A DNA stretch of 64,000 nt from an uncultured beta proteobacterium (GTDB lineage: Bacteria; Pseudomonadota; Gammaproteobacteria; Burkholderiales; Thiobacillaceae). The notes beneath the pieces were generated by a model. The model had not been told where the DNA came from. It did not search any database and saw nothing but the letters and a program-made list of their open reading frames with translations. Numbering within the stretch: position 1 is the first letter of the stretch; the number at the start of each line of letters is the position of its first letter. Positions 1 to 64,000 of the stretch are shown here, one piece after another. The position numbers and the translations under genes were made by a program. The DNA is taken from the NCBI GenBank assembly GCA_963782495.1, contig CAWAJU010000005.1, positions 204,260-268,259 on the forward strand. Direction: 5' to 3'.

Positions 1-66
1 GCGACAGTGTTGCGGTGCGCGCGATCGCGCTACAACCGTTCAATTTCGTTCTGGAGGGAAAATAAG

Positions 67-798
67 ATGGACACAACAATAGGCTTCTCCCACTTCATCA
101 CCCAGGCCGATGCACTCGGCAAGACGGTGCTGTTTCTCCTGCTGGGGCTTTCCCTGGCAAGTTGGTATCTGATTCTCACCAAGGCCATCGCCAATGTGCT
201 GGCCAAGCGGCGCGCGGAGAAATTTCTCGATCAGTTCTGGGCAGCAGACTCGCTACAGCAGATTCGCCACGCGCTGCTGCAACAGCCGCGCGACCACGCC
301 TTCGCCCAACTGGCTCATGACGCGCTGGAAGCGGCCAGCGACAGCGAGAAACACGGCATGCAAAAACTGGCCGCAGCCGGGGGCCTGGGCGAGTTTCTTA
401 CCCGGCTGCTGCGCAACGGCATAGACCAGGAATCGATGCGGGTGGAACATGGACTGACCATCATGGCTTCCGCGGGTTCAGCCGCGCCTTACATTGGCTT
501 ATTCGGCACGGTCTGGGGGATTTATCACGCGTTGGTCAATATTGGCCTGTCCGGCCAGGGCACCCTGGACAAGGTGTCCGGCCCGGTGGGCGAGGCGTTG
601 ATCATGACGGCCCTGGGCCTGGCGGTGGCGATCCCCGCGGTACTGGCCTACAACGCCTTCAACCGGCGCAACCGGGTATGGCTGGCCAAGCTCGATGCCT
701 TCGCGCATGATCTCTACGCCATCATCACGGTGGGCGAAAAGTCCAACAGTTCAGCTGGCGGCGAAGTGCGCTCGCTGCAAGTTGCAAGAAAGGGCTAA
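67..798 (+). CDS. exbB: MotA/TolQ/ExbB-family proton channel (ExbB-like)
   Basis: ORF 7..798. Start moved to ATG 67, which is preceded by GGAGGGA. Hydrophobic helices and the family-typical C-terminal block GPVGEALIMTALGLAVAIPAVLAYN. An exbD-like gene follows 4 nt later, then a TonB-dependent receptor. Confidence 0.85.
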   Translation: MDTTIGFSHFITQADALGKTVLFLLLGLSLASWYLILTKAIANVLAKRRAEKFLDQFWAADSLQQIRHALLQQPRDHAFAQLAHDALEAASDSEKHGMQKLAAAGGLGEFLTRLLRNGIDQESMRVEHGLTIMASAGSAAPYIGLFGTVWGIYHALVNIGLSGQGTLDKVSGPVGEALIMTALGLAVAIPAVLAYNAFNRRNRVWLAKLDAFAHDLYAIITVGEKSNSSAGGEVRSLQVARKG

Positions 799-801
799 GT
801 C

Positions 802-1224
802 ATGGCGATGGGAAGCTTCGAACAACGCCGCCATCAGGGACCGATGGCGGACATCAACGTGGTGCCGCTGGTGGATGTAATGCTCGTGCTGCTGGTGATC
901 TTCATCATCACTGCGCCACTGTTGACCAATGCGGTCAAGATCGACCTGCCCAAGGCCAGCAGTTCGCCGAATATCACCAAGCCTGAACACATTGAGTTCG
1001 GCATTCGTGAAAACGGCGACCTATTCTGGAATGGCGAGCAGGTGACGATGGCGCAACTCGGCCCGCGCTTTGCGGCTACAGCGAAGCAGCAGCCACAGCC
1101 CGAACTGCATATCCGCGCCGACCGGCATGCGGAATACGAGCCCATCGCAAAAGTGATGTCGCTTGCTGCAAAGGCCGGACTGACACGTATCGGGTTTGTG
1201 ACCGATCCATCAATGCAACCGTAG
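802..1224 (+). CDS. exbD: ExbD/TolR-family biopolymer transport protein
   Basis: 140 aa. N-terminal motif INVVPLVDVMLVLLVIFIIT is typical of ExbD/TolR. Adjacent to exbB. Confidence 0.85.
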   Translation: MAMGSFEQRRHQGPMADINVVPLVDVMLVLLVIFIITAPLLTNAVKIDLPKASSSPNITKPEHIEFGIRENGDLFWNGEQVTMAQLGPRFAATAKQQPQPELHIRADRHAEYEPIAKVMSLAAKAGLTRIGFVTDPSMQP

Positions 1225-1346
1225 AAGAATGATCAACTTCTTGTCGCATCAAGCTTGAAGCGACAATTTGTCACACTCCCATATTTTCCCAAGTCAATAC
1301 AATCCTCCCTTGAACAATCAAAAATTAGATTTCGGGGAGAACAACA

Positions 1347-3440
1347 ATGCGCAAAACGATACTTGCCACGGCGTTGGCAACACTCACATTTTCTGTTTAC
1401 GCCGCCGAAACATCCGTACTGCCAGCAATCATGGTGAGCGCACCCGCTGAAAACGGCGAACTGGAATCCGCCAAATCCACAGCGGCAAGTGCTGCGGAGC
1501 TGTTTTCCAATTCCGGCGTGGTTTTCTCCAGCGGTGGCGGCATTTCCGCGTTGCCTTCGCTGAACGGCCTTGGCGATGACCGCATCCGTATCCGCGTCGA
1601 TGGCCGGGAAGTCACTTCGGCATGTGGCAATCATATGAACCCGCCGCTTTCTTATGTCGATCCCCAACAGGTCAACAAGATTGATGTTGTCGCCGGCGTC
1701 ACGCCAGTCAGCATGGGCGGCGACAGCATTGCCGGCACGATAAGCGTGAACACGAACGAACCTGTGTTTGCCAAGACACCGGGAGAACTGCATAAGGAAG
1801 GCAACCTGTCGCTGGCTGCACACAGCATTGACCACGGTTACTCCGCTGCAATTGGCGGATCGGTTTCCAGTGACCGCCTGAGCCTGGTCTATGACGCATC
1901 CTGGCGCGCCGCCGACAGCTACAAGGACGGCAACGGCGACAAGGTTCTGGACACCTTGTACAAGGCACGCAACCAGTCACTTACGCTGGGCGCACAGGGC
2001 GACGGCAATCGCCTTGTCTTCCGTGTCGGCGAACAACGGGTTCCTTATCAAGGCTTCCCCAATCAGTTCATGGACATGGTCGATAATCACGGTGTGTTTG
2101 CCAATCTGGCTTATACGGGCGACTTTGCCTGGGGCATACTGGACACACGGCTTTACTGGCAGGACACCAAGCACGAGATGGGCTTCTTTACACCTGAGAA
2201 GCCCGGCATGATGCCGATGAACACGCATGGTGTTGATGTTGGCTACGACATCAAGGCTGACATCCCCCTTTCGGAAACGCATCTGCTGCGCGTTGGTAAC
2301 GAATACCATCGCCTCCGGCTCGATGACTGGTGGCCACCCGTGCCTTCATCGATGATGATGGGTCCGAACACGTTCCGGAACATCAACAACGGCCAGCGCG
2401 ATCGTTTTGCTCTCTATGGCGAGATGGAATCGCGCTGGGACGAAAAATGGACGACGAATGTCGGCCTGCGCCAGGAGTTTGTACGCATGGATACGGGTAC
2501 GGTGCAGCCCTACAACCCCATGGCCAGCATGATGAACGTCGACCCCAACTATGCGGCTGCATTCAATGCACGCGACCGTTCAAAGAGCGACAACAACCTC
2601 GATCTGACTGTCCTGGCGCGTTATACGCCGCAAGTTACCGATACCTATGAGTTCGGCTTTGCGCGCAAAAGCCGTTCGCCCAGCCTGTATGAGCGTTATA
2701 CGTGGGGACGCAACACCATGGACATGACGATGATAGGCTGGTTTGGCGATGCGAATGGTTATGTCGGCGACCCCGATCTGAAGCCGGAGATTGCCAATAC
2801 CATCAACGCGTCGGTCACCTGGAAATCCACCGATGCCAAAGCCTGGGAAGTCAAACTGGCGCCGCATTTTAGCTATGTCCAGGATTACATCGACGCCGAT
2901 GTGATCGGCACCTATCACCCCTACAACATCGCCAGCGTTACCCGTGCCTTGCTGCGTTTTGCCAATCACGACGCACGGCTTTGGGGAATCGATTTGAGCG
3001 GAAACATGCGTATGTGGAACAACGCTCAGTACGGTCATGGACAGATCAAGGGCAGCCTCGCCTTTACCAAAGGCGAACGTACCGATGGCGGCGTCCTGTA
3101 TCACATCATGCCGCTCAACGCGTCAGTCAGCATCGAACAGATGGCCAATGCCTGGACCAACTCGCTGGAGTTGCAACTGATCGACAAGAAAACAAATGTG
3201 GATACACAGCGTTACGAACCCGAAACCGATGGCTATGCACTGGTCAACCTCAGCACCCGTTACCAGTTTAACGACAAGGCCAACATCACCTTTGGCATAC
3301 GCAATCTGTTCGACAAGCAATACGACCTGCCTCTTGGCGGCGTGAGCATTGCCGATCTGAAATCGACCATGAGCGGACCTCTGGCTTCTGTGACAGGGCC
3401 GGGTCGTTCCTTTGAAGCTGGATTGAACATCAAGTTCTGA
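1347..3440 (+). CDS. TonB-dependent outer-membrane receptor
   Basis: 697 aa. Signal peptide (MRKTILATALATLTFSVYA), plug-domain-like N-terminus, and a C-terminal beta-barrel ending in F (GLNIKF), typical of TBDRs. GGAGA lies upstream of the ATG. Confidence 0.9.
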   Translation: MRKTILATALATLTFSVYAAETSVLPAIMVSAPAENGELESAKSTAASAAELFSNSGVVFSSGGGISALPSLNGLGDDRIRIRVDGREVTSACGNHMNPPLSYVDPQQVNKIDVVAGVTPVSMGGDSIAGTISVNTNEPVFAKTPGELHKEGNLSLAAHSIDHGYSAAIGGSVSSDRLSLVYDASWRAADSYKDGNGDKVLDTLYKARNQSLTLGAQGDGNRLVFRVGEQRVPYQGFPNQFMDMVDNHGVFANLAYTGDFAWGILDTRLYWQDTKHEMGFFTPEKPGMMPMNTHGVDVGYDIKADIPLSETHLLRVGNEYHRLRLDDWWPPVPSSMMMGPNTFRNINNGQRDRFALYGEMESRWDEKWTTNVGLRQEFVRMDTGTVQPYNPMASMMNVDPNYAAAFNARDRSKSDNNLDLTVLARYTPQVTDTYEFGFARKSRSPSLYERYTWGRNTMDMTMIGWFGDANGYVGDPDLKPEIANTINASVTWKSTDAKAWEVKLAPHFSYVQDYIDADVIGTYHPYNIASVTRALLRFANHDARLWGIDLSGNMRMWNNAQYGHGQIKGSLAFTKGERTDGGVLYHIMPLNASVSIEQMANAWTNSLELQLIDKKTNVDTQRYEPETDGYALVNLSTRYQFNDKANITFGIRNLFDKQYDLPLGGVSIADLKSTMSGPLASVTGPGRSFEAGLNIKF

Positions 3441-3450
3441 CTTGATCTGC

Positions 3451-3478
3451 CTTCCCCATGCAATGCGGGGAAGAGTTT
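3451..3478. terminator. Hairpin between convergent TBDR and uppP genes (possible bidirectional terminator)
   Basis: CTTCCCC-ATGCAATGC-GGGGAAG stem-loop followed by AGTTTTG. Lies between two convergent stop codons. Confidence 0.4.
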
Positions 3479-3489
3479 TGCTTAACAGC

Positions 3490-4314
3490 CTAGCTGCTCG
3501 ACCAGTTCACCACATGGGTATAGGCAGTCAGCAGGATCAGGCCGCCGAACACAATGCGATACCAGGCAAACACGGTGAAGTCATGGCTGCTGATATAGCG
3601 GATCAGGGCTTTCACTGAAAACGCGGCGCTGATGAAGGCGGCGACAAAGCCCACGGCCAGCACGCCCAGTTCGTGCATGTCGAGCAGGTCGCGGGCCTTG
3701 TAGAGTTCATAAAATGAGGCCGCGCCCAGAGTCGGCACCGCGAGGAAAAAGGAAAACTCGGTTGCCGCCTTGCGCGACAAGCCAAAGAACAAGCCGCCGA
3801 TAATGGTCGCGCCTGAGCGTGAGGTTCCGGGAATCAAGGCGAGCGCCTGGGCAAAACCAAGCTTGATCGCATCGATGGGACTCACGGCTTCCACCGTTTC
3901 CACCCGAATCACATGGCGACGTTTCTCTGCCCAAAGTATGAACAGGCCACCGACTATGAACGCCATCGCAACCGGCACCGGTGAAAACAGGGCCGCCTTG
4001 ATCTGCTTGCCGTAAAGCAGTCCGATAGCGGCCAAGGGTATGAACGCAATGGCCAGATTGAGCCAGAAGCGGTTGGCGACGCCGTCGCGCCCCAAGCCCC
4101 TGATTGCCCACCCCAGGCGCGACCGATAATCCCACACAACCGCGAGGATCGCGCCCATCTGGATGACGATCTCGAACACCTTGCCTTTTTCGTCGTTGAA
4201 ATGCAGCAGGTCGCCAACCAGGATCAAATGGCCGGTGCTCGAAACCGGCAGGAACTCGGTCAAGCCTTCGACGATCCCCAGGATCAGGGCCTTGAGAAAG
4301 ATTGCGATATCCAT
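3490..4314 (-). CDS. uppP: Undecaprenyl-diphosphate phosphatase
   Basis: ORF 3490..4350. Start moved to MDIAIFLKALILGIVEGLTEFLPVSSTGHL (canonical UppP/BacA N-terminus). The extra 12 codons of the ORF overlap an upstream terminator hairpin. Confidence 0.9.
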   Translation of the reverse strand: MDIAIFLKALILGIVEGLTEFLPVSSTGHLILVGDLLHFNDEKGKVFEIVIQMGAILAVVWDYRSRLGWAIRGLGRDGVANRFWLNLAIAFIPLAAIGLLYGKQIKAALFSPVPVAMAFIVGGLFILWAEKRRHVIRVETVEAVSPIDAIKLGFAQALALIPGTSRSGATIIGGLFFGLSRKAATEFSFFLAVPTLGAASFYELYKARDLLDMHELGVLAVGFVAAFISAAFSVKALIRYISSHDFTVFAWYRIVFGGLILLTAYTHVVNWSSS

Positions 4315-4332
4315 GAGCGTCAGAGTCCGGAT

Positions 4333-4359
4333 AAAAAAACCGCGCGGCATTCCGCGCGG
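4333..4359 (-). terminator. Rho-independent terminator of the 4400..4777 gene
   Basis: Minus strand reads CCGCGCGG-AATG-CCGCGCGG followed by TTTTTTT. Confidence 0.55.
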
Positions 4360-4399
4360 CGGGTTGTTCAGGCGCCCATCTTAACCCGGATCGACGAAA

Positions 4400-4777
4400 T
4401 CAGGTCCGGTAGTCAGGCTTATCCAGGGAATCATCCGGCGGCGCGGCGGGTGGCTCAGGCGGAGGCAATGAGTCCTTCATCTCCTGTTTGATCAACTCCA
4501 GCATCTGGTCGAGGGTCACGGCACCTTCCTTACGAAAAGACTCGGCCAGCTCGCGCGCTCGTTCAGACAATTGCGGAGGCGGCGCGGGGGGTGCCTTGCC
4601 CTGCATGCCGGCCTTTACGGAATCACGCAGATAGTTAAAGAACAGGTCAACGTCAGCCGGTTTCACCAGCGCGCGAAGGCGTTCCAGATCCACGGGCGGG
4701 GGAGGGTCCGCCGCCTTGACCGGCCCCGATAGGGCGCCGGCCGCAGCCAGCACCGCAAAGGCATATTGCAATTTCAT
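4400..4777 (-). CDS. Hypothetical secreted proline-rich protein
   Basis: Start chosen at MKLQYAFAVLAAAGALSGPVKA (signal-peptide-like), preceded by GGAGAG. PPPP/PPAPPP tracts. No family recognised. Confidence 0.6.
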   Translation of the reverse strand: MKLQYAFAVLAAAGALSGPVKAADPPPPVDLERLRALVKPADVDLFFNYLRDSVKAGMQGKAPPAPPPQLSERARELAESFRKEGAVTLDQMLELIKQEMKDSLPPPEPPAAPPDDSLDKPDYRT

Positions 4778-4939
4778 GGCGATCTCTCCGTGAGGTTCAG
4801 GCAATCACGCTCAGGCTGCAAAAACGGCGGAATGGTTCCTCAAGCTTCTTGATAGTCCTTTCCGACGGGCTTTGCCAGTTCGACTGGCAATTCAAGCCAG
4901 CGGCCATCGCTCATTGCTATCTTATGCTAAACCCACAAG

Positions 4940-5003
4940 GCGCAACTTCACAAACTCGACCGCCTTCCTCGCCCAACTTTCATTCCTATTGTCGGACCTG
5001 CCA
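4940..5003 (-). repeat. Decayed copy of the thiC 3'-end segment (copy C)
   Basis: CTTCACAAACTCGACCGCCTTCCTC (4946-4970) matches thiC 7426-7452 (CTTCACAAACTCGACCGACTTCACTTCC). GTCGGACCTGCC matches ATCGGACAGGCC further along. It shares the CTTCCTC 2-nt-shorter variant with copy A. Confidence 0.5.
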
Positions 5004-5052
5004 CCGTCTCCAAGGTCACGGAACTAAACTTCCGCAAGAGCGCCTATATGGC

Positions 5053-5535
5053 ATGTTCGGAAAACTTCAAAACAAGCTGCACGACTTTGTCGAAAGCTTC
5101 GCGCCCAGTCCCGAGACCCGCATGCGTCAGGAAATGGCGGCCCTCCAGCAAGCCTGTTGCCAGTTGTTGATGGAGGCGGCGCGACTCAGCGAGGCAAACA
5201 CCCAGCAGAAACGCGCCGTTGTCGCGCAGGTGATGCGGGAGCAGTTCACCATCCAGGAGGCCGATCTCACCGCGATGATGGACACCGCCGGCCGCCCGGA
5301 AAACCGGCTTACCTCCTACTACGACCAGGTGACGCAGATCAACAAGGGCTTCGGCCCCGCGCGCAAGGCGCGTTTCATCGAACAGCTCTGGCGCGTCGCC
5401 ATGGCGGACGGCAACATCGACATGTACGAGGACCAGCTGGTGCGCACGCTGGCCGAGCTGTTGTACGTCCCGCACACCGATTTCATCCTCGCCAAGAATC
5501 GGGTGCAGGCAGGCGTCGCCCCGCAGATGAATTGA
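5053..5535 (+). CDS. TerB-family (tellurite-resistance TerB-like) protein
   Basis: ORF 4849..5535 trimmed to MFGKLQNKL. About 160 aa, with the TerB-like C-terminal block FIEQLWRVAMADGNIDMYEDQLVRTLAELLYV. Confidence 0.7.
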   Translation: MFGKLQNKLHDFVESFAPSPETRMRQEMAALQQACCQLLMEAARLSEANTQQKRAVVAQVMREQFTIQEADLTAMMDTAGRPENRLTSYYDQVTQINKGFGPARKARFIEQLWRVAMADGNIDMYEDQLVRTLAELLYVPHTDFILAKNRVQAGVAPQMN

Positions 5536-5580
5536 CTTGCATCTGCTGACCGAATATTTGAGCTTTCTCAAACCTTCCGA

Positions 5581-5695
5581 TACACCTCGGCCCCCTGCTT
5601 CACAAACTCCACCGACTTCCTCCATGCCTTTCTGCAGCGCCTCTTCATCAGACAGGCCTTACTGGTCAGCGTAGTCGCGCACGTCCTGGGTAATA
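5581..5695 (-). pseudogene. thiC 3'-end remnant (copy A)
   Basis: About 85% identical by eye over about 115 nt to thiC 7408-7522. Translated in the thiC frame it gives [24 protein letters not shown], followed by a 2-nt deletion. It therefore carries both an in-frame stop and a frameshift. Confidence 0.75.
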
Positions 5696-5815
5696 TTTCA
5701 AACAACTCGAGCCCAGCTCCTTGAATTGTCAGGGCATGTCCCTATTGCGGATCGACAACCTGGTCATCCGGGATAATCTATCGGCTGATACCGCATGCTT
5801 GCCTGTGCATGGAGT

Positions 5816-7117
5816 TCAGCGTTTCATCAGATAGACCAGCCTGACGTGCGGCGGCAGGACTGCCGTTTCGGCCACGGTGATGCCGTGGACATGCTTTTTA
5901 GAGGCATAGTCGAACTCGCCGGCCGGCCATGATCCATATCTGCTCTTGTCCGTGGTATTCGGCCCGCCGCACGAAGCGCCATGGGCGTGTTTATCCTGGC
6001 CGGCCCTTACACCGACCTGTGCCAGGTCGGCGGTCCCCATCAGAAACCGGTCGCGCAGGTCCGGGGTGCCTTCTTCGCCATTGCAGATTGTCCAGCCTTC
6101 GGGCGCGATGAGGTGACGACCGCCGGTTTCGTCGAGATGGATTGCGCGCTCGGTGGGATGCCAAGCGATGATGGTTCCAGCCGGCACGCCGTAGGAGCCT
6201 TCCGGCAACGGTGGTGCCTCGTGCTGGGCCAGCAACGCCCGCGACCTGGCGAACTCGGGAGGCAGCAGATTCCAGTAGCTCCGCGCCGTCGCAGAGATGG
6301 GCGCACCAAGCATTTTCAACTCGCCGCTACGCAACAGCGCCAGTGTTTCGATAATGTCCTCCAGTCGGGTGAGCACGGCAGCGCCGGTATAAGGCTCGCC
6401 GTTGCGCCGGAAGCCGCCCGAGGTGGCCACGAATATCAGTTCCACGCTGCTGTCGGTCAAGGCAGTTTTTGCTGTCTGGTCGATCTTTCCGTCGGCACTG
6501 CCGCTGAGAAATGTGGCCCGGAACGCGGCCCTGACCTTGGTCGTCTGCTCCTGGCTCGAACCCATCACCCGTCCGCGTATTGCAAGCCGGCAGCCGTATT
6601 TGATCGCGCTCACATAGTGGGACCCGTAATCCAACAGGAACTGACGCTCGAACGAGTCCGGGCTTAATTCGCCGTCTTCGCCCCGAGGACGTCTTTCCGG
6701 GTCCCAGATCAGGCGTTCATGTCCGAGTATTTCCGTGATATCGCTGGTCCTGCCCTTGGAATCCTGCAAAGCGTAGATCGAATGCGAGTTGCTGCGCTCC
6801 TCCACCGCCTTATCCAAAGCTGCCGAGGCGCTCACAAAACCATAACTGCCCTGGAGATAGGCGGCCAGGAAGTGCGCCTCCTCGCGCGTGGAACTGGCCT
6901 CTTTCAGCTCGAAATGCTCATCTACCGTGAATTCCGATACTTCCTCCATGCCCCTCATCAATCTCGGAATTCTTAACGGGCAATCGCCTGCTCGGCGCTT
7001 CGGCGCCCCGGGATCAGACATGTCCAGCCCGTCTCCCAACCTGAGCAAGCCTTCATTGATAAAGCCCGGATTCACCTGGTATTCATCGCGGCCAATATTC
7101 GGGTTTGTGGCTGACAT
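5816..7117 (-). CDS. MACPF-like pore-forming domain protein with C-terminal phage tail-collar-like domain
   Basis: ORF 5816..7204. Start preferred at ATG 7117 (GGAGGA 4-5 nt upstream); ATG 7129 is the alternative. YGSHYVSAIKYGCRL fits the MACPF signature (Y/W)G(T/S)H(F/Y)x6G(G). The C-terminus (PEGWTICNGEEGTPDLRDRFLMG ... PPHVRLVYLMKR) resembles tail-collar/MdpB-type domains. Confidence 0.7.
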   Translation of the reverse strand: MSATNPNIGRDEYQVNPGFINEGLLRLGDGLDMSDPGAPKRRAGDCPLRIPRLMRGMEEVSEFTVDEHFELKEASSTREEAHFLAAYLQGSYGFVSASAALDKAVEERSNSHSIYALQDSKGRTSDITEILGHERLIWDPERRPRGEDGELSPDSFERQFLLDYGSHYVSAIKYGCRLAIRGRVMGSSQEQTTKVRAAFRATFLSGSADGKIDQTAKTALTDSSVELIFVATSGGFRRNGEPYTGAAVLTRLEDIIETLALLRSGELKMLGAPISATARSYWNLLPPEFARSRALLAQHEAPPLPEGSYGVPAGTIIAWHPTERAIHLDETGGRHLIAPEGWTICNGEEGTPDLRDRFLMGTADLAQVGVRAGQDKHAHGASCGGPNTTDKSRYGSWPAGEFDYASKKHVHGITVAETAVLPPHVRLVYLMKR

Positions 7118-7394
7118 GTCGTCCTCCATTTGTAAGTTGAGTCCAAGTGAACGGAATCTGCCAGGCGCCGCAGCTCGTTTTGCGCATGAATCGATATTCG
7201 GCAAATATCGACAATAATCCGTATAGCACGCGCTATTTTCCGGCCTCGCAGTGCGACTTCACCGTCTGGCTCGCCATCCCCCTCTACAGGTCCCACTTTC
7301 GCTGATGTCCTGCTTGGCAGCGAGGTCTCGCACTCCCCGGGCAGGCCCAATTTTACTTGGCGGCAACTGTGCCTCGATTGTTGTCGTGGGTACC

Positions 7395-9452
<2,058 letters not shown>

Positions 9453-9537
9453 GAAAGTAGCGGAAATATGGAATAATTGCAAGATAAGACCCTACTTAAC
9501 TGATTGAATTTTCGAAATTTAAGCGGAGCTGGAACTG

Positions 9538-10191
9538 ATGGATATTGAGCAGGTGCGCTACAAGATGGTCGAACAGCAAATCCGTCCCTGGGAGGTATTG
9601 GATCCGGATGTGCTGGAACTTCTCATCAAGATCAAACGGGAAGAATTCGTCCCCGGACCCTACCGCTCCCTGGCCTTCGTGGATATGGAAATCCCGCTTG
9701 GCCACGGTGAACAGATGTGGTCACCCAAGCTCGAAGCCCGCGCCCTGCAGGAGTTGCAACTGAAAAAACCCGACAAGGTGCTGGAAGTAGGCACTGGCAG
9801 TGGCTATCTCACCGCCTTGCTCGCCTCGCTCGCGGCCCATGTGCGCTCGGTGGATTGCATCGGCGAATTCGTCGCCGATGCAAGCAAAAAACTCGCGGCC
9901 CATGGCTTTGGGAATGTCACTCTTGAAACGGGCGACGGCGCCAGCGGCTGGCCTGCACATGGCCCTTATGACGCCATCGTCATGACTGGTTCGTTGCCCT
10001 TGCTGCCGGACGCACTGCCCAAGCAACTGGCCCCGGGCGGACGGCTGTTCGTGATCCTGGGCGAAGGGCCGATCATGCAGGCTACCCTGTTCACTTGCGT
10101 TGCGCCGGGTTCCTACCGCCGTACGGTGCTGTTCGAAACCCTGGTCAAGTCACTGGCACATGCGGCCCAACCGGAACGTTTCGTCTTCTAG
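9538..10191 (+). CDS. Protein-L-isoaspartate O-methyltransferase family protein
   Basis: 217 aa. SAM-binding motif VLEVGTGSGYLTALLA and overall COG2518-like sequence. Confidence 0.8.
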   Translation: MDIEQVRYKMVEQQIRPWEVLDPDVLELLIKIKREEFVPGPYRSLAFVDMEIPLGHGEQMWSPKLEARALQELQLKKPDKVLEVGTGSGYLTALLASLAAHVRSVDCIGEFVADASKKLAAHGFGNVTLETGDGASGWPAHGPYDAIVMTGSLPLLPDALPKQLAPGGRLFVILGEGPIMQATLFTCVAPGSYRRTVLFETLVKSLAHAAQPERFVF

Positions 10192-10222
10192 GCAAAACGT
10201 GGCGAGAGAAGGATAGCGTCCA

Positions 10223-10540
10223 GTGCGCAACATCAGCGTTGCCGAGCTTGAGACCATGTTGAAAGAGGGGAAGGCGCCTGCGGTGCTGGATGTTCGGGAA
10301 GAATGGGAAACGCGGCTGGCGCCCTTTGCCGGGGCGACCTGGATACCCATGGGCCAGATTCCGGCGCGTCTGCAGGAATTAAATAAGACCCGGGAAACTG
10401 TCGTTATCTGTCACCATGGCATCCGCTCCTGGCGGGTCGCCAAGTTTCTGGAGAGCGAGGGGTTCGAAAATGTCATCAACCTGGCCGGCGGAATCGATGC
10501 CTGGTCCAAGGAGATCGACTCTTCCATCCCCCTCTATTGA
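10223..10540 (+). CDS. Rhodanese-like domain protein
   Basis: 105 aa with a GTG start. Active-site loop CHHGIRS is typical of single-domain sulfurtransferases. Confidence 0.85.
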   Translation: MRNISVAELETMLKEGKAPAVLDVREEWETRLAPFAGATWIPMGQIPARLQELNKTRETVVICHHGIRSWRVAKFLESEGFENVINLAGGIDAWSKEIDSSIPLY

Positions 10541-10549
10541 GATAACAAC

Positions 10550-11992
10550 ATGAGCCTGAAACCCCTGGTATTTCTGCTTGGCGCAGCATTGGCCGCACCG
10601 TTTGCCCGCGCGGAGAATCTGAGCGACGTTTACCGCGACGCGCTGGCGTTTGATGCCCAGTACGCCTCGGCACGGGCCGTTTACCAGGCCACCCGGGAGA
10701 AGCTGCCGCAGGCCCGCGCGGGGCTGCTGCCCAATGTAAGCGCCAGTGCCAACGTTCTGCATAATAATGTCGACACCTCGGCGTTTCCCAGTATGACGTT
10801 TACCTCCAACAGTTGGGCTGTAACCGGGGTGCAGCCCATTTTCCGCTGGCAAAATTGGGTGGTGAACGATGAGGCCCAAGCCCAGGTCAAGGCTGCGGAG
10901 AGCCAGCTCAAGGCTGCCGGGCAGGATCTGATCCTGCGCACTGCCCAAGCCTATTTCGATGTACTGCAGGCCGAGGACAATATCGAATTCATCCGGGCGC
11001 AAAAGGCCGCGATTTCCGAACAGCTCGCCGCGGCGAAGCGCAGCTTCGAAGTGGGCACGGCCACGATCACCGATACGAACGAGGCGCAGGCCCGATTTGA
11101 TCTGGCCACCTCTCAGGAAATCGCCGCGCTCAATGACCTGGAAATCCGCAAGCGGGCCTTGGTCAAATTGACCGGCAAGAATTACAGCAAGCTGTCCCAT
11201 CTGAATCCCAAGGCCGACCTCGTGCAACCGGACCCGGCAAACATGGATGTCTGGGTCGGCCGGGCCCAGAATGACAACGTAAATGTCGTGGTGCAGCGCT
11301 ATCTCAAGACCATTGCAGATGAGGAAATCCGGCGCAATCGGGCAGGCCATTACCCCACTCTGGATCTGACTGCCAACTACACGGACGGCCGCAACCAGAA
11401 CTTCGGCTCGACCCAGATCGATAACAAGACCAGCGTCGTGGGCCTGGAACTCAATATCCCGATCTACCAGGGCGGCCTCATATCCTCCCAGGTGAGGGAA
11501 GCAGTCGCCAACCAGGAGAAGGCCCGGCAGGATCTGGAGAACGCGCTGCGCGATGCCACCTTGCAGACCAGTCAGGCTTTCCTCAACGCCAAGAACGGTG
11601 CTGCTCAGGTCAAGGCCCTGGAGCAGGCCCTGGTATCCAGCCAGGTGTCGCTGGATTCCACCCTGCTTGGCCTGGAAGTGGGCGTGCGCACCAACGTGGA
11701 TGTGCTCAATGCCCAGCAGCAGGTGTATTCCGCGCGCAAGGATCTGGCGGCCGCGCGCTACGGTTTCCTGCTGTCGGTGCTCAATCTCAAGGCCGCCGCG
11801 GGCATCCTGTCCGCGGCCGATCTGGACGAAATCGACAAAGTACTGACTGCGATGCAGGAGCAGACACCGAATCAAACCAGGACGACCGGGCTGCGCTCAC
11901 AGTCCCCGGCATCAAGTCCGAAGATCACGCCACTGTCGAGCGGCGGTGGTCTAAGGCTTAGCCGTGACCTGAGTCTCGCTTCGCCGCGCTAA
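10550..11992 (+). CDS. tolC: TolC-family outer-membrane channel
   Basis: 480 aa. Signal peptide, N-terminal LSDVYRDALAFDAQYASARA, and a duplicated coiled-coil repeat architecture typical of TolC. Confidence 0.9.
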   Translation: MSLKPLVFLLGAALAAPFARAENLSDVYRDALAFDAQYASARAVYQATREKLPQARAGLLPNVSASANVLHNNVDTSAFPSMTFTSNSWAVTGVQPIFRWQNWVVNDEAQAQVKAAESQLKAAGQDLILRTAQAYFDVLQAEDNIEFIRAQKAAISEQLAAAKRSFEVGTATITDTNEAQARFDLATSQEIAALNDLEIRKRALVKLTGKNYSKLSHLNPKADLVQPDPANMDVWVGRAQNDNVNVVVQRYLKTIADEEIRRNRAGHYPTLDLTANYTDGRNQNFGSTQIDNKTSVVGLELNIPIYQGGLISSQVREAVANQEKARQDLENALRDATLQTSQAFLNAKNGAAQVKALEQALVSSQVSLDSTLLGLEVGVRTNVDVLNAQQQVYSARKDLAAARYGFLLSVLNLKAAAGILSAADLDEIDKVLTAMQEQTPNQTRTTGLRSQSPASSPKITPLSSGGGLRLSRDLSLASPR

Positions 11993-13237
11993 CTGCAACA
12001 TCGTCCACACCCGCTGCGCCGCACCCCGATGTGCGGCGGCAAACATACGACCCGCCTCTCCCATCCTCTGGCGCGCAGTTTCATCCAGATTCAGCAAGGC
12101 AGCCTGGGCAGCCCATTCCGCGGCATTCGACACGCGCAGCGCGGCGCCGTGCGCAATCGCATCCTCGGCGGCCTGCTTGAAATTTTCCGTGTGCGGACCG
12201 AGCAACGCCGGACAACCCACCGCACTGGCTTCAATCAGATTCTGCCCGCCATAAGGCAAGAGACTGCCTCCGATCAGCGCGCAGTCTGCCATCGAATAAT
12301 AGGCAAACATTTCGCCCAGGCTGTCGCCCAGCCATACCCGGGTGTCAGCGCGCACCGCTGCATTCTCGCTGCGCCGCTGCATCTTCAATCCGCGATCACG
12401 CACCAGCGCAGCCACGTCGTCGACCCGTTGCGGATGGCGTGGAACCAGCGCAAGCAGCACATTTGGCGCGGCGGACTTGCAATACGCATCGAGGATGAGT
12501 TTCTCTTCGCCAGCGCGCGTGCTGGCCGCGAGCCACACCGGGCGTTCGCCAATCAGCGTGCGCATGACCTTCCCCAGTTCAATCTGATCCAGCGGCGGTT
12601 CGAGATCAAATTTGAGATTGCCCGTCACCACGACATTTGCGGCGCCGAGCTCGCTCAATCTCTCGGCATCCTCTCCGGTTTGCGCAGCGACCCCGGCGAA
12701 ACCCTGCAGAACACTGCGCGTCAGCCTCCCCAGCCGCTGGTAGCCGTGTGCGGATCGTTCTGACAGGCGCGCGTTTACCAGGAACAGGCGCACCCCGGCA
12801 CGGCCCGCTTCACGAACCAGATGCGGCCACAGCTCGGTTTCCATGATCAGCCCCAGGCGCGGACTTGAACGCCGCACAAAACGGCGCACCATGGCCGGGT
12901 AATCGTAAGGCAGGTAGCGCACGCTGACCCGGTCGCCAAACATCTGTTCAAGCGTCGCGCGACCCGCAGGCGTCATGCAGGTGATCAGCACCGGGGGCAC
13001 AGGAGACAGCGCGAGAAATCGCTCCACCAGCGGCGCGGCGGCGCGCGCTTCGCCGACCGACACTGCGTGAATCCAGACCGGTTGGCCGGGCAATGGCTTG
13101 CAGAATCCGAACCGCTCCAACACATGCCGCCAGTAGCCCCGTTCCTTGACTCCGCGCAGCAGCAATCTGAGCGGAATGAAAGGCAGGGCGAGCCACAACA
13201 TCGCGCGGTAGAGCAAGCTTTGCAGGCCAAGCAACAT
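11951..13237 (-). CDS. waaA: 3-deoxy-D-manno-octulosonic acid (Kdo) transferase
   Basis: 428 aa. WIHAVSVGE motif and overall KdtA/WaaA-like sequence. Confidence 0.9.
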   Translation of the reverse strand: MLLGLQSLLYRAMLWLALPFIPLRLLLRGVKERGYWRHVLERFGFCKPLPGQPVWIHAVSVGEARAAAPLVERFLALSPVPPVLITCMTPAGRATLEQMFGDRVSVRYLPYDYPAMVRRFVRRSSPRLGLIMETELWPHLVREAGRAGVRLFLVNARLSERSAHGYQRLGRLTRSVLQGFAGVAAQTGEDAERLSELGAANVVVTGNLKFDLEPPLDQIELGKVMRTLIGERPVWLAASTRAGEEKLILDAYCKSAAPNVLLALVPRHPQRVDDVAALVRDRGLKMQRRSENAAVRADTRVWLGDSLGEMFAYYSMADCALIGGSLLPYGGQNLIEASAVGCPALLGPHTENFKQAAEDAIAHGAALRVSNAAEWAAQAALLNLDETARQRMGEAGRMFAAAHRGAAQRVWTMLQLARRSETQVTAKP

Positions 13238-13301
13238 GGGCGCTATTTTACGGGGATGTCGGCGCTGCTGATAAAATCAGCCCAAACCAGATGGAGTTCC
13301 C

Positions 13302-14312
13302 ATGAAAATCCTGCTTACCGGCGCAGCCGGATTTATCGGCATGCATGTCGCCCAGATTCTGCTCAAGCGCGGAGAAGACGTTGTCGGCATCGACAATCTG
13401 AACGACTACTACGACCCCAAGCTCAAGCTGGCCCGGTTGGAACAACTCAAGCCGCACAAGAACTTCCACTTCGTGAAGGGCGACATTTCCGAACGCATGG
13501 CCATGGAGGAATTGTTCGCCAAGGAACACTTCAAGCGCGTGATCAATCTGGCCGCCCAGCCGGGCGTGCGTTACTCGCTGAAGAATCCCCACGCCTATGT
13601 CCAATCCAATATCGTGGGTTTCGCCAACCTCCTGGAAGGCTGCCGCCACCATGGGGTGGAACATTTCGTTTATGCCAGTTCCTCGAGCGTCTACGGCGCC
13701 AATACCAAGATGCCGTTCTCAGTCGACGACAATGTGGACCACCCGGTCAGTCTCTATGCCGCCAGCAAGAAGGCCAACGAACTGATGGCTCACACCTATT
13801 CCCACCTGTATGGCCTGCCGACCACCGGGCTGCGCTATTTCACCGTGTACGGTCCCTGGGGCCGGCCCGACATGTCGCCCTGGCTGTTCACTTCCGCCAT
13901 CCTGGAAGACCGGACGATCGATGTGTTCAACCACGGCAAGATGCGGCGCGACTTCACCTATGTGGACGATATCGCCGAAGGCACCGTGCGGGTCATGGAC
14001 CGCATTCCCCAACCCGATCCGGCCTACGACCACGTCAGCGGCAGTCCCGCGCAAAGCCACGCGCCATACCGGGTCTACAACATCGGCAACCACCAGCCGG
14101 TGGAGCTGATGAGCTTCATTGGCACCATCGAAAAAGCCCTGGGCAAGGAAGCGAAGAAGAATTACCTGCCGATGCAGCCGGGCGACGTGGAAGCGACCTA
14201 CGCGGACATAGATGCGCTGAGGAAAGATGTTGGGTTCGAGCCCAAGACGGCGCTGGAGACGGGCGTCGCGAACTGGGCAGCTTGGTACAAGGAATACACG
14301 GGCCGCCAGTGA
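13302..14312 (+). CDS. NAD-dependent epimerase (UDP-glucuronate 4-epimerase-like)
   Basis: 336 aa. Contains MKILLTGAAGFIGMHV...GIDNLNDYYDPKLK and the YAASK catalytic motif. Confidence 0.85.
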   Translation: MKILLTGAAGFIGMHVAQILLKRGEDVVGIDNLNDYYDPKLKLARLEQLKPHKNFHFVKGDISERMAMEELFAKEHFKRVINLAAQPGVRYSLKNPHAYVQSNIVGFANLLEGCRHHGVEHFVYASSSSVYGANTKMPFSVDDNVDHPVSLYAASKKANELMAHTYSHLYGLPTTGLRYFTVYGPWGRPDMSPWLFTSAILEDRTIDVFNHGKMRRDFTYVDDIAEGTVRVMDRIPQPDPAYDHVSGSPAQSHAPYRVYNIGNHQPVELMSFIGTIEKALGKEAKKNYLPMQPGDVEATYADIDALRKDVGFEPKTALETGVANWAAWYKEYTGRQ

Positions 14313-14383
14313 AGGAACGCTGACACCAAATACGAGGCGCAGCCACCAATCAACTCACAATCTCCGGTGGCACCGTCAATGTT

Positions 14384-15124
14384 CTAGAGTCTCGCACTCC
14401 TCCCCCCATCCACCGCAATCACCTGCCCCGTCACATAGGGCGCATCGCACACCAGGAAGCGTACGGCGCGGGCGATATCGCTCGGCTCGCCAGCGGACTT
14501 GAGGATGGTGTTGGAAATGATGCGCTGGCGCGAAAGCTCGTCGAAATTGGGATCGTCCTCGGGCCACACGATAGGGCCGGGCGCCACCGCATTCACCCGC
14601 ACTTCAGGCCCCAACTCACGTGCCAGCGATTTCGTCAGCCCCACCAGTCCGGCTTTCGCGACGGAATACACAACATAGTTTTCCATCGGCCTGTCGGCGT
14701 GAATGTCGGTGATGTTGACGATGCAACCGCGGTGCTTGCGCAGTTCCGGCGCCGCCGCCTGGGAAAGAAACATCGGCGCTTTCAGGTTGGTGCCCATCAG
14801 GTCAACCCAGTCACGCTCGCTGATGCTTCCCACCAGGGTCGGATAAAAGCTGGACGCATTGTTCACCAGCACATCGAGGCGGCCGAAGCTGGCGACCGTC
14901 TGGTTGACCAGACTGGTCAATAACCCAGTGTCGAGCAAGTCCGCCTGGATCAGGGAAACCGAATCGGGCCGCAGGTCATTGAGTTCGTCCTGCAGTGCGC
15001 GCGCAGCCTCGGCGGAGTTGCGGTAATGAATCATCAGGTTCATGCCCTCGCCGTGCAGGGCGCGGGCGATCTGCGCCCCAACCCTCCGGGACGCCCCTGT
15101 AATCAGCGCAACTTTGCCTTGCAT
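14384..15124 (-). CDS. Short-chain dehydrogenase, pteridine reductase-like
   Basis: Start at MQGKVALITGASRRVGAQIA. SDR fold motifs including YSVAK. Resembles FolM/PTR1-type reductases. Confidence 0.8.
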   Translation of the reverse strand: MQGKVALITGASRRVGAQIARALHGEGMNLMIHYRNSAEAARALQDELNDLRPDSVSLIQADLLDTGLLTSLVNQTVASFGRLDVLVNNASSFYPTLVGSISERDWVDLMGTNLKAPMFLSQAAAPELRKHRGCIVNITDIHADRPMENYVVYSVAKAGLVGLTKSLARELGPEVRVNAVAPGPIVWPEDDPNFDELSRQRIISNTILKSAGEPSDIARAVRFLVCDAPYVTGQVIAVDGGRSARL

Positions 15125-15183
15125 CTCCCACACCCCGTATAGTTCTGACCTTACGCATTATCCATCAAGCCCTGCCCGTCGTC

Positions 15184-16320
15184 ATGCCTCAAGTGCCTCC
15201 ACCCTCGGACGATGCCCGCGCCAGCAGCGAGCGCCTGCTTGCCCGGATGCGGGAGGCGATCGCGACCGACGGCTGGCTCAGCTTTGCCCGCTACATGGAG
15301 CTTGCCCTCTATGCCCCCGCCCTGGGTTATTACAGTGGCGGCGCGCGCAAATTTGGCTCGGCCGGCGACTTTGTCACTGCTCCCGAAATCTCTCCCCTGT
15401 TTGGCCGCGTGCTTGCGCGGCAACTGGCCGAGGTGCTTGACCAGTCCGGCAAAGCGCTCCTGGAACTGGGCGCCGGTACCGGCAGGCTGGCGGCACAGAT
15501 TCTGGGCGAGCTGAAACAGCTGGGGAAGCCGGCGTCCTATTCCATCCTGGAAGTGAGCAGCGAATTGCGCCAGCGGCAGGAGCAAACCCTGGAGCAGGCG
15601 GGTTTGGCCGGGGCGGTGACCTGGCTGGACACGCTACCCGAGACGTTCTCTGGCATCGTATTCGGCAACGAGGTGCTGGATGCGCTGCCGGTTCACCTGA
15701 TCCACTGGACCGCACAGGGTCCCATGGAGCGCGGGGTGGTCTGGAAGGAAGACCAACTGCGCTGGCAGGACCGGCCCATCGCTGATGCCCTGCTGCTGAA
15801 GCAGGCTGCTGCGCTCGATCTGCCACCCGGCTATGTCAGCGAAATCAATCTTGCCTCGCCCGCCCTGGTAAGGGAGCTGGGCCGGCGCTTGCAAGCCGGC
15901 ATGCTGCTGTTCGTCGACTATGGCTACGGGCGTAGTGAGTACTACCATCCACAACGCCATATGGGCACACTACGGGCACACTACCGACATCATGCACTGG
16001 ATGACCCGTTTCATTTGCCCGGGTTGACCGATCTGAGCGCACATGTGGATTTCACGGCCGTCGCCGAAGCGGGGCTGGAGGCAGGACTGGACTTGCTGGG
16101 CTATACGAGCCAGGCGCATTTTCTCGTCAATGGCGGCATTACGGCCTTGCTGGCTGGAATCCCCGTCGAAGCGGCGACCCGCTATGCACCGCTTGCAAGC
16201 GGTGCGCAAAAGCTGCTGTCTCCGGTCGAAATGGGCGAGTTGTTCAAGGTGATGGGATTGGGCAGGCAGGTGATCGCGCCGAGCGGTTTTGTTACCGGTA
16301 GCCTGGCCAGGCTGCTGTAG
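15184..16320 (+). CDS. SAM-dependent methyltransferase (COG1565 / MidA-NDUFAF7-like)
   Basis: 378 aa. Contains YYSGGARKFGSAGDFVTAPEISPLFG and LLELGAGTGRLA motifs. Confidence 0.75.
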   Translation: MPQVPPPSDDARASSERLLARMREAIATDGWLSFARYMELALYAPALGYYSGGARKFGSAGDFVTAPEISPLFGRVLARQLAEVLDQSGKALLELGAGTGRLAAQILGELKQLGKPASYSILEVSSELRQRQEQTLEQAGLAGAVTWLDTLPETFSGIVFGNEVLDALPVHLIHWTAQGPMERGVVWKEDQLRWQDRPIADALLLKQAAALDLPPGYVSEINLASPALVRELGRRLQAGMLLFVDYGYGRSEYYHPQRHMGTLRAHYRHHALDDPFHLPGLTDLSAHVDFTAVAEAGLEAGLDLLGYTSQAHFLVNGGITALLAGIPVEAATRYAPLASGAQKLLSPVEMGELFKVMGLGRQVIAPSGFVTGSLARLL

Positions 16321-16326
16321 CACAAG

Positions 16327-17472
16327 CTAGTGAAGGTGCTGCGGTGCCTGTCCGGATTCTTCCGGTTCTTCAGTGTGCACCGAATCACCAGACGGTGTGG
16401 GAAACAGCGGCGCGCCGCAGTCTTCGCAGTATTCCAGCGGCAGGCGCCCTTCCAGCACGGTGATGTCCTTCACCCCCAGGCGTTGCAACTGCTGGGCGAT
16501 GTCATCGGGTATGCCTTCGATGTCTTCGGTATCCAGCAGCGGCCAGACGATGCCGTGAACCAGCCCGGTTTTCGCCATCAGCCCGAAGCTGACCCGATAT
16601 TCTTCAAGCTCCCGGTCGCCATAAGGTGCGATGACCACGCGCAATTGCACCGGTGCCACACTAAAGCTTGCGCCGAGGAATTCAACCGCGGCTCCCAGGC
16701 TGAAAGCGCGCAATTGTCGATCCGCTTCGCGCGCTGCGGCGAAATAGGCGTTGGGCAGGAGCAGTTGCAGAGCGCAGGCCGGCAAGGCAGGTCGCAACGC
16801 TTCCCCACCCTGGGTTTGCCAGGCCTTGAGCACCGATTCGCGGCTCACGTCCTGCTCCTGCCAATGGAACAAGGGCTGGTCCGGCCGGGTTCGGGCGAGG
16901 CCTATCAGATAGCGCACATCGGACAGGAAAGGCGCGGTGGGTGGCAGTTGGTCGCTGCTCATGGACAAGGCCTGGGCCTTGTCCAGCGCGCGCAGCAGCT
17001 GGGCCGCAAGCCTGCGGGTTTCACTGAAACCGCGCGGCAACTGATCCGGACTCAACAGGCAGTCGGCGAGGCTCAGTTCCACACCGGAGGCAAATACATG
17101 GGCGCCCAATTGCACGCTCAGGTTGGCGACCAGTTCGGCCTTGAGGGCGCCTGCCGGCAAAGCAAAGCGCGACCACGCGAGAATGGGGACCGCGATGAGC
17201 AGGGTGTTATCGGCCGGACTTTCCGACCGCGCCTCGACGGCGTCGGCCAGTTCATCATAGGCCAGACGATCCAGGTTGAAGGCATGATCCAGAGCGGCAA
17301 ACAGCGCATCGTCGTTGCCCGCGCCAAGCAGCTTCTCGATGACGCTGCGCAGCGAGCGCTCCCAAAACTCATCCTCAGTGCGGCTGCCGGATTCGGATAA
17401 GTCCTGCGCCAGGCGCACCAGTTTCTCCGCTTCGCGGGAAAGGGATTTGTCATGGGGTCGGGTGCGTTTCAT
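16327..17472 (-). CDS. Conserved hypothetical protein (possibly DUF2863-like)
   Basis: 381-aa ORF with coding-like composition. Family assignment is from memory only. Confidence 0.55.
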   Translation of the reverse strand: MKRTRPHDKSLSREAEKLVRLAQDLSESGSRTEDEFWERSLRSVIEKLLGAGNDDALFAALDHAFNLDRLAYDELADAVEARSESPADNTLLIAVPILAWSRFALPAGALKAELVANLSVQLGAHVFASGVELSLADCLLSPDQLPRGFSETRRLAAQLLRALDKAQALSMSSDQLPPTAPFLSDVRYLIGLARTRPDQPLFHWQEQDVSRESVLKAWQTQGGEALRPALPACALQLLLPNAYFAAAREADRQLRAFSLGAAVEFLGASFSVAPVQLRVVIAPYGDRELEEYRVSFGLMAKTGLVHGIVWPLLDTEDIEGIPDDIAQQLQRLGVKDITVLEGRLPLEYCEDCGAPLFPTPSGDSVHTEEPEESGQAPQHLH

Positions 17473-17529
17473 GGAGCTAGCGTATTCCTTTCAGGGACAA
17501 AAGTCGCCCGAATTCTTCCCGCCCGCGCC

Positions 17530-20244
17530 CTAGTTCAGGCGCCCATGACAATGCTTGTATTTCTTGCCACTGCCGCACGGGCAGGGGTCGTTGCGCCCCA
17601 CCTTGGGCACGCCGGAATCGAGCGCTGCCATGGCCATAGGCATGGCGGCCTGGGCCAGCGCCACATCCGGGTCGGCATGCTGATATTGCACGTTGGCCGG
17701 GCCTTCATGTTGCTCGACCGCCTGTACATCTTCCTCGGTGCGGACCTGCACGGTAGTGGTAATGCGGGTGACTTCGATCTTGATCGCATCGAGCATGGCA
17801 GAGAACAATTCGAATGCTTCGCGTTTGTATTCCTGCTTGGGATCCTTTTGCGCGTAGCCGCGCAGGTGGATGCCCTGGCGCAGATGGTCAAGCGCGGCCA
17901 GATGCTCACGCCAGTGGGTGTCCATGCTCTGCAGCATTACGGCCTTCTCGAAATGACGCAGCACCTCGGCCCCGACTGCCAGCTCCTTGGCCGCATAAGC
18001 GGCATCCGCCTCGACGCACACCTTGTCGCGCAGGCCTTTCTCGTCCAGCGTCTTGTCCGCATTGAGCCATTCCTGCAGGGGCAGTCTGGATCCGAATTCA
18101 GCCTCGATGGCTCTTTCCGCGCCTTCCACATCCCACTGTTCTTCCATCGAATCGCGTGGAATGTGGGTATCGATCACCGTATTGATCACGTCATGGCGCA
18201 TTGCAGTGATGGTCTCGTCGATATTTTCGCTGGCGAGTAATTCGTTGCGCTGCTCGTAGATGACCTTGCGCTGGTCGTTGGACACATCGTCATATTCCAG
18301 AAGCTGTTTGCGGATATCAAAGTTGCGTGCCTCAACCTTGCGTTGCGCGTTCTCAATCGCGCGCGACACCCAGGGATGTTCGATGGCTTCGCCCTCGGGC
18401 AGCTTGAGCCGGTTCATAATCGCCGCCACGCGGTCGGAGGCAAAAATCCGCAGCAGGGGATCGTCCAGAGCGAGGTAGAAACGCGACGAGCCGGGATCGC
18501 CCTGACGCCCGGCGCGGCCGCGCAATTGGTTGTCCACGCGGCGCGATTCGTGCCGTTCGGTGCCGATGATGTGCAGGCCGCCGGCGGCGAGCACGGCGTC
18601 ATGACGCGGCTGCCATTCAGCCTTGAGCTCGGCGCGCTTCTGCTCCTTCTCGGCCGGCGAGAGACTGGCGTCATCGTCGATGACATCCTGTTGGCGCTGA
18701 ATGCTGCCGCCCAGCACGATGTCGGTCCCGCGACCCGCCATGTTGGTGGCGATGGTGATACCGCCGGTCGCACCAGCCTGTGCGACGATTTCGGCTTCCT
18801 TGGCATGCTGCTTGGCGTTCAGCACCTGGTGCGGCAACTTCTCCTTCTGCAGCAGACCGGAAAGGTACTCGTTGGTTTCGATCGATGTAGTGCCGACCAG
18901 AACCGGCTGGCCGCGGCCATGGCACTCGCGGATATCCTTGATCACGGCCTGGAATTTTTCCGTAGTGGTGAGGAATACCTGGTCATGCATGTCCTCGCGG
19001 ATCATGTCGCGGTGGGTGGGGATCACCACGGTTTCCAGGTTGTAGATAGACTGGAATTCGTAGGCTTCGGTGTCGGCCGTGCCGGTCATGCCGGCGAGCT
19101 TGCCGTACATGCGGAAATAGTTCTGGAAAGTGATCGACGCAAGGGTCTGGTTTTCCTTCTGGATCGCCACGCCCTCCTTGGCCTCAACGGCCTGGTGCAG
19201 GCCCTCCGACCAGCGGCGCCCTGTCATCAGGCGCCCGGTGAATTCGTCGACGATGACGACCTCATTGTTTTGCACCACATAATGCTGATCACGGTGATAT
19301 ACCGAGAACGCGCGCAGGGCGGCGTTGACATGGTGCATCAGACGGATGTTGGCGGCGTCATACAGGCTGCCGCCGCGGGGCAGCAGCCCCATGTCCGTCA
19401 GAAGCTGTTCGATCTTTTCGTGACCGGATTCGGAAATGATGACCGAATGGGCCTTTTCGTCCACCCAGTAGTCGCCGACTTCGCTCTTTTCTTCGGCCTG
19501 CCGACTCAGCTTGGGCGGAATGGCGTTGACGCTGGTGTAGAGCTCGGTGCTGTCCTCGGACTGGCCGGAGATGATCAGCGGCGTGCGCGCCTCGTCGATC
19601 AGGATCGAATCGACCTCGTCGACGATCGCATAAGCCAGACCGCGCTGGACCTTTTCCTCCATCTGGTAAACCATGTTGTCGCGCAGGTAGTCAAAGCCGA
19701 ATTCGTTGTTGGTGCCGTAGGTGATGTCAGCAGCGTAGGCGGCCTGTTTCTCCTCGTGGGACATCTGCGAAAGGTTGACGCCGACCGTCAGGCCGAGGAA
19801 CCGGTAAATGCGCCCCATCCAATCGGCGTCGCGCTGGGCCAGATAGTCGTTGACCGTCACCACGTGCACGCCCTTGCCGGTCAGCGCATTGAGATAGGCC
19901 GCCAAGGTTGCCACCAAGGTCTTGCCCTCGCCGGTGCGCATCTCGGAAATCTTTCCATCATGCAGCACCATGCCACCTATCATTTGCACGTCATAATGGC
20001 GCATGCCAAGCGCGCGGCGGCTGCCTTCGCGTACGACCGCAAAGGCCTCGGCCAAAAGCTTGTCGACCGGCTCGCCGTTGGCAATGCGCTCCTTGAACGC
20101 GGCGGTCTTGGCGCTCAGTTCCGCGTCGGTGAGTTTTTCCAGCGCCGCCTCATGGGCGTTGATCGCCGCGACCTTTTGCCGGTATTGTTTAACCAGCCGG
20201 TCGTTGCGGCTGCCGAATATTTTTTTTGCCAGGGTTTGCAGCAT
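17530..20244 (-). CDS. secA: Preprotein translocase ATPase SecA (canonical, full length)
   Basis: 904 aa. MRTGEGKT Walker [29 protein letters not shown], and the C-terminal zinc motif [14 protein letters not shown]. Confidence 0.97.
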
Positions 20245-20322
20245 GGATAGCCTGAATGAGTTAGTTTCTTGCAGGAAAATCAGAGAATTTTATCATAACG
20301 TGCAAGACCATCTGGTTAGCGC

Positions 20323-20754
20323 ATGACCCAGGCCAAACGTCTGGGCGACCTGCTCGCCACGTCCGGCCAAGGCAAGGTATTGGCGCGTGGCCAGGCGCTA
20401 CTCGCCCTGCAAGCCCGGTTGGATAAATTGTTGCCGGAATCGTTCCGCGGCCAGGTATTTGTCGCCGACCTCAAGGACGGAATCCTGTCCCTGGCCTGCG
20501 CCCACGGCGCGCTCGCCACCCGGCTCAGAAGCGAAGGCCCGCACCTTGCAGAGGCCCTTGCCAAACAGGGCCTGGACGTTCAGCAAGTCAAGATTCTGGT
20601 CCGCCCCGATTTGCCGCTCTACCGTGGCCCAACCAAGGCCAAACCTGGACTGAGCCGAGGCGCCTTGAATGCCTTGACCGAGGTGGAACAATCACTGGAA
20701 CCCGGCGGTCTGCAAACGGCCGTGCGGCGGATGATCCGCAGGCACAGACCCTGA
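20323..20754 (+). CDS. DciA/DUF721-like protein
   Basis: 143 aa, divergent from secA. Sequence and position are typical of DUF721 proteins in beta/gammaproteobacteria. Confidence 0.65.
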   Translation: MTQAKRLGDLLATSGQGKVLARGQALLALQARLDKLLPESFRGQVFVADLKDGILSLACAHGALATRLRSEGPHLAEALAKQGLDVQQVKILVRPDLPLYRGPTKAKPGLSRGALNALTEVEQSLEPGGLQTAVRRMIRRHRP

Positions 20755-21063
20755 TTAGCCTTCCCGAACCTTGGGACCCGCTGGCAACGGGACGGCAACA
20801 GGCCAAGAGGCACTGAAATCAGCTCTTGGCAGTGCAGGCATGCGATCCTGAATCAACCCCGCACATTTGGCTTCAAATCTGGCCGAAATATCCGTTATTT
20901 GAGATGGGGAGAAACTCAGGATCCTCGTCGTCGTCCGAGCGCCCCGTGCATCCGGAACCCTGGCGTCACCACCGGTCCAACCAGGATGCAAACCTTTCCA
21001 ACATCAAGGTGTAACGAAGATGACCAAGGAAGCAGGACCGACACCCCTGGCGGGCAAACGATA

Positions 21064-22017
21064 ATGGGTCTACTGGAACAGAATCTGGAACATCGCGGAG
21101 CCACCCCACCGGGAACGGTGACGGACTCTGTTTCGCGGCTGAGTCAGGACGGATACTTTGTCGCTTCACTTGACGACCTCGGACTCTCAGCCACCCGGCT
21201 CATCCAGGAAGTCGCTCCCCTGTTTGCGCTCGCCGACTGGGACCCCTATGACGTTCGGCGGCGCCAGATCGAGGCGATTGAGCGGCGCATTCCGGCGGGA
21301 CAACTATCCACAGAGGCATTCTGGCAATTGGAGATTGCCCGCGGCCTCTATGCCTGCCCGCTGAAGGATCAGATCGGGGAAGCGAGGCTGCTCCAACGTT
21401 TCAACCTGACCTTCGGCATCGACACAAACACAATTCCGAAGATCGCGCCGTTTCGCAAGAAATGCGTCACCGGACTTGAGCTTGCCCGCGCATCCGGCGC
21501 GTGGAAACTGCGCTCGTTTCGCCAAGGCAATGTGGTGCAATACCTGGGCGACATTCGCGCCATCCCGCGGACCCATCCCGCCATCCCCGAGCAGGCCTTC
21601 GATAGGGGCACCCACCTGCTTCAGACGGTCGAGCGCCTGGTATCAATTGCTGCCGCCCTCCACTTGGACGCAGAAACCGCCACCGCCCGGGTCTGGCTGG
21701 TGGATACTCGATGCCAGACCAGCGAGCAAGTGTCCGTAGTCCCCGAGGGAGATCACCGCGACGGCGCCCATGTGGTGGTGCCAGCCGTGGTCATTGCAAA
21801 CGAGGCCGTGATCGGCGCAAAGAGCCGGATACTTCGGCCTCAAGAAGGCGGTGCGGTTCTGCTGGACGAACGCCAGCTTCAACCCGGCGAGTTGTCCATG
21901 CTCAACGACGAGGTGCTGCTCCACGGCGTGAGCCCGCTTGAGGCGGGCAGCCGCAAGATACTGGGCTTGGACATCGTGTTTGGCGCTGGAAATCCGGACG
22001 CCCTTCTGACATCGTGA
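21064..22017 (+). CDS. 2OG-Fe(II) dioxygenase-family protein (PF10014-like)
   Basis: ORF 20899..22017 trimmed to MGLLEQNLEH. PEGDHRDGAHVV (HxD) plus a distal LLHGVSP histidine give a facial-triad-like pattern. Confidence 0.5.
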   Translation: MGLLEQNLEHRGATPPGTVTDSVSRLSQDGYFVASLDDLGLSATRLIQEVAPLFALADWDPYDVRRRQIEAIERRIPAGQLSTEAFWQLEIARGLYACPLKDQIGEARLLQRFNLTFGIDTNTIPKIAPFRKKCVTGLELARASGAWKLRSFRQGNVVQYLGDIRAIPRTHPAIPEQAFDRGTHLLQTVERLVSIAAALHLDAETATARVWLVDTRCQTSEQVSVVPEGDHRDGAHVVVPAVVIANEAVIGAKSRILRPQEGGAVLLDERQLQPGELSMLNDEVLLHGVSPLEAGSRKILGLDIVFGAGNPDALLTS

Positions 22018-22092
22018 AGTACCCGCGGGATTGCGACCTGTAGATCCCGAGCAAAAGTTCTCGAACCGGCATTGGCGACGTAATGAGCGCGG

Positions 22093-22395
22093 CGAGTCGT
22101 GCTGCGGCCGTTGTTTTGGTTGCTTCAAGAGGCCGGGGGTTGCCCGGTGGCTGGCCATTGGCTTCCATTAGCCGCCAGCCTCAAACCGGGGAGACGTCGC
22201 ACCGACAATTCATGCGGCTTGACCTGAACGACCCCAAGAACATGGGGGCAGAAGATGAGCAGGAGTGTTACCCATGTCTCCGTACGAGCGTTACCTATCT
22301 CGCCGGTCTATACAGCGAAGCAAAAGAAAGTAACTTGCCGCCGGGCAACCCCCGGCCTACGAGGCGAAAGGCCGTGAGGCACGACGCGACCGGCT
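22093..22395. repeat. Inverted-repeat-bounded non-coding element (MITE-like or structured)
   Basis: Perfect 17-bp inverted repeat: GGCCGGGGGTTGCCCGG (22131-22147) and CCGGGCAACCCCCGGCC (22341-22357). The outer arms are imperfectly complementary. Internal tandem 16-mers are GTTACCCATGTCTCCG and GTTACCTATCTCGCCG. Confidence 0.45.
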
Positions 22396-22431
22396 CGGGA
22401 ATATCGAGTCTGGCCACATAATGTTGTCCAC

Positions 22432-22896
22432 TTATATAACAGCCTCAGCATAAATGTTTACCGCCTCATCGTCAGCCGAAATGACGATCATGTGGTTACT
22501 AGAGTTCCTCAATAAATGTGCGACGTCCTTCCCAACTATGGCTCCACGAGGGTCGGAATTGGGCATATTGATCGTCATAGATTGATCCGGAAGGCATTTT
22601 GCCGAAATAGTATTTGCGACGGGCCCCAGTTCTCTCGCGCCTAACCTTTCCGACTCAATTCGCAGATAGCCTTCAAACTCTCTCTGTAGCGTATAAGTGT
22701 TGGCAAGATTGACATACTCATGCATCAGAAGTGGTCCGTCGAGTCCCAGCATTGAGATCGTGGCTAGCGCACATGTTCTTGAGGCGAGAACCTCCACTTG
22801 AGACTTGGGCTTCACTTCATTGCCGCAGCCTGAAAGGGCCGGAATCAAGGCCGAAAAGACGCAAGCAACGGCGTAACCACGGGTTGACAGTTGCAT
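22432..22896 (-). CDS. Hypothetical lipoprotein
   Basis: 154 aa with lipobox LSGC after a hydrophobic N-terminus. Markedly lower GC than its surroundings. Confidence 0.6.
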   Translation of the reverse strand: MQLSTRGYAVACVFSALIPALSGCGNEVKPKSQVEVLASRTCALATISMLGLDGPLLMHEYVNLANTYTLQREFEGYLRIESERLGARELGPVANTISAKCLPDQSMTINMPNSDPRGAIVGKDVAHLLRNSSNHMIVISADDEAVNIYAEAVI

Positions 22897-22917
22897 TCGC
22901 AGCCTCTCACCAAGTCC

Positions 22918-23100
22918 TCAGATCAGCACCAGCCGCTCGATGATGTAAAGCATCGCCGCAATCAGCACGAACACAAACAGAAACCGCAGCCCCCGCATCG
23001 CCCAGTCGAGATAACGCCGATCGCGCGTAAACACCCACGCCAACACCAGGCTGCCGACAACGCCCAGAGTTAGTACCAGGAGGAGTCTAAGGACGACCAT
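22918..23100 (-). CDS. Small two-helix membrane protein (hypothetical)
   Basis: 60 aa with two hydrophobic segments. Same strand as lpxC and immediately downstream of it. Confidence 0.4.
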   Translation of the reverse strand: MVVLRLLLVLTLGVVGSLVLAWVFTRDRRYLDWAMRGLRFLFVFVLIAAMLYIIERLVLI

Positions 23101-23180
23101 GACTTGACTGGATTGCCGCGCTACGCTCGGAAAGACCCCTCAGACCAATGCGCGTCAAGGCTTGGCGAAAGTTTCCTGAT

Positions 23181-24095
23181 TCAGGCCAGCAACGCATGCC
23201 AGCGCACCAGCGCCTCGGGGGCATCTTCCACCCGCAGGAAGCTGACTATCTCCCAAGCCTCCTGGTCGGCAAGCAGGGCACGCAGCAGTTGGTTGTTCAG
23301 GGCATGACCGGACTTGTAGGCATGGAAACTACCTATCAGGGGCTTGCCCAGCACGTAGAGATCGCCAATGGCATCAAGCACCTTGTGTTTGACGAACTCG
23401 TCATCGTAGCGCAAGCCATCGTTGTTGAGCACGCGGTATTCGTCCATCACAATGGCATTATCGAGGGAACCACCCAAGGCCAGTCCGCTGTTGCGCAGCA
23501 TTTCGACTTCATGCGAGAAGCCGAAGGTGCGGGCGCGTGCGACTTCCTTGATATATGACGTCTCGGCAAAATCGATCACGACCCGATTGCCGCTTTTCTC
23601 GAATACCGGATGATCAAAGTCTATGCCGAACTCGAGGCGAAAGCCGTTATACGGGCTCAGACTGACGTGCTTGTCGCCGTCCACCACTTCCACATGCTTT
23701 TTCACCCGGATGTACTGCTTCGCCGCGTTCTGCTCTTCCAGCCCTGCAGACTGGAGCAGAAACACGAAGGGTGCGGCGGATCCGTCCATGATGGGAACTT
23801 CGGGTCCGGTCAGGTCGATCACCAGGTTGTCGATGCCCAAGCCCGCCAAGGCGGAGAGCAAGTGTTCGACGGTGGACACTTTGGCGCCGCCACCTTCCAG
23901 CGCCGAACATAATCGGGTATCGGTGACGCGGTGAGGATCGAGCAGAATGTCCACGGGTGGATCGCAATCAATGCGCCGGAACAGGATGCCGGTGTCAGGC
24001 GCAGCCGGGCGCAGGGTCATCTCGACCTTGAGGCCGGAGTGCAGACCAACGCCGGTGGCCTTGATCTGGGACTTGATGGTGCGCTGCTTGATCAT
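23181..24095 (-). CDS. lpxC: UDP-3-O-acyl-N-acetylglucosamine deacetylase
   Basis: 304 aa. Starts [21 protein letters not shown], with a strong LpxC match throughout. Confidence 0.95.
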
Positions 24096-24262
24096 GTAGT
24101 GACGCGTGTCATACGTTAATTATAGAATACTAATATTCTAGCCTGTTTAGGGGCGGCGGGCGTCGTTTCAGGACTGCGCCTGGACATTTGTGTTCCCTCG
24201 CGTCGCGCGGACAGCAAGTCCTCCCCCGGAGAGCGGTGGGAGAACCTGCCTCTACCAGAGGC

Positions 24263-25411
24263 TCAGTCAGCCTGTTTTCTGAGGAAGGCCGGAATGTCCA
24301 GCATATCCACCCCGGAGTCGACCATCGCCTGAACCGCGCGTTCGCGCCGCCCACGGATGACATTGGGCATGGCGTCTTCGGTCTGTGCTGCCATCGGTGC
24401 ATCGTAAGTCCCGGTGCGCACGACCTGCATGGGTTTGGCATGCGGCTGGCGTGACACCGGGCTGCCCAGGCCGGTGGCGACCATGGTCACCCGCAGCCGG
24501 TCTTCCATGCCTTCATCGATGACTTGGCCGACGATGACGGTGGCCTCGTCAGCGGTAAAGCCCTGGATGGTGGTCATGACTTCGTTCACCTCGCGCATCT
24601 TGACCGTGCTGGACGCAGTGATATTGACCAGCACGCCGCGCGCGCCGCTCAGGTTGACATCTTCCAGCAACGGGCTGGCAACGGCCTGTTCGGCGGCCAG
24701 GCGGGCGCGCTGATCGCCGTTGGCCTGGGCCGAACCCATCATGGCCATACCCATCTCGCTCATCACCGTGCGCACGTCGGCAAAGTCGACATTGACCAGG
24801 CCCGGGCAATTGATCACTTCGGCGATGCCGGCCACCGCGCCATGCAACACGTTGTTGGCGGCCTTGAAGGCGTCGAGCATGGAGACATCCTCGCCCAGTA
24901 CCAGCATGAGCTTGTCATTTGGGATGATGATGAGGGAATCGACATGCCGGCCAAGCGCTTCGATCCCCGCATTGGCGACGCGCACCCGTTTGCCTTCGAA
25001 GACGAACGGCTTGGTCACGACCGCCACGGTTAGTATGCCCAGTTCCTTGGCCACTTCGGCCACCACCGGAGCTGCCCCGGTACCGGTTCCACCACCCATG
25101 CCGGCAGTGATGAACAGCATGTCGGCGCCATCTATCATCTCGGCGATACGCTCGCGGTCCTCCAGCGCCGCTTCCCGCCCGGCTTCAGGATTGGCCCCCG
25201 CGCCCAGTCCCTTGGTCACCGCGCTGCCTAGTTGAAGCTGGGTCTTGGCCTGGTTGCGTTTGAGCGCCTGGGCATCGGTGTTGATGGCGATGAACTCCAC
25301 GCCCCCGAGTCCCGAGTCGATCATGTGATCCACGGCATTGCCGCCGCAGCCTCCGATGCCGATCACCTTGATGACGGCGTCCTGCGTTTCTGCATCCATC
25401 AATTCAAACAT
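24263..25411 (-). CDS. ftsZ: Cell division GTPase FtsZ
   Basis: Start at MFELMD. Tubulin signature GGGTGTGAAPVVA. Confidence 0.97.
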   Translation of the reverse strand: MFELMDAETQDAVIKVIGIGGCGGNAVDHMIDSGLGGVEFIAINTDAQALKRNQAKTQLQLGSAVTKGLGAGANPEAGREAALEDRERIAEMIDGADMLFITAGMGGGTGTGAAPVVAEVAKELGILTVAVVTKPFVFEGKRVRVANAGIEALGRHVDSLIIIPNDKLMLVLGEDVSMLDAFKAANNVLHGAVAGIAEVINCPGLVNVDFADVRTVMSEMGMAMMGSAQANGDQRARLAAEQAVASPLLEDVNLSGARGVLVNITASSTVKMREVNEVMTTIQGFTADEATVIVGQVIDEGMEDRLRVTMVATGLGSPVSRQPHAKPMQVVRTGTYDAPMAAQTEDAMPNVIRGRRERAVQAMVDSGVDMLDIPAFLRKQAD

Positions 25412-25502
25412 TTTGCTCTCCTTTGTTACAGCCAAACAAACAACACCAAGCTTCTCCCGGTGCGCCACAATGCGCGGCGCCGGTACGGCTTTTCCCCGAA
25501 CG

Positions 25503-26747
25503 TCAGAAGTTGCCTTTGAACCACGACTTCATCCGTTCAATAATGTCTTTCACGCTGCCCGCGCCCAGTTTGGGCGCCGCATCCCTACCCCTTCCCTCCA
25601 GACCGGCCATCAGCAGCCCGATCGCAGTGGCATAACGCGGGTTGTGCATGACTTCCGCCAAGCCTCCCTGGTAGCGCGGATAGCCCAGCCGGACCGGCAT
25701 GTGGAACACCTCTTCGCCCAGCTCGACCATGCCCTGCATGCCCGCCGTGCCGCCGGTGACGACGATGCCCGAGGACAACAGTTCTTCGAATCCGGAGCGG
25801 CGCAGTTCCGACTGGACTAGCGAATACAGCTCTTCCATGCGCGGTTCGATGAATTCGGCCAGTGTCTGGCGCGACAGGGTGCGGGGCGGCCGGTCGCCGA
25901 TACCCGGCACCTCGATCATTTCGCGCGCGTCGGCAAGCTGGCGCAGCGCGCAGCCGTGCCGCAGTTTCAGGTCTTCCGCGTCCTTGGGCGGAGTGCGCAG
26001 GGCCACGGCAATATCGTTGTTGACCTGGTCGCCCGCCACCGCAATCACCGCGGTATGGCGGATGGCGCCGCCGGTAAAGACGGCGATGTCGGTGGTGCCG
26101 CCGCCGATGTCGACCAGGCATACACCCAGTTCCTTCTCGTCCTCGGTCAGCACCGCCATGGCGGAGGCCAGCGGCTGCAACACCAGGTCGGCCACCTCCA
26201 GACCGCAACGCCGCACGCACTTGATGATGTTCTGCGCCGCAGACACCGCGCCGGTGACGATGTGGACCTTGACCTCCAGTCGGATCGCGCTCATGCCGAG
26301 CGGATCGCGCACGTCTTCCTGGCCGTCGACCACGAATTCCTGCGGGATGGTGTGGAGAATCTGCTGGTCCATCGGGATGTTCACCGCCCGCGCGGTTTCC
26401 ACCACCCGGTCCACGTCGAGCTGGCCGATTTCCTTGTCCTTGATTGCCACCATGCCGTGCGAGTTGAAGCTCCTGATGTGGCTGCCGGCGATCCCGGTAT
26501 AGACCTCGCGGATCTTGCAGTCGGCCATCAGTTCGGCTTCCTCCAGTGCGCGCTGGATTGCGTTGACGGTGGATTCGATATTCACCACCACGCCGCGGCG
26601 CAGCCCCCGGGATGGGTGGGAACCCATGCCGATGACTTCCAGACGGCCTTCTTCGCTGACCTCGGCCACGATGCATACGATCTTGGAAGTACCGATGTCG
26701 AGGCCGACAATCAGATTCTTCGGGTCCTTGGGTCTATTGCTAGCCAT
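25503..26747 (-). CDS. ftsA: Cell division protein FtsA
   Basis: 414 aa, actin-like ATPase with LDIGTSKI and DIGGGTTD motifs. Confidence 0.95.
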   Translation of the reverse strand: MASNRPKDPKNLIVGLDIGTSKIVCIVAEVSEEGRLEVIGMGSHPSRGLRRGVVVNIESTVNAIQRALEEAELMADCKIREVYTGIAGSHIRSFNSHGMVAIKDKEIGQLDVDRVVETARAVNIPMDQQILHTIPQEFVVDGQEDVRDPLGMSAIRLEVKVHIVTGAVSAAQNIIKCVRRCGLEVADLVLQPLASAMAVLTEDEKELGVCLVDIGGGTTDIAVFTGGAIRHTAVIAVAGDQVNNDIAVALRTPPKDAEDLKLRHGCALRQLADAREMIEVPGIGDRPPRTLSRQTLAEFIEPRMEELYSLVQSELRRSGFEELLSSGIVVTGGTAGMQGMVELGEEVFHMPVRLGYPRYQGGLAEVMHNPRYATAIGLLMAGLEGRGRDAAPKLGAGSVKDIIERMKSWFKGNF

Positions 26748-27489
26748 TCAGCTTCTTTCCATGCGGATGGTCGGGTTGTGGCGGACTGGCAGCCAGTTGC
26801 ACCGCAAAGCCATCCGGATAACGCAAATCGACATAACGCAGCTGGCCTCCCAACCGGGCTTCCAGGCCCGGGTACTGAGCGGCAAAGCGACTCAGTCGGG
26901 CATCCGCCTCCTGCCGGCCCAGGGCCACTACCAAACCGTTCGCCAGCCTGAGCCGCCAGGCGAGGCGCGGCGACAGGTCGATCGACACCAGCGTGCTGCG
27001 CAGTGGCGCAAGCGTTCTTTCATAGCGTTGGTAGGCCGCCATCACGTCCTGGCTGCTGCCGTCGGGGCCGTCAAACTGTGGCAGGCTGCCAGGCCAGCGT
27101 GCTTCGAATACTTCGCCCTGCGGATTGATCAGAGCGTCCTTGCCCCAGCGTCCGAACGGCACGTTCTCGGTCAGATGCACAACCAGCGCGCTGGGCCACA
27201 CGCGCGCGACCTTGGCTTCGCGCACCCAGGGCAGTCTTTCAAACCCCTCACGGGCCGCTTCCATGTCCACGGAAAAGAAATTGCCGCGCAACACGCGCTG
27301 GGCCACCAGCCTCACATCGGACTGAGTGACGTGATGGAGATCGCCCGTCACCTGTACGGTGCGCAGGCCGAACGCCGACAGCGACAAGCCCCAGGCCAAT
27401 GCCGCATACGACAACAGGCCGCCGGCCAGCCAGTACAGCGCGGTGCCGAGCTTGTGCAGGGTTTGCGCGGTGCCGTTGTCAGCCGCCAT
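26740..27489 (-). CDS. ftsQ: Cell division protein FtsQ
   Basis: 249 aa with one N-terminal TM helix and a POTRA-like region. Sits between ddl and ftsA. Confidence 0.88.
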
Positions 27490-28414
27490 TCAGGGTCTGC
27501 TCCAGGATCTTCACGCACAGATCTGCAAATGAAATGCCGGCCGCCCGGGCTGACATCGGCACCAGGCTATGGCTGGTCATGCCGGGCACGGTATTCACTT
27601 CCAGAAAATAGGGTTTGCCACTGCGGTCCAGCATCAAGTCAAGCCTCGCCCAACCCTTGCACCCCAGGACTCTGAACGCGCGCTGAACCAGGGGGTGCAG
27701 TTGTAGTTCGGCGTCCGGCGCCAATCCGGGGCAGTGATAACGCGTGTCATCGCGGAAATACTTGGCTTGGTAGTCGTAGAATTCCGTTGCAGGTTCGATG
27801 CGTATGGATGGCAAGACCTGGTCTCCCAATACCGGAAACTGCACCTCCATTCCGTCGATGAAACATTCGGCCAGCACGATCGGGTCGTATTTCACCGCCT
27901 CGGCGTAGGCAGCTGGCAGTTCCTCAACCCGTTTCACCTTGCTGATCCCGATGCTCGAACCCTCGTTCGCGGGTTTCACGAACAGTGGCAGGCCAAGATC
28001 GGCTGCGATCGCCGCGAGGTCGCTGCGCTCGTCGAGCAGCACGTGGCGCGCAACAGGAATACCCACTGCCTCCCATAGCAGCTTGGTGCGCCATTTGTCC
28101 ATGCCGACCGCCGACGCCATCACACCACTGCCGGTGTAGGGAATGCCCATCATCTCAAGCGCGCCCTGGATGCTCCCATCCTCTCCATGGCGCCCGTGCA
28201 GTGCGATGAACACGCGTTCGAAATTCTCAGCTTCCAAAGCGTGCAGACTGCGTTCACCCGTGTCGAACGCGTACGCATCGACCCCTGCTTCACGCAGCGC
28301 CTGCAACACAGCGTTGCCGCTCATCAGCGAGACTTCCCGCTCGGCGGATGTGCCACCCAGGAGGACGCCGACCTTGCCGAACTGTTTCACCCCGCACCCC
28401 TCACTTTCGTTCAC
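27479..28414 (-). CDS. ddl: D-alanine--D-alanine ligase
   Basis: [23 protein letters not shown]-terminus and ATP-grasp motifs. The exact start is uncertain: ATG 28414 or a few codons downstream. Confidence 0.92.
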
Positions 28415-29381
28415 CTATAATCCGAACTTCGCGGATCAGGCGTACGTTGGTCATCTCTTCCACTTTCTCTTCCACGCGCTCAATCAAGCCCTCGATGTCC
28501 GCCGCGGTCGCGCCACCCAGATTCACGATGAAGTTGGCGTGGGTTTCCGAGACCTGGGCCTGCCTCACGCGCATGCCCTTGAGACCGCAGGCCTGAATCA
28601 GCCTTGCCGCGTAGTCCCCAGGCGGATTGCGAAATACGGAACCGGCATTCGGCAGTTGCAGCGGCTGGGTAGCGATGCGCTGGGTGAGCAGCGCCTTGAT
28701 CTTCTCCCGCGACGCGGCTCCGTCCCCCTTGGGAAAGCGGAACCAGCCGCCGATGAACCATTCTTCTGCCGGCTCTTTCAGCGCGGCATGGCGATATCCC
28801 AGCATGTACTCGTCGGGCCGGCGTTCGTTCAGATGTCCCCGGCGATTCAGGGTCAGCGCCTGAATGACGTGGTTCCAGGTTTCCGAACCGTAGCAGCCGG
28901 CATTCATGGCCAGCGCGCCGCCCACGGTGCCGGGAATGCCGGCGAGAAACTCTGCTCCGGTCAGATTGTGATTGGCGGCAAAGCGGGCCAGCTTGGGCGA
29001 AGCCACGCCCGCCTCCGCATAAATCACGGCGGAGTTCTCCATTCCCGGCGCAGGTGGCGGCAAGCCTGTGCTGCGGGCTTCCATGGCGATGTGATTGAGC
29101 ACCCCGTGAAGCAGGATGACCACGCCCTTGAGCCCGCCGTCCCGTACCAGCAGATTGCTGCCCAGACCCACCACGTGGACCGCCTCGCTTGTGTCGAGCC
29201 CCTGCAGCAGCAGGCACAAATCGTCCAGGTCGGCCGGCACGTAAACCCGTTGCACCCGGCCGCCCGCGCGCCACGACACGTGTTGCGCCATCGATTCGTT
29301 ATGCAGGAAGCGGCCGCGCAGTACCTTGCCCGCGCCACCCCTGCCCGGGTCCTCGGGAAAGCGGAAGCGCGCCAGGGTCAT
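28401..29381 (-). CDS. murB: UDP-N-acetylenolpyruvoylglucosamine reductase
   Basis: 326 aa with FAD-binding and MurB C-terminal domain-like sequence. Its ATG overlaps the TGA of the upstream mini-cistron (ATGA). Confidence 0.93.
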
Positions 29382-29491
29382 CTCGTCGCCTCCGCATTTT
29401 CTGTCGTCAATTGAAGCCCCATCGTGTCGGCTGCAGGCGCCATTCGCGGGCGTGCGGATCCCCGCATGCGGGGCCCCTCCTTACTGCTCAT
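29378..29491 (-). CDS. 37-codon mini-cistron, unit B ([37 protein letters not shown])
   Basis: Its ATG overlaps the stop of unit A (ATGA) and its TGA overlaps the murB ATG (ATGA). GGAGG lies 7 nt before the murB ATG. Translation is inferred from geometry only. Confidence 0.4.
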   Translation of the reverse strand: MSSKEGPRMRGSARPRMAPAADTMGLQLTTENAEATR

Positions 29492-29496
29492 GTCGC
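29426..29496 (-). repeat. Conserved 71-nt repeat core (copy 1, murC-murB junction)
   Basis: gtcggctgcaggcgccattcgcgggcgtgcggatccccgcatgcggggcccctccttactgctcatgtcgc. Contains the palindrome CCCCGCATGCGGGG. Confidence 0.9.
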
Positions 29497-29601
29497 ACCC
29501 TCCCCAAGAGAAGTGGGCAACTCAGTCAGCCTCGCGTCGGCTGCAGGCGCCATTCGCGGCCGTGCGGATCCCCGCATGCGGGGCCCCTCCTTACTGCTCA
29601 T
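29488..29601 (-). CDS. 37-codon mini-cistron, unit A ([37 protein letters not shown])
   Basis: Its ATG overlaps the murC TGA (ATGA) and its TGA overlaps the ATG of unit B. It is the tail of track ORF 29488..29868. Confidence 0.4.
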
Positions 29602-29606
29602 GTCGC
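29536..29606 (-). repeat. Conserved 71-nt repeat core (copy 2, murC-murB junction)
   Basis: 70/71 identical to copy 1, 110 nt away. Its end contains the murC stop codon. Confidence 0.9.
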
Positions 29607-30986
29607 CGCCACCTTTGGCGCAACCTGGCCGATGGAACCCGCGCCCATCACCAGGACCACGTCGCGATCGCGCGCCTGTTCCCTGATGAGCTGGGGCAGG
29701 TCGGCCACGTTCTCCGCAAAAACAGGCTCGACCTTGCCTGCCACTCGAAGCGCACGCGCCAGGGCCCGCCCATCGGCTGCCACAATGGGCGCCTCGCCGG
29801 CGGCGTAGACCTCCGTCATCATCACGGCATCGGCCTCCGACAGCACTTTGACGAAATCCTCGAAACAATCCCGGGTGCGGGTATATCGATGCGGTTGAAA
29901 CACCAGGACCAGGCGCCGACCGGGAAACGCGCCACGCGCTGCGGCAAGGGTGGCGGCCATTTCCACGGGATGGTGGCCATAATCGTCCACCAATGTGAAA
30001 CTGCCGCCGTCCTTTGCGGTGATCTCTCCGTAACGCTGGAAGCGCCGACCGACGCCGGTGAACTCGCTCAGCGCCTTGAGGATTGCGGCGTCATCGGCGC
30101 CGGTCTCGTTGGCCACGGCTATGGCCGCCAGCGCATTCAGCACGTTGTGGCGGCCGGGAAGATTCAATACGACAGGCAGACGTGTTTCGCTGCCATTGCG
30201 GCGTATTGCGGTGAAGTGCATCTGGCCGTCAACCGCCCGCACATCGATTGCCTGCAGGTCGGTGTCCGCGGCAAAGCCATAGCTGGTGACGGGTTTGGAA
30301 ATCTGCGGCAGGATTTCGCGTACGTGCGGATCATCAATGCACAGAACGGCACGGCCATAGAAAGGCAAGCGCTGGAGAAAATCGACAAACGCCTGTTTGA
30401 GCCGGTTGAAGTCATGACCATAGGTTTCCATGTGGTCGGCATCGATGTTGGTGACCACGGACATCACCGGCGATAGCAGCAAGAAAGAGGCATCGGATTC
30501 GTCAGCCTCCACCACAATAAAGTCGCCCTTTCCCAAGCGCGCATTGGCGCCGGCCGCGTTGAGCCGGCCGCCGATAACGAAGGTGGGATCCATGCCGGCT
30601 TCGGACAGGCAGGACGCCACCAGGCTGGTGGTAGTCGTCTTGCCGTGGGTGCCGGCGATGGCGATGCCTTGGCGCAGGCGCATCAATTCGGCCAGCATCA
30701 TGGCACGCGGCACCACCGGAATATGGCGGTCGCGCGCGGCCAGCACTTCGGGGTTGTCCTGTGTCACTGCGGTTGAAGTCACCACCGCATCCGCCATGCC
30801 TATATTGTCGGCGGCATGGCCGGTCACCATCCTGGCGCCCATCGCACTCAGCCGCCGGGTTGCGGCATTTTCGGCCAGGTCGGAACCGGAAACCGTGTAG
30901 CCCAGATTCACCAGCACCTCGGCGATGCCGCTCATGCCGGCACCACCGGCGCCGACGAAATGGATGTGTCGGACTGCGTGCTTCAT
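29598..30986 (-). CDS. murC: UDP-N-acetylmuramate--L-alanine ligase
   Basis: Start at [25 protein letters not shown]. Mur ligase motifs. Confidence 0.95.
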
Positions 30987-32089
30987 CGTGCCAACTCTTC
31001 GCACACATCACCCACTGCGCGGGTTGCGTCCGGTTTCGCCAAAACCTGGGCACGATGCGACATGGCGACCAGGGTTTCGCGATCCAGGCTCTTTAAAAGG
31101 TCGGCGAGCTTTTCCGGGCTCAGATCCTTCTGCTGCATCAACCACCCGGCATTCGCTTCGCTCAGGAAGCGCGCATTGGTGGTCTGATGGTCATCCACGG
31201 CAAACGGGAAGGGCACCAGCACCGCCGGCACGCCGGCGCAGGCCAGTTCCGCGACCGTCATGGCACCGGCCCGACACACTGCAAGATCGCACCATTCATA
31301 CAGCGTGGCCATGTCCTCGATGTAATCGCGGATGTCTGCATCCACTCCCGCCGCCGCGTAATTGGCTTCCAGTACCTGCCGATGCTGGCGGCCGGATTGA
31401 TGCACCACCTGAGGACGCCGGGCGGCCGGGATCAGCGCCAGGGCTTCCGGCAGCAAGGTATTGAGCGCCGAGGCGCCGAGGCTGCCGCCCACCACCAGCA
31501 GGCGCAGGGAACCATCACGCCCACTGTAGCGATGTTCTTCATTCGCCAGGCAGGCAATTTCGGCGCGCACCGGATTGCCCACCCACAGGGTGTCCACCTT
31601 GCGGCACGGCAAGGGCTTGTCCTTGTCGCCCTGGAACGCTGATGGAAACGCCCCCAGCACCCGGTCGGCCAAACAGGCCAGGATGCGGTTGGTCAGGCCG
31701 GCAATCGAATTCTGTTCGTGTACCACCAGCGGTTTTCCCAGCAGCGATGCCATCATCCCGCCGGGGAACGCGGTGTACCCGCCCATGCCCAGCACCACGT
31801 CAGGCCGCCGCGCCAGGATCGCCTTGAGGCTTTGGTAGAAGGCCCGCAGCAGCATGAGCGGAGCCAGGAACAGGCGAACCGCGCCATTGCCACGCAGGCC
31901 GCTCATCGATAGCCAAATCATCTCGAAGCCCGCTTCCGGCACCACACGCGCTTCCAGTCCGCTTCGGGTGCCCAGCCAGCAAACCTGCCAGCCCCGCGTG
32001 CGCATTTCATGCGCCACGGCCAGTGCAGGATAGACGTGGCCGCCGGTGCCGCCGGCCATGACCATGAGGGTCCGGTTGGCTGCATGCAT
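30983..32089 (-). CDS. murG: Undecaprenyldiphospho-muramoylpentapeptide beta-N-acetylglucosaminyltransferase
   Basis: ORF 30983..32497 trimmed to [26 protein letters not shown] (368 aa). Confidence 0.95.
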
Positions 32090-33246
32090 CAGAACGTCTT
32101 CCCGCGCATCATTTGTCGCTGCTCCCAGTCGATGCGCAGCAGGATCGACACTGCCATGCAGTTGGCGACGATGCCGCTGCCGCCGTAGGAAAGAAACGGC
32201 AGGGTCAGGCCCTTGGTGGGCAGCAAGCCCATGTTGACGCCCATGTTGATGCCGGCCTGCACGCCCAGCCAGATGCCGATCCCCTGGGCCACCAGGGCGC
32301 TGAAGTTGCGTTCCAGTTTGGCCGCGCGCAAGCCGATCATGAAAGCCTTGATGGTGAGCAGCACGAACAGGGCGATCACCGCTGCCACGCCAATGAAGCC
32401 CAATTCCTCGGCAATGATCGCGAGGAGAAAGTCGGTATGGGCTTCCGGCAGGTAGAACAACTTTTCCACGCTGCCACCCAGGCCCAGACCCAGCCACTCT
32501 CCCCGGCCGAACGCGATGAGGGCATGGGAGAGCTGGTAGCCACGGCCGTAGGGGTCATCAAACGGTCGCAAAAAACCCAGCATTCGTTCCATCCGGTAAG
32601 GCGAGATGACAATCAAGCCCGCAAAGCCCACCATCAGCACGCCTACCAGAGCGGCGAAAATCTTCCAGTTGAGTCCGCCCAGAAACAGGATGCCCATGGC
32701 AATGGCCACGATCACCACGAAGGCACCAAAGTCCGGTTCCAGCAACAGCAGGGCACCGGACAACATCATCACGCCGGCCATGGGCAGGAATCCCTTCTTG
32801 ATGTCATCCATGAACGCGGCCTTGCGGGTGGTGTAATCCGCCGCATAGATCACGGCAAAGAACTTCATCAATTCCGAAGGCTGCAGATTGGCGAAGCCCA
32901 GACCGATCCAGCGACGGCTGCCATTCACGACCTTGCCGATGTGCGGGATCAGCACCACCACTAGCAGCAGCAGACCGGAGAAGAATAGCCACGGCGCCAT
33001 TTGCTGCCAGGCCCGCATGGGGATCTGGAACACGGCCACCGCCATGGCGAGCGCCATCAAGGAATAGACCGCCTGACGCAGCAGAAAGTAATGGCCCTGG
33101 TGGCCGGTTTGACGCATGCCTTCAGCGGTGGCGATGGATGCGGAATAAATCATCACCAGGCCGATCACCAGCAGCGCAATGGTCAGCCACAGCAGACCGA
33201 AATCCAGTTCGGCGGTGGGCTTGAGTTTACGGGCGGAATAGATCAT
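32089..33246 (-). CDS. ftsW: Peptidoglycan glycosyltransferase FtsW (SEDS family)
   Basis: 385 aa, polytopic, with SEDS-like motifs. Position in the dcw cluster. Confidence 0.93.
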
Positions 33247-34643
33247 CAGCCCGCGTCCCCACCCAATGCGTGCACTGCAGCAACGAATACCTCGGCCCGA
33301 TGCAGATAACTGCGGAACATGTCGAAGCTGGCGCAGGCCGGCGAAAGCAATACGGCGTCACCTGGATGAGCCAGGCTGCGCGCGGCCTTGACCGCATCTT
33401 CCAGCGTATCGGCGGACACGACGGGGACAGCCACGCCCGCCAGTATTCTTCCAATCTCCGGACCATCGCGGCCGATCAGAATCACCGCCCGAGCATTGGC
33501 TTCCACCGCCTGTCTCAGGGGTGCAAAATCCTGGCCCTTGCCGTCACCGCCCAGAATCACCACGACCTTGCGTCCCATGCCATACATGGCCGCCTCGGTT
33601 GCGCCGACATTGGTGCCTTTGGAGTCGTCGTAGTAAGCGACGCCATCGATGTCTGCCACCCGCTCCATCCGGTGCGGCAGGCCCTTGAAATGGCGCAAGC
33701 CTTGCAAGGCTTGGGTTTCCGGCACGCCGATGGATGTGGCCAGGGCCAGGGCCGCCAGCGCATTCGCGACATTGTGCAAACCCGTGATGGGTATCTCGCT
33801 GACCGGCATCAGCTGCCGGGAGTCCTCACACAGTTCGCCTTCGCACACGCCGAAATGCCCGGCTGTCGGCAGTGTGTGTATGCCGAAGGTCACGCGCTTG
33901 CGATCCGGCCAGGCCATGGCCATTACCCGCGGATCTTCCCGGTTCAGTACTTGCACGCCGTTGCCCGAGAATATGCGCGCCTTGGCGGCCGCATAGCGTT
34001 CCAGGTTCGGGTAACGGTCCAGGTGATCTTCACTGACATTGAGGACCGTCGCCGCATCGGCGTTGAGGCTGGACGTGGTTTCGAGCTGGAAACTGGACAA
34101 CTCCAGCACCCACACCTGGGGCATAGCGATCTCGCCCACATCCACTTCCGTCAGTGCGTCCAGCACCGGCAAACCAATATTTCCCGCCACGCAGGTGCGC
34201 AAGCCGGCCGCTCTGCACATCTCGCCCACCAGGGCGGTGGTGGTGCTCTTGCCGTTCGACCCGGTAATGGCGACCACCTTCATCGTGTAGCCCGAGTTCT
34301 GGTTGAGGGCAAAGATGGCGCGTGCAAACAGTTCAACGTCGCCCAGGACTTCGATATCCCTCGCCCTCGCTCTTGCCACCGCCGGTTCCGCCAGCGACAG
34401 ACCGGGACTCAAGACCAGCAGATCGACTGCCTGCAGGATTTCATCCCGAAATGGACCGGTGTGAAGCGCGATATCGGGAAACTTCTCCTGCAGGATGCGG
34501 GCATGGGGCGGATGGGTCCGCGTGTCTGCCACGCTGACTACCGCTCCGCGCGCCACCAGCCAGCGCACACAGGACAGACCCGTATCCCCCAGTCCGAGGA
34601 CCAGGGCCTTCTTGCCGGAAAGTTGCAGGCAGTCGTAGTTCAT
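33246..34643 (-). CDS. murD: UDP-N-acetylmuramoylalanine--D-glutamate ligase
   Basis: ORF 33246..35321 trimmed to [24 protein letters not shown] (465 aa). Its ATG overlaps the mraY stop (ATGA). Confidence 0.95.
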
Positions 34644-35725
34644 CTCAGCTTCAACGTCGACAACCCAATCAGCACCAGCATCATGGAAATGATCCAAAAC
34701 CTGACCACGACCTGCGTCTCCTTCCAGCCCTTGAGCTCGTAGTGGTGATGTATGGGTGCCATGCGGAAGATGCGCTTGCCGGTCAGCTTGAAGCTGGCGA
34801 CCTGGATCATCACCGAGAGGGTTTCCATGACGAACACGCCGCCCATGATGAACAGCACGATCTCCTGCCGGACAATGACCGCAACCACGCCGAGTGCAGC
34901 ACCCAGCGCCAGGGCACCCACATCGCCCATGAACACCTCGGCCGGATACGCGTTGAACCAAAGGAAAGCCAGGCCGGCGCCGGCAATGGCGGCGCAGAAC
35001 ACGATCAGTTCGCCGGCCCCCGGAATGTGTGGGAGCCCAAGATATCTGGAGAACACCGCGTTGCCTGCAACGTAGGCGAAGATCCCCAAGGCCGATGCCA
35101 CCATGACCGTGGGAAGGATGGCGAGCCCGTCGAGGCCGTCGGTCAGGTTGACCGCATTGGATGAGCCGACGATGACGAAATAGGTCAGCACCAAAAAGCC
35201 CAGGGCGCCGAGCGGAATCGCCACGTGTTTGAAGAAGGGCACGATCAGCTCTGTCTGCGCCGGCAGATCGGTGGTGTACACAATCGCGAGCGCGGCGCCA
35301 ATGCCGAACACGGACTGCCACAGGTACTTCCAGCGTGCGATGAGTCCCTTGGGATTCTTGTGCACGATCTTCCTGAAATCGTCCACCCAGCCGATCGCAC
35401 CAAAGCCCAGGGTCGTCAGCAGCGCGATCCAGACATAGCGGCTGTGGAGATCCATCCAGAGCAGGGTGGCAATCGCCACCGAAACCAGGATCAGCGCACC
35501 GCCCATGGTCGGCGTGCCGGCCTTCACCAGATGGGTTTGCGGACCGTCATCGCGCACCGACTGGCCGAACTTCATGATCTTGAGCCGGTTGATCATCCAC
35601 GGACCGACCACAAAGGAAATGCTCATGGAGGTCAGCACTGCCAGCACCGCGCGCAGGGTCAGGTAATTGAAGACGTTGAATGCCCTGATGTTCTGACCGA
35701 CGGTTTGGAACAGCCATAGCAGCAT
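34640..35725 (-). CDS. mraY: Phospho-N-acetylmuramoyl-pentapeptide transferase
   Basis: 361 aa with a strong MraY match ([18 protein letters not shown]). Confidence 0.96.
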
Positions 35726-37089
35726 CAGAGAGCCCCTTGACCGACGAAACTGTCCACCACGCGCTCCATCTTCATGGCCCGGGACCCCTTCACCAGCACT
35801 GTCACGTCCGGCGCGAGTTCGTTTTCCAGATCCGCCAGCAACTCCTCGATGCGTTCGTAATGCAGCGCGCCGGCACCGAACGCCTGTACGCTCGACTTGG
35901 ACCAGTCGCCCAAAGCCAGCAGGCGATCCACTCCGGCCTGACGTGCCGCCAGGCCTACCTGGGCATGGAGCGCGGCGGATTCGTCGCCCAGTTCGCGCAT
36001 GTCGCCCAGTACCAGGATTTTTTTCCCAGGCCGCTGGGTCAGCACGGCGATTGCGGCTCTTACCGAATCGGGGTTGGCGTTGTAGGTGTCGTCGATAAAC
36101 AGCGCGCCATTATGACCAGCCTTGTTTTCGAGCCGCCCCTTGACGCCGGTAAAGCCGGCAAGGCCTTGTTCTATCGCGTGCAGACTCGCCCCCATGGCCA
36201 ACGCGCAGGCCGCCGCCGCCAGGGCATTGCGGGCGTTGTGCTCCCCGGCAAGCTGCAGACGAACCGACACTTCACCCTTGGGTGTATGGATGCTGAGCAT
36301 CTGGCCGCTTTGCTCGCCCGCGCTTTGCCCACGTACCTCGGCGCTGGCAGCGAAACCAAAGTCGACGACACGGCACGCTGTATTCATGCTGCGCCACTGG
36401 CCTGCATAAGGGTCATCGGCATTGATCACCGCCACGCCGTCTGACCGCAAACCCTGGTAGATCTCACCCTTGGCTTTTGCAATCGCATCGAGCGAGCCGA
36501 GCAAGCCCACATGCGCCGACTGGGCATTGTTAACCAGAGCGACGGTGGGCCGGGCAAGATGGGTCAGATAGGTCAGCTCGCCAAAATGGTTCATGCCCAT
36601 TTCCAGCACCGCGAACCGATGGCCGGATCGCAGGCGAAGCAGCGTCAGGGGGCAGCCGATGTCGTTGTTCAGATTGCCCTCGGTGGCGAGCACGCAGTTG
36701 GCGTCACCCGCTTCGGTCCGCAGTATGGCTGCAAGCATTTCCTTGACCGTTGTCTTGCCATTGCTGCCGGTGATGGCCGCCAGCGGAATTGAAAATTTCT
36801 GCCGCCAGTGGGCCGCCAACTTGCCCAAGGCGATACGGGTGTCTTCCACCACGATGGAGGGCTTGAGTTCGGGTGCGCCATAATGATTAAGTACCACCCC
36901 GGCCGCGCCCTTTGCCAGGGTGTCCGCGGCAAAGCGCGCGGCGTCGTAGGTCTCGCCCCGCAATGCAATGAATAGCTGCCCGCTGGCGATGGAACGGCTG
37001 TCGGTGGAAACCGAATCAAACTCCCCGTCCTCCCCGACCAAGTGGCTCCCCATGGCCTGAGCCGCTTCGGACAGACTCATCATGCTCAT
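35725..37089 (-). CDS. murF: UDP-N-acetylmuramoyl-tripeptide--D-alanyl-D-alanine ligase
   Basis: Start taken at ATG 37089 ([11 protein letters not shown]), with GGAGG 7 nt upstream. This ATG overlaps the TGA of the 74-codon mini-cistron. Mur ligase motif ITGSNGKTT. Confidence 0.92.
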
Positions 37090-37310
37090 GACCACACCTC
37101 CGACGGCGCACTCACGGTCTCTTGCCCCTCATGTGGCTGGAGGTGTTCATTCGCGGACGTGCGGATCCCCGCTGCGCGGGGCCCCTCCTTACTGCTCATG
37201 ACCACACCTCTGCCAGCGCCGCTCCCGGTGCAGAATCTCCATGTCGGTGTGCGGTGCTCATTCGCGGACGTGCGGATCCCCGCTGCGCGGGGCCCCTCCT
37301 TACTGCTCAT
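37086..37310 (-). CDS. 74-codon mini-cistron made of two 37-codon repeat units ([19 protein letters not shown]... twice)
   Basis: Its ATG 37310 overlaps the murE TGA (ATGA) and its TGA 37088-37086 overlaps the murF ATG (ATGA). It is the tail of track ORF 37086..37913. Confidence 0.4.
   Translation of the reverse strand: MSSKEGPRAAGIRTSANEHRTPTWRFCTGSGAGRGVVMSSKEGPRAAGIRTSANEHLQPHEGQETVSAPSEVWS
37147..37205 (-). repeat. Conserved repeat core (copy 3, murE-murF junction)
   Basis: tcattcgcggacgtgcggatccccgctgcgcggggcccctccttactgctcatgaccac. Same family as copies 1 and 2, with a different hairpin loop (CCCCGC-TGC-GCGGGG). Confidence 0.9.
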
Positions 37311-37316
37311 GACCAC
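37258..37316 (-). repeat. Conserved repeat core (copy 4, murE-murF junction)
   Basis: 59/59 identical to copy 3, 111 nt away. Contains the murE stop codon. Confidence 0.9.
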
Positions 37317-38746
37317 GCCCCCAGTGCCCGCATGGCGGCGTCCACATCGGAAAACGGGTGCCTTTCGCCGGCAACTTCCTGGTAATCCTCGTGACCCTTG
37401 CCGGCGATCAACACCACGTCCGCCGCGCGGGCCATACCCACCGCTTCGAAGATGGCGCGGGCCCGGTCGGGCTCGACCTTGTAGCCTGCCTTCATGCCTG
37501 GAGTGATGTCGTCGATGATGGCCAGCGGATCTTCGTGGCGCGGATTGTCGCTGGTCACGATTACGCTGTCTGCGCCTTCGCTGGCCGCCCGTCCCATGAG
37601 CGGCCGTTTGCCGCTGTCGCGGTTGCCGCCGCAGCCAAACACGCAGATCAACCGGCCCTGGGCGGAAGTCTTCCTTAAACTGGCCAGGACTTTTTCCAGC
37701 GCGTCGGGCGTATGCGCATAGTCCACCACGACCAGGGGTTGTGCTCCGCCCCCCAAAGTCTGCATACGGCCCGGCGGCGGAACAATTAGGGACAGAAGCT
37801 CGCAAGCCCGGGTCAGCGGCACCTCCGAGACCAGCAGTGTGGTCAGAACTGCAAGCACATTGCTGGCATTGAAGCGGCCCACCACCGGCGCCCGCAATTC
37901 TGTCTGCCCCCAATCCGAACGAATCCCGATGCGCAGGCCCAAGCGGTCGGCCTGGAGTATTTCGCCGATTACGGCGCCGCGTTCAAAGCCATAACCCGCG
38001 ATGTGCAGGCCCTTGATCTCGCGCTCAAGTTGACGGCCGAACTCGTCATCCAGATTGAGTACGGCATTGTTCAGGCCGGGCCAGTTGAACAGCCGGGCTT
38101 TGGCTGCCGCATAGGCATCCATGTTGCCGTGGTAATCAAGATGATCGCGCGACAGGTTGGTCAGGACGCCCACATTGAACTGGCAACCGACGGCGCGGCC
38201 CTGATCCAGACCGTGGGAAGAAACTTCCATGGCGCAGGCCCGCGCGCCGTCCTGGAGATAGCGCGCCAGGGCTTGTTGGAGTTCGATGGCATCCGGCGTG
38301 GTGTTGGCGCTGGGGCTCAAGCTGCCGGGGAAGCCGTTGCCCAATGTGCCCAGCAGGGCAGTCTTGCGTCCCTCGCGAGCAAGACATTGGGCAATCCAGT
38401 GGGCAACCGAGGTCTTTCCGTTGGTGCCCGTCACGCCGATCATGTGCAGGTGCTCGGAAGGCCGGCCGTAGACCTGACTGGCAATTTCGCCCACCCGGTT
38501 CCTCAAGTCCTCCACTCCGGCATTCGGCACAGACCACGCCGGGTCCCAGACATAGCCCTTCCTTTCCCACAATATTCCATCGGCACGGTTGGCAATCGCC
38601 TGGGAAATAAAATCCCGACCATCCAGACGAGTGCCGGGATAGGCAGCGAACACCAGACCCGGGCCCGCCTTGCGACTGTCCGCACTCAGCGCTCTGACGG
38701 AAGTGCCCAAACGATGCAGGATGTGTTCAGCCGATTCCATGCTCAT
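37307..38746 (-). CDS. murE: UDP-N-acetylmuramoyl-L-alanyl-D-glutamate--2,6-diaminopimelate ligase
   Basis: 479 aa. VTGTNGKTS motif and the DNPR motif (SDNPRHEDP). Confidence 0.95.
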   Translation of the reverse strand: MSMESAEHILHRLGTSVRALSADSRKAGPGLVFAAYPGTRLDGRDFISQAIANRADGILWERKGYVWDPAWSVPNAGVEDLRNRVGEIASQVYGRPSEHLHMIGVTGTNGKTSVAHWIAQCLAREGRKTALLGTLGNGFPGSLSPSANTTPDAIELQQALARYLQDGARACAMEVSSHGLDQGRAVGCQFNVGVLTNLSRDHLDYHGNMDAYAAAKARLFNWPGLNNAVLNLDDEFGRQLEREIKGLHIAGYGFERGAVIGEILQADRLGLRIGIRSDWGQTELRAPVVGRFNASNVLAVLTTLLVSEVPLTRACELLSLIVPPPGRMQTLGGGAQPLVVVDYAHTPDALEKVLASLRKTSAQGRLICVFGCGGNRDSGKRPLMGRAASEGADSVIVTSDNPRHEDPLAIIDDITPGMKAGYKVEPDRARAIFEAVGMARAADVVLIAGKGHEDYQEVAGERHPFSDVDAAMRALGAWS

Positions 38747-40482
38747 GCGGGATCGGAACGGGCAGGCAGTGCCGGTTCGGTTATCCGAGTGGCGGGCGGC
38801 TCGGATATATCGGGCGGTATGCCAAGCTGGCGCAAGGCGGCCGCCATCACCTGGGCAAACACCGGAGCCGCCACGGTACCGCCGTAATAAGCCGCGCCGG
38901 AAGGCTCATCGATCATCACGGCGATGATGAGACGCGGGTCGGAAGCGGGCGCCATCCCCACAAACGAGGCGATGTAACGATCCGGGGAATAATGGCCATC
39001 GATGGCTTTGTGCGCGGTCCCCGTCTTGCCCGCCACCCGGTAGCCGGGAATCCGGGCGAGTACTGCCGTGCCGCCTTCCTCGGTAACGGTTTCCATCATG
39101 TTGCGCACTGAGCGGGCGACTTCCACCGAGAGGACCCGTTCTCCGGTCATCTCATTGACTTCCCGCTTGAGGAAGGTCAGCGGCATCACCACGCCGTCAT
39201 TGGCGAAGGCCATATAGGCCCGCGCCAGCTGCAGCAGGCTTACGGAAATGCCATGGCCGTATGCCATGGTGGCCTGCTCGACCGGTCTCCATGTCTTCGG
39301 ATCACGCAGCCGGCCGGAAGCTTCCCCCGGGAATCCCGAGCCAGGAGTCTGGCCAAAGCCGGCACGATGCAAGGTGTCCCAAAACTGGTCAGGGGTAAGG
39401 CGCATGGCCATCTTTACTGCGCCGATGTTGCTGGACTTCTGCAGCACTTCGGTTACCGTGAGTTGGGGGTGATAGTGGTCATCCCTGATCAATTTGCCGC
39501 CCACCTTGTAGTCATCGGGCAAGTCCAGAACGGTATTGGGCCTGACCAGATTGCGCTCCAGCACGGCAGAGATGGTGAAGGGCTTCATGGTGGAACCGGG
39601 TTCAAAAGTATCCGTCACCACCCGGTTGCGCGCCTGCGCCGGGTCATACTGGTTACGGTTGTTGGGGTTGAATACCGGCAGATTGGACAGCGCAAGAATC
39701 TCTCCGGTCTTGGCATCCAGCATCACGATCCCGCCGCCTTTGGCCTTGTTGGCCAGCACTGCCGCGGCCAGTTCGCGATGGGCCAGATACTGCAGCTTCA
39801 GATCGAGTGACAAAGCCAGATTGCCGCCCATCTGGGCGCCGCGTCCGGGACTGATATCGGCTACCAGTTGCCCACGGTTGTCCTTCAGGACATGCCGCGA
39901 ACCCGGCTTGCCGGAGAGCCAGTCGTCGTATGCGCGTTCCACACCTTCGCGTCCGACATCATCGACATTGGTGAAGCCCACCACGTGTGCCGTCACCTCC
40001 CCTTCTGGATAGAAACGACGAAACTCCCGATGCAGACTCAAGCCTGGCCAGCCCAGTGCCGCAATGCGTGCGGCCTGTGCCGGACTAAGCGTACGATCGA
40101 TTGCCACCTCGCCGGTCCGCTCGGTGTGCAGCTTCCTGCCCAAGTCTTTGCTTTGGAGATCAAGAATGCGGGCCAGTTCACTTATTTGCCGTTGGCTGAT
40201 TTCCGCCGTTTCGTCGGGTCGGGCCCAGAGCGCCTCCACCGGTGTGCTGATCGCCAGAGGCTTGCCGTAGCGGTCCACCACCATGCCGCGATGGGCGGGG
40301 ATGGACAACACCCGGGAAGCCACCGCATCACCCTTGCCGCGCAGGAAATTCTTGTTCAAGCCCTGCAAATAAACGGCGCGGACGACCAGAATGGCAAACC
40401 AACCCAGCAGCAATCCCGCCACCAAGGCCATACGCCAGGACGCCAGATGCAGTTTGAGCAGGCGCCTGCTGGAATAATTCAA
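38743..40482 (-). CDS. ftsI: Peptidoglycan D,D-transpeptidase FtsI (PBP3)
   Basis: 579 aa. N-terminal TM helix plus STMK, SSN and KTGT motifs. Confidence 0.93.
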   Translation of the reverse strand: MNYSSRRLLKLHLASWRMALVAGLLLGWFAILVVRAVYLQGLNKNFLRGKGDAVASRVLSIPAHRGMVVDRYGKPLAISTPVEALWARPDETAEISQRQISELARILDLQSKDLGRKLHTERTGEVAIDRTLSPAQAARIAALGWPGLSLHREFRRFYPEGEVTAHVVGFTNVDDVGREGVERAYDDWLSGKPGSRHVLKDNRGQLVADISPGRGAQMGGNLALSLDLKLQYLAHRELAAAVLANKAKGGGIVMLDAKTGEILALSNLPVFNPNNRNQYDPAQARNRVVTDTFEPGSTMKPFTISAVLERNLVRPNTVLDLPDDYKVGGKLIRDDHYHPQLTVTEVLQKSSNIGAVKMAMRLTPDQFWDTLHRAGFGQTPGSGFPGEASGRLRDPKTWRPVEQATMAYGHGISVSLLQLARAYMAFANDGVVMPLTFLKREVNEMTGERVLSVEVARSVRNMMETVTEEGGTAVLARIPGYRVAGKTGTAHKAIDGHYSPDRYIASFVGMAPASDPRLIIAVMIDEPSGAAYYGGTVAAPVFAQVMAAALRQLGIPPDISEPPATRITEPALPARSDPA

Positions 40483-40769
40483 GGTCGCTTCACCGTGTCA
40501 GTCTGGCTGGCTGCGGACAACAGCACGATCTTGTCGAGCGGCACCGGAATCAGACCCAACTCCTTGCGCGCCAACTGGTCCACGCGGCTGTGGCTGGCAA
40601 GACTGCCCACTTCCAGTTGCAATCTGCCCCAGTCCACTTCCAGTTCCCGCTCTTGCTTATCCAGACTCTCCTTGTCCATGAACTGCAGGCGTGCCCGGTC
40701 ACGCACCTGCACAACTGCGAGCGCACATGCCAGCAACGCAAGGGTCAGAAACACGTCCAGTCGTTTCAT
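40479..40769 (-). CDS. ftsL: Cell division protein FtsL
   Basis: 96 aa with a single TM helix and a coiled coil. Lies between rsmH and ftsI. Confidence 0.8.
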
Positions 40770-41692
40770 GCCACCCGCTCCGCCACACGCAGCACAGCAC
40801 TACGCGCCCTCGGGTTAAGCGCGGTTTCCCCGGAGGACGCGTGCACCGCGCGTCCCACCAGGCGCAGGCGACCAGATCGCAAGTCCACTGCGCGCACCGG
40901 CAGTCTGGCCGGGGCTTGCTCGCCCGCAGCTTCGTCGCGCATGAAACGTTTGACAATACGATCTTCCAGGGAGTGGAAACTGATTACCGCAAGTCGGCCA
41001 CCGAGTTGCAGGTTCTCCACGCACGCAGGCAGAACCGCTTTCAACTCTTCAAGCTCCCGATTGAGGTAAATCCGTAGAGCCTGAAAGCTGCGCGTCGCCG
41101 GATGCTGGCCTGGCTCGCGGCTGCGAACGGCCCCGGCAATGACCTGCGCAAGTTGCGCCGTGGTGCGGAATGGCGTTGTCTTGCGCGCCTGAGCAATCGC
41201 GCGCGCAATCTGTCGAGCAAACCGTTCCTCGCCATAATTCCTCACCACCTCCTCGATTTCTTTCTCTTCCGCCTCCGCTAACCAGTCTGCCGCGCTCATG
41301 CCCTGCTGCGGGTTCATGCGCATGTCCAGAGGGCCGTCGAGGCGGAAGCTGAAGCCTCGTTCGGCATCATCCAACTGGGGTGAAGACACCCCGACGTCCA
41401 GCAAAATGCCATCCACCTTGCCCCAGCCCTGGGCTGTCAGCACTTCGCCCAGTTCGGAAAATCGCGCATGGACCAGCGTGAAGCGCGGGTCCCTCATTTC
41501 CCTTCCGGCGCCAATCGCGGCCGGATCCTGATCCAGCGCGAGCAGCCTGCCCTCAGCGCTCAAACAGTCAAGAATCAGACGGCTGTGACCGCCGCGCCCA
41601 AACGTCCCATCCAGGTACCGGCCATCGGGTCTGATCGCCAGCGCCTCCACAACCTCACGCGCCAGTACCGGCACGTGAGCAAACTCGCTCAC
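40766..41692 (-). CDS. rsmH: 16S rRNA (cytosine1402-N4)-methyltransferase
   Basis: 308 aa. Contains HVPVLAREV...[10 protein letters not shown], typical of RsmH/MraW. Confidence 0.95.
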
Positions 41693-42135
41693 AAAGTGAA
41701 CCCCTCCAACTCGGGAGGCATTTCCGCATCCTTGAAAGACAAGGCCTCCTCCACTCGGGCCCCCCAGCGCTCTTCACTCCAAAGTTCGATTTTCAGACCC
41801 TGGCCCACCAGAACCACGGACTTGTCCAATTCGGCAAACTGACGCAGGGAGGGGGTCAACAAGATGCGGCCGCTGGCATCGAGGTCCAGCACCTCAGCGT
41901 GTCCGACCAGAAGTTGTTGCAGTTGCCGAATGCGGGAATTGAAACTGGACAGGCCCATGAGCTTCTTTTCGATGGGCTCCCACTCGGGCTGGGGATAGAG
42001 CAGCAGGCAACGATTGGGGTCCGCCGTCACCACCACCCTGCCTTCGGCGCGGGCAACCAGCGCGTCCCGATAGCGAACCGGTACCACGAGGCGCCCTTTG
42101 CTATCCAGACTGACTGTTGTGACTCCCCTGAACAC
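41689..42135 (-). CDS. mraZ: Transcriptional regulator MraZ
   Basis: ORF 41689..42201 trimmed to a GTG start giving (M)[25 protein letters not shown] lies 5 nt upstream. Confidence 0.9.
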
Positions 42136-42299
42136 GCTTTCCCCCTTGGCGATGGGCGAGGATTCTCCCACCTTTCCCCACCAAAAACCACTAACCCCCA
42201 CTATAGTTAAACCTTTATGGCAGAGTCAAGCGCTAATTGGAATAATTCTCAAAAAGCTCAAGCACTTAGCGAAACGGAGGCAAGCACTTCGAGCCCATT

Positions 42300-42328
42300 A
42301 AAAAACCGCGCATTAGGCGCGGTTTTTT
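42300..42328 (-). terminator. Rho-independent terminator downstream of rnpB (symmetrical, A-run/T-run on both sides)
   Basis: AAAAAA-CCGCGC-ATTAG-GCGCGG-TTTTTT. Confidence 0.65.
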
Positions 42329-42376
42329 AATCCGAACATCAAATTATATCTACAACATATTGAATTTATGTGAATT

Positions 42377-42694
42377 GGATGAGTCAACCTGTAAGCCGGG
42401 TTCTGTCATGGACAGTCATTCCTCTAGACCTGCCATCGCTGGCGGGTTCAAGCCACCTACCCGCAGACTCAGCGAGCCGCTTCGTCGCCTGCCTATTTGG
42501 TGTTGCTCCGGATGGAGGTTGCCGCGTTTCACCCTTTGTAATAGTGCCGCGATAAACTGCGGTAATCGCAAAGACTCGTCTCTGTGGCCCTGTTCCTCGC
42601 CTCGCGGCGTACGGCCGTTAGCCGTCATCCTGCTCTGCGGAGCCCGGACTTTCCTCTGCCGGCGTATCGTCGGCAGCGACTGTCCAGTCAACTC
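42377..42694 (-). ncRNA. rnpB: RNase P RNA (bacterial type A)
   Basis: Minus strand reads GAGTTGACTGGACAGTCGCTGCCG...GAGGAAAGTCCGGGCTCC...GGGTGAAA...ACAGAACCCGGCTTACAGGTTGACTC. This matches the universally conserved RNase P blocks and P1 pairing. The two ORFs called here are artefacts. Confidence 0.85.
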
Positions 42695-42810
42695 ACCCAC
42701 ATTTATTATAGGGTTGATTAATGGAATGCGATTAGCTAATGATAAGTATGGGGCCGATGCGATGACTCCTAGTTGACTTTCTCGGACACACAAAAATAGG
42801 AGAATTCAAA

Positions 42811-43323
42811 ATGAGGAGAAGGCTATATTTCATGGTTCCCGACCTCGCCAGTGTCAGGCATATTCGCGATGAATTGCTGTTGAACCTGATCGAGGATCCT
42901 CACATTCATGTCTTGGCCAAGGATGGTGTGCCTTTGGAAGGCCTGCACGAAGCCAGCATCCTGCAAAAGACCGATGTCGTGCATGGCGCCGAAACCGGCC
43001 TGGCGATAGGCGGCGGACTCGGCATACTGGCCGGTGTGGTGGCTATACTGTTTCCGCCCGCCGGCGTCAGCGTACAGTTGGTGGTGATCCTGGTCACCGC
43101 ATTGATTGGTGCTGCGTTTGGCGCCTGGGTATCCAGCATGGTGGCCTCGTCGATCCCCAATTCGAGGCTCAAGACTTTTGAATCGGCCATCGAATCCGGC
43201 CGAGTGTTGATGATGGTCGATGTACCCGCAAGCCGCGTCGACGAAATCAAACGATTGGTGAGCAGCCACCACCCCGAGACCAGCGGCAGCATGATGGAAC
43301 CCACCATACCGGCATTCCCCTGA
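42811..43323 (+). CDS. Membrane protein (DUF1269-like, hypothetical)
   Basis: 170 aa with glycine-rich TM segments (GLAIGGGLGILAGVVA). GGAGAA SD-like sequence upstream. Confidence 0.6.
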   Translation: MRRRLYFMVPDLASVRHIRDELLLNLIEDPHIHVLAKDGVPLEGLHEASILQKTDVVHGAETGLAIGGGLGILAGVVAILFPPAGVSVQLVVILVTALIGAAFGAWVSSMVASSIPNSRLKTFESAIESGRVLMMVDVPASRVDEIKRLVSSHHPETSGSMMEPTIPAFP

Positions 43324-43333
43324 CACCCTCCCC

Positions 43334-43357
43334 GCCGCAGATACTCTGCGGCTTTTT
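43334..43357 (+). terminator. Rho-independent terminator between convergent genes
   Basis: GCCGCAG-ATACT-CTGCGGC followed by TTTTT. Confidence 0.6.
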
Positions 43358-43366
43358 GGAAGCGCT

Positions 43367-44437
43367 CTATGCTTCCAGCACGGCAGGCGCAAAACCTGCC
43401 GTTGTTTTGTCCAGTTTCCAGTTGACCTGTTCGCCAGCACGCATGGGGATCAGCAACTGGCCACCCAAGTCCATTGTCTCTGGCACCGTCCAGCTTTGTC
43501 TTCTCAGAGTGATTGTTTCGGGGTTGCGCGGTAGGCCATAGAAATCCGCGCCGTAATGGCTGGCAAATGCTTCCAGCTTGTCCAGTGCATCAGCGACCTC
43601 GAAGACCTCTGCGTACAGTTCGATTGCTGCATGAGCGGTATAGATGCCGGCGCAGCCGCAAGACGACTCCTTGGCAGTTTGCGCATGCGGTGCCGAATCG
43701 GTACCAAGAAAGAATTTCGCATTGCCCGAGGTCGCGGCCTGGATCAAAGCCTCTCGATGCGCTTCGCGTTTGAGCACCGGCAAGCAGTAGTAATGGGGAC
43801 GTATGCCACCGCGAAACATGGCATTACGGTTGAAGAGCAAGTGATGTATGGTGATCGTGGCTGCCACATTGGCAGGGCTTGCCCGGACAAATTCAGCCGC
43901 CTGCGTGGTGGTGATGTGTTCCAGCACGATCTTCAGCCTGGGAAAATCCTTCAGCAGACGGGTGAGGTGGCGTTCGATGAACACAGCTTCCCGGTCGAAC
44001 ACGTCCACCTCAGTATCCGTGACTTCGCCATGCAGCAGCAGCGGCATCTTGTGCTCTTCCATCGCAGCAATCGCAGGATAGGCCTTGCTCAACTCGGTTA
44101 CGCCTGAATCGGAATGGGTGGTGGCGCCTGCAGGATAGTATTTCACCGCATGGACGATGCCGCTTCGACTGGCACGAACAATTTCCTCTGGACTGGTATT
44201 GTCCGTCAGATACAAAGTCATGAGCGGCTTGAATTTCGTTCCTGCAGGCAGGGCAGAGAAGATACGGTCCCTGTACCCTGCCGCCAATTCGACGGTGGTT
44301 ACCGGTGGCTTCAGGTTGGGCATGACGATGGCCCGGGCAAAACGCCGAGCTGTATCGGGCAACACTGCCGCCATTGCCTCTCCATCCCGCAAGTGGAGAT
44401 GCCAGTCGTCGGGACGGCCGATAGTCAATTCATTCAT
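43367..44437 (-). CDS. pyrC: Dihydroorotase (homodimeric type)
   Basis: 356 aa. Contains [10 protein letters not shown] and [12 protein letters not shown] motifs. Confidence 0.93.
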
Positions 44438-45300
44438 TCAACTCTTTCCTGCTTCATGCCCAGGGCCAGGTCATACAAGGAATTCTTCTTTGCGCCAGTC
44501 AGCCGGGCGGCCAAACTCGCGGCCCGGCTCACCGGCAATTCTTCCAGCAGCAGGCTCAGTACCCGCTTGTGTTCCATTTCATCCTGATTGCAGTCTTGCG
44601 GCGCACCGGAAAGGATCAGGACAAACTCCCCCCTCTGCCGATTGGGGTCCTCAACCAGCCAGTTCTCCGCTGCGCCCAGCGGCAAGGTATGAATCTGCTC
44701 GAAGCGTTTGCTCAATTCCCGCGCAATGGTCAGGGTTCGGTCCGGACCCAATACCATCGTCATATCTGCCACGGTCGTGGCAATCCGGTGCGGGGACTCG
44801 TAAAATACCAGGCCAAAAGGCAGATCCCGAACCGCAGACAAGGCTTTGCTACGCGCTTCGTCTTTCGCGGGCAGAAACCCGTAGAACAACCAGTGCTCAA
44901 ATAATTGCCCGCTGACGGACAAGGCTGCCATTGCCGCGCTGGGGCCTGGAACTGGAATCACGGCGAGCTTGGCCCGATCTACCGCAGCCACCAGCCGAGC
45001 TCCCGGATCCGACACGGCAGGCGTACCTGCGTCAGTCACATAGGCGACAACCTGACCGGCGCGGATGCGCTCTATGATTCCTTCTGCCGCCTGTTGTTCG
45101 TTGTGCTCACGCACTGATACCATTTCCTTGCGCAGACCAAAGTGATCCAGCAACACCCGGCTCACCCGGGTATCCTCCGCCGCTACGCAATCGGCCTGCT
45201 TCAACACTTCCAGCGCACGCAGGGTGATGTCCCCAAGATTTCCGATCGGGGTGGCAACTACATATAATCCGGGCATCAATCCCATTTGCATCTGACTCAC
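44434..45300 (-). CDS. rsmI: 16S rRNA (cytidine1402-2'-O)-methyltransferase
   Basis: 288 aa. Contains [22 protein letters not shown]...AAEDTR. Confidence 0.92.
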
Positions 45301-45314
45301 CTTGCCATTTTCTC

Positions 45315-45668
45315 ATGTTGCGACAACTCCTCGGAAAATTCGCTGAGGGCAGGGCGGAGGCACACCTGAAAGCCCAGGGGCTGGGCTTGGTGGCGCGTAA
45401 CGTGCGCAGCCGCTTTGGTGAAATCGACCTCATCATGCGCGACGGCGACGTGCTGGTTTTTGTCGAAGTGCGTAGCCGCAGTCGCAACGATTTTGGCAGC
45501 GCCGCCGATAGCATCACGCCGGCCAAACAGCGTCGCATTGTGCTCGCGGCGCGTGAGTATCTGGCCCGACAGCCTGGGTATCCGGTCTGCCGGTTTGATG
45601 TGGTAACCATGGACGGCACGCGCAACGATCCAGTGTGGATCAGGAATGCCTTCGGCGATATGGGATAA
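45315..45668 (+). CDS. yraN: YraN-family (UPF0102) endonuclease-like protein
   Basis: 117 aa. Contains GEIDLIMRDGDVLVFVEVRSR, divergent from rsmI as in many proteobacteria. Confidence 0.85.
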   Translation: MLRQLLGKFAEGRAEAHLKAQGLGLVARNVRSRFGEIDLIMRDGDVLVFVEVRSRSRNDFGSAADSITPAKQRRIVLAAREYLARQPGYPVCRFDVVTMDGTRNDPVWIRNAFGDMG

Positions 45669-45675
45669 TAATCAA

Positions 45676-46266
45676 ATGGATTTGATCGAACGCATCCAGG
45701 GCCATTTCGAGCAATCGGCCCGCCTCAAGCTGGAAACGGCCGCGCTGCTTGCCGTGCCCATAGCCCGAGCGGCAGACCGCATCCTGCAATGTGTGATGAG
45801 CGACGGCAAGGTGTTGGCCTGCGGCAATGGCGGATCGGCCGCGGACTCCCAGCATTTTGCCTCGGAGATGGTAAACCGATTTGAGCAGGAACGCCCTGGC
45901 CTGGCTGCCATTGCGCTTACCACCGACACGTCCACACTCACCTCGATCGCGAATGATTACGCCTATCATCAGGTGTTCGCCCGCCAGGTCTCGGCGCTGG
46001 GGCATCCAGGCGATGTGCTGCTGGCCATTTCCACCAGCGGCAATTCCGACAGCGTGGTGCGGGCCGCTCAGGTTGCGCGCGAGCGTGACATGAGCGTGAT
46101 CGCACTAACCGGTCGAGACGGCGGAAGTCTTGCGGAACAAATGAGCGACAGCGACATTCTTATCTGCGTGCCGGCAGACAACACCGCCCGCATACAGGAA
46201 ATTCATTTATTAACCATCCACTGCCTCTGCGATGTAGTGGATAGCGTCTTGCTGGGAGTAGCTTAA
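45676..46266 (+). CDS. SIS-domain protein (phosphoheptose isomerase / DiaA-like)
   Basis: Start at MDLIERIQGHFEQS. Contains GNGGSAADSQHFASE and ISTSGNS motifs. Sits in the yraN-diaA-dolP-type neighbourhood. Confidence 0.85.
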   Translation: MDLIERIQGHFEQSARLKLETAALLAVPIARAADRILQCVMSDGKVLACGNGGSAADSQHFASEMVNRFEQERPGLAAIALTTDTSTLTSIANDYAYHQVFARQVSALGHPGDVLLAISTSGNSDSVVRAAQVARERDMSVIALTGRDGGSLAEQMSDSDILICVPADNTARIQEIHLLTIHCLCDVVDSVLLGVA

Positions 46267-46841
46267 TGCGCGGAATACTTTATTTGACCCTGATTGCGGC
46301 CCTCACCCCGGCCCTGAACGGCTGCGTGGCGGTGGTAGCGGGCGGCGCCGCCGCGACCGGATTCTTGATGGCCGAGGATCGGCGCAAGACCGGCGTTTAT
46401 CTGCAAGACGAGGAAATCGAATTGCACGGCATGAATCGCGTGCACGAATTGTTTCCCCAGGCCTCGGTCAACGTGAGCGTCACCAGTTACAACCACAATG
46501 TATTGCTTACCGGCCAGGCTCCCGACGAGTCCACCAAAGCGAAGGTGGAAGAGTCGATCAAGGGCATTGCGAACGTCCACACGGTGTACGACGAAATCAC
46601 GATCTCGGGCGTGCCTTCCCTGACTTCCGCTGCCAATGACAGCGCGATCACCACGAAGATCAAGGCCAAGCTGCTGGATGGCAAGGGCGTGAACTTTAAC
46701 CATGTCAAGGTCGTGACCGAGGCCGGCGTGGTCTACCTCATGGGCCTGTTGACCCATGCAGAGGGGGAAGAGGCCGCCGAAGTTGCCGCCCACACCGGCG
46801 GCGTGGTACGGGTGGTGAAGGTGATCGAATACATCGACTGA
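46266..46841 (+). CDS. BON-domain lipoprotein (DolP/YraP-like)
   Basis: 191 aa with lipobox LNGC and two BON-like repeats. Confidence 0.8.
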   Translation: MRGILYLTLIAALTPALNGCVAVVAGGAAATGFLMAEDRRKTGVYLQDEEIELHGMNRVHELFPQASVNVSVTSYNHNVLLTGQAPDESTKAKVEESIKGIANVHTVYDEITISGVPSLTSAANDSAITTKIKAKLLDGKGVNFNHVKVVTEAGVVYLMGLLTHAEGEEAAEVAAHTGGVVRVVKVIEYID

Positions 46842-46854
46842 CCAAGGCGCGGGT

Positions 46855-47361
46855 GTGAAGCATGAGCTGGAATCCCATTCGGCTGCGCCACCGGCGTTCG
46901 AGGCCAAGATCGCCCACCCGGCTGGTCTGGCGGCACGCCTGAGCACCCTGCCCCGGCCTCTGGTTTTTACCAACGGCTGTTTCGATATTCTGCACCGTGG
47001 CCATGTCAGCTATCTCTCCCAGGCGCGGGGCTTGGGAGCCAGTCTGGTCGTGGGCGTCAACACGGATGCATCGGTGCAGCGTCAGAACAAGGGCGACGAC
47101 CGGCCGATCAACACGCTGGCAGACCGCTTGGCAGTGCTGGCCGCGCTGGAGTCCGTGTCCCTGGTCGTACCGTTTGATGAAGACACGCCGCTCAATCTGA
47201 TCCTCGCCATCCATCCGGAGGTCCTGGTGAAGGGCGGCGACTGGCCGGTCGAAACCATAGTCGGCAGCCGCGAAGTCCTGGGCTGGGGCGGCCAGGTTCA
47301 TTCCATCCCATTCCTGCATGCGCGTTCCACCACGGCCCTGCTGAACAAGATCCGCACATGA
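46855..47361 (+). CDS. D-glycero-beta-D-manno-heptose 1-phosphate adenylyltransferase (RfaE domain II-like)
   Basis: 168 aa. Cytidylyltransferase motif [16 protein letters not shown]. Confidence 0.85.
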
Positions 47362-48821
47362 ACTATGCCGACCTGAGAGACTTTGTCGCCCAACTGGAAC
47401 AGCGGGGTGAATTAAAAAGGGTCGCGCTGGAAGTTGATCCCAAGCTCGAAATGACCGAATTCTGCGATCGCATGCTCAAACAGGGCGGTCCGGCGATCCT
47501 GTTCGAGAAACCCAGAGGCCACAGCATGCCGGTGCTCGGCAACCTGTTCGGCACGGTTCAAAGAGTTGCACTGGGCATGGGCGAGGAAGATCCGGGCAAG
47601 TTGCGGGAAATCGGTCAGCTATTGGCCTATCTCAAAGAGCCTGAACCCCCCAGGGGACTCAAGGACGCCTGGGATAAACTCCCGATCCTCAAACAGGTGC
47701 TCAACATGGCGCCCAAGGAAGTGCGAACGGCGCCGTGCCAGGAAATCACCTGGGAAGGGGCCGACGTGGATCTTTCGCGCTTGCCGATTCAGACTTGCTG
47801 GCCGGGCGATGCCGGACCGCTGATCACCTGGGGGCTGGTGGTTACCAAAGGGCCGCACAAGGCTCGGCAAAATCTGGGCATCTATCGCCAACAGGTGATT
47901 GGCCCCAATCGCGTCATCATGCGTTGGCTCGCGCATCGCGGCGGCGCGCTGGATTTTCGCGACTTCCAGCAGGTCAGTCCGGCCAAGCCCTTCCCGGTGG
48001 CAGTCGTGTTGGGTGCGGATCCCGCCACGATTTTGGCTGCGGTCACACCAGTGCCGGATTCCTTATCCGAATACCAGTTCGCCGGCCTGCTGCGCGGCGC
48101 AAAGACCGAAGTGGTGAAATGCCTGGGCAGTGACTTGCAGGTGCCTTCCAGCACGGAGATCGTGCTGGAAGGCCACATTCATCCGGACGATATGGCTGCC
48201 GAGGGACCCTTTGGCGACCACACTGGTTACTACAACGAGGTGGAGAAATTTCCGGTGCTCACCATCGACCGCATCACGATGCGCACGAATCCCATCTATC
48301 ACTCCACCTACACGGGAAAACCGCCGGACGAACCAGCGATCCTCGGCGTGGCCTTGAACGAAGTGTTCGTGCCGCTGCTGCAAAAACAGTTTCCCGAAAT
48401 CACTGATTTCTATTTGCCGCCCGAAGGCTGCAGCTATCGCATGGCCGTGGTCAGCATGAAGAAGAGTTATCCCGGCCACGCCAAGCGCGTCATGTTCGGT
48501 GTGTGGAGTTTCCTGCGCCAGTTCATGTACACCAAATTCATCCTGGTGACCGACGATGACGTGAACGTGCGCGACTGGAAGGAAGTCATCTGGGCGCTGA
48601 CCACCCGGGTGGATCCGGTGCGCGACACGCTCATCGTGGAAAACACGCCGATCGATTATCTCGACTTCGCCAGCCCGGTATCAGGCCTGGGCAGCAAGAT
48701 GGGCATTGACGCCACCAACAAGTGGCCGGGCGAAACCCAGCGCGAATGGGGCACACCCATCAGCATGGATGAAGCGGTCAAGGAGCGCGTCGATGCGCTA
48801 TTTGACGAGCTGGGTCTTTAG
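47358..48821 (+). CDS. ubiD: 4-hydroxy-3-polyprenylbenzoate decarboxylase
   Basis: 487 aa with a strong UbiD match throughout. Confidence 0.93.
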
Positions 48822-50258
48822 GCCGCCCAATCTGTCCTCTGACTCCTGCCCCTGGTAAACCCATTCCAGCAGCGCATCCTGGGCATCCGTTCCACGCTCG
48901 GCCTTCAGATCGTTAATGAAGAAGACCACGATCCAGCGTCTACCATTCCGGTCGAGAACATAGCCCGCCACATTCTTGACATTGGCAAGCGTGCCGCTCT
49001 TGACATGAGCATGGCCAGCCACGTCGCCGTCTTGCGCACGGGTTTTCATGGTGCCGTCCACTGCCACGATGGGCAGGGACGATTCAAGTTCGGCAAATGC
49101 GGGCCCGCGCCACGCAAGCTGCAGCAACTTCGCCAAATTGATCGGCTGGAGACGTTCAATGCGCGACAGGCCGGCGCCGTTTTCCAGCACGATTCCCGAA
49201 GCATCGATGCCCTTTGATTTAAGCCACTCTCGCATGACCACGATGCTTTTTTCCAGCCTTGCGGGCGGACCTTTCTTTTCCGCGCCCAGCGTCAGGAACA
49301 GTTGGCGGGCCATTACGTTGTTGCTCCACTTGTTGATGCTGCGCAATACATCCGTCAGCGGCGGCGATTCGAAACGCATGACCAGCTTCGCGTTCGTGGG
49401 TACCAGGCCGGGATGAACGGTGCCGGTCAGCGTGCCGCCCTGATCGCCCCAAAGGGAGCGGAATAAGCCGGCCGTGGTTTCCAGGGGATCGCCCAGATTG
49501 ATGGCCATGATCTTTTCTCCGCACGCCAGGGCGTAATTGCCGGCCACGACCAGGCCCGGTGCGCGGCTATCACCTGCGTAGTCCACGTTCAGATGGTCGC
49601 GCCAGTTGTCGCAGGGACCCGCGTCGGGCTGAACATGATTCTCCAGCAATAGCGGAACAGGAAGAGGGTCGGCACTCGCGCCCACCACACCGTCCGTCGC
49701 GTTGAGACGCAGCTGGGTGGAATTGAAATTGGCCAGTAGTGCTGAAGGTGGCGTGTTGTAGGCGCGCCGCGGATCGCCGTCAAAACGGGCAGGGTCGGCC
49801 GGGTCATCGGGAAAGAAGCTCGCATCCAGCAAGACATCGCCGTGTATGTCACGAATGCCGCGCGACTTCAGTTCCCGCAATAGCAGCCAGAACCGCTCCA
49901 GAGTCAGCGATGGATCGCCATAGCCCTTCAGATATAGGTTGCCATCGAGGACGCCCTGGTCGGCGTGCCCGTCCGCATAGACCTCGGTTTTCCATGTATA
50001 GGCCGGGCCCAGGAGATCAAGACCCGCATAAGTGGTGAGCAGTTTCATCACCGAGGCCGGATTGAAACTGGACAGGGCCTTGTGCGCAAGCAGGGGCTCG
50101 GGTTGTCCGACTTCCCACACCACCACCCCGACATGCGAAGCCGGAATGCCGGCCTGCCTGAGGGCAACAATTACAGGGGTCGGAAGGTCGCCATGGGGAG
50201 CTGCATGCGCTCCACCTAGACACAGACAGCAAAGCAACAGCAGTATCATGCGGGCCAT
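48798..50258 (-). CDS. dacB: D-alanyl-D-alanine carboxypeptidase/endopeptidase (PBP4)
   Basis: Start at [19 protein letters not shown] (signal peptide). SVMK, SNN and KSGT motifs. Confidence 0.88.
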
Positions 50259-50290
50259 GAACGAATTATGGCCGGAATTGAATCGTGTGT

Positions 50291-51319
50291 TCAGGACAAG
50301 TCGTTCACGTACCAATCCATCGCTTCTGCCAACCCTTCCGCCATCTGGTGGGTAGGCTCATACCCAAGCAAGGTGCGAGCCTTGCTCACGTCGGCCTGCG
50401 AGTGGCGCACGTCGCCGGGGCGGAAGTCGCGGTAAGTGGGTTTGAAATTTTCCAGGTGCGGAAATCGCGGCACCAGATTGACCCGGATAGCTTCGAACAG
50501 ATCGTTGAGCGTGGTCCGGCCCCCCACAGCAACGTTGTAGACCTGATTCACCGCATCGGGATTCTCTGTCATGGCCGATAGGACGTTGGCCTGGATGACG
50601 TTGTCGATGTAACAGAAATCCCGGCTGGTCTCGCCGTCGCCATTTACATACACCGGCAGGTTGCGGATCAGGCTGGCAATCCAGAGGGGAATAACTGCGG
50701 CATAGGCACCATTGGGGTCCTGGCGGCGACCGAAAATGTTGAAGTAGCGCAGGCCGATGGATTGGGTGCCGTAGGTGCTGGCAAACACGTCGGCATAAAG
50801 TTCGTTCACATATTTCGTGACAGCGTAGGGTGACAGGGGCTTGCCGATCTGGTCCTCGACCTTGGGAAGCCCCGGATGATCGCCATAGGTGGAACTGGAT
50901 GCCGCATAGACAAAGCGCTTGCAACCCGCATCCCGACTCGCTACCAGCATGTTCACAAAGCCCGTGATGTTGGACGCATTGGTTAGCAGGGGATCTTCGA
51001 TCGAACGCGGTACCGAGCCCAGGGCGGCCTGATGCAGCACGTAGTCGACGCCGGCGCAAGCCTGGCGGCAGTCGTCCTGCGCGCGGATGTCACCGAACAG
51101 GAAACGGAAATTCTCCCATTTGGCCGCCCCGACACTGTCCCGGACCTGATCCAGATTCTTCTGGTGGCCGGTGGCGAAGTTGTCCAGGCCCACGACCGAC
51201 TGGCCCAGATTGAGCAGCGCCTCCGCCAGATTGCAGCCGATGAAACCAGCCACCCCGGTGACCAGCCAGGTCTTGGGGGCAGCCTGCAGCGCGCCACATA
51301 CCTCAGTGTAGCGCGACAT
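50291..51319 (-). CDS. NAD-dependent UDP-sugar 4-epimerase (WbpP/TviC-like)
   Basis: Start at MSRYTEV. Contains [15 protein letters not shown] and YAVTK motifs. Confidence 0.85.
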
Positions 51320-52599
51320 CACAGCCTCCAGAGCTTGAAGCCGGCGCCCGATACCTTGGCCGGATCGTGCGCGCACTTCACGTCGGTAAAGACCCCGCCG
51401 CGTTTGAGTCGGGCGGTCAGTTCATCAAAAGGCTGATCCAGGTAAGACTTGTGGGCCACGGCGGCAACGATGGCATGGCACTCGGGCAGATCCTCCCATC
51501 GGGTCAGGCGGATGCCGTACTCGTGTTCTGCCTCGCGCGACTCGCCGAGCGGATCATGGACACTCACCTCGCAACCGAAGGATTGCAGTTCCCGGACCAC
51601 ATCCACCACCTTGGAATTGCGCAGGTCCGGGCAGTTTTCCTTGAACGTCAGGCCCAGCACATTAACCTGTGCACCCCTCACCTGCACCCCATTGCCGATC
51701 ATCTGCTTGACCGTCTGCTGGGCGACATAGGCGCCCATGCCATCATTGATGCGCCGCCCGGCCAGAATCACCTGCGGGTGATAGCCCAACATGTCGGCCT
51801 TGTGGGTAAGGTAGTACGGGTCCACGCCAATGCAATGCCCTCCCACCAGGCCCGGACGGAAAGGCAGGAAATTCCACTTGGTGCCCGCTGCCTGCAACAC
51901 TTCCAGCGTATCGATGTCCATCTTGTGGAAGATCAGCGCCAGCTCGTTCATCAACGCGATGTTCAGGTCCCGCTGGGTGTTTTCGATGACCTTGGCCGCC
52001 TCGGCAACCTTGATGGAGGTGGCCTTGTGCACGCCGACGGTGATCACGCTGGCATACAGCGCCGCCACCTTTTCCAGGGTGTCCGCATCGTCCCCGGACA
52101 CCACCTTCTTGATCCGGGTGATGGTGTGTTCCTTGTCGCCTGGGTTCACCCGTTCGGGCGAGTAGCCGACATGAAAGTCCCGCATCCATTTCATGCCGGA
52201 ATGCTTCTCCAGAATCGGGATGCAGACTTCTTCGGTAGCGCCGGGATAGACGGTCGATTCATACACCACCGTCGCGCCTTTCTTCATGTGCTTGCCCACC
52301 GTCGTGGATGAGCCCACCAAGGGAGAAAAATCCGGGATATGTGCCTCATCCACGGGGGTGGGCACCGCGACGATGATGAAATCCGCGCGCGCCAGTTCGG
52401 CAGGATCAGTCGTCACTCTCAAGCGGGTTGCGGCTTGAAGAGCCTCGGTTGAAACTTCTCCGGTCGGGTCGCAGTACCGCCGGTAGTGATCGATCTTTTC
52501 CGCGGACAGATCATAACCGATGGTGTCATACTGCTTGCCGAATTCCGCCGCCAGGGGCAAACCCACATACCCCAGACCAACCACAGCCACTGTGCTCAT
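51319..52599 (-). CDS. Nucleotide-sugar (UDP-N-acetylhexosamine) 6-dehydrogenase (WbpO/TviB-like)
   Basis: ORF 51319..53100 trimmed to [17 protein letters not shown] (426 aa). [11 protein letters not shown] catalytic-Cys motif. Confidence 0.88.
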
Positions 52600-52614
52600 T
52601 AGAAAGATCTCCCG

Positions 52615-53463
52615 ATGCTGAACAAACTGTTTCGTCCGGTGCAATTCTACCCAAGGTTGACAAGAAACCCGATTAGACGGCCAACATATATTGATTGCCT
52701 TGTGCGCAAAGCCTGGGCCAGCTTGCTGCTCGGACTGGTTCTTGCATTGCCTGCGCGGGCAGATGTGGCGGATACCCTGATCCGGGTCAAGGCCGGCGTC
52801 GTGGGCATAGGCACCTACCAGCCCGGTCGCAGTCCGAGCGGGCAACTCAAGGGCACCGGTTTCGTAGTCGGAGACGGCCAGACCATCGCCACCTGCTATC
52901 ACATCGTCAAACCCCTGCTTGACGTGGCCCACAACGAAACGTGGGCGGTATTTGTCGGTCAGGGCCGGGAAGTCCATTACCGCGTGGCCAAGGTGACCGC
53001 CACCGATCCCGCGCATGATCTGGCGCTGTTGCGCTTCGAGGGCAATGCCCTGCCCGCCCTGAAATTGGGCGACATGGACCAGATCCGCGAGGGCGACCAA
53101 CTCTATTTCACGGGCTATCCGATAGGCTCAATATTGGGCTTGTATGCAGCCACACACCGGGCCGGTCTCGCGGCCATTGTCCCCATCTACACGCCGCTGC
53201 CGCGAGCCAGCGAGTTGAATGCCCGCACCATCCGCCAGGCCTCCGACCCATTTCGCGTTTTCCAGCTCGACGCCATCGCCTATCCGGGCAACAGCGGTAG
53301 TCCTTTGTGGCAGCCGGAAAGCGGTGTCGTCATGGGCGTGGTGAATTCAGTCTTTGTCAAAGGTTCAAAAGAAGCCGCACTTACCAACCCCAGCGGGATT
53401 TCTTTCGCGATTCCGGTCGATCATGTCCGCGCATTGATGGATCGGGCCGGAGCGTACAAGTAG
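52615..53463 (+). CDS. Trypsin-like (S1C) serine protease, secreted
   Basis: His (ATCYHIV), Asp (DLALLRF) and Ser (GNSGSPLW) triad context. The start may be GTG 52702, just before the signal-like WASLLLGLVLALPARA. Confidence 0.75.
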   Translation: MLNKLFRPVQFYPRLTRNPIRRPTYIDCLVRKAWASLLLGLVLALPARADVADTLIRVKAGVVGIGTYQPGRSPSGQLKGTGFVVGDGQTIATCYHIVKPLLDVAHNETWAVFVGQGREVHYRVAKVTATDPAHDLALLRFEGNALPALKLGDMDQIREGDQLYFTGYPIGSILGLYAATHRAGLAAIVPIYTPLPRASELNARTIRQASDPFRVFQLDAIAYPGNSGSPLWQPESGVVMGVVNSVFVKGSKEAALTNPSGISFAIPVDHVRALMDRAGAYK

Positions 53464-53479
53464 GGCGTAATGCGACACC

Positions 53480-54784
53480 CTATTCAACCCGGTTGAGCAG
53501 GTCCAGAGCGGTCGTCGCCATCAGCTGCATCTGCTCCCCGTCGACAATATAGGGGGGCATGAAGTAGACCGCATTGCCTATGGGCCGCATCAACACCCCG
53601 AGGTCCAGGGCCTGCAGGTGCCAGCGTAGCGAGAAGCCGGGTTGCGCATCCTTTACATCGAATGCCCAAATCATGCCCAGATGGCGGAAGAAGCTTACCC
53701 GCGGATGGGCTGACACCTCTGCCAGCAGTTCCTGGAAGATCGCCGCTTTGGCCCGGTTGGCGTCCAATACCTGGTCCGATTCGAATATGTCCAGCACTGC
53801 GCACGCTGCGCGGCAAGCCAGCGGGTTGCCGGTATAGGAATGGGAATGGAGAAAGCCTCTGGCGGTTGCGTCCCCGTAGAACGCGGCATAGATATCATCC
53901 GTAGTCTGCACACAGGACAAGGGCAGATAGCCCCCAGTGATGCCCTTGGACAGGCAGAGAAAGTCGGGGCGGACGTTTGCCTGTTCGCAGGCAAACAAGG
54001 TGCCGGTGCGGCCAAACCCAACCGCGATTTCATCGGCAATCAGATGGACCTGGTAGCGATCGCAAATTTCCCGTGCCCGGCCCAGGTAGATCGGGTGATA
54101 CATGGCCATCCCGGCGGCACCCTGGACCAAGGGTTCGAGGATTAAGGCTGCGGTGTCGTTTGCGCGCTCCGCAAGACAGACTTCCAAGGCGTTGGCTGCT
54201 CTCAGGGCGTAGGCGTCAGCGGATTCCCCCGTCTCGGCGCCTCGGAAATCCGGCGTTGGCACTTGCCGGGTGCGCCGCAACAGAGGCGCGTAAACGTCCC
54301 TGAACAAGGCCACGTCGGTGACGGACAGGGCGCCCACGGTTTCCCCGTGATAACCGTTCTTCAGGCTGATAAAGCCAATCTTGTCCGGCTTGCCGACGTT
54401 GCGCCAATAGTGAAAACTCATCTTCAGCGCGATTTCGGTCGCGCATGCGCCATCCGAGGCAAAGAACGCATGGCCCAGGCCGCTCAGCTGCGCAAGCCGC
54501 TCCGACAATTCCACTGCTGGCGGGTGCGTGCAGCCTGCGAGCATGACATGCTCGATTTTGCCGAGTTGGTCGACCAGAGCCGCATTGATGCGCGGATTGG
54601 CATGGCCGAACAGATTGACCCACCAACTGGAAATCGCATCGAGATAGCGCCTGCCCGATTCATCGATAAGCCACGCGCCCTCGCCCCGAACTATCGCCAG
54701 AGGGGGCGTTGATTCGAGCGCTTTCATCTGGGTGCAGGGATGCCAGAGAAACTGGCGCGAACGGGCCTGAAGCAAGCTGGGCAT
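53480..54784 (-). CDS. bioA: Adenosylmethionine-8-amino-7-oxononanoate aminotransferase
   Basis: ORF 53480..54934 trimmed to MPSLLQARSRQFLWHPCTQMK. Class-III aminotransferase with LSKGITGGYLPLS (PLP lysine). Confidence 0.9.
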   Translation of the reverse strand: MPSLLQARSRQFLWHPCTQMKALESTPPLAIVRGEGAWLIDESGRRYLDAISSWWVNLFGHANPRINAALVDQLGKIEHVMLAGCTHPPAVELSERLAQLSGLGHAFFASDGACATEIALKMSFHYWRNVGKPDKIGFISLKNGYHGETVGALSVTDVALFRDVYAPLLRRTRQVPTPDFRGAETGESADAYALRAANALEVCLAERANDTAALILEPLVQGAAGMAMYHPIYLGRAREICDRYQVHLIADEIAVGFGRTGTLFACEQANVRPDFLCLSKGITGGYLPLSCVQTTDDIYAAFYGDATARGFLHSHSYTGNPLACRAACAVLDIFESDQVLDANRAKAAIFQELLAEVSAHPRVSFFRHLGMIWAFDVKDAQPGFSLRWHLQALDLGVLMRPIGNAVYFMPPYIVDGEQMQLMATTALDLLNRVE

Positions 54785-55224
54785 GGATGCAAGCAAAACT
54801 GATACGCAGACCCCATTGTATTCGCCCTGGCGCGAGGAACTCACAACTGGAGACACCGCACAACCCGGTCCCAAGTGGAAAACCGCCGCCGTTCGTCGGC
54901 GCATTGTAAAGCGAATTAACCGGAAAAACGCCAAGCTCTTCGTCGGCTTTCCGCCAAGCTTGATGGCGCACTGTCGGCAGTGACTTCTTCTCCCTCTGTT
55001 TCACGCCGGTCCGTACGCGTTTCGATCTGCGCCGCGTATTGATTTTCAAACGTTTTCTTGCCGCCTCAACCAGATGGGCAAAACGCTTGCCGCGGACCCG
55101 TTTTCAATCTTTAAAGACACCCTTTTATCTTGTTCACAACCCCGGGTTTTCTGGCACGGAAATCTTGTTCAAGTCATGAATATCACGGTCGATAACTCCG
55201 GTAGGCAATAACAAAAAACCTGAA

Positions 55225-56667
55225 ATGCAAATCCCGGTTGCCCTGTCCTCGCAGTACCTGCCCAGGTCGCAGACTCTGGCGACCACTGACGCCCTTTGTA
55301 CTGCGTTGTCCGCCGAACAGTATCTGCAGCTGCAGGCTGAGGTATTGGGTCGCGGCCAATTTGCCGAGGCGGCAACCGCACTCGCCCAGCAACTTGCCTG
55401 CAGACTGGCTTGCGATCGAGTCAGTATCGGCTGGCTCAGCCGCCATGGAATGCTTGTAGCGGCGACCTCCTATGTAGCAGAATTACACGTGCGTCAGGAA
55501 ACCGCCCGGCTGGTCGGCGCTGCAATGGATGAGGCGGCCGAGCAGGGCAGCGCCCTGATCCACCCCGAGCCGGAAGGCGGCAAGCCTCGAATTCGGCTGG
55601 CCCATGAGGAATTGGCACGGCGCCAAGGCTATGCGCTGTGCACCGTCCCTTTAGTTCACGGCGGGACCGTGGTCGGCGCTTTCACGCTGGAACGCCGGGA
55701 GGGGTGCTTCAGCGTTGAAGAAGGGATGCTTTACGAACATCTCGCCTGCATGCTGGCGCCTGTCCTCGCACTCAAACACGAGAACGACCTTTCGCTCTGG
55801 CAACGCGGCCTGATCGCCGCCAAGATCCGCCTGCGCTGGGGTACCGGCACAGCAGTAAGCAAGCCGCACATTTTCGGGCTTACTGCGGGCTTTGCTCTGC
55901 TCGCTTTCATCGCACTGTTCCCCTTTACCTATAGCGTCAGCGCGCCAGCGCGCCTCGAAGGCGCGTTCCAGCGAGTATTGTCCGCGCCCACTGATGGCTT
56001 CTTGAGCAAGGTCTACGTGCGCCCCGGCGATCGGGTGAAAGCCGGACAGATGCTGGCCGAACTGGCCGATCAGGACCTGCTGGTCGAGCAACGCGGCTTG
56101 CAAGCCGAGCTGGCCCAGAACGAAAACGCGCTGGTTGCCGCACAGGCCAAGGGAGATCGAGCCGAATACGGCATCAACCAAGGCAAGGCCGAGGCGGCAC
56201 AGGCCAAGTTGGAACTGATCCAGCAACAACTGGAACGTGCGCATGTGCGCGCGCCATTTGACGGCGTGATTATCAAGGGCGACCTGAGCCAGTCGGTCGG
56301 GGCTCCGCTGGAGCGCGGTGCCGAGCTCCTCACGCTGGCTCCGGACACTGGCTACCGGGTGATGATCGAAGCGGAAGAGAGCGAAGTGGCCGAACTGAAG
56401 CCCGGCCAGAGCGGCCGCTTAATCCTCGCGGCCATGCCTGTCCAAACCATGCCGATCCGATTGGAGCGGATCACTTCACTTGCGACCACGGAGAATGGCC
56501 GGCATTACTTTGCCGTGTATGCAGCCCTGGACTGCAGGCAGCCCGGCCTGCGCCCGGGCATGCAGGGCGTGGCCAGGATAGCGGTGGACCGGCGCCCCAT
56601 GCTGATGAACTGGCTCACGCGCAGTTTCAGTTGGTTGCGCTTCAAGCTCTGGTCCTGGGGCGCCTGA
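55225..56667 (+). CDS. GAF-domain / transmembrane / HlyD-like periplasmic adaptor protein
   Basis: 480 aa. N-terminal about 190 aa is GAF-like (VSIGWLS...ALCTVPLVHGGTVVGAFTLER). One TM helix (IFGLTAGFALLAFIALFPF). Then a lipoyl/coiled-coil/beta-barrel pattern typical of the HlyD/MFP family (GFLSKVYVRPGDRVKAGQMLAEL, VRAPFDGVI). Confidence 0.75.
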   Translation: MQIPVALSSQYLPRSQTLATTDALCTALSAEQYLQLQAEVLGRGQFAEAATALAQQLACRLACDRVSIGWLSRHGMLVAATSYVAELHVRQETARLVGAAMDEAAEQGSALIHPEPEGGKPRIRLAHEELARRQGYALCTVPLVHGGTVVGAFTLERREGCFSVEEGMLYEHLACMLAPVLALKHENDLSLWQRGLIAAKIRLRWGTGTAVSKPHIFGLTAGFALLAFIALFPFTYSVSAPARLEGAFQRVLSAPTDGFLSKVYVRPGDRVKAGQMLAELADQDLLVEQRGLQAELAQNENALVAAQAKGDRAEYGINQGKAEAAQAKLELIQQQLERAHVRAPFDGVIIKGDLSQSVGAPLERGAELLTLAPDTGYRVMIEAEESEVAELKPGQSGRLILAAMPVQTMPIRLERITSLATTENGRHYFAVYAALDCRQPGLRPGMQGVARIAVDRRPMLMNWLTRSFSWLRFKLWSWGA

Positions 56668-56668
56668 C

Positions 56669-58819
56669 ATGGCAACGGATTCACTGTTCAGCCCCAACTG
56701 GTATCGGGTTTGCGCCTTGCATCCGCAACTGGGCGGGCATGTCCGGGTCCAGCGTCAACCCAGCCGCGACCGCCAATGGTATGTGCTCATCGATGGCGCA
56801 AGCGGCCGTCAGCATCGGGTCAATGACCTTGCCTACCAGTTTGTCGGGCGTTGCAATGGCCGCTACAACGCGCAGCAGATCTGGGAAAGCCTGTTCGAAA
56901 CCCTGGCCGATGATACTCCCACCCAGGATGAGATCGTCCGTCTGATCGGCCAGTTGGTTGAAGCTGGTTTACTGCAAGTGGAAAAACAGTCGGATGTGGA
57001 AGCCTTGTTCGAACGCCATCAGGAACGCGCCGGCAGGATTCGCCGCAGCGCCCTCAACCCCCTGTCGTTCCGTATCCCCTTGTTCAACCCGGCTTCACTG
57101 CTGCAACGCCTTGATGGTGTCGCCCAGCAGATCTTCAGCCCCTGGGTGCTTTGGCTGTGGCTGGTCATCATGGGCATTGCACTGATGACGGCATTTGCCC
57201 ACTGGAATGAACTGCGCGCCCAAGCTGCCACCACCATGCTGACGCCGCGCTATCTCATCCTGCTGTGGCTGTGTTTTCCGCTCATCAAGGCGTTGCATGA
57301 ACTGGCTCATGGTCTGGCGGTTCGCCGCTGGGGCGGCGAGGTCACGCAGATGGGTGTGGCCCTGCTACTCCTGGTGCCTGCGCCCTACGTCGACGCGTCG
57401 GCGGCCTCGGCCTTCCGTCCAGCCTACCAGCGGGTCATGGTGAGCGCGGCCGGAATCATGACCGAGTTGCTGCTTGCCGCCTTAGCCCTAATGGTCTGGC
57501 TCAATGTCGAGCCTGGCCTGGTACGTGACATCGCCTTCGTCTTCCTGTTCATCGGTAGCGTCTCGACCGTGCTGTTCAACGGCAATCCGCTGCTGCGCTT
57601 TGATGGCTATTACATGTTGAGCGACGCGCTCAATCTGCCCAACCTGGCCACACGCAGCAGCCGTTACTGGGCCTACCTGGCGCAACGCTATCTGCTCAAG
57701 CTACCCGATCCGGCATCTGTCGAGCCCGGCCACGGGGAGCGCTTCTGGCTCTTGCTCTACGCGCCCCTGGCGTGGGCTTACCGACTGCTCATCAGCCTGG
57801 TGATCGCATTCTGGATCGCTTCAAAATCCGCCCTTCTGGGGCTGGCTGTGGGCCTGTACATGCTCCACGGCAGTCTGGCAAAACCGATTTACCGCGTGTT
57901 GCACTTCGCCTTCTTCTCCCCAAGCTTGGGCAACCGGCGCCTGCAAGCCCGAGCCCTCGCGTCTGCGACCCTGGTCCTGGCGGTCGTGGCGCTGGCGGCC
58001 TTGCCCATACCTTCCAACACTACCGCTGAAGGCGTGGTCTGGCTGCCGGAAAAGGCTCAATTGCGCGCCGAGACCGGCGGCTTCGTAGTCAAACTACTGG
58101 CCCGCGACGGCGAGCGCGTGCGGACCGGTCAACTGATCGCCGTTCTGGAAGATCCCACCCTGATCACCCAGCAGCAGGATCTGCAAAGCCAGTATGACGC
58201 CTTGCGCACCGAATATTTCGAATCCCTGCTGAGCAATCCGCTGAAAGCCAGGAACGCCGACCAGGCGCTGCAGAAAATCCGACCGGAACTCGAGCGTAGC
58301 GAGGACAAGCTCGCGCAACTCAAGGTGCGCGCCCAAACCGACGGCACCCTCGTCATGCCCGGACAGCAGGACCTGCCGGGCGTGTTCGTGAAGCAGGGCG
58401 CCCTGCTCGGCTATGTGTTCAGTCCCGATCAGGTGAGGGTACGCGCAGTGGTCGACGAAAAGGATATTGCCTTGGTTCGCAAGCGCACGCGGGCAGTCGA
58501 TGTACTGCTGGCAGAAAACGCCCGGCAGCCTCTGCGCGCCAGCCTCGCGCAAGAGACCCCGGCAGCCACGCACACCCTGCCCAGTCCCGCGCTCGGCGAC
58601 CGGGCAGGCGGCAGCCAGATTACCGATCCCACTGACCAGGACGGCGTGCAAACCCTGGAGCCGGTATTTCTGGTGGACCTGTTACTGCCGCGCGATGCCA
58701 CGCGTCGCGTGGGTGGGCGCGCCTGGGTGCATTTCGACCATGGCACCGAACCGCTTGCTCTGCAATGGGGCCGCCGTCTCCGGCAGCTCTTCCTCAAGCA
58801 TTTCGACCAAGCGGCTTGA
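56669..58819 (+). CDS. PqqD-like (RRE) domain / M50 site-2-protease-like membrane metalloprotease / HlyD-like domain fusion
   Basis: 716 aa, starting 2 nt after the upstream stop. N-terminal WYVLIDGASGRQHRVNDLAYQFVGRCNGRYNAQQIWESL...LVEAGLL is PqqD-like. HELAHG (HExxH) in a TM helix plus NGNPLLRFDGYY (M50 second motif). C-terminal GFVVKLLARDGERVRTGQLIAVLED plus a coiled coil is HlyD-like. Confidence 0.75.
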   Translation: MATDSLFSPNWYRVCALHPQLGGHVRVQRQPSRDRQWYVLIDGASGRQHRVNDLAYQFVGRCNGRYNAQQIWESLFETLADDTPTQDEIVRLIGQLVEAGLLQVEKQSDVEALFERHQERAGRIRRSALNPLSFRIPLFNPASLLQRLDGVAQQIFSPWVLWLWLVIMGIALMTAFAHWNELRAQAATTMLTPRYLILLWLCFPLIKALHELAHGLAVRRWGGEVTQMGVALLLLVPAPYVDASAASAFRPAYQRVMVSAAGIMTELLLAALALMVWLNVEPGLVRDIAFVFLFIGSVSTVLFNGNPLLRFDGYYMLSDALNLPNLATRSSRYWAYLAQRYLLKLPDPASVEPGHGERFWLLLYAPLAWAYRLLISLVIAFWIASKSALLGLAVGLYMLHGSLAKPIYRVLHFAFFSPSLGNRRLQARALASATLVLAVVALAALPIPSNTTAEGVVWLPEKAQLRAETGGFVVKLLARDGERVRTGQLIAVLEDPTLITQQQDLQSQYDALRTEYFESLLSNPLKARNADQALQKIRPELERSEDKLAQLKVRAQTDGTLVMPGQQDLPGVFVKQGALLGYVFSPDQVRVRAVVDEKDIALVRKRTRAVDVLLAENARQPLRASLAQETPAATHTLPSPALGDRAGGSQITDPTDQDGVQTLEPVFLVDLLLPRDATRRVGGRAWVHFDHGTEPLALQWGRRLRQLFLKHFDQAA

Positions 58820-58827
58820 CGACTGAC

Positions 58828-60816
58828 ATGGCCTGCCTTCTACCCACCTCCACGTTGCCGCAACCCGGCCTGATCTGGGGTCTTTATCCGGAAAAACCCC
58901 GGCCGGCCGGCGACCCGTCCTGGACCAGTCGTCTGAGCGCCTTATCCGCACGCTTTGCCAGGCCTGGTCTGCGCTTCCATACCGCAATCGCGATACGCTC
59001 CGAGGCACTGGAGCAGAGCCTGGGCAGTCAGGACAGCGCCGCCTTCGCCCAGGCGGTCAAAACGCTCAGGCAGGAGCTATCCCGCCGGGGCCTTACGCCC
59101 GAACTCATCACTCAAGCCTTCGCCCTGGTCAGTCTGGCCTGTCGGCGCCACCTCGGCCTGTCGCCGTTCACCGCCCAGCGGATCGCCGCGTCCATCATGT
59201 TGGAAAACCGGCTGGCGGAAATGGCCACTGGCGAGGGCAAGACCCTGGTTGCCGCCCTGGTTGCCGGGACCGGCGGGTTGGCAGGCATGCCCGTGCACGT
59301 GCTGACCGCCAATGATTATCTGGTGGCGCGCGATGCGGAAAGGCTTAAGCCCGTCTATGAATCGCTGGGGCTTGCGGTCGGCGCCGTGCAGCAAACCATG
59401 GACAGCCGCGCCCGGCGTGCCGCCTATGCCTGCGACATTACCTACTGCACGGCCAAGGAATTGGTCTTCGATTATTTGCGCGATCAGCCCTTGCGCGAGC
59501 GTACCGAGCTGGCCAGGCGCGCCGCGCGACTTGAAGGGCCAGCCGTTGCCGGCCCCAGCACCCTGCTGCGCGGCTTGTGCATGGCCGTGATCGATGAAGC
59601 AGACAGCATATTAATCGACGAGGCGCGCGTGCCCTTGGTCATTTCCGAATTGCACCACCAAGCCGACAAGCAGGAAGCCACGGTGCAACTGTTGCATCTG
59701 GCCACCGGTCTGCAACGGGGTAAAGACTTTCTCCTGGAAGTCCAAAGCCAGTCTGCGGCGCTGACCGAGGCCGGACGCGCGCAGCTGGCGGCACACGCCG
59801 GAAACTTGCATCCCGCCTGGCGTAATCGCCGTCTCGGCGAAGAGAATCTTTGCCTCGCTCTTGCCGCTCTGCACCTGTTCCAGCGCGACCAACATTATCT
59901 GGTACGCGCCGGCGCCGTGCATATCATCGATGAAACCACCGGCCGTCTCGCGACCGGACGTACCTGGTCGCGTGGCCTGCATCAACTCATCGAGATCAAG
60001 GAGAACTGCCAGCCCAGTGGCGAAACCGTCACCCGGGCGCAAATCACTTACCAACGCTTCTTCCCCCGGTATCTCAGGCTGTGCGGGATGAGCGGCACAC
60101 TCGCCGAATCGCGCGGCGAACTGGCGCGCATCTACAGGCTGCCAGTTGTGCGCGTTCCGCTGCGCCTGCCCAACCGCCGCATTGAAACCAGTCATCGCGT
60201 CTTTCTCAAGCGCAGCCAGCAATGGCAGGCAGTGACCGAGCGGGCGGGCGAGCTGCTGCGCTCCCAGCGGCCGGTGTTGATAGGCACGGACTCGGTCGCC
60301 GATTCCGAAAGTCTGTCCGCGCACCTGGTCCGGGCCGGACTGCCGCATGCCGTGCTCAATGCGCGCAATGATGGAGAGGAAGCCGCCATTGTCGCCCTGG
60401 CCGGCCAAGCCGGCCGCATTACCGTCGCCACCAACATGGCCGGCCGCGGCACTGACATTCCCCTTGGTCCGGGCGTCGCCGCGCGCGGCGGACTGCACGT
60501 GATCGGTTGTCAGATGAACAGCGCGCGACGCATCGATCGCCAACTCAAGGGCCGCTGTGCACGCCAGGGCGACCCCGGCAGTGCGGAATCCGTGCTGAGT
60601 CTGGACGCCCCGCTCGTCGCACGTAACCTGCCCAAGGATCTACTGCACCTGGCCGGAAAACTGGCCGGGCGCGCGAACGGCCGACTGCCTGGCTGGCTGG
60701 GGAGACTGCTCGCCGCCCTGGCGCAGCGTCTGGAAGAATCCCGCCATCAGGGACAGCGCGCCCTGCTGCTGCATCAGGATCAGCAAATCGACCGCCAGCC
60801 GGTGTTCAGGGACTAG
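58828..60816 (+). CDS. Truncated SecA-like ATPase (second SecA paralogue)
   Basis: ORF 58765..60816 with start taken at MACLLPTS (58828). [38 protein letters not shown] and RQLKGRCARQGDPGS align block by block with the canonical SecA at 17530..20244. It ends about 70 aa after NBD2. Confidence 0.8.
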   Translation: MACLLPTSTLPQPGLIWGLYPEKPRPAGDPSWTSRLSALSARFARPGLRFHTAIAIRSEALEQSLGSQDSAAFAQAVKTLRQELSRRGLTPELITQAFALVSLACRRHLGLSPFTAQRIAASIMLENRLAEMATGEGKTLVAALVAGTGGLAGMPVHVLTANDYLVARDAERLKPVYESLGLAVGAVQQTMDSRARRAAYACDITYCTAKELVFDYLRDQPLRERTELARRAARLEGPAVAGPSTLLRGLCMAVIDEADSILIDEARVPLVISELHHQADKQEATVQLLHLATGLQRGKDFLLEVQSQSAALTEAGRAQLAAHAGNLHPAWRNRRLGEENLCLALAALHLFQRDQHYLVRAGAVHIIDETTGRLATGRTWSRGLHQLIEIKENCQPSGETVTRAQITYQRFFPRYLRLCGMSGTLAESRGELARIYRLPVVRVPLRLPNRRIETSHRVFLKRSQQWQAVTERAGELLRSQRPVLIGTDSVADSESLSAHLVRAGLPHAVLNARNDGEEAAIVALAGQAGRITVATNMAGRGTDIPLGPGVAARGGLHVIGCQMNSARRIDRQLKGRCARQGDPGSAESVLSLDAPLVARNLPKDLLHLAGKLAGRANGRLPGWLGRLLAALAQRLEESRHQGQRALLLHQDQQIDRQPVFRD

Positions 60817-60819
60817 GCC

Positions 60820-62895
60820 ATGATGTATCGATTGTTCCGCGGTTATCTTCCCAAGGCGGTCAATCCGCAGTTCTATCTCACCCGCATGCTGCGCCGCATG
60901 GATCCGCTACGCGCAGCATCCGAGCTGTTACGTTCAGCTTTGAATGTCCTGACAGACGACCTGCTGATCGTCGACACCCAGGGCCGCGTGGTGTTGGCGA
61001 ACCGGCGATTTGCCGATCTGCTGGGCCAGACTCGGCAAACCCTGATCGGGCAGTCGCTCGATACCCTGGCATGGCAGGACAGCCATGGGGAGCCACTTGG
61101 CGCTGGCACCTATCCATGGGAAATCGCGCTCCAGCGGGGCGCTACGACGCGCCTCAACAGGTTATGGCTGACCGATAGTCACGGCGTACGCCGCGCCTTC
61201 CTGGCCAATTGTTCGCCCCTTCCCGTGGGCGACGGCAAGTGCGGGGGCGCCATGATTTCGCTGGATGAGATTGCCGGACTTGACGCAGACAAGATCGAAC
61301 CGCATCGCCCGGTGCATAAAGTCGATGGCGGGACCTACGCCGCAAGCCTGGCCCTGGCCGACACGGCCCATGAGATCCGTTCGTCCCTCAACGCGACGCT
61401 GGGCTTTACCGAGTTGCTGCGCCGCGGCCAGTTCAAGGACGACGCTGACTACCGGTGCCACCTAGATATCGTTCACTCCAGCAGCAGGCATTTGCTGGAA
61501 CTTGTCAACGGCATTCTGGACATTTCCAGTGCGGAATCTGGCGCGTTGGAGGTGAAACTGGGCGACTGCGCACCGTACCGGATTGCGCACGAAGTCGTGC
61601 AAGCCGAGAGCGTCAGGGCTTGCGGAAGGCGCGCGTCCATTGAACTGGTCTGCCCCGGTTCGATTCCCGCATGTATCCAGAGCGACCCGGCGCGCCTGCA
61701 CCAGATTGTCGGCCATCTCGTCCGCCATGTGACCGCGTATTCAAGCGGGGGCGACGTCAAGCTTGTCCTGCGCTTCATCGCGGCGCGTCCTCAGGCACAG
61801 CTTCTGTTCGAAATCAGCAGCAACGAGACAGCAGAAGGCAAGCCGAAAACCCCGATTGAACCGTCAATCCAGGCTGGCCTGGCAACGGCCAGGCGCTTGG
61901 GCGGCGCCGGCCTGGGACTGACACTGAGCCTTCGACTAGCCCGCGCCATCGGTGCTGAACTGGTCATGAGACGCGTCCCTGGCGTTGCCCGAACCTTTGT
62001 GCTCAAGCTGCCCGCCGGCCCGATTGAAGCCATCAGGCTGATCACTCCGGAACAGGCGGCGAGCCAGCAGGGCGGCGCGAATCCGGCGGTTGGTTCACAC
62101 TGGAAACTTTCCCCCGCGCGCGTGCTGATTGTGGATGACGCTCCCGAAAACCGCGAACTGGTGCGCCTGGTCATGGAGGATGCGGGAGCCGTGACCGAAC
62201 AGGCGGAAAACGGCCTCACCGCGGTGGAAAAGGCGCGATCCCGACACTACGACCTCATTCTCATGGATCTGCATATGCCCGGCGCGGATGGCGCCACCGC
62301 AACTCGCCTGCTGCGTCAATATGGCCTGAAGGCACCCATCGTGGCGCTGACCGCGCACTCCTTGAAGAACCTGGAACAGGAGCTTATTGATGCTGGTTTC
62401 ACGGCCTATCTCGCCAAGCCGATAGAAATAGACCGATTGTTGGCCACCGACGCCTCGCTGGTCGGTGGCACCCGTGTTTGCCAGCCGCTTAACAAGCTCG
62501 CTGCGCTGCCGATTAAACCCGTATACGGCAGCAACCTGCCGCAACTGCCCATCGTGTCGCGCCTGGCAGGCAACCCGCGCCTGCAAGCCGCGATCAACAA
62601 ATTTCTTGCCCGCCTTGGCGGCCAGCTAAGCGCGATTGAACTGGCCTGGCAGGCCCGCGATTTCGAGACACTCGCCAGCCTGGCGCACTGGCTAAAGGGA
62701 GCGGGGGGCACAGTGGGGTTCGATTCGTTCAACGAGCCCGCCAAGAGATTGGAACAGCTGTCCAAAACAAAACAGGCGGACGACATGGAGGAAGTGCTAA
62801 TGGAATTGAAGGACATATCTGCACGCATTGTGCGGCCACAGGTCGCGGCCAGTACTTCAACCCCGGGTCCCGAGCAGACACGGGTCAAGCCCTAG
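60820..62895 (+). CDS. Hybrid sensor histidine kinase (PAS - HisKA - HATPase - REC - HPt)
   Basis: 691 aa. PAS-like N-terminus, H-box AHEIRSSLNATLGF, G-box GGAGLGLTLS, receiver VLIVDDAPENRE...LMDLHMPGADG, and a C-terminal HPt-like segment (LAHWLKGAGGTVG). Confidence 0.88.
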   Translation: MMYRLFRGYLPKAVNPQFYLTRMLRRMDPLRAASELLRSALNVLTDDLLIVDTQGRVVLANRRFADLLGQTRQTLIGQSLDTLAWQDSHGEPLGAGTYPWEIALQRGATTRLNRLWLTDSHGVRRAFLANCSPLPVGDGKCGGAMISLDEIAGLDADKIEPHRPVHKVDGGTYAASLALADTAHEIRSSLNATLGFTELLRRGQFKDDADYRCHLDIVHSSSRHLLELVNGILDISSAESGALEVKLGDCAPYRIAHEVVQAESVRACGRRASIELVCPGSIPACIQSDPARLHQIVGHLVRHVTAYSSGGDVKLVLRFIAARPQAQLLFEISSNETAEGKPKTPIEPSIQAGLATARRLGGAGLGLTLSLRLARAIGAELVMRRVPGVARTFVLKLPAGPIEAIRLITPEQAASQQGGANPAVGSHWKLSPARVLIVDDAPENRELVRLVMEDAGAVTEQAENGLTAVEKARSRHYDLILMDLHMPGADGATATRLLRQYGLKAPIVALTAHSLKNLEQELIDAGFTAYLAKPIEIDRLLATDASLVGGTRVCQPLNKLAALPIKPVYGSNLPQLPIVSRLAGNPRLQAAINKFLARLGGQLSAIELAWQARDFETLASLAHWLKGAGGTVGFDSFNEPAKRLEQLSKTKQADDMEEVLMELKDISARIVRPQVAASTSTPGPEQTRVKP

Positions 62896-62905
62896 CGAGT
62901 TTTCC

Positions 62906-64000: not shown

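Follow-up and report, generated by a model that had tools for sequence, protein, structure and literature searches.

A candidate receptor-targeted pore-forming protein that joins a predicted MACPF domain to a phage fibre-tip domain, carried in a thiC-end cassette

Introduction

A number of proteins of the MACPF/CDC superfamily owe their targeting to a domain that follows the MACPF module. In Plu-MACPF (2qp2), GNIP1Aa (6fbm) and Mpf2Ba1 (8b6u) a MACPF domain of about 300 residues precedes a C-terminal domain that is a monomeric beta-prism or beta-sandwich aimed at insect cells, while the C-terminal membrane-binding domain of CDCs is domain 4 with its undecapeptide; CDC-like proteins have a partner gene. 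The BSAPs (Bacteroidales secreted antimicrobial proteins) are surface lipoproteins in which a MACPF domain is combined with a C-terminal domain that confers specificity (PMC12853789). The groups named amongst them comprise DUF5648 propellers, BT_3439 D2/D3 domains and BACON N-terminal domains, and the words tail, collar, fibre, phage and trimer do not occur in the main text of that work (PMC12853789). Target recognition of a different kind is found in the fibre tips of Pvc13 (9qgo, 8on5), the Bizionia prophage fibre (6ov6) and T4 gp12, gp10 and gp37, where the recognition domain ends a long trimeric fibre mounted on a baseplate.

The gene described here lies in a 64,000-nucleotide stretch of DNA (the window, that is, the whole stretch analysed) from an uncultured betaproteobacterium and shares features with each of these systems. 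Like Plu-MACPF, GNIP1Aa and Mpf2Ba1, which fold and profile searches retrieve alike, its product places a C-terminal binding domain behind a MACPF domain of about 300 residues, but its identity to these proteins is only 11-14% and its C-terminal domain is a phage fibre tip. With the CDCs and the CDC-like proteins of Bacteroidota (8g32) it shares the predicted superfamily fold and TMH clusters of about 32-34 residues, and matches to the Thiol_cytolysin model are seen in 7 of 30 homologues; in contrast to these groups, the fibre tip takes the place of a CDC-type membrane-binding domain, and neither a partner gene nor a conserved neighbour is present. The resemblance to the BSAPs extends to the leader and tether found in many family members, the order of a MACPF domain and a C-terminal domain expected to set specificity, and the stand-alone gene that lacks an immunity gene and is accessory and strain-variable. 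It ends at the C-terminal domain, here a fibre tip that is probably trimeric with HxH metal sites, at the window copy, which has neither lipobox nor export signal, and at the host, a Thiobacillaceae-like betaproteobacterium rather than a member of the Bacteroidales, in a family spread over several phyla. From the fibre tips, finally, the protein has the motif PxGWxxC[DN]GxxGTP[DN]L[RK]xxF, the HxH motifs, a C-terminal strand PP-x-V-x-L-x-[YF]-I-M-K and, as we predict, the role of a distal target-recognition module; unlike them, it has no shaft or particle, a 12-residue linker joining the domain directly to a predicted pore former. On balance, we think that the gene product is probably a receptor-targeted two-domain pore-forming toxin with a receptor-binding domain borrowed from phage.

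Results

The open reading frame extends over 5816-7204 on the minus strand, where a TTG start would give 462 residues. The ATG at 7117 preferred in the original prediction, which gives 433 residues, is backed by a GGAGG sequence and by an identical start in the gene calls on the source contig, and a further in-frame ATG upstream, at 7129, is replaced by TTG in an 85% identical homologue (locus L133). No signal peptide is encoded, as had been noticed: the 29 in-frame codons upstream are non-hydrophobic and end at a stop. The peptides first singled out in the protein are all present, namely FLLDYGSHYVSAIKYGCRLAIRG (residues 160-182), GTIIAWHP, PEGWTICNGEEGTPDLRDRFLMG (residues 339-361) and the C-terminal end PPHVRLVYLMKR. 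Full-length homologues reach E-values down to 1e-246, and both domains have a dN/dS of 0.15-0.21, the mark of purifying selection on the gene; the existence of full-length homologues together with this ratio indicates that the reading frame is more than a product of chance. In L133, which lies in another genomic context, homology starts at 7215 and stops at the stop codon of the gene. A scan of 5300-9700 for promoters and terminators detected neither a sigma-70-like promoter on the minus strand ahead of the gene nor a terminator separating it from thiC, and the gene may be transcribed by read-through from the riboswitch-controlled thiC. The features of the locus are collected in Table 1.

Table 1. 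Features of the gene, its predicted product and the surrounding cassette, in window positions
Feature	Position	Strand	Basis
Whole gene, 433 residues and stop: MACPF domain, linker, fibre-tip domain	5816..7117	-	ORF, full-length homologues, dN/dS
Predicted MACPF/CDC-fold domain, residues 1-298	6224..7117	-	AlphaFold2 model, Foldseek against PDB and BFVD, N-domain profile against PDB
TMH1 helical cluster, residues 77-110, running into central-sheet strand 111-126	6788..6889	-	DSSP of model
MACPF signature YGSHYVSAIKYGC, residues 164-176	6590..6628	-	Conservation in homologues
TMH2 helical cluster, residues 189-220, between strands 167-185 and 225-232	6458..6553	-	DSSP of model
Pro-rich linker, residues 299-310	6188..6223	-	pLDDT below 50 at residues 300-309
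Phage fibre-tip ('collar'-type) domain, residues 311-433	5819..6187	-	Profile against PDB, PHROGs, IMG/VR, phage genomes
Core fibre-tip motif PEGWTICNGEEGTPDLRDRF, residues 339-358	6044..6103	-	Invariant residues; residue-by-residue alignment to Pvc13
HxH motif 1, H377-A-H379	5981..5989	-	Both His invariant in 30 homologues
HxH motif 2, H409-V-H411	5885..5893	-	At least 90% conserved in 30 homologues
Shine-Dalgarno GGAGG, 5 nt 5' of ATG 7117	7123..7127	-	Sequence; kept in L133 and L135
Leader of about 98 bp, moves along with the gene	7118..7215	-	L133 homology
Palindrome TCGATATT-N5-AATATCGA inside the leader	7191-7211	-	Core partly kept in L133
thiC, insertion target and upstream neighbour, outside the toxin	7395..9326	-	Pfam ThiC_Rad_SAM, homologues
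Left direct repeat, functional thiC 3' end (last ~133 bp)	7394..7526	-	Repeat search, alignment
Right direct repeat, degenerate thiC 3' end, end of the cassette	5567..5697	-	Repeat search, alignment
Mobile cassette of about 1.83 kb: spacer, leader, gene, 118-bp tail, thiC-like remnant	5568..7393	-	Comparison of lineages

The N-terminal domain is predicted to have the MACPF/CDC fold. When the AlphaFold2 model of the protein (pLDDT 82.4) was compared with the PDB using Foldseek, the best 40 matches (E 1e-5 to 8e-3, probability at least 0.90) were all MACPF/CDC proteins, as was every match with an E-value below 1e-2. They include TgPLP1, intermedilysin, perfringolysin O, C8 and pleurotolysin B as well as perforin, Plu-MACPF, Mpf2Ba1 and GNIP1Aa, with TM-scores to the solved MACPFs that are low (0.25-0.37). 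The top matches of the model in BFVD are giant-virus MACPFs, and all 15 matches of an N-domain profile in the PDB are again MACPF/CDC proteins, so that structure and profile searches both support the MACPF assignment made in the original prediction. The bent central four-stranded antiparallel sheet that characterises the fold is present in the model together with TMH1 and TMH2, in the order short strand 70-73, helices 77-110, strand 111-126, strand 167-185, helices 189-220 and strand 225-232 according to DSSP; the two helical clusters thus flank the signature strand, as had been suggested as a check. The first halves of both clusters, although modelled as helices, show the amphipathic periodicity of beta strands, with a period-2 hydrophobic moment exceeding the helical moment in TMH1a (residues 77-92) and reaching 1.29 against 0.73 in TMH2a (residues 189-203), while a control helix behaves in the opposite way. 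TMH1b and TMH2b show no clear beta periodicity.

The signature itself reads Y164-G-S-H-Y-x6-G175-C176, with the cysteine in place of the last glycine that had been remarked upon, and its surroundings align with the corresponding region of perforin, TgPLP1 and Mpf2Ba1. All 30 homologues compared keep G165, H167 and G175. At the last position the family consensus has tyrosine, the window protein cysteine and some members leucine, and the second glycine of the GG pair is therefore absent family-wide.

The proposed comparison with Pfam gave a divided outcome. The window protein matches neither PF01823 (MACPF) nor PF07484 (Collar), nor any other Pfam model, even at E-values up to 10, and no NCBIfam model reaches its threshold; its homologues match both families, 18 of 30 hitting PF01823 at E-values up to 1 (best 2.4e-7, with a precomputed match for one homologue) and 22 of 30 hitting PF07484 weakly (best 0.027). 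Here the MACPF domain is too divergent for PF01823, so that surveys based on this model would miss the gene, and since the family falls below the curated thresholds of both models, existing MACPF censuses miss it as a whole.

A domain of this fold need not be lytic. Some bacterial MACPFs, for example Plu-MACPF, reportedly gave no lytic activity when tested, and non-lytic proteins of the MACPF fold exist, such as the astrotactins and, under the conditions tested, Plu-MACPF. The protein might accordingly be a surface binder that uses the MACPF fold for oligomerisation or membrane association and the fibre tip to adhere to cells, prey or a polysaccharide matrix. Whereas the missing second glycine and the restriction of beta-type periodicity to half of each TMH cluster would fit such a use, G165, H167 and G175 are invariant, both helical clusters are kept across members at 25-30% identity, and the MACPF half has as low a dN/dS as the binding half. 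The lipoprotein tethers of many members would keep the protein on the surface of its producer in the manner of an adhesin, but BSAPs are likewise tethered surface lipoproteins and yet bactericidal (PMC12853789). In view of these features we regard a non-lytic binder as unlikely.

Residues 311-433 are, as judged from profile comparisons, homologous to the fibre tips of phages and injection systems, which substantiates the collar-like character first ascribed to the C-terminus. In the PDB, a C-domain profile retrieves Photorhabdus Pvc13 (9qgo, E 1.8e-14), the Bizionia prophage fibre (6ov6, 1.3e-10) and 9nxk (3.6e-4), and 9qgo is also found by phmmer with the window protein (6e-5). PHROG tail-fibre families match at 1.5e-7, phage genomes match the domain as well, and in IMG/VR 430 viral contig stretches do so, all confined to residues 305-432; a phage collar protein is among the BFVD matches of the full-length model (E 8e-3). 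Modelled as a monomer (pLDDT 82), the domain has 6ov6 and 8on5 as its six best PDB matches, at E-values of 0.06-0.5 and TM-scores around 0.3 that are below significance. The three-chain entries suggest an intertwined trimer, for which a monomer model is a poor query.

Within the core motif, P339, G341, W342, C345, G347, P352, L354 and F358 do not vary among 30 homologues, and the spaced histidines pointed out in the original prediction turn out to form two HxH motifs. The T4 gp37 tip gives a weak profile match across the first of these, and the second, H409-V-H411, aligns with HDH of Pvc13 and HSH of 6ov6. Four solved homologues (9qgo, 6ov6, 9nxk, 2xgf) were each deposited with three chains, consistent with trimers. 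By analogy, the C-terminal domain would form a trimer around metal ions held by the HxH motifs.

Sequence comparison places the gene in an undescribed family whose sequence clusters number well over 100 and come from several bacterial phyla. At least 137 proteins (137 of 179 retrieved) have the layout of a MACPF domain followed by a collar domain, down to 25-30% identity. Members occur in environmental Proteobacteria, Desulfobacterota, Acidobacteriota and Planctomycetota and include Bacteroidetes MAGs, a distribution at odds with the earlier statement that bacterial MACPFs are uncommon outside Bacteroidota, Chlamydiae and Photorhabdus. A genome-collection scan added at least two full-length loci among the matches listed, and a metagenome scan with a seven-sequence alignment of the MACPF part alone gave five loci. 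No match was found in the plasmid collection. In the literature, no paper combines MACPF with tail collar, a search for MACPF and bacterial tail fiber returned one unrelated paper, and a broader search for tail collar domain, toxin and fusion returned irrelevant toxin papers only.

Of 113 near-complete members 42 carry a signal or lipobox leader (15 a lipobox by strict pattern, 27 another signal-like sequence), often followed by a low-complexity tether. Several independent relatives were checked at the DNA level and have no signal peptide either. In one seemingly leaderless Amphritea member a lipoprotein signal is concealed by a mis-called start, which makes the figure of 61% leaderless an upper bound. 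The leaders of the 42 members argue for an extracellular role in the family. In order to assess possible partner genes, neighbouring ORFs in 10 independent contexts were compared by all-against-all BLAST. No neighbour family is shared amongst them, by which a conserved partner, be it an immunity protein, protease, chaperone or secretion component, was rejected; Pfam-annotated neighbours are mostly housekeeping genes, and in Desulfococcus the family gene adjoins a gene for a Tle1-like lipase. The gene is a stand-alone accessory gene that has no immunity or helper partner and moves horizontally.

The toxin, the inter-bacterial weapon and abortive infection had all been put forward as possible roles, and abortive infection is the least supported of the three. 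Leaderless members would then be cytoplasmic phage sensors, in which the fibre-tip domain acts as a decoy trimerisation module that triggers the MACPF pore: it would co-assemble with, or be titrated by, new phage fibre subunits, and the MACPF domains so released would pierce the inner membrane from within, so that the infected cell dies. Pore formers in bacterial defence are known, namely gasdermins and the Pepco and EACC1 modules (PMC12642450). The absence of a signal peptide here and in several independent members suits a cytoplasmic sensor, but the 42 of 113 members that are exported or lipid-anchored fit it badly. Similarly, the gene is single, self-contained, patchy in distribution and recently transferred, with transposases adjoining it in locus L135, and a domain homologous to a part carried by very many phages could sense them; set against this, PADLOC has no match for the window protein, the 10 contexts share no neighbour family and thus no conserved protease or sensor partner, the annotated neighbours are mostly housekeeping genes, and a literature search on MACPF and anti-phage defence found no MACPF-domain defence protein described. 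We consider such a device improbable; if real, it would give bacterial immunity its first perforin-type effector and its first means of defence by sensing tail-fibre assembly.

The gene had been described as sitting alone in a cassette beside thiC, and the locus bears this out: two copies of the thiC 3' end bracket it. The functional thiC, whose best named relatives are from Thiobacillaceae MAGs, sits 277 bp upstream, and the right-hand copy is 82-85% identical to the functional one, with an in-frame stop and a 2-bp deletion. In L135, L141 and L142 homology to the window stops exactly at 5568. Relative to L135 the cassette is 97-100% identical from about 7310 to 5568 and 91-95% identical from the thiC stop to about 7310; for thiC the figure is 71-97%. 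Two Thiobacillaceae-like lineages share the cassette at 98.5% identity and thiC at 86%, with a dS of 0.044 for the gene as opposed to 0.659 for thiC, and a third lineage (L134) has an empty site without the cassette. The cassette was therefore transferred horizontally in recent time. The reading frame is intact on four independent contigs, and on a fifth (L141) the gene call is split.

That the gene is prophage debris, a decaying tail-fibre fragment fused by chance to an unrelated ORF and without function, is very improbable and effectively refuted by conservation and purifying selection: the C-terminal domain is phage-like and one homologue is annotated 'phage tail protein', but there are no phage genes near the window gene, no full-length match in IMG/VR or phage genomes, at least 137 proteins with the identical two-domain layout down to 25-30% identity, a dN/dS of 0.15-0.21 and an intact ORF on four independent contigs.

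Of the contexts compared, only the thiC loci and Desulfococcus have direct repeats on either side of the gene, in Desulfococcus as a palindromic intergenic repeat. A rule by which the cassette duplicates the 3' end of whichever gene lies upstream was rejected, as 8 of the 10 contexts have no flanking repeats, and an alignment with the empty-site relative does not discriminate which thiC 3' copy is native. The cassette may be a recombinase-less mobile unit that uses its own thiC 3' end as a homology or att arm into related thiC loci.

Discussion

For the receptor-targeted toxin that we favour, we infer a course of action from the exit of the leaderless form through receptor binding and trimerisation to pore formation in the target. 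The gene is carried by a cassette of 1.83 kb that inserts directly after thiC. Because the window protein has no signal peptide, an extracellular toxin role needs another release route, and the leaderless form would leave the cell by lysis, in vesicles or by some other secretion route. The C-domain trimer would then attach the protein to a receptor on the surface of another cell, most likely a bacterium, since this class of fibre-tip domain evolved for binding bacterial envelopes. Once docked, the MACPF domains would oligomerise, and TMH1 and TMH2 would refold to beta-hairpins and insert as a beta-barrel pore. In this division of labour, which is that of the BSAPs and of Plu-MACPF, GNIP1Aa and Mpf2Ba1, the MACPF domain would do the damage and the C-terminal domain would give specificity.

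If it works in this way, the protein is a natural hybrid in which a perforin-type killing domain is aimed by a phage receptor-binding domain, and its specificity could be re-programmable via fibre-tip swaps, as PVC fibres have been re-programmed through fibre-tip swapping (PMC10097599). It would also carry BSAP-like antagonism by MACPF proteins beyond the gut Bacteroidales to environmental Proteobacteria, Desulfobacterota, Acidobacteriota and Planctomycetota. The thiC-end cassette, for its part, illustrates cleanly how a gene has recently moved between co-occurring lineages, and it may represent an unusual type of small mobile unit.

The favoured model also poses a structural question, namely how a targeting domain that is probably trimeric feeds a MACPF domain that forms rings. 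A C-terminal domain that is an obligate trimer fits awkwardly into the geometry of a MACPF ring of 10-30 subunits, and we found no precedent for it. Exactly three tandem collar copies are present in 26 of the 179 proteins, which fits a functional unit of three such domains, and one protein has the order MACPF-collar-collar-MACPF-collar.

The MACPF-collar fusion family

The 433-residue product of the toxin gene joins an N-terminal MACPF domain (residues 1-298) to a C-terminal domain of the collar, or fibre-tip, class (residues 311-433). No curated model in Pfam, NCBIfam or PADLOC matches it, and a literature search found no paper describing this combination. A profile search run exhaustively against 1.84 billion representatives returned 191 proteins at E < 1e-30. 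When all 179 proteins that were fetched were classified with one HMM per domain, 137 showed a MACPF-then-collar layout, and only a handful were MACPF-only and apparently truncated. The fusion defines a genuine, conserved family, one that goes unrecognised by current curated models; its existing names include one UniRef 'MACPF domain-containing' and one NCBI 'phage tail protein', with one protein half recognised by each. Members with a named source come from Amphritea, Porticoccus, Vicinamibacterales, Desulfobacterales, Desulfococcus multivorans, Planctomycetota and Bacteroidetes MAGs, among others. A MACPF toxin as such is of a known kind; the predicted phage-derived targeting domain would be unprecedented, and the family is sizeable.

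Exactly three tandem collar domains occur in 26 of the 179 proteins (for example P0082, P0083, P0103, P0111, P0148, P0157 and P0164), and these three-collar proteins, at least 26 in number, form a separate set resembling single-chain pseudo-trimers. That the number three recurs is in keeping with a trimeric state, as suggested by four solved fibre tips with three chains per entry. P0036 (1062 residues) is the sole protein among the 179 with a MACPF-collar-collar-MACPF-collar layout.

The N-terminal MACPF/CDC domain

Of 30 homologues spanning the full length, 18 show some match to PF01823 (best E 2.4e-7) and seven to Thiol_cytolysin. A profile of the N-domain alone matched 15 PDB sequences, every one a MACPF/CDC protein (including TgPLP1 at 1.2e-3, Mpf2Ba1, astrotactin-2, CDCs, perforin and GNIP1Aa), with all 15 alignments centred on the signature strand. 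The AlphaFold2 model from the family alignment (mean pLDDT 82.4) has MACPF/CDC structures as its best 40 PDB matches (E between 1e-5 and 8e-3, with a probability of 0.90 or more) and giant-virus MACPF proteins as its top six among viral models. Its topology is as expected for this fold: TMH1 helices (77-110) lead into a long strand (111-126), the YGSHY signature opens a second long strand (167-185), and TMH2 (189-220) leads into a strand at 225-232, so that two helical clusters flank the signature strand. Homologue matches, profile, model and topology thus agree in predicting the MACPF/CDC fold that the original prediction had read from the signature. G165, H167 and G175 are invariant in the alignment of homologues; the cysteine already noted in place of the last signature glycine belongs to a family-wide replacement of the second glycine in the GG pair (consensus Y; C in the window, L in some members). 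In the first halves of TMH1 and TMH2 the hydrophobic moment is higher at period 2 than at period 3.6 (1.03 versus 0.70 and 1.29 versus 0.73), the opposite of a control helix at 252-264 (0.46 versus 1.76), and in the second halves the periodicity is ambiguous. This period-2 pattern, as expected for segments refolding into membrane hairpins, is suggestive only.

The C-terminal fibre-tip domain

A single-sequence search with the window toxin reached the Photorhabdus PVC fibre Pvc13 (9qgo, E 6e-5) and PHROG tail-fibre families; a C-domain profile matched 9qgo at 1.8e-14, the Bizionia argentinensis prophage fibre 6ov6 at 1.3e-10, and the fibre 9nxk at 3.6e-4, with a weak match to the T4 gp37 tip. 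PF07484 was touched weakly by 22 of 30 homologues (best E 0.027). In IMG/VR, 600 candidate stretches yielded 430 that code for a relative; the best 80 of these 430 are all confined to residues 264-433, mostly 305-432, and none of the 80 matches the MACPF part, for which the signature pattern was also scanned. Deposited phage genomes gave two matches, both limited to the C-domain and carrying the annotation tail collar or tail protein, and a plasmid collection gave none to the window toxin. The collar-like C-terminus proposed originally is supported by profile matches, PHROG families and viral stretches alike, and the domain is homologous to phage fibre tips. Its spaced histidines resolve into two conserved HxH motifs, H377/H379 (invariant) and H409/H411 (at least 90% conserved), the second aligning with HDH of Pvc13 and HSH of 6ov6. 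With a monomer model (pLDDT 82) as structural query, 6ov6 and the PVC fibre 8on5 come first, though below significance at E 0.06-0.5; a monomer is probably a poor query if the solved relatives form an intertwined trimer.

Gene start and neighbourhood

The preferred start, ATG 7117, is backed by GGAGG five bases upstream and is identical in the gene call on the source contig; the upstream in-frame ATG is not conserved, being TTG in the 85%-identical homologue on contig L133. All peptides quoted in the original prediction are found in this reading frame. The 29 upstream codons are non-hydrophobic and closed by a stop, and the window toxin therefore truly lacks a signal peptide, as had been proposed. 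The closest named relatives of the window thiC belong to Thiobacillaceae MAGs, and the window is chromosome of a Thiobacillaceae-like betaproteobacterium. The genes around the toxin gene run in the order ExbB-ExbD, TonB-dependent receptor, UppP, small protein, TerB, toxin gene, thiC, PCMT, rhodanese, TolC, WaaA. Rfam matched only a TPP riboswitch, upstream of thiC, and class A RNase P RNA in the whole window. A terminator scan found no terminator-like site in the interval from thiC to the toxin gene, so read-through under riboswitch control may occur; a promoter scan found no sigma-70 consensus promoter at the 98-bp toxin leader. This leader, which travels with the gene, holds a perfect 8-bp inverted repeat, TCGATATT-N5-AATATCGA, whose core is partly conserved in L133 and which may be an operator or promoter element.

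Coordinates of features in the window and in compared loci
Feature	Locus	Coordinates	Strand
TonB-dependent receptor gene	window	1347-3440	
TerB gene	window	4849-5535	
thiC 3'-end copy, downstream	window	5567-5697	
Cassette (1.83 kb)	window	5568-7393	
Open reading frame containing toxin gene	window	5816-7204	-
Toxin gene	window	5816-7117	-
Inverted repeat	window	7191-7211	-
thiC 3'-end copy, upstream	window	7394-7526	
thiC	window	7395-9326	-
TPP riboswitch	window	9354-9451	-
Class A RNase P RNA	window	42376-42695	-
Upstream extension	L002	7842-8001	
Repeat copies (103 bp)	L005	6227-6329; 9341-9441	
thiC 3'-end copies	L135	6799-6932; 8628-8760	
Toxin gene, split call	L141	6210-7512	

Transfer of the thiC cassette

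On each side of the toxin gene lies a copy of the final ~133 bp of thiC. The upstream copy is functional; the downstream one is 82-85% identical and has both an in-frame stop codon and a deletion of 2 bp. In lineage A (the window) the cassette lies after thiC, followed by TerB; in lineage B (contigs L135, L141 and L142, two of them from the same sample as the window) it carries the identical defective remnant; in lineage C (L134; thiC 87.7% identical in DNA, 95% in protein) the site is empty, with the small protein and UppP directly after thiC. Between A and B the toxin genes are 98.2-98.5% identical and thiC 86-87%, with dS of 0.044 and 0.659, respectively; for the cassette as a whole the identity is 98.5%. 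Sliding-window identity is 97-100% from ~7310 to 5568 and 71-97% in thiC, and homology breaks off at precisely 5568, where the remnant ends; past this point lineage B differs, with transposases in L135 and a hemerythrin gene in L141. The cassette therefore moved between lineages much later than their divergence, into the same site, and the gene has been caught mid horizontal transfer. The single-gene cassette holds no recombinase gene; Campbell-type insertion of a circle with a thiC-like arm and a helper recombinase acting at the thiC 3' end both fit. The L133 homologue sits after an unrelated gene that, to judge from its sequence, is radical-SAM-like, and shares with the window only 7215-5816, the gene plus leader. 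With dN/dS of 0.15 (window versus L135) and 0.21 (window versus L133), similar in both domains, the gene is maintained by purifying selection.

The TonB-dependent receptor and TerB genes are both missing from the syntenic region of L134, and the region downstream of thiC is therefore a gain/loss hot spot. The L135 stretch after thiC holds IS630-like and IS4/IS5-like transposases. In L141 the toxin gene is called in two pieces, of 406 and 30 residues, owing to a frameshift close to the 3' end or to a fault in the assembly there.

Localisation and proposed mode of action

A near-complete N-terminus is available for 113 members. Of these, 15 carry a lipobox under a strict pattern, 27 another signal-like leader (several ending in cysteine) and 69 none, the last count being an upper bound because a mis-called Amphritea start hid a lipoprotein signal. 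In that case (Amphritea balenae RQXV01000008, EHS89_14640) an in-frame upstream extension encodes …FFLVAC-SEPQ…, and the deposited start is probably mis-called. Checked in DNA, the toxins of the window, L133 and L135, and those of loci L003, L005 and L137, are truly leaderless. Lipoprotein forms carry a low-complexity tether of 30-60 residues ahead of the MACPF domain, as likewise described for the Bacteroidales secreted antimicrobial proteins, BSAPs (PMC12853789).

On balance we favour a receptor-targeted pore-forming toxin. The observation and the interpretation in the original prediction are both supported. The fibre tip, probably a metal-stabilised trimer, would bind a surface receptor, whereupon the MACPF domains would oligomerise and TMH1 and TMH2 insert as hairpins to form the pore; export of the leaderless form and the identity of the target are likewise inferred. 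BSAPs are the nearest analogues in function, together with the two-domain toxins Plu-MACPF, GNIP1Aa and Mpf2Ba1. The window toxin falls outside the strict BSAP family because it has no lipoprotein signal and its host is not Bacteroidales; the main text of a recent structural classification of BSAP C-terminal domains mentions neither tail, collar, fibre, phage nor trimer (PMC12853789). A protein that binds through its fibre tip without lysing is an unlikely reading given the paired helical clusters, and an intracellular abortive-infection sensor, with a leaderless window protein but lipoboxes elsewhere in the family, slightly more so. Phage debris is effectively refuted for a conserved gene under purifying selection.

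Gene contexts elsewhere

An all-against-all comparison of adjacent ORFs found no neighbour shared by any of 10 independent contexts of the toxin genes, and hence no partner gene. In Desulfococcus multivorans (CP015381, L005) the toxin gene follows a Tle1-like (PF09994) lipase gene. The two genes form a unit flanked on either side by a copy of a 103-bp repeat (86% identical) that contains a palindrome; the repeat may be a REP- or MITE-like element, or else the scar of an insertion.

Follow-up and report, generated by a model that had tools for sequence, protein, structure and literature searches.

To our knowledge, no repeats other than the MIRUs of Mycobacterium have previously been described that enter operon junctions and are kept harmless there as coupled, translated mini-ORFs. 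Their literature goes back to Supply et al. 1997 and is summarised in PMC12548453 and PMC3184786. Insertion takes place at start codons and couples the ORF of the MIRU to the gene at a spacing of -4 (PMC12548453); both filled and empty sites occur, along with direct repeats of four nucleotides and ORFs overlapping the neighbouring genes (PMC3184786). Coupling by termination and reinitiation at overlapping stop and start codons has itself been reviewed (PMC12548453). REP sequences are palindromes of 20-40 nt, headed by GTAG or CGTC, that occur in both orientations or as inverted pairs, and REP, BIME and REPIN elements are mobilised by RAYT transposases (PMC3733652). For the Rickettsia palindromic elements (RPEs), the source is Ogata et al. 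2000, cited in PMC3184786.

Our analysis of the window, the whole 64,000-nucleotide stretch of DNA under study, reveals four repeat units in all (nhmmer), two between murC and murB and two between murE and murF (Table 1). An earlier note on this DNA had described the first pair as tandem 110-nt units that share a palindrome-bearing core, end in a GGAGG box and form a chain of small overlapping frames, and nearly all of that description is confirmed. Both units were re-found on the minus strand, repeating every 110 nt; their core of 71 nt, made up of GCGAC and a further 66 nt, is identical at 70 of 71 positions, and each copy contains the palindrome CCCCGCATGCGGGG (29570-29583 in unit A, 29460-29473 in unit B). 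Both units end in GGAGG-N7-ATGA and both are open frames of 37 codons. On the minus strand, the murC TGA is overlapped by the first mini-ORF ATG (29601-29599), the TGA of unit A by the ATG of unit B, and the TGA of unit B by the ATG of murB, so that the ATGA chain takes in both flanking genes. One detail was overstated: the variable ~39 nt had been said to differ completely, and yet over their 3' 58 nt, a stretch that takes in the final 14 nt of the core, the units are still 64% identical. The 24-mer ATGAGCAGTAAGGAGGGGCCCCGC occurs four times in the window versus not once in 100 shuffles.

The earlier note overlooked the two further copies in the window, at 37090-37310 between murE and murF. 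Their array (111+110 nt) is a single ORF of 74 codons (37310..37086), bounded on either side by ATGA and ending in a TGA that overlaps the murF start.

Table 1. Genes, repeat units and unit parts at the two occupied junctions (positions are those of the window)
Feature	Position	Strand	Basis or remark
murC	29598..30986	minus	Pfam on called gene; stop TGA 29600-29598
murB	28401..29381	minus	Pfam on called gene; start ATG 29381
Unit A, 110 nt	29492..29601	minus	nhmmer E ~4e-20
Unit A mini-ORF, 37 codons	29601..29488	minus	ATG overlaps murC TGA; TGA overlaps unit B ATG
Unit B, 110 nt	29382..29491	minus	nhmmer family member
Unit B mini-ORF, 37 codons	29491..29378	minus	TGA overlaps murB ATG at 29381
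Unit A 5' hairpin domain	29552..29601	minus	covarying pairs 1-51, 2-50, 23-29
Unit B 5' hairpin domain	29442..29491	minus	apical stem 29460-29473
GGAGG, unit A end	29499..29503	minus	7 nt upstream of unit B ATG
GGAGG, unit B end	29389..29393	minus	7 nt upstream of murB ATG
murE	37307..38746	minus	Pfam on called gene
murF	35725..37089	minus	start ATG 37089 as in L001 gene call
Second array unit 1, 111 nt	37200..37310	minus	ATG 37310 overlaps murE TGA 37309-37307
Second array unit 2, 110 nt	37090..37199	minus	in frame with unit 1

Comparison with relatives that lack the murC-murB insert delimits it exactly: it is 220 nt long and bounded by ...GGCGGCGACATGA and CCCTGGCG, and murB begins with the same residues, MTLARFRF, as in the empty-site relatives. 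The empty site that the earlier note had envisaged, a direct ATGA overlap of murC and murB (...ATGAC..., no insert), was found in three relatives (L028, L029 and L031). At the murE-murF junction, there are no units in L028, L031 and L033, where the two genes overlap directly, one unit in L029, and two in the window and in L037; the rnfB-rnfC array has three. The single murE-murF unit of L029 is a u1/u2 recombinant in appearance. Direct repeats of 4-13 nt, from ATGA up to GTGGTCATGAGCA, flank the inserts and vary in length by site. No terminal inverted repeats were found in the units, the sole inverted terminal matches being the self-palindromic TCATGA junctions, and in this respect they are unlike MITEs. 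With no transposase or other mobilising function seen and no terminal inverted repeats, the argument for mobility is drawn solely from presence and absence among relatives and from the multiple sites. The sequence GGTCATGAGCATGATGA in L028 is a candidate excision footprint.

Across the window and Thiobacillaceae MAG and metagenome contigs, nhmmer recovers 34 units at about 16 sites, and all family matches come from Thiobacillaceae MAGs or metagenome contigs. A metagenome pattern scan gave 19 loci, 12 of which were chance hairpin matches and are excluded from the family. The units share one layout, with a conserved 5' hairpin domain of ~51 nt, a 3' half that evolves fast and a GGAGG-N7 box, and they stand in arrays of one to three head-to-tail copies, whose number differs among relatives. 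Besides murC-murB and murE-murF, the junctions occupied are rnfB-rnfC, rnfE-downstream, nrdR-ribD, ABC transporter-GNAT, X-pyrF and a junction in L038. Every one of the 34 units is sense to the upstream gene. Members of a subfamily that starts with GCG and has no start codon (L015, L023, L036 and L006/L014) lie either at the 3' ends of genes in convergent arrangement or in a 5' region, so that not every copy has the relay built in. We propose, with a probability of roughly 70%, that the units belong to a small interspersed repeat family without protein-coding function, one that is specific to Thiobacillaceae and behaves like MIRUs. This new MIRU-like family is real; that its units are translated we infer.

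The Thiobacillaceae repeat and the MIRUs are both short head-to-tail units in intercistronic operon junctions, co-oriented with the genes. In both, the ORF start overlaps the upstream stop and the ORF stop overlaps the downstream start (-4, ATGA), sites are either filled or empty and have short direct repeats, relatives differ in copy number, and the peptides are presumed irrelevant. However, the Thiobacillaceae host belongs to the Betaproteobacteria, another phylum from Mycobacterium, and the unit measures 110/111 nt rather than the ~40-100 nt of MIRUs. The Thiobacillaceae repeat also differs in having the covarying 5' hairpin domain (~51 nt) with a perfect UAAGGAGG, and in having a start-less sister subfamily at gene 3' ends together with one in-frame copy in a coding sequence. 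Because of the host and the 110-111-nt unit, we do not claim membership of the MIRU family proper and liken the repeat to it by the described geometry. It is apparently an independent analogue of the mycobacterial MIRUs, likened by description and not by sequence.

The copy inside a coding sequence, an in-frame insertion of 111 nt (37 codons) within an alpha-2-macroglobulin-like protein (L005), recalls the RPEs, which are units of ~105-146 nt that can sit in frame inside protein genes and add a peptide segment. RPEs, however, lie mainly within ORFs, are palindromic over their full length and have no known stop/start relay arrays, whereas the Thiobacillaceae copies are mostly intercistronic. 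With REPs, the repeat shares a GC-rich hairpin in transcribed intergenic DNA, often right after stop codons, but REPs have no ORF logic and the Thiobacillaceae unit is a composite of 110 nt whose copies are always sense and joined head to tail. Assignment to REP or REPIN was rejected, as the hairpin is preceded by GUAAGGAGGGG with no GTAG/CGTC head, in a 110-nt unit whose copies are all sense.

The operon-junction arrays close the stop/start chain strictly in 8 of 10 cases and loosely in 10 of 10. The strict arrays are the two in the window and those of L029, L037, L035 (rnfB-rnfC), L038, L008 and L007; in these eight, an NTG overlaps the upstream stop, the frame is open and the total length is 3n+2, and an open array of this length closes on the downstream start. 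The start-to-start length is 3n+2 in all eight, or 110+110 as two ORFs, and the array lengths seen are 110|110, 111+110, 111+111+110, 111+113 and 109+103. The final unit of the strict arrays is always 3n+2 (110, 110, 110, 110, 113, or 109+103 in total). Internal units measure 111 nt in five of six cases, the exception being murC-murB, where the internal unit is 110 nt and closes as its own ORF. ATGA or GTGA stands at both ends in 8 of the 10 arrays, and the other two close within 12 nt; the loosely closing arrays are those of L004 and of L035 after rnfE. In the latter, a unit with an internal stop also has ATGA restarts, giving 28+9+32 codons.

This geometry could instead have arisen by chance in a selfish repeat of the ordinary REP-like sort, with the downstream genes translated independently from GGAGG. 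The ATGAs at the ends would then be duplicated target and the open frames a product of T-poor, GC-rich composition. An open 37-codon frame has an expectation of ~0.48 at this composition; frame 1 is open in 20 of 21 units, and ~80% of the reverse-strand frames are open as well, for which reason we dropped ORF openness as weak evidence. Every unit has its own GGAGG-N7 ahead of the next start, and the GCG-type copies at the 3' ends of convergent genes have no start codon, as such a repeat might show. Dinucleotide shuffles with the flanks kept give a strict relay at 0.06-0.35 per junction (6-35% of trials), and with a null of up to 0.35 a single relay alone is not improbable. However, 8 of 10 family arrays are strict, as are 8 of 10 unrelated inserts at dcw junctions of relatives, together far above the null of ~0.17. 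The length rule for final and internal units and the compensating restarts in the unit with the premature stop also speak against coincidence, which we consider unlikely. Some of the relay sites are orthologous, and the independent cases number about eight.

Since the unrelated dcw inserts relay as well, it is the operon context that imposes the constraint. The earlier note, which does not mention the MIRU precedent, had held that the insert is compatible with an unbroken coupling chain and goes beyond a plain REP or terminator, and the empty sites, the open 3n+2 arrays and the co-orientation agree with this. Its further suggestion, that the insert is constrained to keep coupling, stands as far as the comparative pattern goes, but the GCG type lacks the relay and the constraint is one of operon context.

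For the MIRU-like repeat family, we propose a mechanism whose first steps are shown by the comparison of relatives: the element arrives, by insertion or by copying, at the ATGA overlap of co-transcribed genes, with the junction repeated on both sides (4-13 nt including ATGA), and arrays then grow and shrink through recombination between units. The insert would be co-transcribed with the operon. A ribosome ending at the murC UGA would re-initiate at the overlapping AUG, read 37 codons through the hairpins, stop at the UGA that overlaps the next AUG behind GGAGG-N7, and pass onward into murB, and the tight coupling of the original junction would thereby be retained. The comparative pattern shows that selection on coupled operons purges copies that break the chain by length or frame. 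Termination-reinitiation, ‘delivery’ ORFs and bicistronic designs likewise use AUGA overlaps, in which a short ORF delivers ribosomes and melts structure at the next start, but here the delivering ORF is part of a repeat that is apparently mobile, and it occurs in chains of two to three.

The repeat is probably a second family with relay geometry, unrelated to the MIRUs, in another phylum and within dcw, the essential operon for cell wall and division. A second family suggests a convergent solution and suggests that translational continuity at such junctions is under real selection; in the dcw operon of relatives, relay ORFs likewise span unrelated inserts. With 0, 1, 2 and 3 units at the same junction, the family provides a natural series that is usable to gauge how far downstream genes depend on termination-reinitiation.

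The 5' domain of unit A consists of a closing helix (AUGAGC/GCGAAU), internal loops that hold UAAGGAGG, and an apical stem, CCCCGC-AU-GCGGGG, on the palindrome. Within the domain, 98% of cells are paired; sliding the partner lowers this to 35-53%. At pairs 1-51 and 2-50, double compensatory changes lead from GC/CG to AU/UA, and pair 23-29 is GC in 18 cases, AU in 7 and GU in 3; this covariation may go back to only a few evolutionary events. The fold stability of the four window units shows no excess over shuffles (z from -0.2 to +0.9, ~0 on both strands), and the structural claims are accordingly drawn from covariation only. When units of one array are compared, five of six pairs have an identity of 96-100% over the first 52 nt and of 56-78% over the remainder; the L011 pair, a recent duplication, is the exception (90% and 98%, respectively). 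The 5' domain is more conserved than the 3' half between orthologues as well as within arrays, and its loop nucleotides are invariant. Most likely, the domain is a module for the element's own propagation or recognition, and it offers a handle for finding whatever copies these elements.

These same properties could mark a host-beneficial cis-regulatory RNA, for example a processing or stabilising site or a tuner of expression ratios, whose 5' domain carries the SD-like UAAGGAGG. Covarying pairs with invariant loop nucleotides, conservation of the domain above the 3' half and the strictly sense orientation would all fit such a role. However, close relatives (MurB 80-88% identical) have no arrays at the same junctions and copy number runs from 0 to 3, so the arrays are dispensable. 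Copies also occur in unrelated contexts, including in frame inside a coding sequence, and the decayed units L029_u1 and L037_u2 (AAGCAGG, a broken SD box) persist with the relay intact. Nor do the units give an Rfam match or a thermodynamic signal: at the gathering threshold, Rfam hits in the window were limited to RNase P and TPP, both away from the units, and a scan of four carrier loci at E<=10 found nothing on them. A regulatory RNA of this kind is distinctly unlikely.

At the 3' end, the GGAGG of unit A is predicted to be paired in a 12-bp stem (GUUGCCCACUUCU/GGGAGGGUGCGAC), and in the second murE-murF unit an 8-bp stem (ACACCUCC/GGAGGUGU) covers the 3' Shine-Dalgarno (SD) box. Predicted pairing of this box is 0.70 versus 0.56 in shuffles, which lends modest support to its sequestering, and the SD-box stem reaches p=0.007 overall in a self-versus-cross duplex test that is not significant within ATGA-type units. 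The SD-sequestering stems are not positionally conserved and have no positional homology between subfamilies. No promoter match was found in the units. A terminator was rejected because the hairpin is followed by AUCCGCACG, with no U-tract inside the units and no terminator-like site in them. A CRISPR-like succession of repeat and spacer was also rejected: the repeats are 50-70 nt long, with at most three units per array, inside operons and presumably sense-translated.

The 5' domain, UAAGGAGG...(hairpin)...GAUCC, matches the complement of the 16S rRNA 3' tail at 13 of 14 positions, and it has AUG, UGA and UAA in three frames within 11 nt. These two features suggest an active portable translational coupler, more than an insert that is tolerated. 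It would keep hold of a ribosome at termination and set it to the AUG whatever its incoming frame, and such an element would be a bacterial counterpart, on a mobile repeat, of the calicivirus TURBS reinitiation motif. Two sequence observations count against this: the broken-SD units L029_u1 and L037_u2 keep the relay, and the GCG type has the domain without a start codon. We regard the idea as a long shot.

Judged from their sequences, the mini-ORF peptides are by-products and are not conserved. The peptide frame after residue 8 is set by a hairpin loop of 2 versus 3 nt, substitutions between orthologous units are spread evenly across codon positions, and GC1/2/3 is flat in the units, unlike in the flanking genes. 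A query with the concatenated two-unit peptide found eight database proteins, none with a Pfam domain of the unit's own. The mini-cistrons might still be taken for real small-protein genes encoding a 37-aa peptide family, given their ATG starts, open 37-codon frames, upstream SD and occasional gene calls (37 aa in L030; P0121-P0124). But the change of frame between 2-nt and 3-nt loop copies, the even substitutions and the absence of coding GC periodicity led us to reject this reading; the lack of a start codon in many members and the few database matches point the same way, and we hold it to be highly improbable. For annotation, the family has a practical bearing: gene callers mostly skip the relay ORFs, or label them as hypothetical proteins or gene extensions.

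On the minus strand, murC passes into murB through an exact chain of stop/start overlaps, as the earlier note had described: the murC TGA overlaps the ATG of unit A at 29601, the TGA of the 37-codon frame opened there overlaps the ATG of unit B at 29491, and the TGA of the 37-codon unit B frame overlaps the murB ATG at 29381. The 110-nt period, the 70/71 identity of the units over their first 66-71 nt and the GGAGG-N7-ATGA that ends both of them also hold. Pfam matches to the genes called on ENA ERZ25039539 contig_2925, a 309-kb metagenome contig, confirm the identities of the flanking genes. The window has four matches to the 24-mer ATGAGCAGTAAGGAGGGGCCCCGC, against none in shuffles, and two of the four lie in a second array, overlooked in the earlier note, between murE and murF. 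The units there are spaced 111 and then 110 nt and form one 74-codon ORF, whose start overlaps the murE TGA and whose stop overlaps the murF ATG.

Positions of repeat units, neighboring genes and other features (window coordinates unless a retrieved locus, L0xx, is named)
Feature	Position	Strand	Remarks
murC	29598..30986	minus	ends ...GCGACATGA; identity by Pfam
Unit A	29492..29601	minus	murC-murB
Unit B	29382..29491	minus	murC-murB
16S-complementary parts, unit A	29586-29593; 29565-29569		equivalent positions in every unit
murE	37307..38746		5' neighbor of second array
Second array	37200..37310; 37090..37199	minus	two units
murF	35725..37089		3' neighbor of second array
RNase P class A RNA, bacterial	42376-42695	minus	243.9 bits
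TPP riboswitch	9354-9451	minus	65.4 bits
Direct repeats	5567-5697 vs 7394-7526; 4946-4970		within 4946-7526
In-frame copy	L005 649-755	locus minus	alpha-2-macroglobulin-like CDS
rnfB-rnfC array	L035 10043-10374		three units
Array behind last rnf gene	L035 14401-14619		two units
Tandem units	L011 958-1179
'Empty' murE-murF site	L028 about 2150-2190
murE; murC	L028 731-2171; 8615-10004		each called as two overlapping pieces
Unrelated inserts	L028 7322-7511, 10982-11061
Unrelated inserts	L029 7401-7512, 10982-11166
Unrelated inserts	L031 3292-3554, 7195-7297, 8402-8603, 10982-11097, 12843-13032
Unrelated inserts	L033 8505-8603

Four relatives found through MurB homologues (MurB 75-88% identical) provide the empty sites that the earlier note had suggested for comparison. 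In L028, L029 and L031 murC and murB overlap directly (e.g. aaaggtggccggctcATGAcactcgcg), and in L033 they are separated by a 2-nt gap (TGA-TC-GTG) without an insert; the 220 nt of the window fall exactly between the relatives' ATGA and the second codon of murB. At murE-murF the genes overlap directly in L028, L031 and L033, L029/L030 carry one diverged 110-nt unit, annotated by the gene caller as a 37-aa ORF overlapping each neighbor by 4 nt, and L037 (MAG GCA_936415045.1) carries two (111+110). Direct repeats, from ATGA up to GTGGTCATGAGCA or GGCCGCATGA, mark the insert boundaries. The comparison thus supports the earlier interpretation of an insert that keeps the coupling chain intact. The arrays are missing from close relatives and are therefore dispensable, which speaks for a selfish or neutral element rather than a regulatory device. 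Relative to the two-unit arrays, the single L029 unit combines the 5' part of unit 1 with the 3' part of unit 2, a pattern that array contraction through recombination between units would produce.

Several smaller differences concern these loci. The L028 murE-murF site reads GGTCATGAGCATGATGA, versus GGTCATGATGA at the naive L031 site; its extra ATGAGCA equals the first 7 nt of the element and may be an excision footprint. The window murF likewise begins ATGAGCATGATGAGT. The split murE and murC calls of L028 are probably assembly frameshift errors, and start codons around murB-ddl were corrected in L028 and L031. Position 29525, which lies in the variable part of unit A, is C on the minus strand of the window versus T in L001, a locus of the same contig name retrieved by exact MurB match; this one-base discrepancy reflects either a polymorphism or different assembly versions.

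The family was assembled from three sources: exact-pattern matches in 185,579 species-representative genomes, degenerate hairpin matches in JGI metagenomes and peptide-profile matches in a protein collection. Consolidated by a nucleotide HMM, they amount to 34 units at about 16 sites, with only four of the units in the window. All genome-scan matches are Thiobacillaceae MAGs, and the other units lie on metagenome contigs without a taxon label; the closest named relative of the window MurB is likewise from the Thiobacillaceae. The consensus unit is N-N-GAGCAGTAAGGAGGGGCCCC(G/A)C, a 2-3-nt loop, G(C/T)GGGGATCCGCACGNCCGCGA(GC/AT)..., about 45 variable nt and a GGAGG-like box, with a canonical period of 111 nt, or 37 codons. 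An 'ATGA/GAAT' subfamily (the window, L029, L035, L037 and L038) has a GTGA variant in L003/L008, and a 'GCGA/GAGC' subfamily lacks the start codon (L004-L007, L011-L026 and L036). Every unit is sense relative to its upstream gene. Some units without a start codon lie where two convergent genes meet at their 3' ends (L015, L023, and probably L017 and L036).

Junctions occupied by the family are murC-murB, murE-murF, rnfB-rnfC, the end of the rnf operon, nrdR-ribD, an ABC transporter followed by a GNAT-like gene, X-pyrF, and the position before a Fer4/CCG protein. Both rnf arrays lie on L035 (ERZ25039539 contig_7213, 520 kb), from the same sample as the window. In L006/L014 the repeat occupies a 5' region beside a divergent mutM. 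In L005 a 111-nt copy adds 37-38 residues (ASSKEGPR...LSEGA), absent from five aligned homologues, and is flanked by the direct repeat CGGAGGG.GCG. In P0126, a protein from a JGI contig of 1000 nt that terminates within a unit, the C-terminus of the ribosome silencing factor RsfS runs into the repeat without a stop, so that the repeat lengthens the gene at its 3' end.

An open frame alone carries no evidence: 36 codons are expected to stay open at a rate of about 0.48, and reverse-strand frames are open in about 80% of cases. The junction codons and the length class are informative. We scored ten arrays flanked by co-directional genes and visible at both ends, calling a chain strict when each start overlaps the stop before it and the final stop overlaps the start of the downstream gene. 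Eight are strict: window murC-murB (110|110), murE-murF of the window and of L037 (111+110), L029 (110), L035 rnfB-rnfC (111+111+110), L038 (111+113) and, with GTGA, L008 (109+103) and L007 (299 nt). The other two close loosely, L004 with a stop 8 nt beyond the pyrF GTG, and the L035 array after rnfE (28+9+32 codons) with an internal stop bridged by two ATGA restarts and its last stop 12 nt 5' of the ATG. Of the six internal units, five measure 111 nt and so remain in frame, whereas unit A of murC-murB (110 nt) forms an ORF of its own. The length of the last unit, or of the whole array, is always 3n+2. Dinucleotide shuffles of the inserts with flanks kept gave strict relays at 0.06-0.35 per junction and, with random length trimming, at 0.09-0.23; from these rates, the joint probability is about 5e-4 for about eight independent sites, six of them strict.

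The same geometry appears in inserts of other origin. The relatives carry unrelated inserts of 80-260 nt at further dcw junctions (ftsW-murG, murG-murC, murF-mraY, murB-ddl and ftsQ-ftsA); REP-like CGCAGAGACGCAGAG palindromes account for some of them, and the family HMM matched none. These inserts too hold an ORF from the upstream stop to the downstream start, strict in 8/10, including an 88-codon ORF at murF-mraY with a shuffle rate of 0.012. Intercistronic dcw inserts thus tend to be bridged by relay ORFs across the relatives, and the relay is best understood as the residue of selection acting on a tightly coupled operon. Features that ease it in this family are the 37-codon length, two open frames and the 3' GGAGG box.

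A conserved peptide does not account for the frames. The loop is 2 or 3 nt by copy, so the units are read in different frames after MSSKEGPR (MRGSARPRM... versus AAGIRTSANEH...). Differences between orthologous or sister units fall evenly on the three codon positions (e.g. 3/5/6 and 7/11/10). GC1/GC2/GC3 is flat in the mini-ORFs, at 0.63/0.59/0.72 (3' half 0.67/0.57/0.64), versus about 0.67/0.46/0.75 in the flanking mur genes.

Predicted folds of the four window units are no more stable than those of dinucleotide shuffles (z -0.2 to +0.9), so energy lends no support to a structure. Covariation among 28 units (alignment A4) supports a 5' domain of about 51 nt, in which 98% of cells are paired, compared to 35-53% when 3' partners are slid by 1-3 columns. 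The apical-stem pair 23-29 is GC (18), AU (7) or GU (3). Two closing pairs change jointly from G-C/C-G (GCGAGC...GCGAGC) to A-U/U-A (AUGAGC...GCGAAU), with GU intermediates in L008 and L026, so that in the window subfamily the leading AU of the start codon pairs with the AU of GAAUG. Only a few evolutionary events may underlie these changes. A caution against taking stem covariation for selection comes from L011, whose tandem units show no differences over about 100 nt other than five clustered at the hairpin tip (CCCCAC-GCA-GTGGGG versus CCCCGC-TT-GCGGGG), a pattern more suggestive of gene conversion or template switching than of point mutation. In five of six same-array pairs the 5' 52 nt are 96-100% identical and the remainder 56-78%; the exception is the recently duplicated L011 pair (90% and 98%).

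At the 3' end, the GGAGG box is predicted to be paired at 0.70 versus 0.56 in shuffles (0.72-0.98 in the four window units), as in ACACCUCC/GGAGGUGU of unit 2 in the murE-murF array. These stems vary in position between units and the self-versus-cross test is significant only across subfamilies, and Shine-Dalgarno sequestration is modestly supported. The 16S rRNA 3' tail is UAAGGAGGUGAUCC; UAAGGAGG and, after the hairpin, GAUCC match its complement at 13/14 positions. AUG, UGA and UAA occur one per frame within the first 11 nt of the unit, and the relay is still intact in decayed units with AAGCAGG (L029, and unit 2 of L037).

The closest known elements are mycobacterial interspersed repetitive units (MIRUs), which lie in operons, are transcribed polycistronically, contain ORFs overlapping adjacent genes, and have sites that occur both filled and empty, with tetranucleotide direct repeats (PMC3184786). 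Their insertion at start codons leaves a MIRU ORF in translational coupling to the gene, with a spacing of -4 (Supply et al. 1997, as reviewed in PMC12548453). The Thiobacillaceae repeat shares all of these features, translation and co-transcription as we infer them. It differs in its betaproteobacterial host, its 110/111-nt unit and its structured 5' domain, and we therefore class it as MIRU-like, by features rather than sequence, and not as a MIRU. Like Rickettsia RPEs, it can lie in frame within a CDS, here in L005. The earlier note had doubted a simple REP or terminator, and rightly so: the units failed on size, on both orientations and on the GTAG/CGTC head of REPs (PMC3733652), and failed the intrinsic terminator test. 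No terminal inverted repeats were found in the units, which rejects a MITE, and they matched no Rfam family. Taken together, the units form a previously undescribed MIRU-like repeat family of Thiobacillaceae in the essential dcw operon.

No promoter-like or terminator-like sites were found inside the units, so the inserts would be co-transcribed with the operon. Termination-reinitiation, an established mechanism (reviewed in PMC12548453), would occur at each AUGA, with the hairpins and the stem occluding the Shine-Dalgarno box melted by the translating ribosome. The family would have spread through some form of transposition or recombination.

Elsewhere in the window, the RNase P RNA and the TPP riboswitch are ordinary features unconnected with the arrays, and direct repeats of 25-77 nt (82-92% identity, spacing about 1827 nt) probably reflect tandem paralogous genes.

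Follow-up and report, generated by a model that had tools for sequence, protein, structure and literature searches.

What lies between murE and murF in this operon: a mis-called gene boundary, a small gene, or an inserted repeat through which the two genes could remain coupled? The window, which is the whole stretch of 64,000 nucleotides analysed here, carries at this junction two tandem units, read on the minus strand. The explanation we favor, with a probability of roughly 0.7, is that they belong to a MIRU-like intercistronic repeat that relays translational coupling between the genes on either side. The features of the locus, in the direction of reading, are these:

37307..38746, minus strand: murE coding sequence; NCBIfam murE match over residues 16-475 of 479, reaching profile position 471 of 472
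37309-37307, minus strand: murE TGA, overlapped by the ATG of the bridging ORF; murE ends GGG GCG TGG TCA TGA
37304..37316, minus strand: native junction GTGGTCATGAGCA, copy 1; further copies follow each unit, at 37193-37205 and 37083-37095
37086..37310, minus strand: bridging ORF, 74 codons plus stop, ending ...EVWS
37200..37310, minus strand: repeat unit EF1, 111 nt; direct-repeat spacing 111; nhmmer E=1.7e-29; covariance model 75.2 bits
37260..37310, minus strand: structured core of EF1, 51 nt; covariation on alignment A3
37292-37278, minus strand: apical hairpin of EF1, CCCCGC-GCA-GCGGGG
37207..37211, minus strand: AGAGG, Shine-Dalgarno-like, 7 nt upstream of the unit 2 ATG
37090..37199, minus strand: repeat unit EF2, 110 nt; covariance model 76.3 bits
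37149..37199, minus strand: structured core of EF2, 51 nt; hairpin at 37181-37167
37097..37101, minus strand: GGAGG, element-supplied Shine-Dalgarno motif, 7 nt upstream of the murF ATG
35725..37089, minus strand: murF coding sequence; NCBIfam murF match from profile position 2

The second unit has its own ATG at 37199, 111 nt downstream of the one at 37310, and the murF ATG lies 110 nt further. The length of EF1 is a multiple of 3, so EF1 is fused in frame to EF2, and a single 74-codon frame is open throughout 37310-37086, as the first-pass annotation had described. Its ATG (37310-37308) overlaps the murE TGA, and its TGA (37088-37086) overlaps the murF ATG at 37089. The same annotation's account of a 111-nt and a 110-nt unit whose 5' cores agree at 59/59 positions is borne out on the minus strand; the 59-nt cores at 37258-37316 and 37147-37205 have 0 mismatches, where zero matches are expected in shuffled sequence. 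It had also placed AGAGG or GGAGG 7 nt before each next ATG, and we locate these motifs at 37211-37207 and 37101-37097. Its remark that unit ends mimic the native murE end holds, with GTGGTCATGAGCA present three times. The 3' halves of the two units, taken there to be unrelated, are instead diverged; they still align, and each has a counterpart in relatives, EF1 resembling the first unit of related locus L134, and EF2 resembling both L134's second unit and the lone unit of L132. A CRISPR-like array was considered and rejected, there being only two units, with 59-nt "repeats", inside an operon.

A longer murE or murF coding region, meaning a mis-called gene boundary, is ruled out by the profile coverage of MurE and MurF and by empty sites in relatives. 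The source contig has the same gene call for murE (L126 8344-9783), and the deposited MurF, P0001, matches with 100% identity over 454 aa and the same start codon. The murE/murF junction holds two units in the window and in L134, one in L130, and one in L132/L133. Three genomes (L127, L128/L129 and L131) have an empty site with a plain ATGA overlap, which reads GGGGGCGTGGTCATGAGCATGATGAG. At the murC/murB junction, L128 and L132 are empty, with an ATGA overlap, and L127 holds a 73-nt remnant that lacks the core. Judged by these comparisons of filled and empty sites (alignments A4 and A5), the units at murE/murF are insertions.

The unit inserts at, or a few bases after, a stop codon, in the same orientation as the gene that ends there, and 9-13 nt of the junction are duplicated after each unit. 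Where the junction is an ATGA overlap, the duplication restores the stop of the upstream gene as well as the start of the downstream one. Comparison of filled with empty sites is the sole ground on which we infer mobility of the repeat. The duplicated junction is in part identical to the ends of the element itself (GAGCA, GGAGG), so that microhomology or recombination, instead of transposition, is a possible origin of the units. The sequence covered by the analysis comprised the window and loci of at most about 21 kb, and the search for a transposase, terminal inverted repeats or any other determinant of mobility for the repeat came out negative; a scan for inverted repeats returned just the palindromic copies of the junction, GGGGCCCC, plus a single internal 8-bp pair. 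A different insert, also about 110 nt long, occupies ftsW/murG in relatives, where 25 nt of the junction are duplicated.

The window contains one other such locus, whose gene identities, MurC and MurB, are confirmed by NCBIfam:

29382..29601, minus strand: murC/murB locus, two 110-nt units (29601-29492 and 29491-29382)

At this locus the units form two separate 37-codon ORFs chained by ATGA overlaps, with murC TGA/ATG at 29601, TGA/ATG at 29491, and TGA/murB ATG at 29381. The hairpin loop is AT, versus GCA at murE/murF, and the duplicated target sequence is GCGACATGA. That the two loci carry the same family, as first proposed, is confirmed by nhmmer and by the covariance model, which find exactly these four copies in the window. 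Beyond the window, family loci occur at murB/ddl (L127), nrdR/ribD (L004) and ABC transporter/GNAT (L001/L005), and subfamily copies at accC/prmA and dctQ/dctM junctions. Related subfamilies in metagenomes share the core. The exact 26-nt pattern, sought in 185,579 species genomes, was found in 5 contigs from 3 MAGs. All arrays are direct, and called ORFs extend over up to 3 units (P0158). A local duplication of murE or murF coding sequence is contradicted by the profile coverage and by the empty sites in relatives.

At each of 14 distinct junctions, the unit points the same way as the gene upstream and begins 0-12 nt past that gene's stop codon; 9 of the 10 upstream genes checked with Pfam were confirmed. 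The proposal that placement at stop/start junctions is a property of the element is upheld by these 14 junctions and by the bridged ones described below, but not as an exclusive property. Copies away from coupled junctions are found in L002, L003/L042, L046 and L106. The L002 copy lies in frame inside an alpha-2-macroglobulin gene, where it adds 37 residues absent from 7 homologues, and L003/L042 are an orthologous pair of copies upstream of a divergent mutM.

The family is one of interspersed repeats of about 110 nt, tandem and variable in copy number, found in uncultured Thiobacillaceae-like Betaproteobacteria. A unit opens with ATG or GTG as its start codon, in overlap with the TGA upstream, and continues into the 51-nt core. 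A poorly conserved spacer of about 45 nt follows, then GGAGG or AGAGG 7-8 nt before the duplicated junction. The unit length of 110 nt is 2 mod 3, and one frame is without stop codons. The Shine-Dalgarno position carries GGAGG, AGAGG or GGAGA in 31 of 32 units (A and B subfamilies). A consensus scan detected no promoter or terminator inside the units.

Nine co-directional junctions, drawn from the window, MAGs and relatives, were fully reconstructed, and at each of them a single ORF or several chained ORFs run from the upstream stop to the downstream start. Both ends of every such bridge overlap the flanking gene as ATGA or GTGA, and every start-to-start distance is in the phase required for bridging. 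Shuffling the interiors with lengths fixed left 8-60% bridged per locus; open frames are not rare in GC-rich DNA, so the case for bridging rests on recurrence and on maintenance in diverged orthologues, several of which are not independent of one another. In the window, L134, L130 and L132 the ORF length stays at 37 or 74 codons, although the spacers differ by 20-32% and there are compensated 1-nt indels.

Might the ORFs encode genuine small proteins, of 37 or 74 aa and starting MSSKEGPR...? Gene callers do predict them (L133 9891-10004, and L134 4839-5063, the orthologous 74-codon ORF, which overlaps both neighbors by 4 nt). The protein library holds 7 clusters of similar ORFs, 74-122 aa in length; searching with the 74-aa ORF gave 1 relative by the word-indexed method and 9 by the exhaustive one. 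The N-terminal 19 residues are alike among copies with the 3-nt loop. This likeness, however, is accounted for by nucleotide conservation of the core. With loops of 2 or 3 nt and two reading frames (F1, F3), one nucleotide sequence gives rise to differing peptides: where the loop is 2 nt, another 11-residue stretch replaces GPRAAGIRTSAN, some copies are read in frame 3 (VRLRAVRRGPA...), and the conserved nucleotides CGACATGGAGA are in different reading frames in the window and in L132. Substitutions between the window and L134 fall 12/16/16 by codon position in the element, without third-position bias, versus 65/21/12 in the adjacent murE. No Pfam domain is listed for the 74-aa ORF. Inconsistent frames and the lack of codon-position bias led us to reject a protein-coding small gene, and the small-protein reading is scarcely credible. 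Because frame and peptide vary and codon-position bias is lacking, the ORF appears to be kept open and in phase for the sake of translation, with its peptide not under selection.

The 51-nt core comprises the start codon, helices P0, P1 and P2, a GGGG bulge, and the apical hairpin. In alignment A3, which draws on related sequences and so samples a limited number of independent events, 7 of 16 pairs have changed on both sides, a level reached by 0 of 500 shuffles. Standard pairs make up 95.4% of cells in the core alignment, again a level reached by 0 of 500 shuffles; slid controls are 25-54% paired. At pair 4-52, the start position (ATG/GTG versus GCG) covaries with its 3' partner (UA 15, CG 15). 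The outer helix and the hairpin also emerge from an independent prediction by RNAalifold. Its alternative for P2 (GG/CC, columns 17-39 and 18-38) is weaker than GGA/UCC and was set aside; L132 breaks GG/CC and compensates GGA/UCC. Within the window it is correct, as the first-pass annotation had it, that the stem is kept and only the loop changes, but across genomes stems change too, in compensatory fashion. Folding energies are not exceptional (z from +0.55 to -1.7 for the 51-nt cores and about 0 for both 251-nt regions), being no better than those of shuffled sequence, so it is covariation, and covariation alone, that supports the fold. That covariation supports a core folded as an RNA rod, probably under structural selection on the sense strand. 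Rfam gave no match at the element in the window, at gathering score or at E<=10, and no match on 14 related loci except one tRNA.

The arrangement of the junctions suggests that the bridging ORF is translated and that coupling extends across the units. Ribosomes terminating murE would re-initiate at the overlapping AUG, read across the unit or units, and terminate at the UGA that overlaps the murF AUG. A second re-initiation, at the murF AUG, would be aided by the GGAGG that the element supplies. Coupling in the essential dcw operon would in this way be relayed across the insertion rather than broken.

Two other readings give the core the leading part. One, in part overlapping the relay explanation, makes it a functional cis-acting RNA retained by the host, with the units acting as regulators instead of tolerated insertions; the core might be an RNase processing or stability site, a site for protein binding, or a setter of the murE:murF and murC:murB translation ratios. 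Conservation fits such a role, since, from the window to L134, spacers have diverged far more than cores (49/51 and 43/51 identities in cores, 47/59 and 43/63 in spacers), as do the same-locus copies in L132 and in the second unit of L134, where GCA/UGC in P2 and A-U in P3 retain the helices by compensatory change. G-U pairs are restricted to the sense strand, the two tandem G.A/A.G internal loops are retained by the different subfamilies, and the murF-proximal GGAGG of EF2 can pair with ACACCUCC at 37146-37139, an 8-bp perfect complement. Yet close relatives do without units at both junctions, and the core also adjoins unrelated genes and occurs inside coding sequence, which a selfish repeat fits better than a dedicated regulator does. 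A second helix closing the variable region might hide the 3' Shine-Dalgarno motif, but over the family as a whole such masking falls short of significance (mean unpaired probability 0.41 versus 0.47 in shuffles; the window units are lower, again not significantly), and the lack of an Rfam family and the unexceptional folding energy also weigh against this reading, which we hold as a tentative alternative. Equally speculative is a wider proposal, that the core is the conserved functional module of a large, undescribed betaproteobacterial superfamily of "coupling cassettes". Their homing to stop/start junctions would depend on the structured RNA or on termination of translation, and hosts may use them for setting operon protein ratios. 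Soil and sediment metagenomes are rich in the subfamilies, which occur at murE/murF, accC/prmA, dctQ/dctM and further junctions and all have GGA-GGGG-CCCCGC-loop-GCGGGG-A-UCC, the tandem G.A loops, and covarying basal helices in common.

A further reading works at the level of DNA. The repeat would be of the REP/REPIN type (mobilized by RAYT), derived from IS200/IS605, or a classical MITE; its hairpin would be a recognition site in single-stranded DNA, and the ORF geometry a by-product of survivorship in an essential operon. The hairpin is indeed GC-rich, with an invariant stem and a free loop, and direct duplications border the filled and empty sites (GTGGTCATGAGCA three times at murE/murF, GCGACATGA at murC/murB), as expected of a MITE target-site duplication. 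At an ATGA overlap, moreover, survival would be limited to insertions that duplicate the junction, and the ftsW/murG insert has its own junction duplication. IS200/IS605 elements, however, make no target duplication. The terminal inverted repeats of a MITE are not seen in the inverted-repeat scan. REP/REPIN sequences are recognized by a palindrome of 20-40 nt, a 5' tetranucleotide, inverted pairs, and tens to hundreds of copies; here a GTAG-type motif is absent 5' of the hairpin, inverted REPIN pairs were not found, all arrays being direct, and copy number is low, at four in the window and at the few contigs noted above for the exact pattern. Units lie at a steady 0-12 nt from the stop that precedes them, the different subfamilies have kept the start codon, the open frame and the 3' GGAGG, and compensated indels occur, all of which exceeds what survivorship alone would explain in non-essential, non-overlapping contexts. 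We regard a DNA-level repeat of these types as improbable, and return to the relay of translational coupling as the best explanation.

If the relay operates, a selfish or domesticated repeat can enter a 4-nt stop/start overlap and leave the operon intact, bringing a complete termination/re-initiation kit into an essential cell-wall operon. The family would then offer a natural system, outside the mycobacteria, for coupling through spacer ORFs of 37, 74 and 100 codons, and for asking whether protein ratios are tuned by unit number. Its core, supported by covariation, common to several subfamilies, and not in Rfam, is a candidate for a new structured RNA or a mobility signal. There is also an effect on annotation: the units give rise to spurious "hypothetical proteins" of 37-122 aa and displace start codons, and the call for P0003, the MurF of L130, has 12 residues too many.

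Several known repeat families invite comparison. REP/BIME, ERIC and Correia/NEMIS elements are likewise structured intergenic repeats transcribed in polycistronic mRNAs, where they can affect stability or processing (PMC3184786), but they have no relay of start codon, ORF, Shine-Dalgarno motif and stop codon. They are built as inverted repeats or end in terminal inverted repeats, and their copy number is high, neither of which was found here. Rickettsia palindromic elements (RPE; Ogata et al. 2000) are known mainly from insertions inside genes (PMC3184786). Compared by description, they resemble the present family as palindrome-containing repeats of about 100-150 nt that lie in frame in genes and add a peptide segment, as the L002 copy does; they differ in their Rickettsia host, and the dominant context here is the stop/start junction. 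BRE sequences (Hot et al. 2011) are closer in host. In the published description (PMC3110155), they are GC-rich units of 75-91 bp from Betaproteobacteria, in tandem arrays of variable number, mostly intergenic, with some overlapping ORF ends and some wholly inside coding sequences, and of no known function; the text consulted makes no mention of start/stop-bridging ORFs. Homology to BRE was rejected, as nhmmer gave no significant match in either direction (E at least 0.88 for the element HMMs against 10 BRE sequences, at least 0.1 for a BRE HMM against all loci).

The nearest parallel, one that the first-pass annotation had not named, is with the mycobacterial interspersed repetitive units, or MIRU (Supply et al. 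1997, Mol Microbiol 26:991; PMC12548453, PMC3184786, PMC2734929), described as mobile units that insert at start codons, with an internal ORF coupled at -4 nt spacing (PMC12548453; PMC3184786). The host here is betaproteobacterial instead of Mycobacterium, units are 110-111 nt versus 40-100 bp, and the junction duplication is 9-13 nt versus a tetranucleotide in MIRU (PMC3184786). The 51-nt core with its covariation-supported fold, common to other subfamilies, and the copy in frame inside a gene are further differences. In both, short units form direct tandem arrays whose number varies between genomes, lie between operon cistrons co-oriented with the genes, and are flanked by direct repeats at filled and empty sites. 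In both, the small ORF of the unit overlaps the flanking stop and start codons at the -4 spacing, and for both a part in maintaining or adjusting translation along the polycistron is proposed. The two are likened by organization rather than by sequence, and we suggest a functional analogy, without claiming membership, between the repeats at murE/murF and the MIRU.

On the minus strand of the window, two copies of one repeat separate murE from murF, and two more occur at murC/murB:

37307-38746, minus strand: murE, 3' end ...TGG TCA TGA
37200-37310, minus strand: first unit at murE/murF, 111 nt
37090-37199, minus strand: second unit at murE/murF, 110 nt
37086-37310, minus strand: bridging ORF of 74 codons, murE stop to murF start
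29382-29601: two units at murC/murB

The ATG at 37310 overlaps the murE TGA, the next ATG (37199) lies 111 nt further on, and the murF ATG (37089), another 110 nt beyond, is overlapped by the TGA at 37088-37086. A 59-nt core is present in both murE/murF units with no mismatches, where chance predicts no match. An 18-nt stretch of the core is found at four places in the window, two per junction, and nhmmer and a covariance model alike find exactly four family copies in the 64 kb. A copy of GTGGTCATGAGCA comes after each murE/murF unit. NCBIfam confirmed the identity and complete ends of MurE, MurF, MurC and MurB, and MurF as deposited for the source contig (P0001) uses the same ATG. The first-pass annotation had described these start/stop overlaps and the perfect core repeat; both were found again, the feature is real and not due to chance, and its reading of stop/start-junction placement as a property of the element is judged correct. 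All dcw junctions of the source contig (ENA ERZ25039539 contig_2925) overlap except murE/murF and murC/murB, which hold the units, and murB/ddl, which has a 10-nt gap.

Contigs of close relatives, gathered through their MurF homologues, show that the murE/murF units are an insertion, polymorphic among relatives. The junction is empty, with an ATGA overlap within GGGGGCGTGGTCATGAGCATGATGAG, in L127 (MurF 87% identical), L128 and L129 (81%) and L131 (79%); it holds one unit in L130 (86%) and in L132 and L133 (74%, Thiobacillaceae MAG), and two in L134. At murC/murB, L128 and L132 have an ATGA overlap and no unit, and what is left in L127 is a 73-nt remnant without the core. Insertion occurs with duplication of junction sequence. 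The two outcomes named beforehand as fatal to this reading did not occur: the sequence does not belong to a longer murE or murF, nor is it a local duplication limited to the mur cluster. The units can also distort annotation, as in L130 (1301-2701), whose MurF (P0003) was called too long, at 466 aa, because the gene caller began within a unit; the gene really begins with the GTG or ATG near 1343-1349.

Scanning a collection with one genome per species for an exact pattern gave five contigs with the family, each from a Thiobacillaceae or beta-proteobacterial MAG. Copies outside murE/murF and murC/murB include the following:

L004: two units at the nrdR/ribD junction
L001 and L005: at the 3' end of an ABC-transporter gene; a GNAT-family gene comes next
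L003: upstream of divergent mutM, orthologous to L042
L002: unit within a continuous reading frame
L127: further unit at murB/ddl

The L002 host gene encodes an alpha-2-macroglobulin family protein, to which the unit adds 37 residues absent from 7 of 7 aligned homologues. A metagenome scan with a looser pattern gave at least 137 core matches; of the 137 listed, 73 have AGGA...GA flanks, and these fall into subfamilies. Over about 80 nt, subfamily B shows clear homology to the window type; at accC/prmA, for example, it has GTGA overlaps and ORFs of 37 codons. At dctQ/dctM the unit is of another subfamily and the overlap is ATGA. A sister subfamily, B', with the longer hairpin GGGGACCCGCGCGC-GCA-GCGCGTGGGGTC, shares tandem arrays with B units, the two types alternating (L026 3719-3840; L053 5086-5200 and 5330-5450; L104 12396-12510). 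At 14 distinct junctions the unit starts 0-12 nt past the stop of a co-oriented upstream gene, and Pfam matches reach the C-terminus in nine of ten upstream ORFs submitted.

All nine junctions analysed carry an ORF, or a chain of NTGA-linked ORFs, that starts over the upstream stop and stops over the downstream start. Shuffling the interiors at fixed length left bridging in 8-60% of trials per locus; bridging at a single locus is unremarkable, but its recurrence over loci is remarkable. The orthologous murE/murF copies (window, L134, L130, L132) all have exactly 37 or 74 codons, a count kept despite 20-32% spacer divergence and paired 1-nt indels. The open frame and its phase are observed, as are the start/stop overlaps: a 110-nt unit is 2 mod 3, and the 111-nt unit fuses in frame with the next. 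Even in L005, whose second unit is decayed, a TAA at which the frame in use would end is changed to CAA. The peptide is another matter. A hairpin loop of 2 rather than 3 nt shifts the frame beyond it, copies beginning GCGAGCAG are read in a different frame from the GTG of a GTGAGG a few bases upstream, and the conserved nucleotides CGACATGGAGA are framed differently in the window and L132. Differences between the window and L134 by codon position number 12/16/16 in the element versus 65/21/12 in adjacent murE. These comparisons indicate that the bridging ORF is retained and its peptide is not conserved. GGAGG, AGAGG or GGAGA lies near the 3' end of 31 of 32 units, in the window 7 nt ahead of the next start. 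The murB/ddl spacer of relatives is always a single ORF of 28, 62 or 84 codons (L128 18460-18540; L132 18567-18755; L127 18670-18924), with an NTGA start over the murB stop and its end at the ddl start, even in unit-free L128; in this lineage, dcw junctions without overlap seem as a rule to carry a bridging mini-ORF.

Alignment A3, comprising 31 distinct cores from subfamilies A and B, yields the following predicted fold (A3 columns):

3-53, 4-52: P0, outermost helix, includes the start codon
inside P0: tandem G.A/A.G loop
7-49, 8-48: pairs inside that loop's inner edge
10-43, 11-42: next pairs inward
between these and P2: second internal loop, purine-rich
14-16 with 37-39: P2, GGA/UCC
between P2 and apical hairpin: GGGG bulge
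innermost: apical hairpin, CCCCGC/GCGGGG

Standard pairs fill 95.4% of cells, and 7 of 16 pairs changed on both sides, in a set of related sequences with few independent changes. None of 500 shuffles reached the observed pairing and covariation values, and slid controls were 25-54% paired. Where the 5' end has ATG/GTG rather than GCG, the 3' side has AAT rather than AGC (pair 4-52: UA 15, CG 15), and pair 11-42 is U-A in some cores and C-G in others. In L132 and in unit 2 of L134, P2 has C-G in place of G-C; in the hairpin, L132 and L011 have A-U in place of G-C, and L130 has the intermediate G-U. The outer helix and the hairpin also come out of an independent RNAalifold prediction; the folding energy of the core is not better than that of shuffled sequence, and Rfam gave no match for the element in the window or related loci. 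The covariation argues that the core is a structured module. Both the G-U pairs and the co-orientation with genes favour the sense strand, for which mRNA is the simplest reading; the core may have a role in mobility or at the mRNA level.

In the relay we propose, ribosomes ending murE would start again at the overlapping AUG, read the 74-codon spacer ORF while melting the cores en route, terminate at the UGA overlapping the murF AUG, and re-initiate there using the element's own GGAGG. The same mechanism has been proposed for MIRUs (PMC12548453, PMC3184786, PMC2734929). The second murE/murF unit has a perfect 8-bp pairing, ACACCUCC/GGAGGUGU, that involves the 3' GGAGG; across the family, masking of this motif by a second helix was not significant.

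Other features were seen alongside. The ftsW/murG junction, without insert in the window (about 32089), holds in relatives an insert of another kind, about 110 nt long (L127 14995-15132; L129 6380-6427; L132 14989-15102). At its flanks about 25 nt from the 3' end of ftsW (GATGCGCGGRAAGACMTTCTGATG) are duplicated, and it contains a REP-like palindrome, CCCCTCACCCC...GGGCGAGGGGG; it appears to represent a second family of repeats, also inserting with junction duplication. A different metagenome repeat with the identical hairpin, AGTCGCGAAGCGTCTGTTGATCCGACTTCG-GGGGCCCCGC-TTCA-GCGGGGATCC-TTTACCGGCCGGAGGTCGGAAGCG..., has two copies per contig, some 6.5 kb from each other (L022, L028, L081, L024, L048 and others) and has no Rfam match. 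Family C, a conserved single-copy element of about 150 nt, shares the apical hairpin (L010, L023, L025, L062, L069, L097, L111, L117). With long covarying basal helices (GCGCGCC...ACACGG // CCGTGT.GGCGCGC), a terminator-like CCACCGGCCAAGGCCGGTGG and no Rfam match, it may be an sRNA or leader. The window also holds these:

42376-42695, minus strand: RNase P RNA, class A, 243.9 bits, ordinary feature
9354-9451, minus strand: TPP riboswitch, 65.4 bits, ordinary feature
4946-7526: direct repeats of 25-77 nt, 82-92% identity, spacing 1827-1829 nt, probably tandem paralogous genes

Among known repeats, BRE, a tandem repeat of Bordetella and Comamonadaceae (PMC3110155), behaves similarly to the element and has no sequence similarity to it. 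For the unit inside the L002 reading frame, the precedent is RPE. The element lacks the defining features of REP/REPIN. Classical MITEs require terminal inverted repeats; the element has none. The covariation-supported core and the wider superfamily appear to be undescribed, and phylogenetic breadth, a structured core and a site in the essential dcw operon make this a good experimental system. The closest likeness is to MIRUs, whose relay principle has been known since 1997. Compared by architecture, the element agrees with MIRUs in every feature examined, but its host is a betaproteobacterium and its units are longer. We describe it, by analogy and with no claim of membership, as a MIRU-like translation-relay repeat.

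Follow-up and report, generated by a model that had tools for sequence, protein, structure and literature searches.

A SecA paralogue, an RRE-M50-HlyD fusion and a GAF-HlyD adaptor encoded side by side: a putative export module associated with giant LEPR-leader proteins

The three tightly packed genes analysed here encode a GAF-HlyD adaptor, a fusion of a PqqD-like RiPP recognition element (RRE) with an M50 metalloprotease and an HlyD domain, and a SecA paralogue, and on balance they probably form the core of a type-1-like one-step exporter, whose cargo would be a giant surface adhesin with a short N-terminal leader. Directly supported are the domain content, the fold assignments, a gene order that is conserved among loci, and an association with genes for LEPR-leader proteins. 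All coordinates are positions in the window, i.e. the whole stretch of 64,000 nt that was analysed, past whose end the REC-GGDEF-EAL gene continues.

10550-11992, plus strand: stand-alone OEP/TolC-family outer-membrane channel (Pfam OEP, 200 bits)
54935-55224, plus strand: intergenic region of 290 nt 5′ of the GAF-HlyD gene, presumed promoter region
55225-56667, plus strand: GAF-TM-HlyD adaptor gene (ORF of 480 aa)
56669-58819, plus strand: PqqD-like RRE / M50 metalloprotease / HlyD fusion gene (ORF of 716 aa)
58828-60816, plus strand: SecA paralogue gene (ORF of 662 aa)
60820-62895, plus strand: hybrid histidine kinase gene, PAS-HisKA-HATPase-REC-Hpt (Pfam)
62906-64000 (cut at window end), plus strand: REC-GGDEF-EAL response regulator gene (translation)

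The three core ORFs are intact, with 1 nt between the first two and 8 nt between the second and the third, the hybrid kinase gene starts 3 nt past the SecA paralogue and the REC-GGDEF-EAL gene 10 nt further on; independent ENA gene calls for the same contig give boundaries identical to those of the ORF list, in agreement with the packing and positions of the five genes given in a preliminary description. That description had treated the three genes as the unit, but the operon is larger and extends beyond the window: the REC-GGDEF-EAL gene, which when complete on the same contig encodes 612 aa with Response_reg, GGDEF and EAL domains and would end at window position 64744, is followed after 1 nt by a short HlyD adaptor gene and then by a giant LEPR-XLL/DUF4347/cadherin-repeat gene. 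Two close relatives have a kinase homologous to the operon's hybrid kinase 3′ of the giant gene. A sigma-70 consensus scan of the 290-nt upstream region (54935-55224) returned no site. From about 8.5 kb upstream to 10 kb downstream of the module on the same contig there is no ABC transporter and no secY, secE or secG gene, as had been stated, and neither gene content nor ORF clustering reveals a dedicated inner-membrane channel gene at the locus. The tolC annotated at 10550-11992 is indeed of the OEP/TolC family by Pfam; it lies 43 kb from the module, with thiC and a gene for a Kdo transferase as its neighbours, and its product is a candidate for the exit duct and nothing more, no TolC gene being linked to the module.

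We have surveyed 82 loci collected via the M50 fusion. In 77 of them the genes for the SecA paralogue and the M50 fusion share a strand; where 2.2 kb or more of sequence follows the M50 fusion gene (69 loci), the SecA paralogue gene comes directly 3′ of it in 61, and the GAF-HlyD gene lies upstream of the M50 gene in 68/70 informative loci. The three partners co-occur, the module is widespread, and because the gene order is conserved across the surveyed loci the arrangement is not one of chance. ORF clustering of the 82 loci yields as sole conserved neighbours HlyD proteins, the SecA paralogue, giant proteins and GGDEF proteins; neither a small ORF nor a modifying enzyme emerged from it as conserved, and no anti-sigma or sigma factor genes are conserved near the module. 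GGDEF genes lie near 27 of the 82 loci and, since such genes are common in these genomes, this proximity alone is weak evidence.

The composition of the module is already known and not new. A conserved locus that combines genes for GAF-HlyD, Peptidase_M50, a secondary SecA_DEAD protein and HlyD/biotin-lipoyl proteins was described on bioinformatic grounds by Kamneva, Poudel and Ward (2015, PLoS One 10:e0129066; PMC4452313); it occurs in Proteobacteria, Planctomycetes, Verrucomicrobia, Nitrospirae and Chlorobi, and these authors proposed that its SecA_DEAD protein stands in for the ABC ATPase. The earlier claim that no characterised system has this composition thus holds with respect to function, as we found no functional study of the module in the literature, but not with respect to composition. 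What is added here is the larger operon, the association with giant LEPR genes, the match of their leader to a signal reported in 2004 and the support for the RRE fold.

The giant protein encoded on the window's contig begins 'RRRPLIEELEPRLLFSAD', has DUF4347 and cadherin repeats and scores 20.9 bits for LEPR-8K (cutoff 17); its gene is broken by a frameshift, possibly an assembly error or the mark of a pseudogene. Giant proteins adjoining the module score over the LEPR-8K cutoff and match the published planctomycete consensus; their repeats are cadherin, Big_9 and tandem-95, and the complete ones have a conserved hydrophobic segment at the C-terminal end. The leader is short, charged and non-hydrophobic, and its consensus, RRRP-[LV][VI]EE[LI]EPR[IL]L[YF]SAD, corresponds to the NCBIfam LEPR-XLL domain (NF012209), with core positions conserved at 98-100% in 118 unique instances and one glutamate at 99%, though the search pattern did not demand it. 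In the form RRRP-LIEELEPRILYSAD the leader matches the export signal of planctomycete surface proteins reported in 2004, that is, the motif RRLxxExLExRxLLA of Studholme et al. [quoted passage not shown]

Of the 46 loci with enough sequence to be informative, 33 have an ORF with this leader that begins at most 5 kb past the SecA paralogue on its downstream side, no LEPR gene being found within 5 kb in the other 13, and only one upstream LEPR-leader ORF was found in this forward survey; the association reaches Delta- and Gammaproteobacteria and Omnitrophota. In a reverse search of metagenome contigs chosen by leader and DUF4347, the SecA paralogue lies within 5 kb upstream of the LEPR gene in 20/36 cases and the short HlyD within 1.5 kb upstream in 42/70, and of the 26 contigs whose upstream sequence reaches 6 kb or more, 23 have one or both. 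The linkage between module and LEPR gene is strong but not obligatory, because both upstream partners, the short HlyD within 1.5 kb and the SecA paralogue within 6 kb, are missing in 3 of these 26, and 8 others have the short HlyD alone. In Chlorobium chlorochromatii, giant proteins bear LEPRxLL and a horizontally acquired 'secA' shares a transcription cluster with them (bioRxiv 10.64898/2026.03.19.712371). No assignment of the LEPR leader to an export machinery was found in the searchable literature texts, and its tie to this module is a link that we infer here. Since the LEPR-XLL/DUF4347/cadherin gene and the short HlyD adaptor continue the same contig, the cargo is most likely a giant adhesin rather than a small peptide, and the giant LEPR adhesin is strongly inferred to be the one that the module handles. 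The logic initially proposed, in which a SecA-like ATPase takes over from the ABC energiser while an intramembrane protease with an RRE selects or cleaves the substrate, is still the best-supported reading.

Profile searches, a TM scan and motifs agree with all the initial GAF, PqqD-like, M50, HlyD and SecA assignments. The GAF-HlyD protein matches Pfam GAF (30.9 bits, cutoff 22.4), GAF_2, HlyD_3 and HlyD_D23 as well as NCBIfam RND_mfp TIGR01730 (95.6 bits, cutoff 94.9), and its single TM helix (residues 216-234) predicts a layout in which the GAF domain is cytoplasmic and the membrane-fusion (adaptor) domain periplasmic. The fusion protein comprises:

Residues ~17-102: PqqD-like RRE (Pfam, family profile, AlphaFold2/Foldseek)
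Residues ~158-444: M50/site-2-protease-like polytopic metalloprotease
Residues 446-716: periplasmic adaptor with alpha-hairpin

Pfam PqqD is matched at residues 38-102 with 23.9 bits, barely over the cutoff of 23.4, and the family profile matches PqqD 3G2B over the full domain length (E 1.1e-5). In the AlphaFold2 models (pLDDT 84.5 and 80.4) residues 25-98 form three beta strands and then three helices, and the linker, drawn as a helix, is of low confidence (pLDDT <50 at 107-128 in the full-length model). Using the model of residues 1-445, Foldseek returned the RRE TbiB1 with bound leader peptide among the best matches (probability 1.0, target TM-score 0.69-0.73) and the site-2 protease 3B4R as the best structural match, these RRE and site-2-protease matches having weak E-values (6.5e-3 to 0.6) and probabilities of about 1; profile and structure comparison thus support a predicted RRE fold. 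Peptidase_M50 scores 23.5 bits, under the gathering cutoff of 27.2, and both the HExxH (H210, E211, H214; residues 210-214) and the NxNPxxxxDG (304-313; N304-x-N306-P307-x4-D312-G) are invariant in 77 homologues. HlyD_D23 scores 33.4 bits, and in the full-length model the C-terminal domain bears a TolC-docking-type alpha-hairpin and resembles MexA, AcrA and MacA (Foldseek). Among curated families, those nearest to the N-terminal 400 residues are intramembrane proteases that remove RiPP leaders, namely the daptide metalloprotease NF041824 (E 3e-44; 151.7 bits, cutoff of 300 not reached), whose model positions 16-358 align with residues 36-399, RRE region included, and YydH/LiaK NF058609 (E 7e-8, below the family cutoff).

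The SecA paralogue matches SecA_DEAD (284 bits), SecA_PP_bind and P-loop_SecA and misses every curated SecA and SecA2 cutoff of NCBIfam, with 498.6 for the SecA equivalog TIGR00963 (cutoff 800) and 408-455 bits for the SecA2 models. Its NBD1, preprotein cross-linking domain and NBD2 are followed by a short C-terminal tail; it retains Walker A MATGEGKT, IDEADS and one more 10-residue motif, and has no predicted TM helix; its homologues of about 660 aa number in thousands. The C-terminal shortening described at the outset is confirmed, as the alignment covers residues 46-597 of B. subtilis SecA and the protein stops 15 residues later, too short to accommodate the helical wing domain, the two-helix finger or the C-terminal linker. 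A true SecA homologue with intact motor and cross-linking domain, high SecA2 scores and a locus devoid of a dedicated inner-membrane channel gene would be compatible with an accessory Sec route, in which the paralogue hands the giant proteins to SecYEG, M50 acts as a later peptidase and HlyD/TolC provide a separate outer-membrane step; mycobacterial-type SecA2 delivers proteins to the housekeeping SecYEG channel. However, SecA engages SecY through its two-helix finger and scaffold, of which the paralogue lacks the former and most of the latter, the charged, non-hydrophobic leader is unlike a Sec signal peptide, and three adaptor-domain proteins coupled genetically to an ATPase are typical of one-step tripartite systems, so that we regard this route as rather unlikely.

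Even less probable is regulated proteolysis or release, with M50 cutting a membrane-tethered regulator or an adhesin anchor in a site-2-protease- or LapG-like manner and the SecA paralogue acting as unfoldase or chaperone: regulated intramembrane proteolysis is the classic role of site-2 proteases, the C-terminal hydrophobic segment of the complete giant proteins could anchor in the membrane and the operon contains c-di-GMP genes, but the protease forms one protein with a full TolC-docking-type adaptor and has two more adaptors flanking it, the RRE suggests recognition of an N-terminal leader and not of a C-terminal anchor, and no sigma or anti-sigma factor genes are conserved nearby. Least probable of all is a RiPP-type pathway in which RRE-M50 matures a short ribosomal peptide (cf. 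daptide MpaM, YydH) for export by adaptors and TolC, the giant genes being bystanders, for although the closest curated families are RiPP leader proteases and the RRE is a hallmark domain whose closest solved fold is a lasso-peptide RRE, the clustering of the 82 loci shows neither a small ORF nor a modifying enzyme that is conserved, the conserved leader-like motif is found on the giant proteins, the daptide score is far under its cutoff and a polypeptide-threading SecA motor fits a small peptide poorly.

RiPP recognition elements bind leader peptides, and in the favoured one-step export of a giant adhesin the cytoplasmic RRE of the fusion would, by analogy, bind the leader, which would then be taken off by the intramembrane M50 metalloprotease. 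The soluble SecA paralogue, with ATPase motor and preprotein clamp retained and SecY-inserting parts lost, would thread the unfolded chain, N-terminus first, into an inner-membrane assembly; to our knowledge, M50 proteases do not conduct proteins. The adaptors of GAF-HlyD, the M50 fusion and the third, short HlyD would build a periplasmic duct to a TolC-type channel, and the GAF domain, hybrid kinase and REC-GGDEF-EAL protein may couple export to c-di-GMP or another small-molecule signal, export being possibly under c-di-GMP control.

Regarding known systems, the module is assigned to the locus type of Kamneva et al. (PMC4452313) by its identical architecture. There, likewise, the SecA wing/scaffold is lost, an ABC transporter is absent and the SecA_DEAD protein is hypothesised to supply the ATPase, whereas PqqD/RRE domain, cargo, leader, adhesins and DUF4347 are all unmentioned in that text, and in this genome the SecA paralogue is separated from the fourth HlyD gene by the kinase and REC-GGDEF-EAL genes. 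With housekeeping SecA and Gram-positive/mycobacterial SecA2 the paralogue shares homologous NBD1, cross-linking domain and NBD2, the ATPase motifs being intact, but its genetic partners are adaptors and a protease instead of SecY2 or Asp proteins. The daptide MpaM-type (NF041824) and YydH/LiaK (NF058609) proteases have the M50-type HExxH core in common with the fusion, preceded in the daptide family too by an RRE-aligning region, but the fusion carries a periplasmic adaptor and RiPP precursor and tailoring genes are absent nearby. Type 1 secretion (HlyBD-TolC, LapEBC) is alike in its alpha-hairpin membrane-fusion adaptors, in the likely TolC-type exit and in the giant repeat-rich adhesin cargo predicted here; the Lap system is connected to c-di-GMP, which the module possibly shares. 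Unlike the module, type 1 secretion uses an ABC transporter and one adaptor, in place of three different adaptor-domain proteins, and its signal is C-terminal and uncleaved, whereas the putative signal of the module is N-terminal and probably cleaved, so that transport would run from N to C, in the reverse direction. A functional analogy may be drawn with the PCATs of double-glycine-leader bacteriocins, in which an N-terminal leader is read and cut by the exporter's own protease in an ATP-driven process, but the parts are unrelated, with a C39 cysteine protease and ABC domains in place of RRE, M50 metalloprotease and SecA-type DEAD motor, and the cargo predicted for the module is thousands of residues long.

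The genes of the module and those that bear on it are listed below in window coordinates; L082 is the window's own contig, a 309-kb ENA record, followed past the window end, and its coordinates equal window coordinates minus 46668.

Genes of the module, genes that follow it, and the TolC-family gene of the window
55225-56667, plus strand: protein 1, GAF-TM-HlyD, 480 aa, intact ORF
56669-58819, plus strand: protein 2, RRE/M50/HlyD fusion (M50 fusion), 716 aa, intact ORF, 1-nt gap after protein 1
58828-60816, plus strand: protein 3, SecA paralogue, 662 aa, intact ORF, 8-nt gap after the M50 fusion
60820-62895, plus strand: hybrid kinase, 3 nt past the SecA paralogue gene
from 62906, plus strand, leaving the window: REC-GGDEF-EAL ORF, 10-nt gap, 612 aa in full on L082
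64746-65609 (window-equivalent): short HlyD adaptor, HlyD_D23/HlyD_3, 287 aa, 746 nt past the window end on the same contig
10550-11992, plus strand: OEP (TolC-family outer-membrane channel) gene, the only such gene in the window

The boundaries of the module ORFs are identical in independent gene calls from a public copy of the contig, in agreement with the preliminary description of three tightly packed plus-strand genes, with gaps of 1 and 8 nt and regulators following at 3 and 10 nt. A promoter and terminator scan of the operon gave nothing exceeding shuffled expectation, and it is therefore the gene spacing that argues for co-transcription. That description had also placed no ABC transporter or Sec channel gene beside the module; indeed, no ABC transporter gene occurs within ~8.5 kb upstream or 10 kb downstream on the same contig, there is no SecY-like gene in the locus, and neither forms a conserved cluster in the 82 loci compared here. 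The gene reported as tolC at 10550-11992 does encode an OEP-family protein, but is unlinked to the module: it sits by itself, flanked by thiC (7395-9326, minus) on one side and a Kdo transferase gene (11951-13237, minus) on the other, a position that looks like housekeeping rather than a dedicated secretion locus.

The kinase and REC-GGDEF-EAL genes lie inside the operon (window 60820-64000; L082 14152-18076), between the SecA paralogue and the short HlyD, with gaps of 3, 10 and 1 nt around the kinase, REC-GGDEF-EAL and short HlyD genes, and the GGDEF motif of the REC-GGDEF-EAL protein reads AGDEF. The short HlyD starts 1 nt after the REC-GGDEF-EAL gene and carries an N-terminal signal-like segment. 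In the close Thiobacillus relatives (loci L005, L007 and L008) no short HlyD separates the SecA paralogue from the gene for a giant protein, and in L005 and L008 a homologous kinase is placed after the giant gene instead. About 1.8 kb upstream of the module a Trypsin_2 (trypsin-like) protease of 282 aa is encoded (52615-53463, plus), with a minus-strand class-III aminotransferase gene (BioA-like, by reading of the sequence) in between. The upstream aminotransferase, UDP-glucose dehydrogenase-like and epimerase genes are syntenic in the Thiobacillus MAG L007, and no evidence tying the Trypsin_2 protease to the module was found.

The domain assignments proposed earlier for the three proteins hold on closer analysis. 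In protein 1, described as a GAF domain tethered via one TM helix to an HlyD adaptor, profile searches give GAF, GAF_2, HlyD_3, HlyD_D23 and Biotin_lipoyl_2, the RND_mfp adaptor cutoff is exceeded, and a TM scan yields a single helix (216-234). The SecA paralogue, taken as a SecA-like motor devoid of the C-terminal parts that interact with SecYEG and SecB, comprises SecA_DEAD (284 bits), SecA_PP_bind and P-loop_SecA only, retains Walker A (MATGEGKT), the DEAD-box (IDEADS) and the NBD2 motif, and has no predicted TM helix. Its alignment covers B. subtilis SecA 46-597 and its C-terminus comes 15 residues further on, the C-terminal third of housekeeping SecA being missing; this third holds most of the helical scaffold, the wing domain, the SecY-inserting two-helix finger and the C-terminal linker. 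The protein scores below the cutoffs for housekeeping SecA (TIGR00963, 498.6 vs 800; PRK12904, 492 vs 814) as well as those for SecA2 (TIGR03714, 408.8 vs 930; TIGR04221, 431.3 vs 725; TIGR04397, 455.5 vs 1085; NF012136, 348.1 vs 1100).

Protein 2 had been read as a fusion of PqqD-like, M50 and HlyD-like domains, and profile matches and structural models bear out all three, with invariant motifs for M50. PqqD (PF05402, residues 38-102) scores 23.9 bits against a gathering score of 23.4, HlyD_D23 scores 33.4 bits, and Peptidase_M50 (PF02163) reaches 23.5 bits, under its gathering threshold of 27.2; seven or more TM helices are present. The strongest profile match is the daptide intramembrane metalloprotease NF041824 (E 3e-44, 151.7 bits vs a cutoff of 300), and daptide precursor or tailoring genes are neither found beside the module here nor conserved in the 82 loci. 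Both HExxH (H210, E211, H214) and the second M50 motif, N304-x-N306-P307-x4-D312-G313, are invariant in an alignment of 77 homologues, HExxH falling within helix 193-220 of the AlphaFold2 model. The full-length model (pLDDT 84.5) shows a three-strand, three-helix domain at 25-98 (strands 25-32, 35-42 and 48-52; helices 53-59, 68-82 and 86-98), a low-confidence linker modelled as helix (pLDDT <50 for 107-128), a helical membrane bundle (158-444) and a periplasmic adaptor (446-716) with a 27+26-residue alpha-hairpin at 496-549, and Foldseek ranks MexA, AcrA and MacA on top. For residues 1-445 modelled alone (pLDDT 80.4) the top structure is the M. jannaschii site-2 protease 3B4R (probability 1.0). 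Next comes TbiB1, an RRE from a lasso-peptide pathway solved in complex with its leader peptide (probability again 1.0, target TM-score 0.69-0.73), and the family profile of the M50 fusion matches the sequence of the PqqD crystal structure 3G2B over its whole length (E 1.1e-5). Models, Foldseek and profile all point to the winged helix-turn-helix fold expected of a PqqD-like RiPP recognition element (RRE). Two or three independent lines thus support each of the three assignments, RRE, site-2 protease and adaptor, and motifs and fold place the protein in peptidase family M50 despite the sub-threshold Pfam score, with proteolytic activity predicted.

The module is widespread. Thousands of ~660-aa homologues of the SecA paralogue occur in metagenomes, mostly in betaproteobacterial MAGs, the M50 fusion has thousands of ~715-aa homologues, and its profile run against one genome per GTDB species gave at least 587 confirmed loci; among the matches listed are Beta-, Gamma- and Deltaproteobacteria, Nitrospira, Rokubacteria and Omnitrophota, and the isolates Piscinibacter (Ideonella) sakaiensis 201-F6 and Denitromonas halophila. 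The window comes from a betaproteobacterium that is most closely related to Thiobacillus and Thiobacillaceae MAGs (70-75% protein identity). The co-occurrence of both partners with the SecA paralogue, envisaged at the outset, is borne out by 82 loci found via the M50 fusion: the SecA paralogue is on the same strand in 77 of the 82; of the 69 loci in which 2.2 kb or more follow the M50 fusion gene, 61 have it directly downstream; and a GAF-HlyD gene lies upstream in 68 of 70 informative loci. When the neighbouring ORFs of the 82 loci were clustered all-against-all, giant proteins recurred in 45 loci and GGDEF proteins in 27, besides HlyD-domain proteins and the SecA paralogue, whereas ABC transporters, Sec channel genes, small precursor ORFs and tailoring enzymes formed no conserved family. 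One conserved cluster of minus-strand ORFs (~718 aa) was discarded as no real partner: its members are shadow ORFs antisense to the GAF-HlyD and SecA genes, in DNA that is GC-rich. In the Candidatus Omnitrophota MAG locus L060, from a distant phylum, the gene for a 3,149-aa protein with the variant leader FEAMESRILLSAN (12648-22094) follows the M50 fusion gene, and a crude ORF map calls no separate SecA-like ORF between the two.

The giant proteins are the candidate cargo. No LEPR-leader or giant gene is found inside the window (motif and large-ORF search of all 64 kb); a candidate cargo gene starts just past its end on L082, 57 nt after the short HlyD. Its product begins LNPVADFRRRPLIEELEPRLLFSADFAP, continues with DUF4347 and, after a frameshift, with cadherin and Big_9 repeats; it matches NF012209, the 24-residue N-terminal LEPR-XLL motif, over residues 12-33 with 20.9 bits (cutoff 17), and the leader peptide sequence is FRRRPLIEELEPRLLFSADFAPTLL. 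The gene is split at L082 21416-21418 (window-equivalent ~68084), where an ORF of 805 aa gives way to a cadherin-repeat ORF in a different frame. The contig name suggests a long-read assembly, and the break may reflect an indel error instead of a pseudogene. In relatives, the giant proteins that follow the module also score above the NF012209 cutoff (19.5-25.2 bits), have 1,900-2,900+ residues and carry DUF4347, Cadherin_4/5, Big_9 and tandem-95 repeats. Pfam and NCBIfam scans of the neighbouring giants gave no RTX/HemolysinCabind family, and their conserved signal-like motif is N-terminal.

The association is seen from both sides. In the forward direction, 33 of the 46 loci with at least 5 kb past the SecA paralogue have a long leader ORF that starts within this distance in the same orientation, and one leader ORF only was found upstream of a module, divergently oriented. 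In the reverse direction, 80 metagenome contigs were chosen solely by leader and DUF4347: a SecA paralogue lies within 5 kb upstream in 20 of the 36 with at least 5 kb upstream, and a short HlyD no more than 1.5 kb upstream of the leader gene in 42 of 70 leader-selected loci. Where at least 6 kb precede the gene (26 contigs), 11 have both, 8 the short HlyD alone, 4 the SecA paralogue alone and 3 neither. On JACDJB010000010.1 (loci L101 and L087) the module is directly followed by a leader gene, and 13 kb on come a short HlyD and a second leader gene, so that one only of the two is preceded by a short HlyD; with two leader genes on one module-bearing contig, the module may therefore serve several cargo genes.

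Across 118 unique instances the leader consensus is R-R-R-P-[LV]-[VI]-E-E-[LI]-E-P-R-[IL]-L-[YF]-S-A-D-[FL]-A-P, with 98-100% conservation at E, E, R, L, S, A and D, one of these glutamates not being demanded by the search pattern; the closest potential start codon precedes the motif by a median of 12 residues, and the leader is charged, unlike Sec signals. Six complete giants share a conserved end.

Complete LEPR-leader giants (locus and coordinates)
L005, 14036-20833
L007, 13879-21744
L008, 8306-13960
L020, 5321-9088
L031, 12654-16892
L053, 15839-21892

At their C-termini these six carry GLSVGYVLWLxRGGVLLSSLLSSLPAWRLIDPLPIL, a highly conserved hydrophobic stretch, and after it the acidic tail DDDSLExML. 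The stretch could be a membrane anchor or a second sorting signal; in the former case the secretion duct might keep the adhesin tethered. DUF4347 (alignment A3; L082 ~19190-19700) has two conserved motifs, ISHGxxG and LLYGCDVA, ~40 residues apart, a pair that resembles a catalytic His/Cys dyad such as caspase-like (clan CD) or self-processing domains have.

Parts of this picture have precedents. Kamneva et al. 2015 (PMC4452313) described a conserved locus that encodes a secondary SecA_DEAD protein without wing and scaffold domain next to a Peptidase_M50-like membrane protein, a GAF-HlyD protein, an HlyD/biotin-lipoyl protein and sometimes an OEP. The taxa that carry it include Planctomycetes and one Chlorobi species, and in M. 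extorquens AM1 the operon META1p2402-2399 is ordered as in the window. These authors proposed the SecA_DEAD protein in place of an ABC ATPase and the M50 protein as a possible membrane passage, and gave the biological role as unknown; their text has no mention of PqqD, leader, cargo, adhesins or DUF4347. The composition is thus already in the literature as a computational prediction and the three-gene set in the window is no discovery in itself. Of the preliminary view that no characterised system has this composition, what stands is that our literature search found no functional study of the module after 2015; the logic of a SecA-like ATPase replacing an ABC energiser beside an RRE-bearing protease likewise stands, whereas the novelty of the composition does not, nor does the three-gene unit, which the window truncates. 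The same search found SecA_DEAD with HlyD in the 2015 paper only, no work on RRE, M50 and HlyD in a RiPP context, none joining a SecA-like protein, a membrane fusion protein and a site-2 protease, and no relevant one on LEPR-XLL or DUF4347; a 2021 Chem Rev review of tripartite and T1SS systems mentions SecA in the Sec context only.

The leader itself has a separate history. The planctomycete motif RRLxxExLExRxLLA, a novel export signal of surface proteins from 2004, is cited in the accessible portion of PMC8567305, which counts 52 such proteins in T. immobilis, and the leader of the window contig and its relatives fits this consensus. A LEPR leader is also reported on Chlorobium chlorochromatii proteins of 20,000-36,000 residues, among the largest bacterial ones known, which share a transcription cluster with a horizontally acquired 'secA', Cag_1676, a candidate paralogue (bioRxiv 10.64898/2026.03.19.712371). 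No leader-to-module connection is made in that text, in PMC4452313 or in the accessible portion of PMC8567305. The module in the window is a new member of a computationally known kind, for which the cargo and leader assignment appears to be new; beyond the 2015 paper, the present work contributes the identification of the RRE and, most importantly, a candidate for both cargo and signal.

We tentatively read the module as a distinct, unnamed secretion pathway of didermic bacteria, a dedicated export route for proteins with the LEPR-XLL leader (RRLxxExLExRxLLA), which we find plausible though short of probable. On this reading the RRE would be a secretion-signal receptor, the SecA motor would work without SecY and the intramembrane protease would be the leader peptidase: the cytoplasmic RRE of the M50 fusion would bind the leader, the M50 active site would remove it, the SecA paralogue would thread the unfolded chain N-terminus first, the three adaptor-domain proteins would form a periplasmic duct to a TolC-family channel, and the GAF domain with the embedded kinase and REC-GGDEF-EAL genes would regulate export. 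The scheme builds on what was observed, namely the composition and folds of the proteins, their conserved motifs, the order of the genes and their linkage to giant genes with the leader; inner-membrane passage is its weakest point.

Alternatively, the SecA paralogue, with its motor motifs retained, could feed an accessory route through SecYEG; the finger that inserts into SecY lies in the missing third, the leader differs from Sec signals, and we regard this as unlikely. Regulated proteolysis or release, for which the site-2-protease fold and invariant motifs would provide the enzyme, seems decidedly improbable, the protease being fused to one adaptor and flanked by two more. A RiPP-like small-peptide pathway, to which the RRE might point, is rejected as the main reading because the 82 loci hold no conserved small ORF or tailoring enzyme, and its chances are very slim. 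If the dedicated export route is real, it is a widespread one assembled from parts never seen working together, it explains how giant adhesins reach the surface without a Sec, Tat or C-terminal T1SS signal, it names the machinery that reads a 20-year-old orphan planctomycete export motif, and a SecA motor operates without SecYEG. RRE domains, so far known to us from RiPP biosynthesis, would also act outside natural-product biosynthesis. The RRE and the candidate cargo and signal make the long-standing question of what exports LEPR-leader surface proteins directly testable, cultured carriers being Piscinibacter/Ideonella sakaiensis 201-F6 and Denitromonas halophila (this work) and Methylobacterium extorquens AM1 (Kamneva et al. 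2015, PMC4452313).

Compared with known systems, the SecA paralogue differs from housekeeping SecA in failing the equivalog cutoff and lacking the full domain set, and from accessory SecA2 in falling under every family cutoff, with no SecY-like gene in the locus. SecY2/Asp are the partner genes of the streptococcal/staphylococcal-type SecA2. The M50 fusion is under the cutoff of the daptide protease NF041824 (151.7 vs 300) and has no daptide neighbours. Peptidase-containing ABC exporters resemble the proposed mechanism in their logic, with every part different. Classical type 1 secretion has a dedicated ABC transporter, whereas the module has none at its locus and the 82 loci no conserved ABC cluster; its adaptor has a TolC-docking alpha-hairpin, as the M50 fusion does (496-549, model); its TolC channel may have a counterpart in the OEP protein of the window (10550-11992), whose gene is unlinked to the module; and its uncleaved C-terminal signal or RTX repeats contrast with module-linked giants that bear a conserved N-terminal motif and no RTX family, the proposed polarity being opposite. 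The locus of Kamneva et al., in contrast, is matched in its architecture: a SecA paralogue without wing and scaffold, with SecA_DEAD, PP_bind and P-loop_SecA only, alongside a polytopic weak-Peptidase_M50 protein with HlyD, a GAF protein with HlyD/biotin-lipoyl domains and, 746 nt past the window end, a further stand-alone protein with HlyD_D23 and HlyD_3; membership in this locus rests on identical architecture and gene order.
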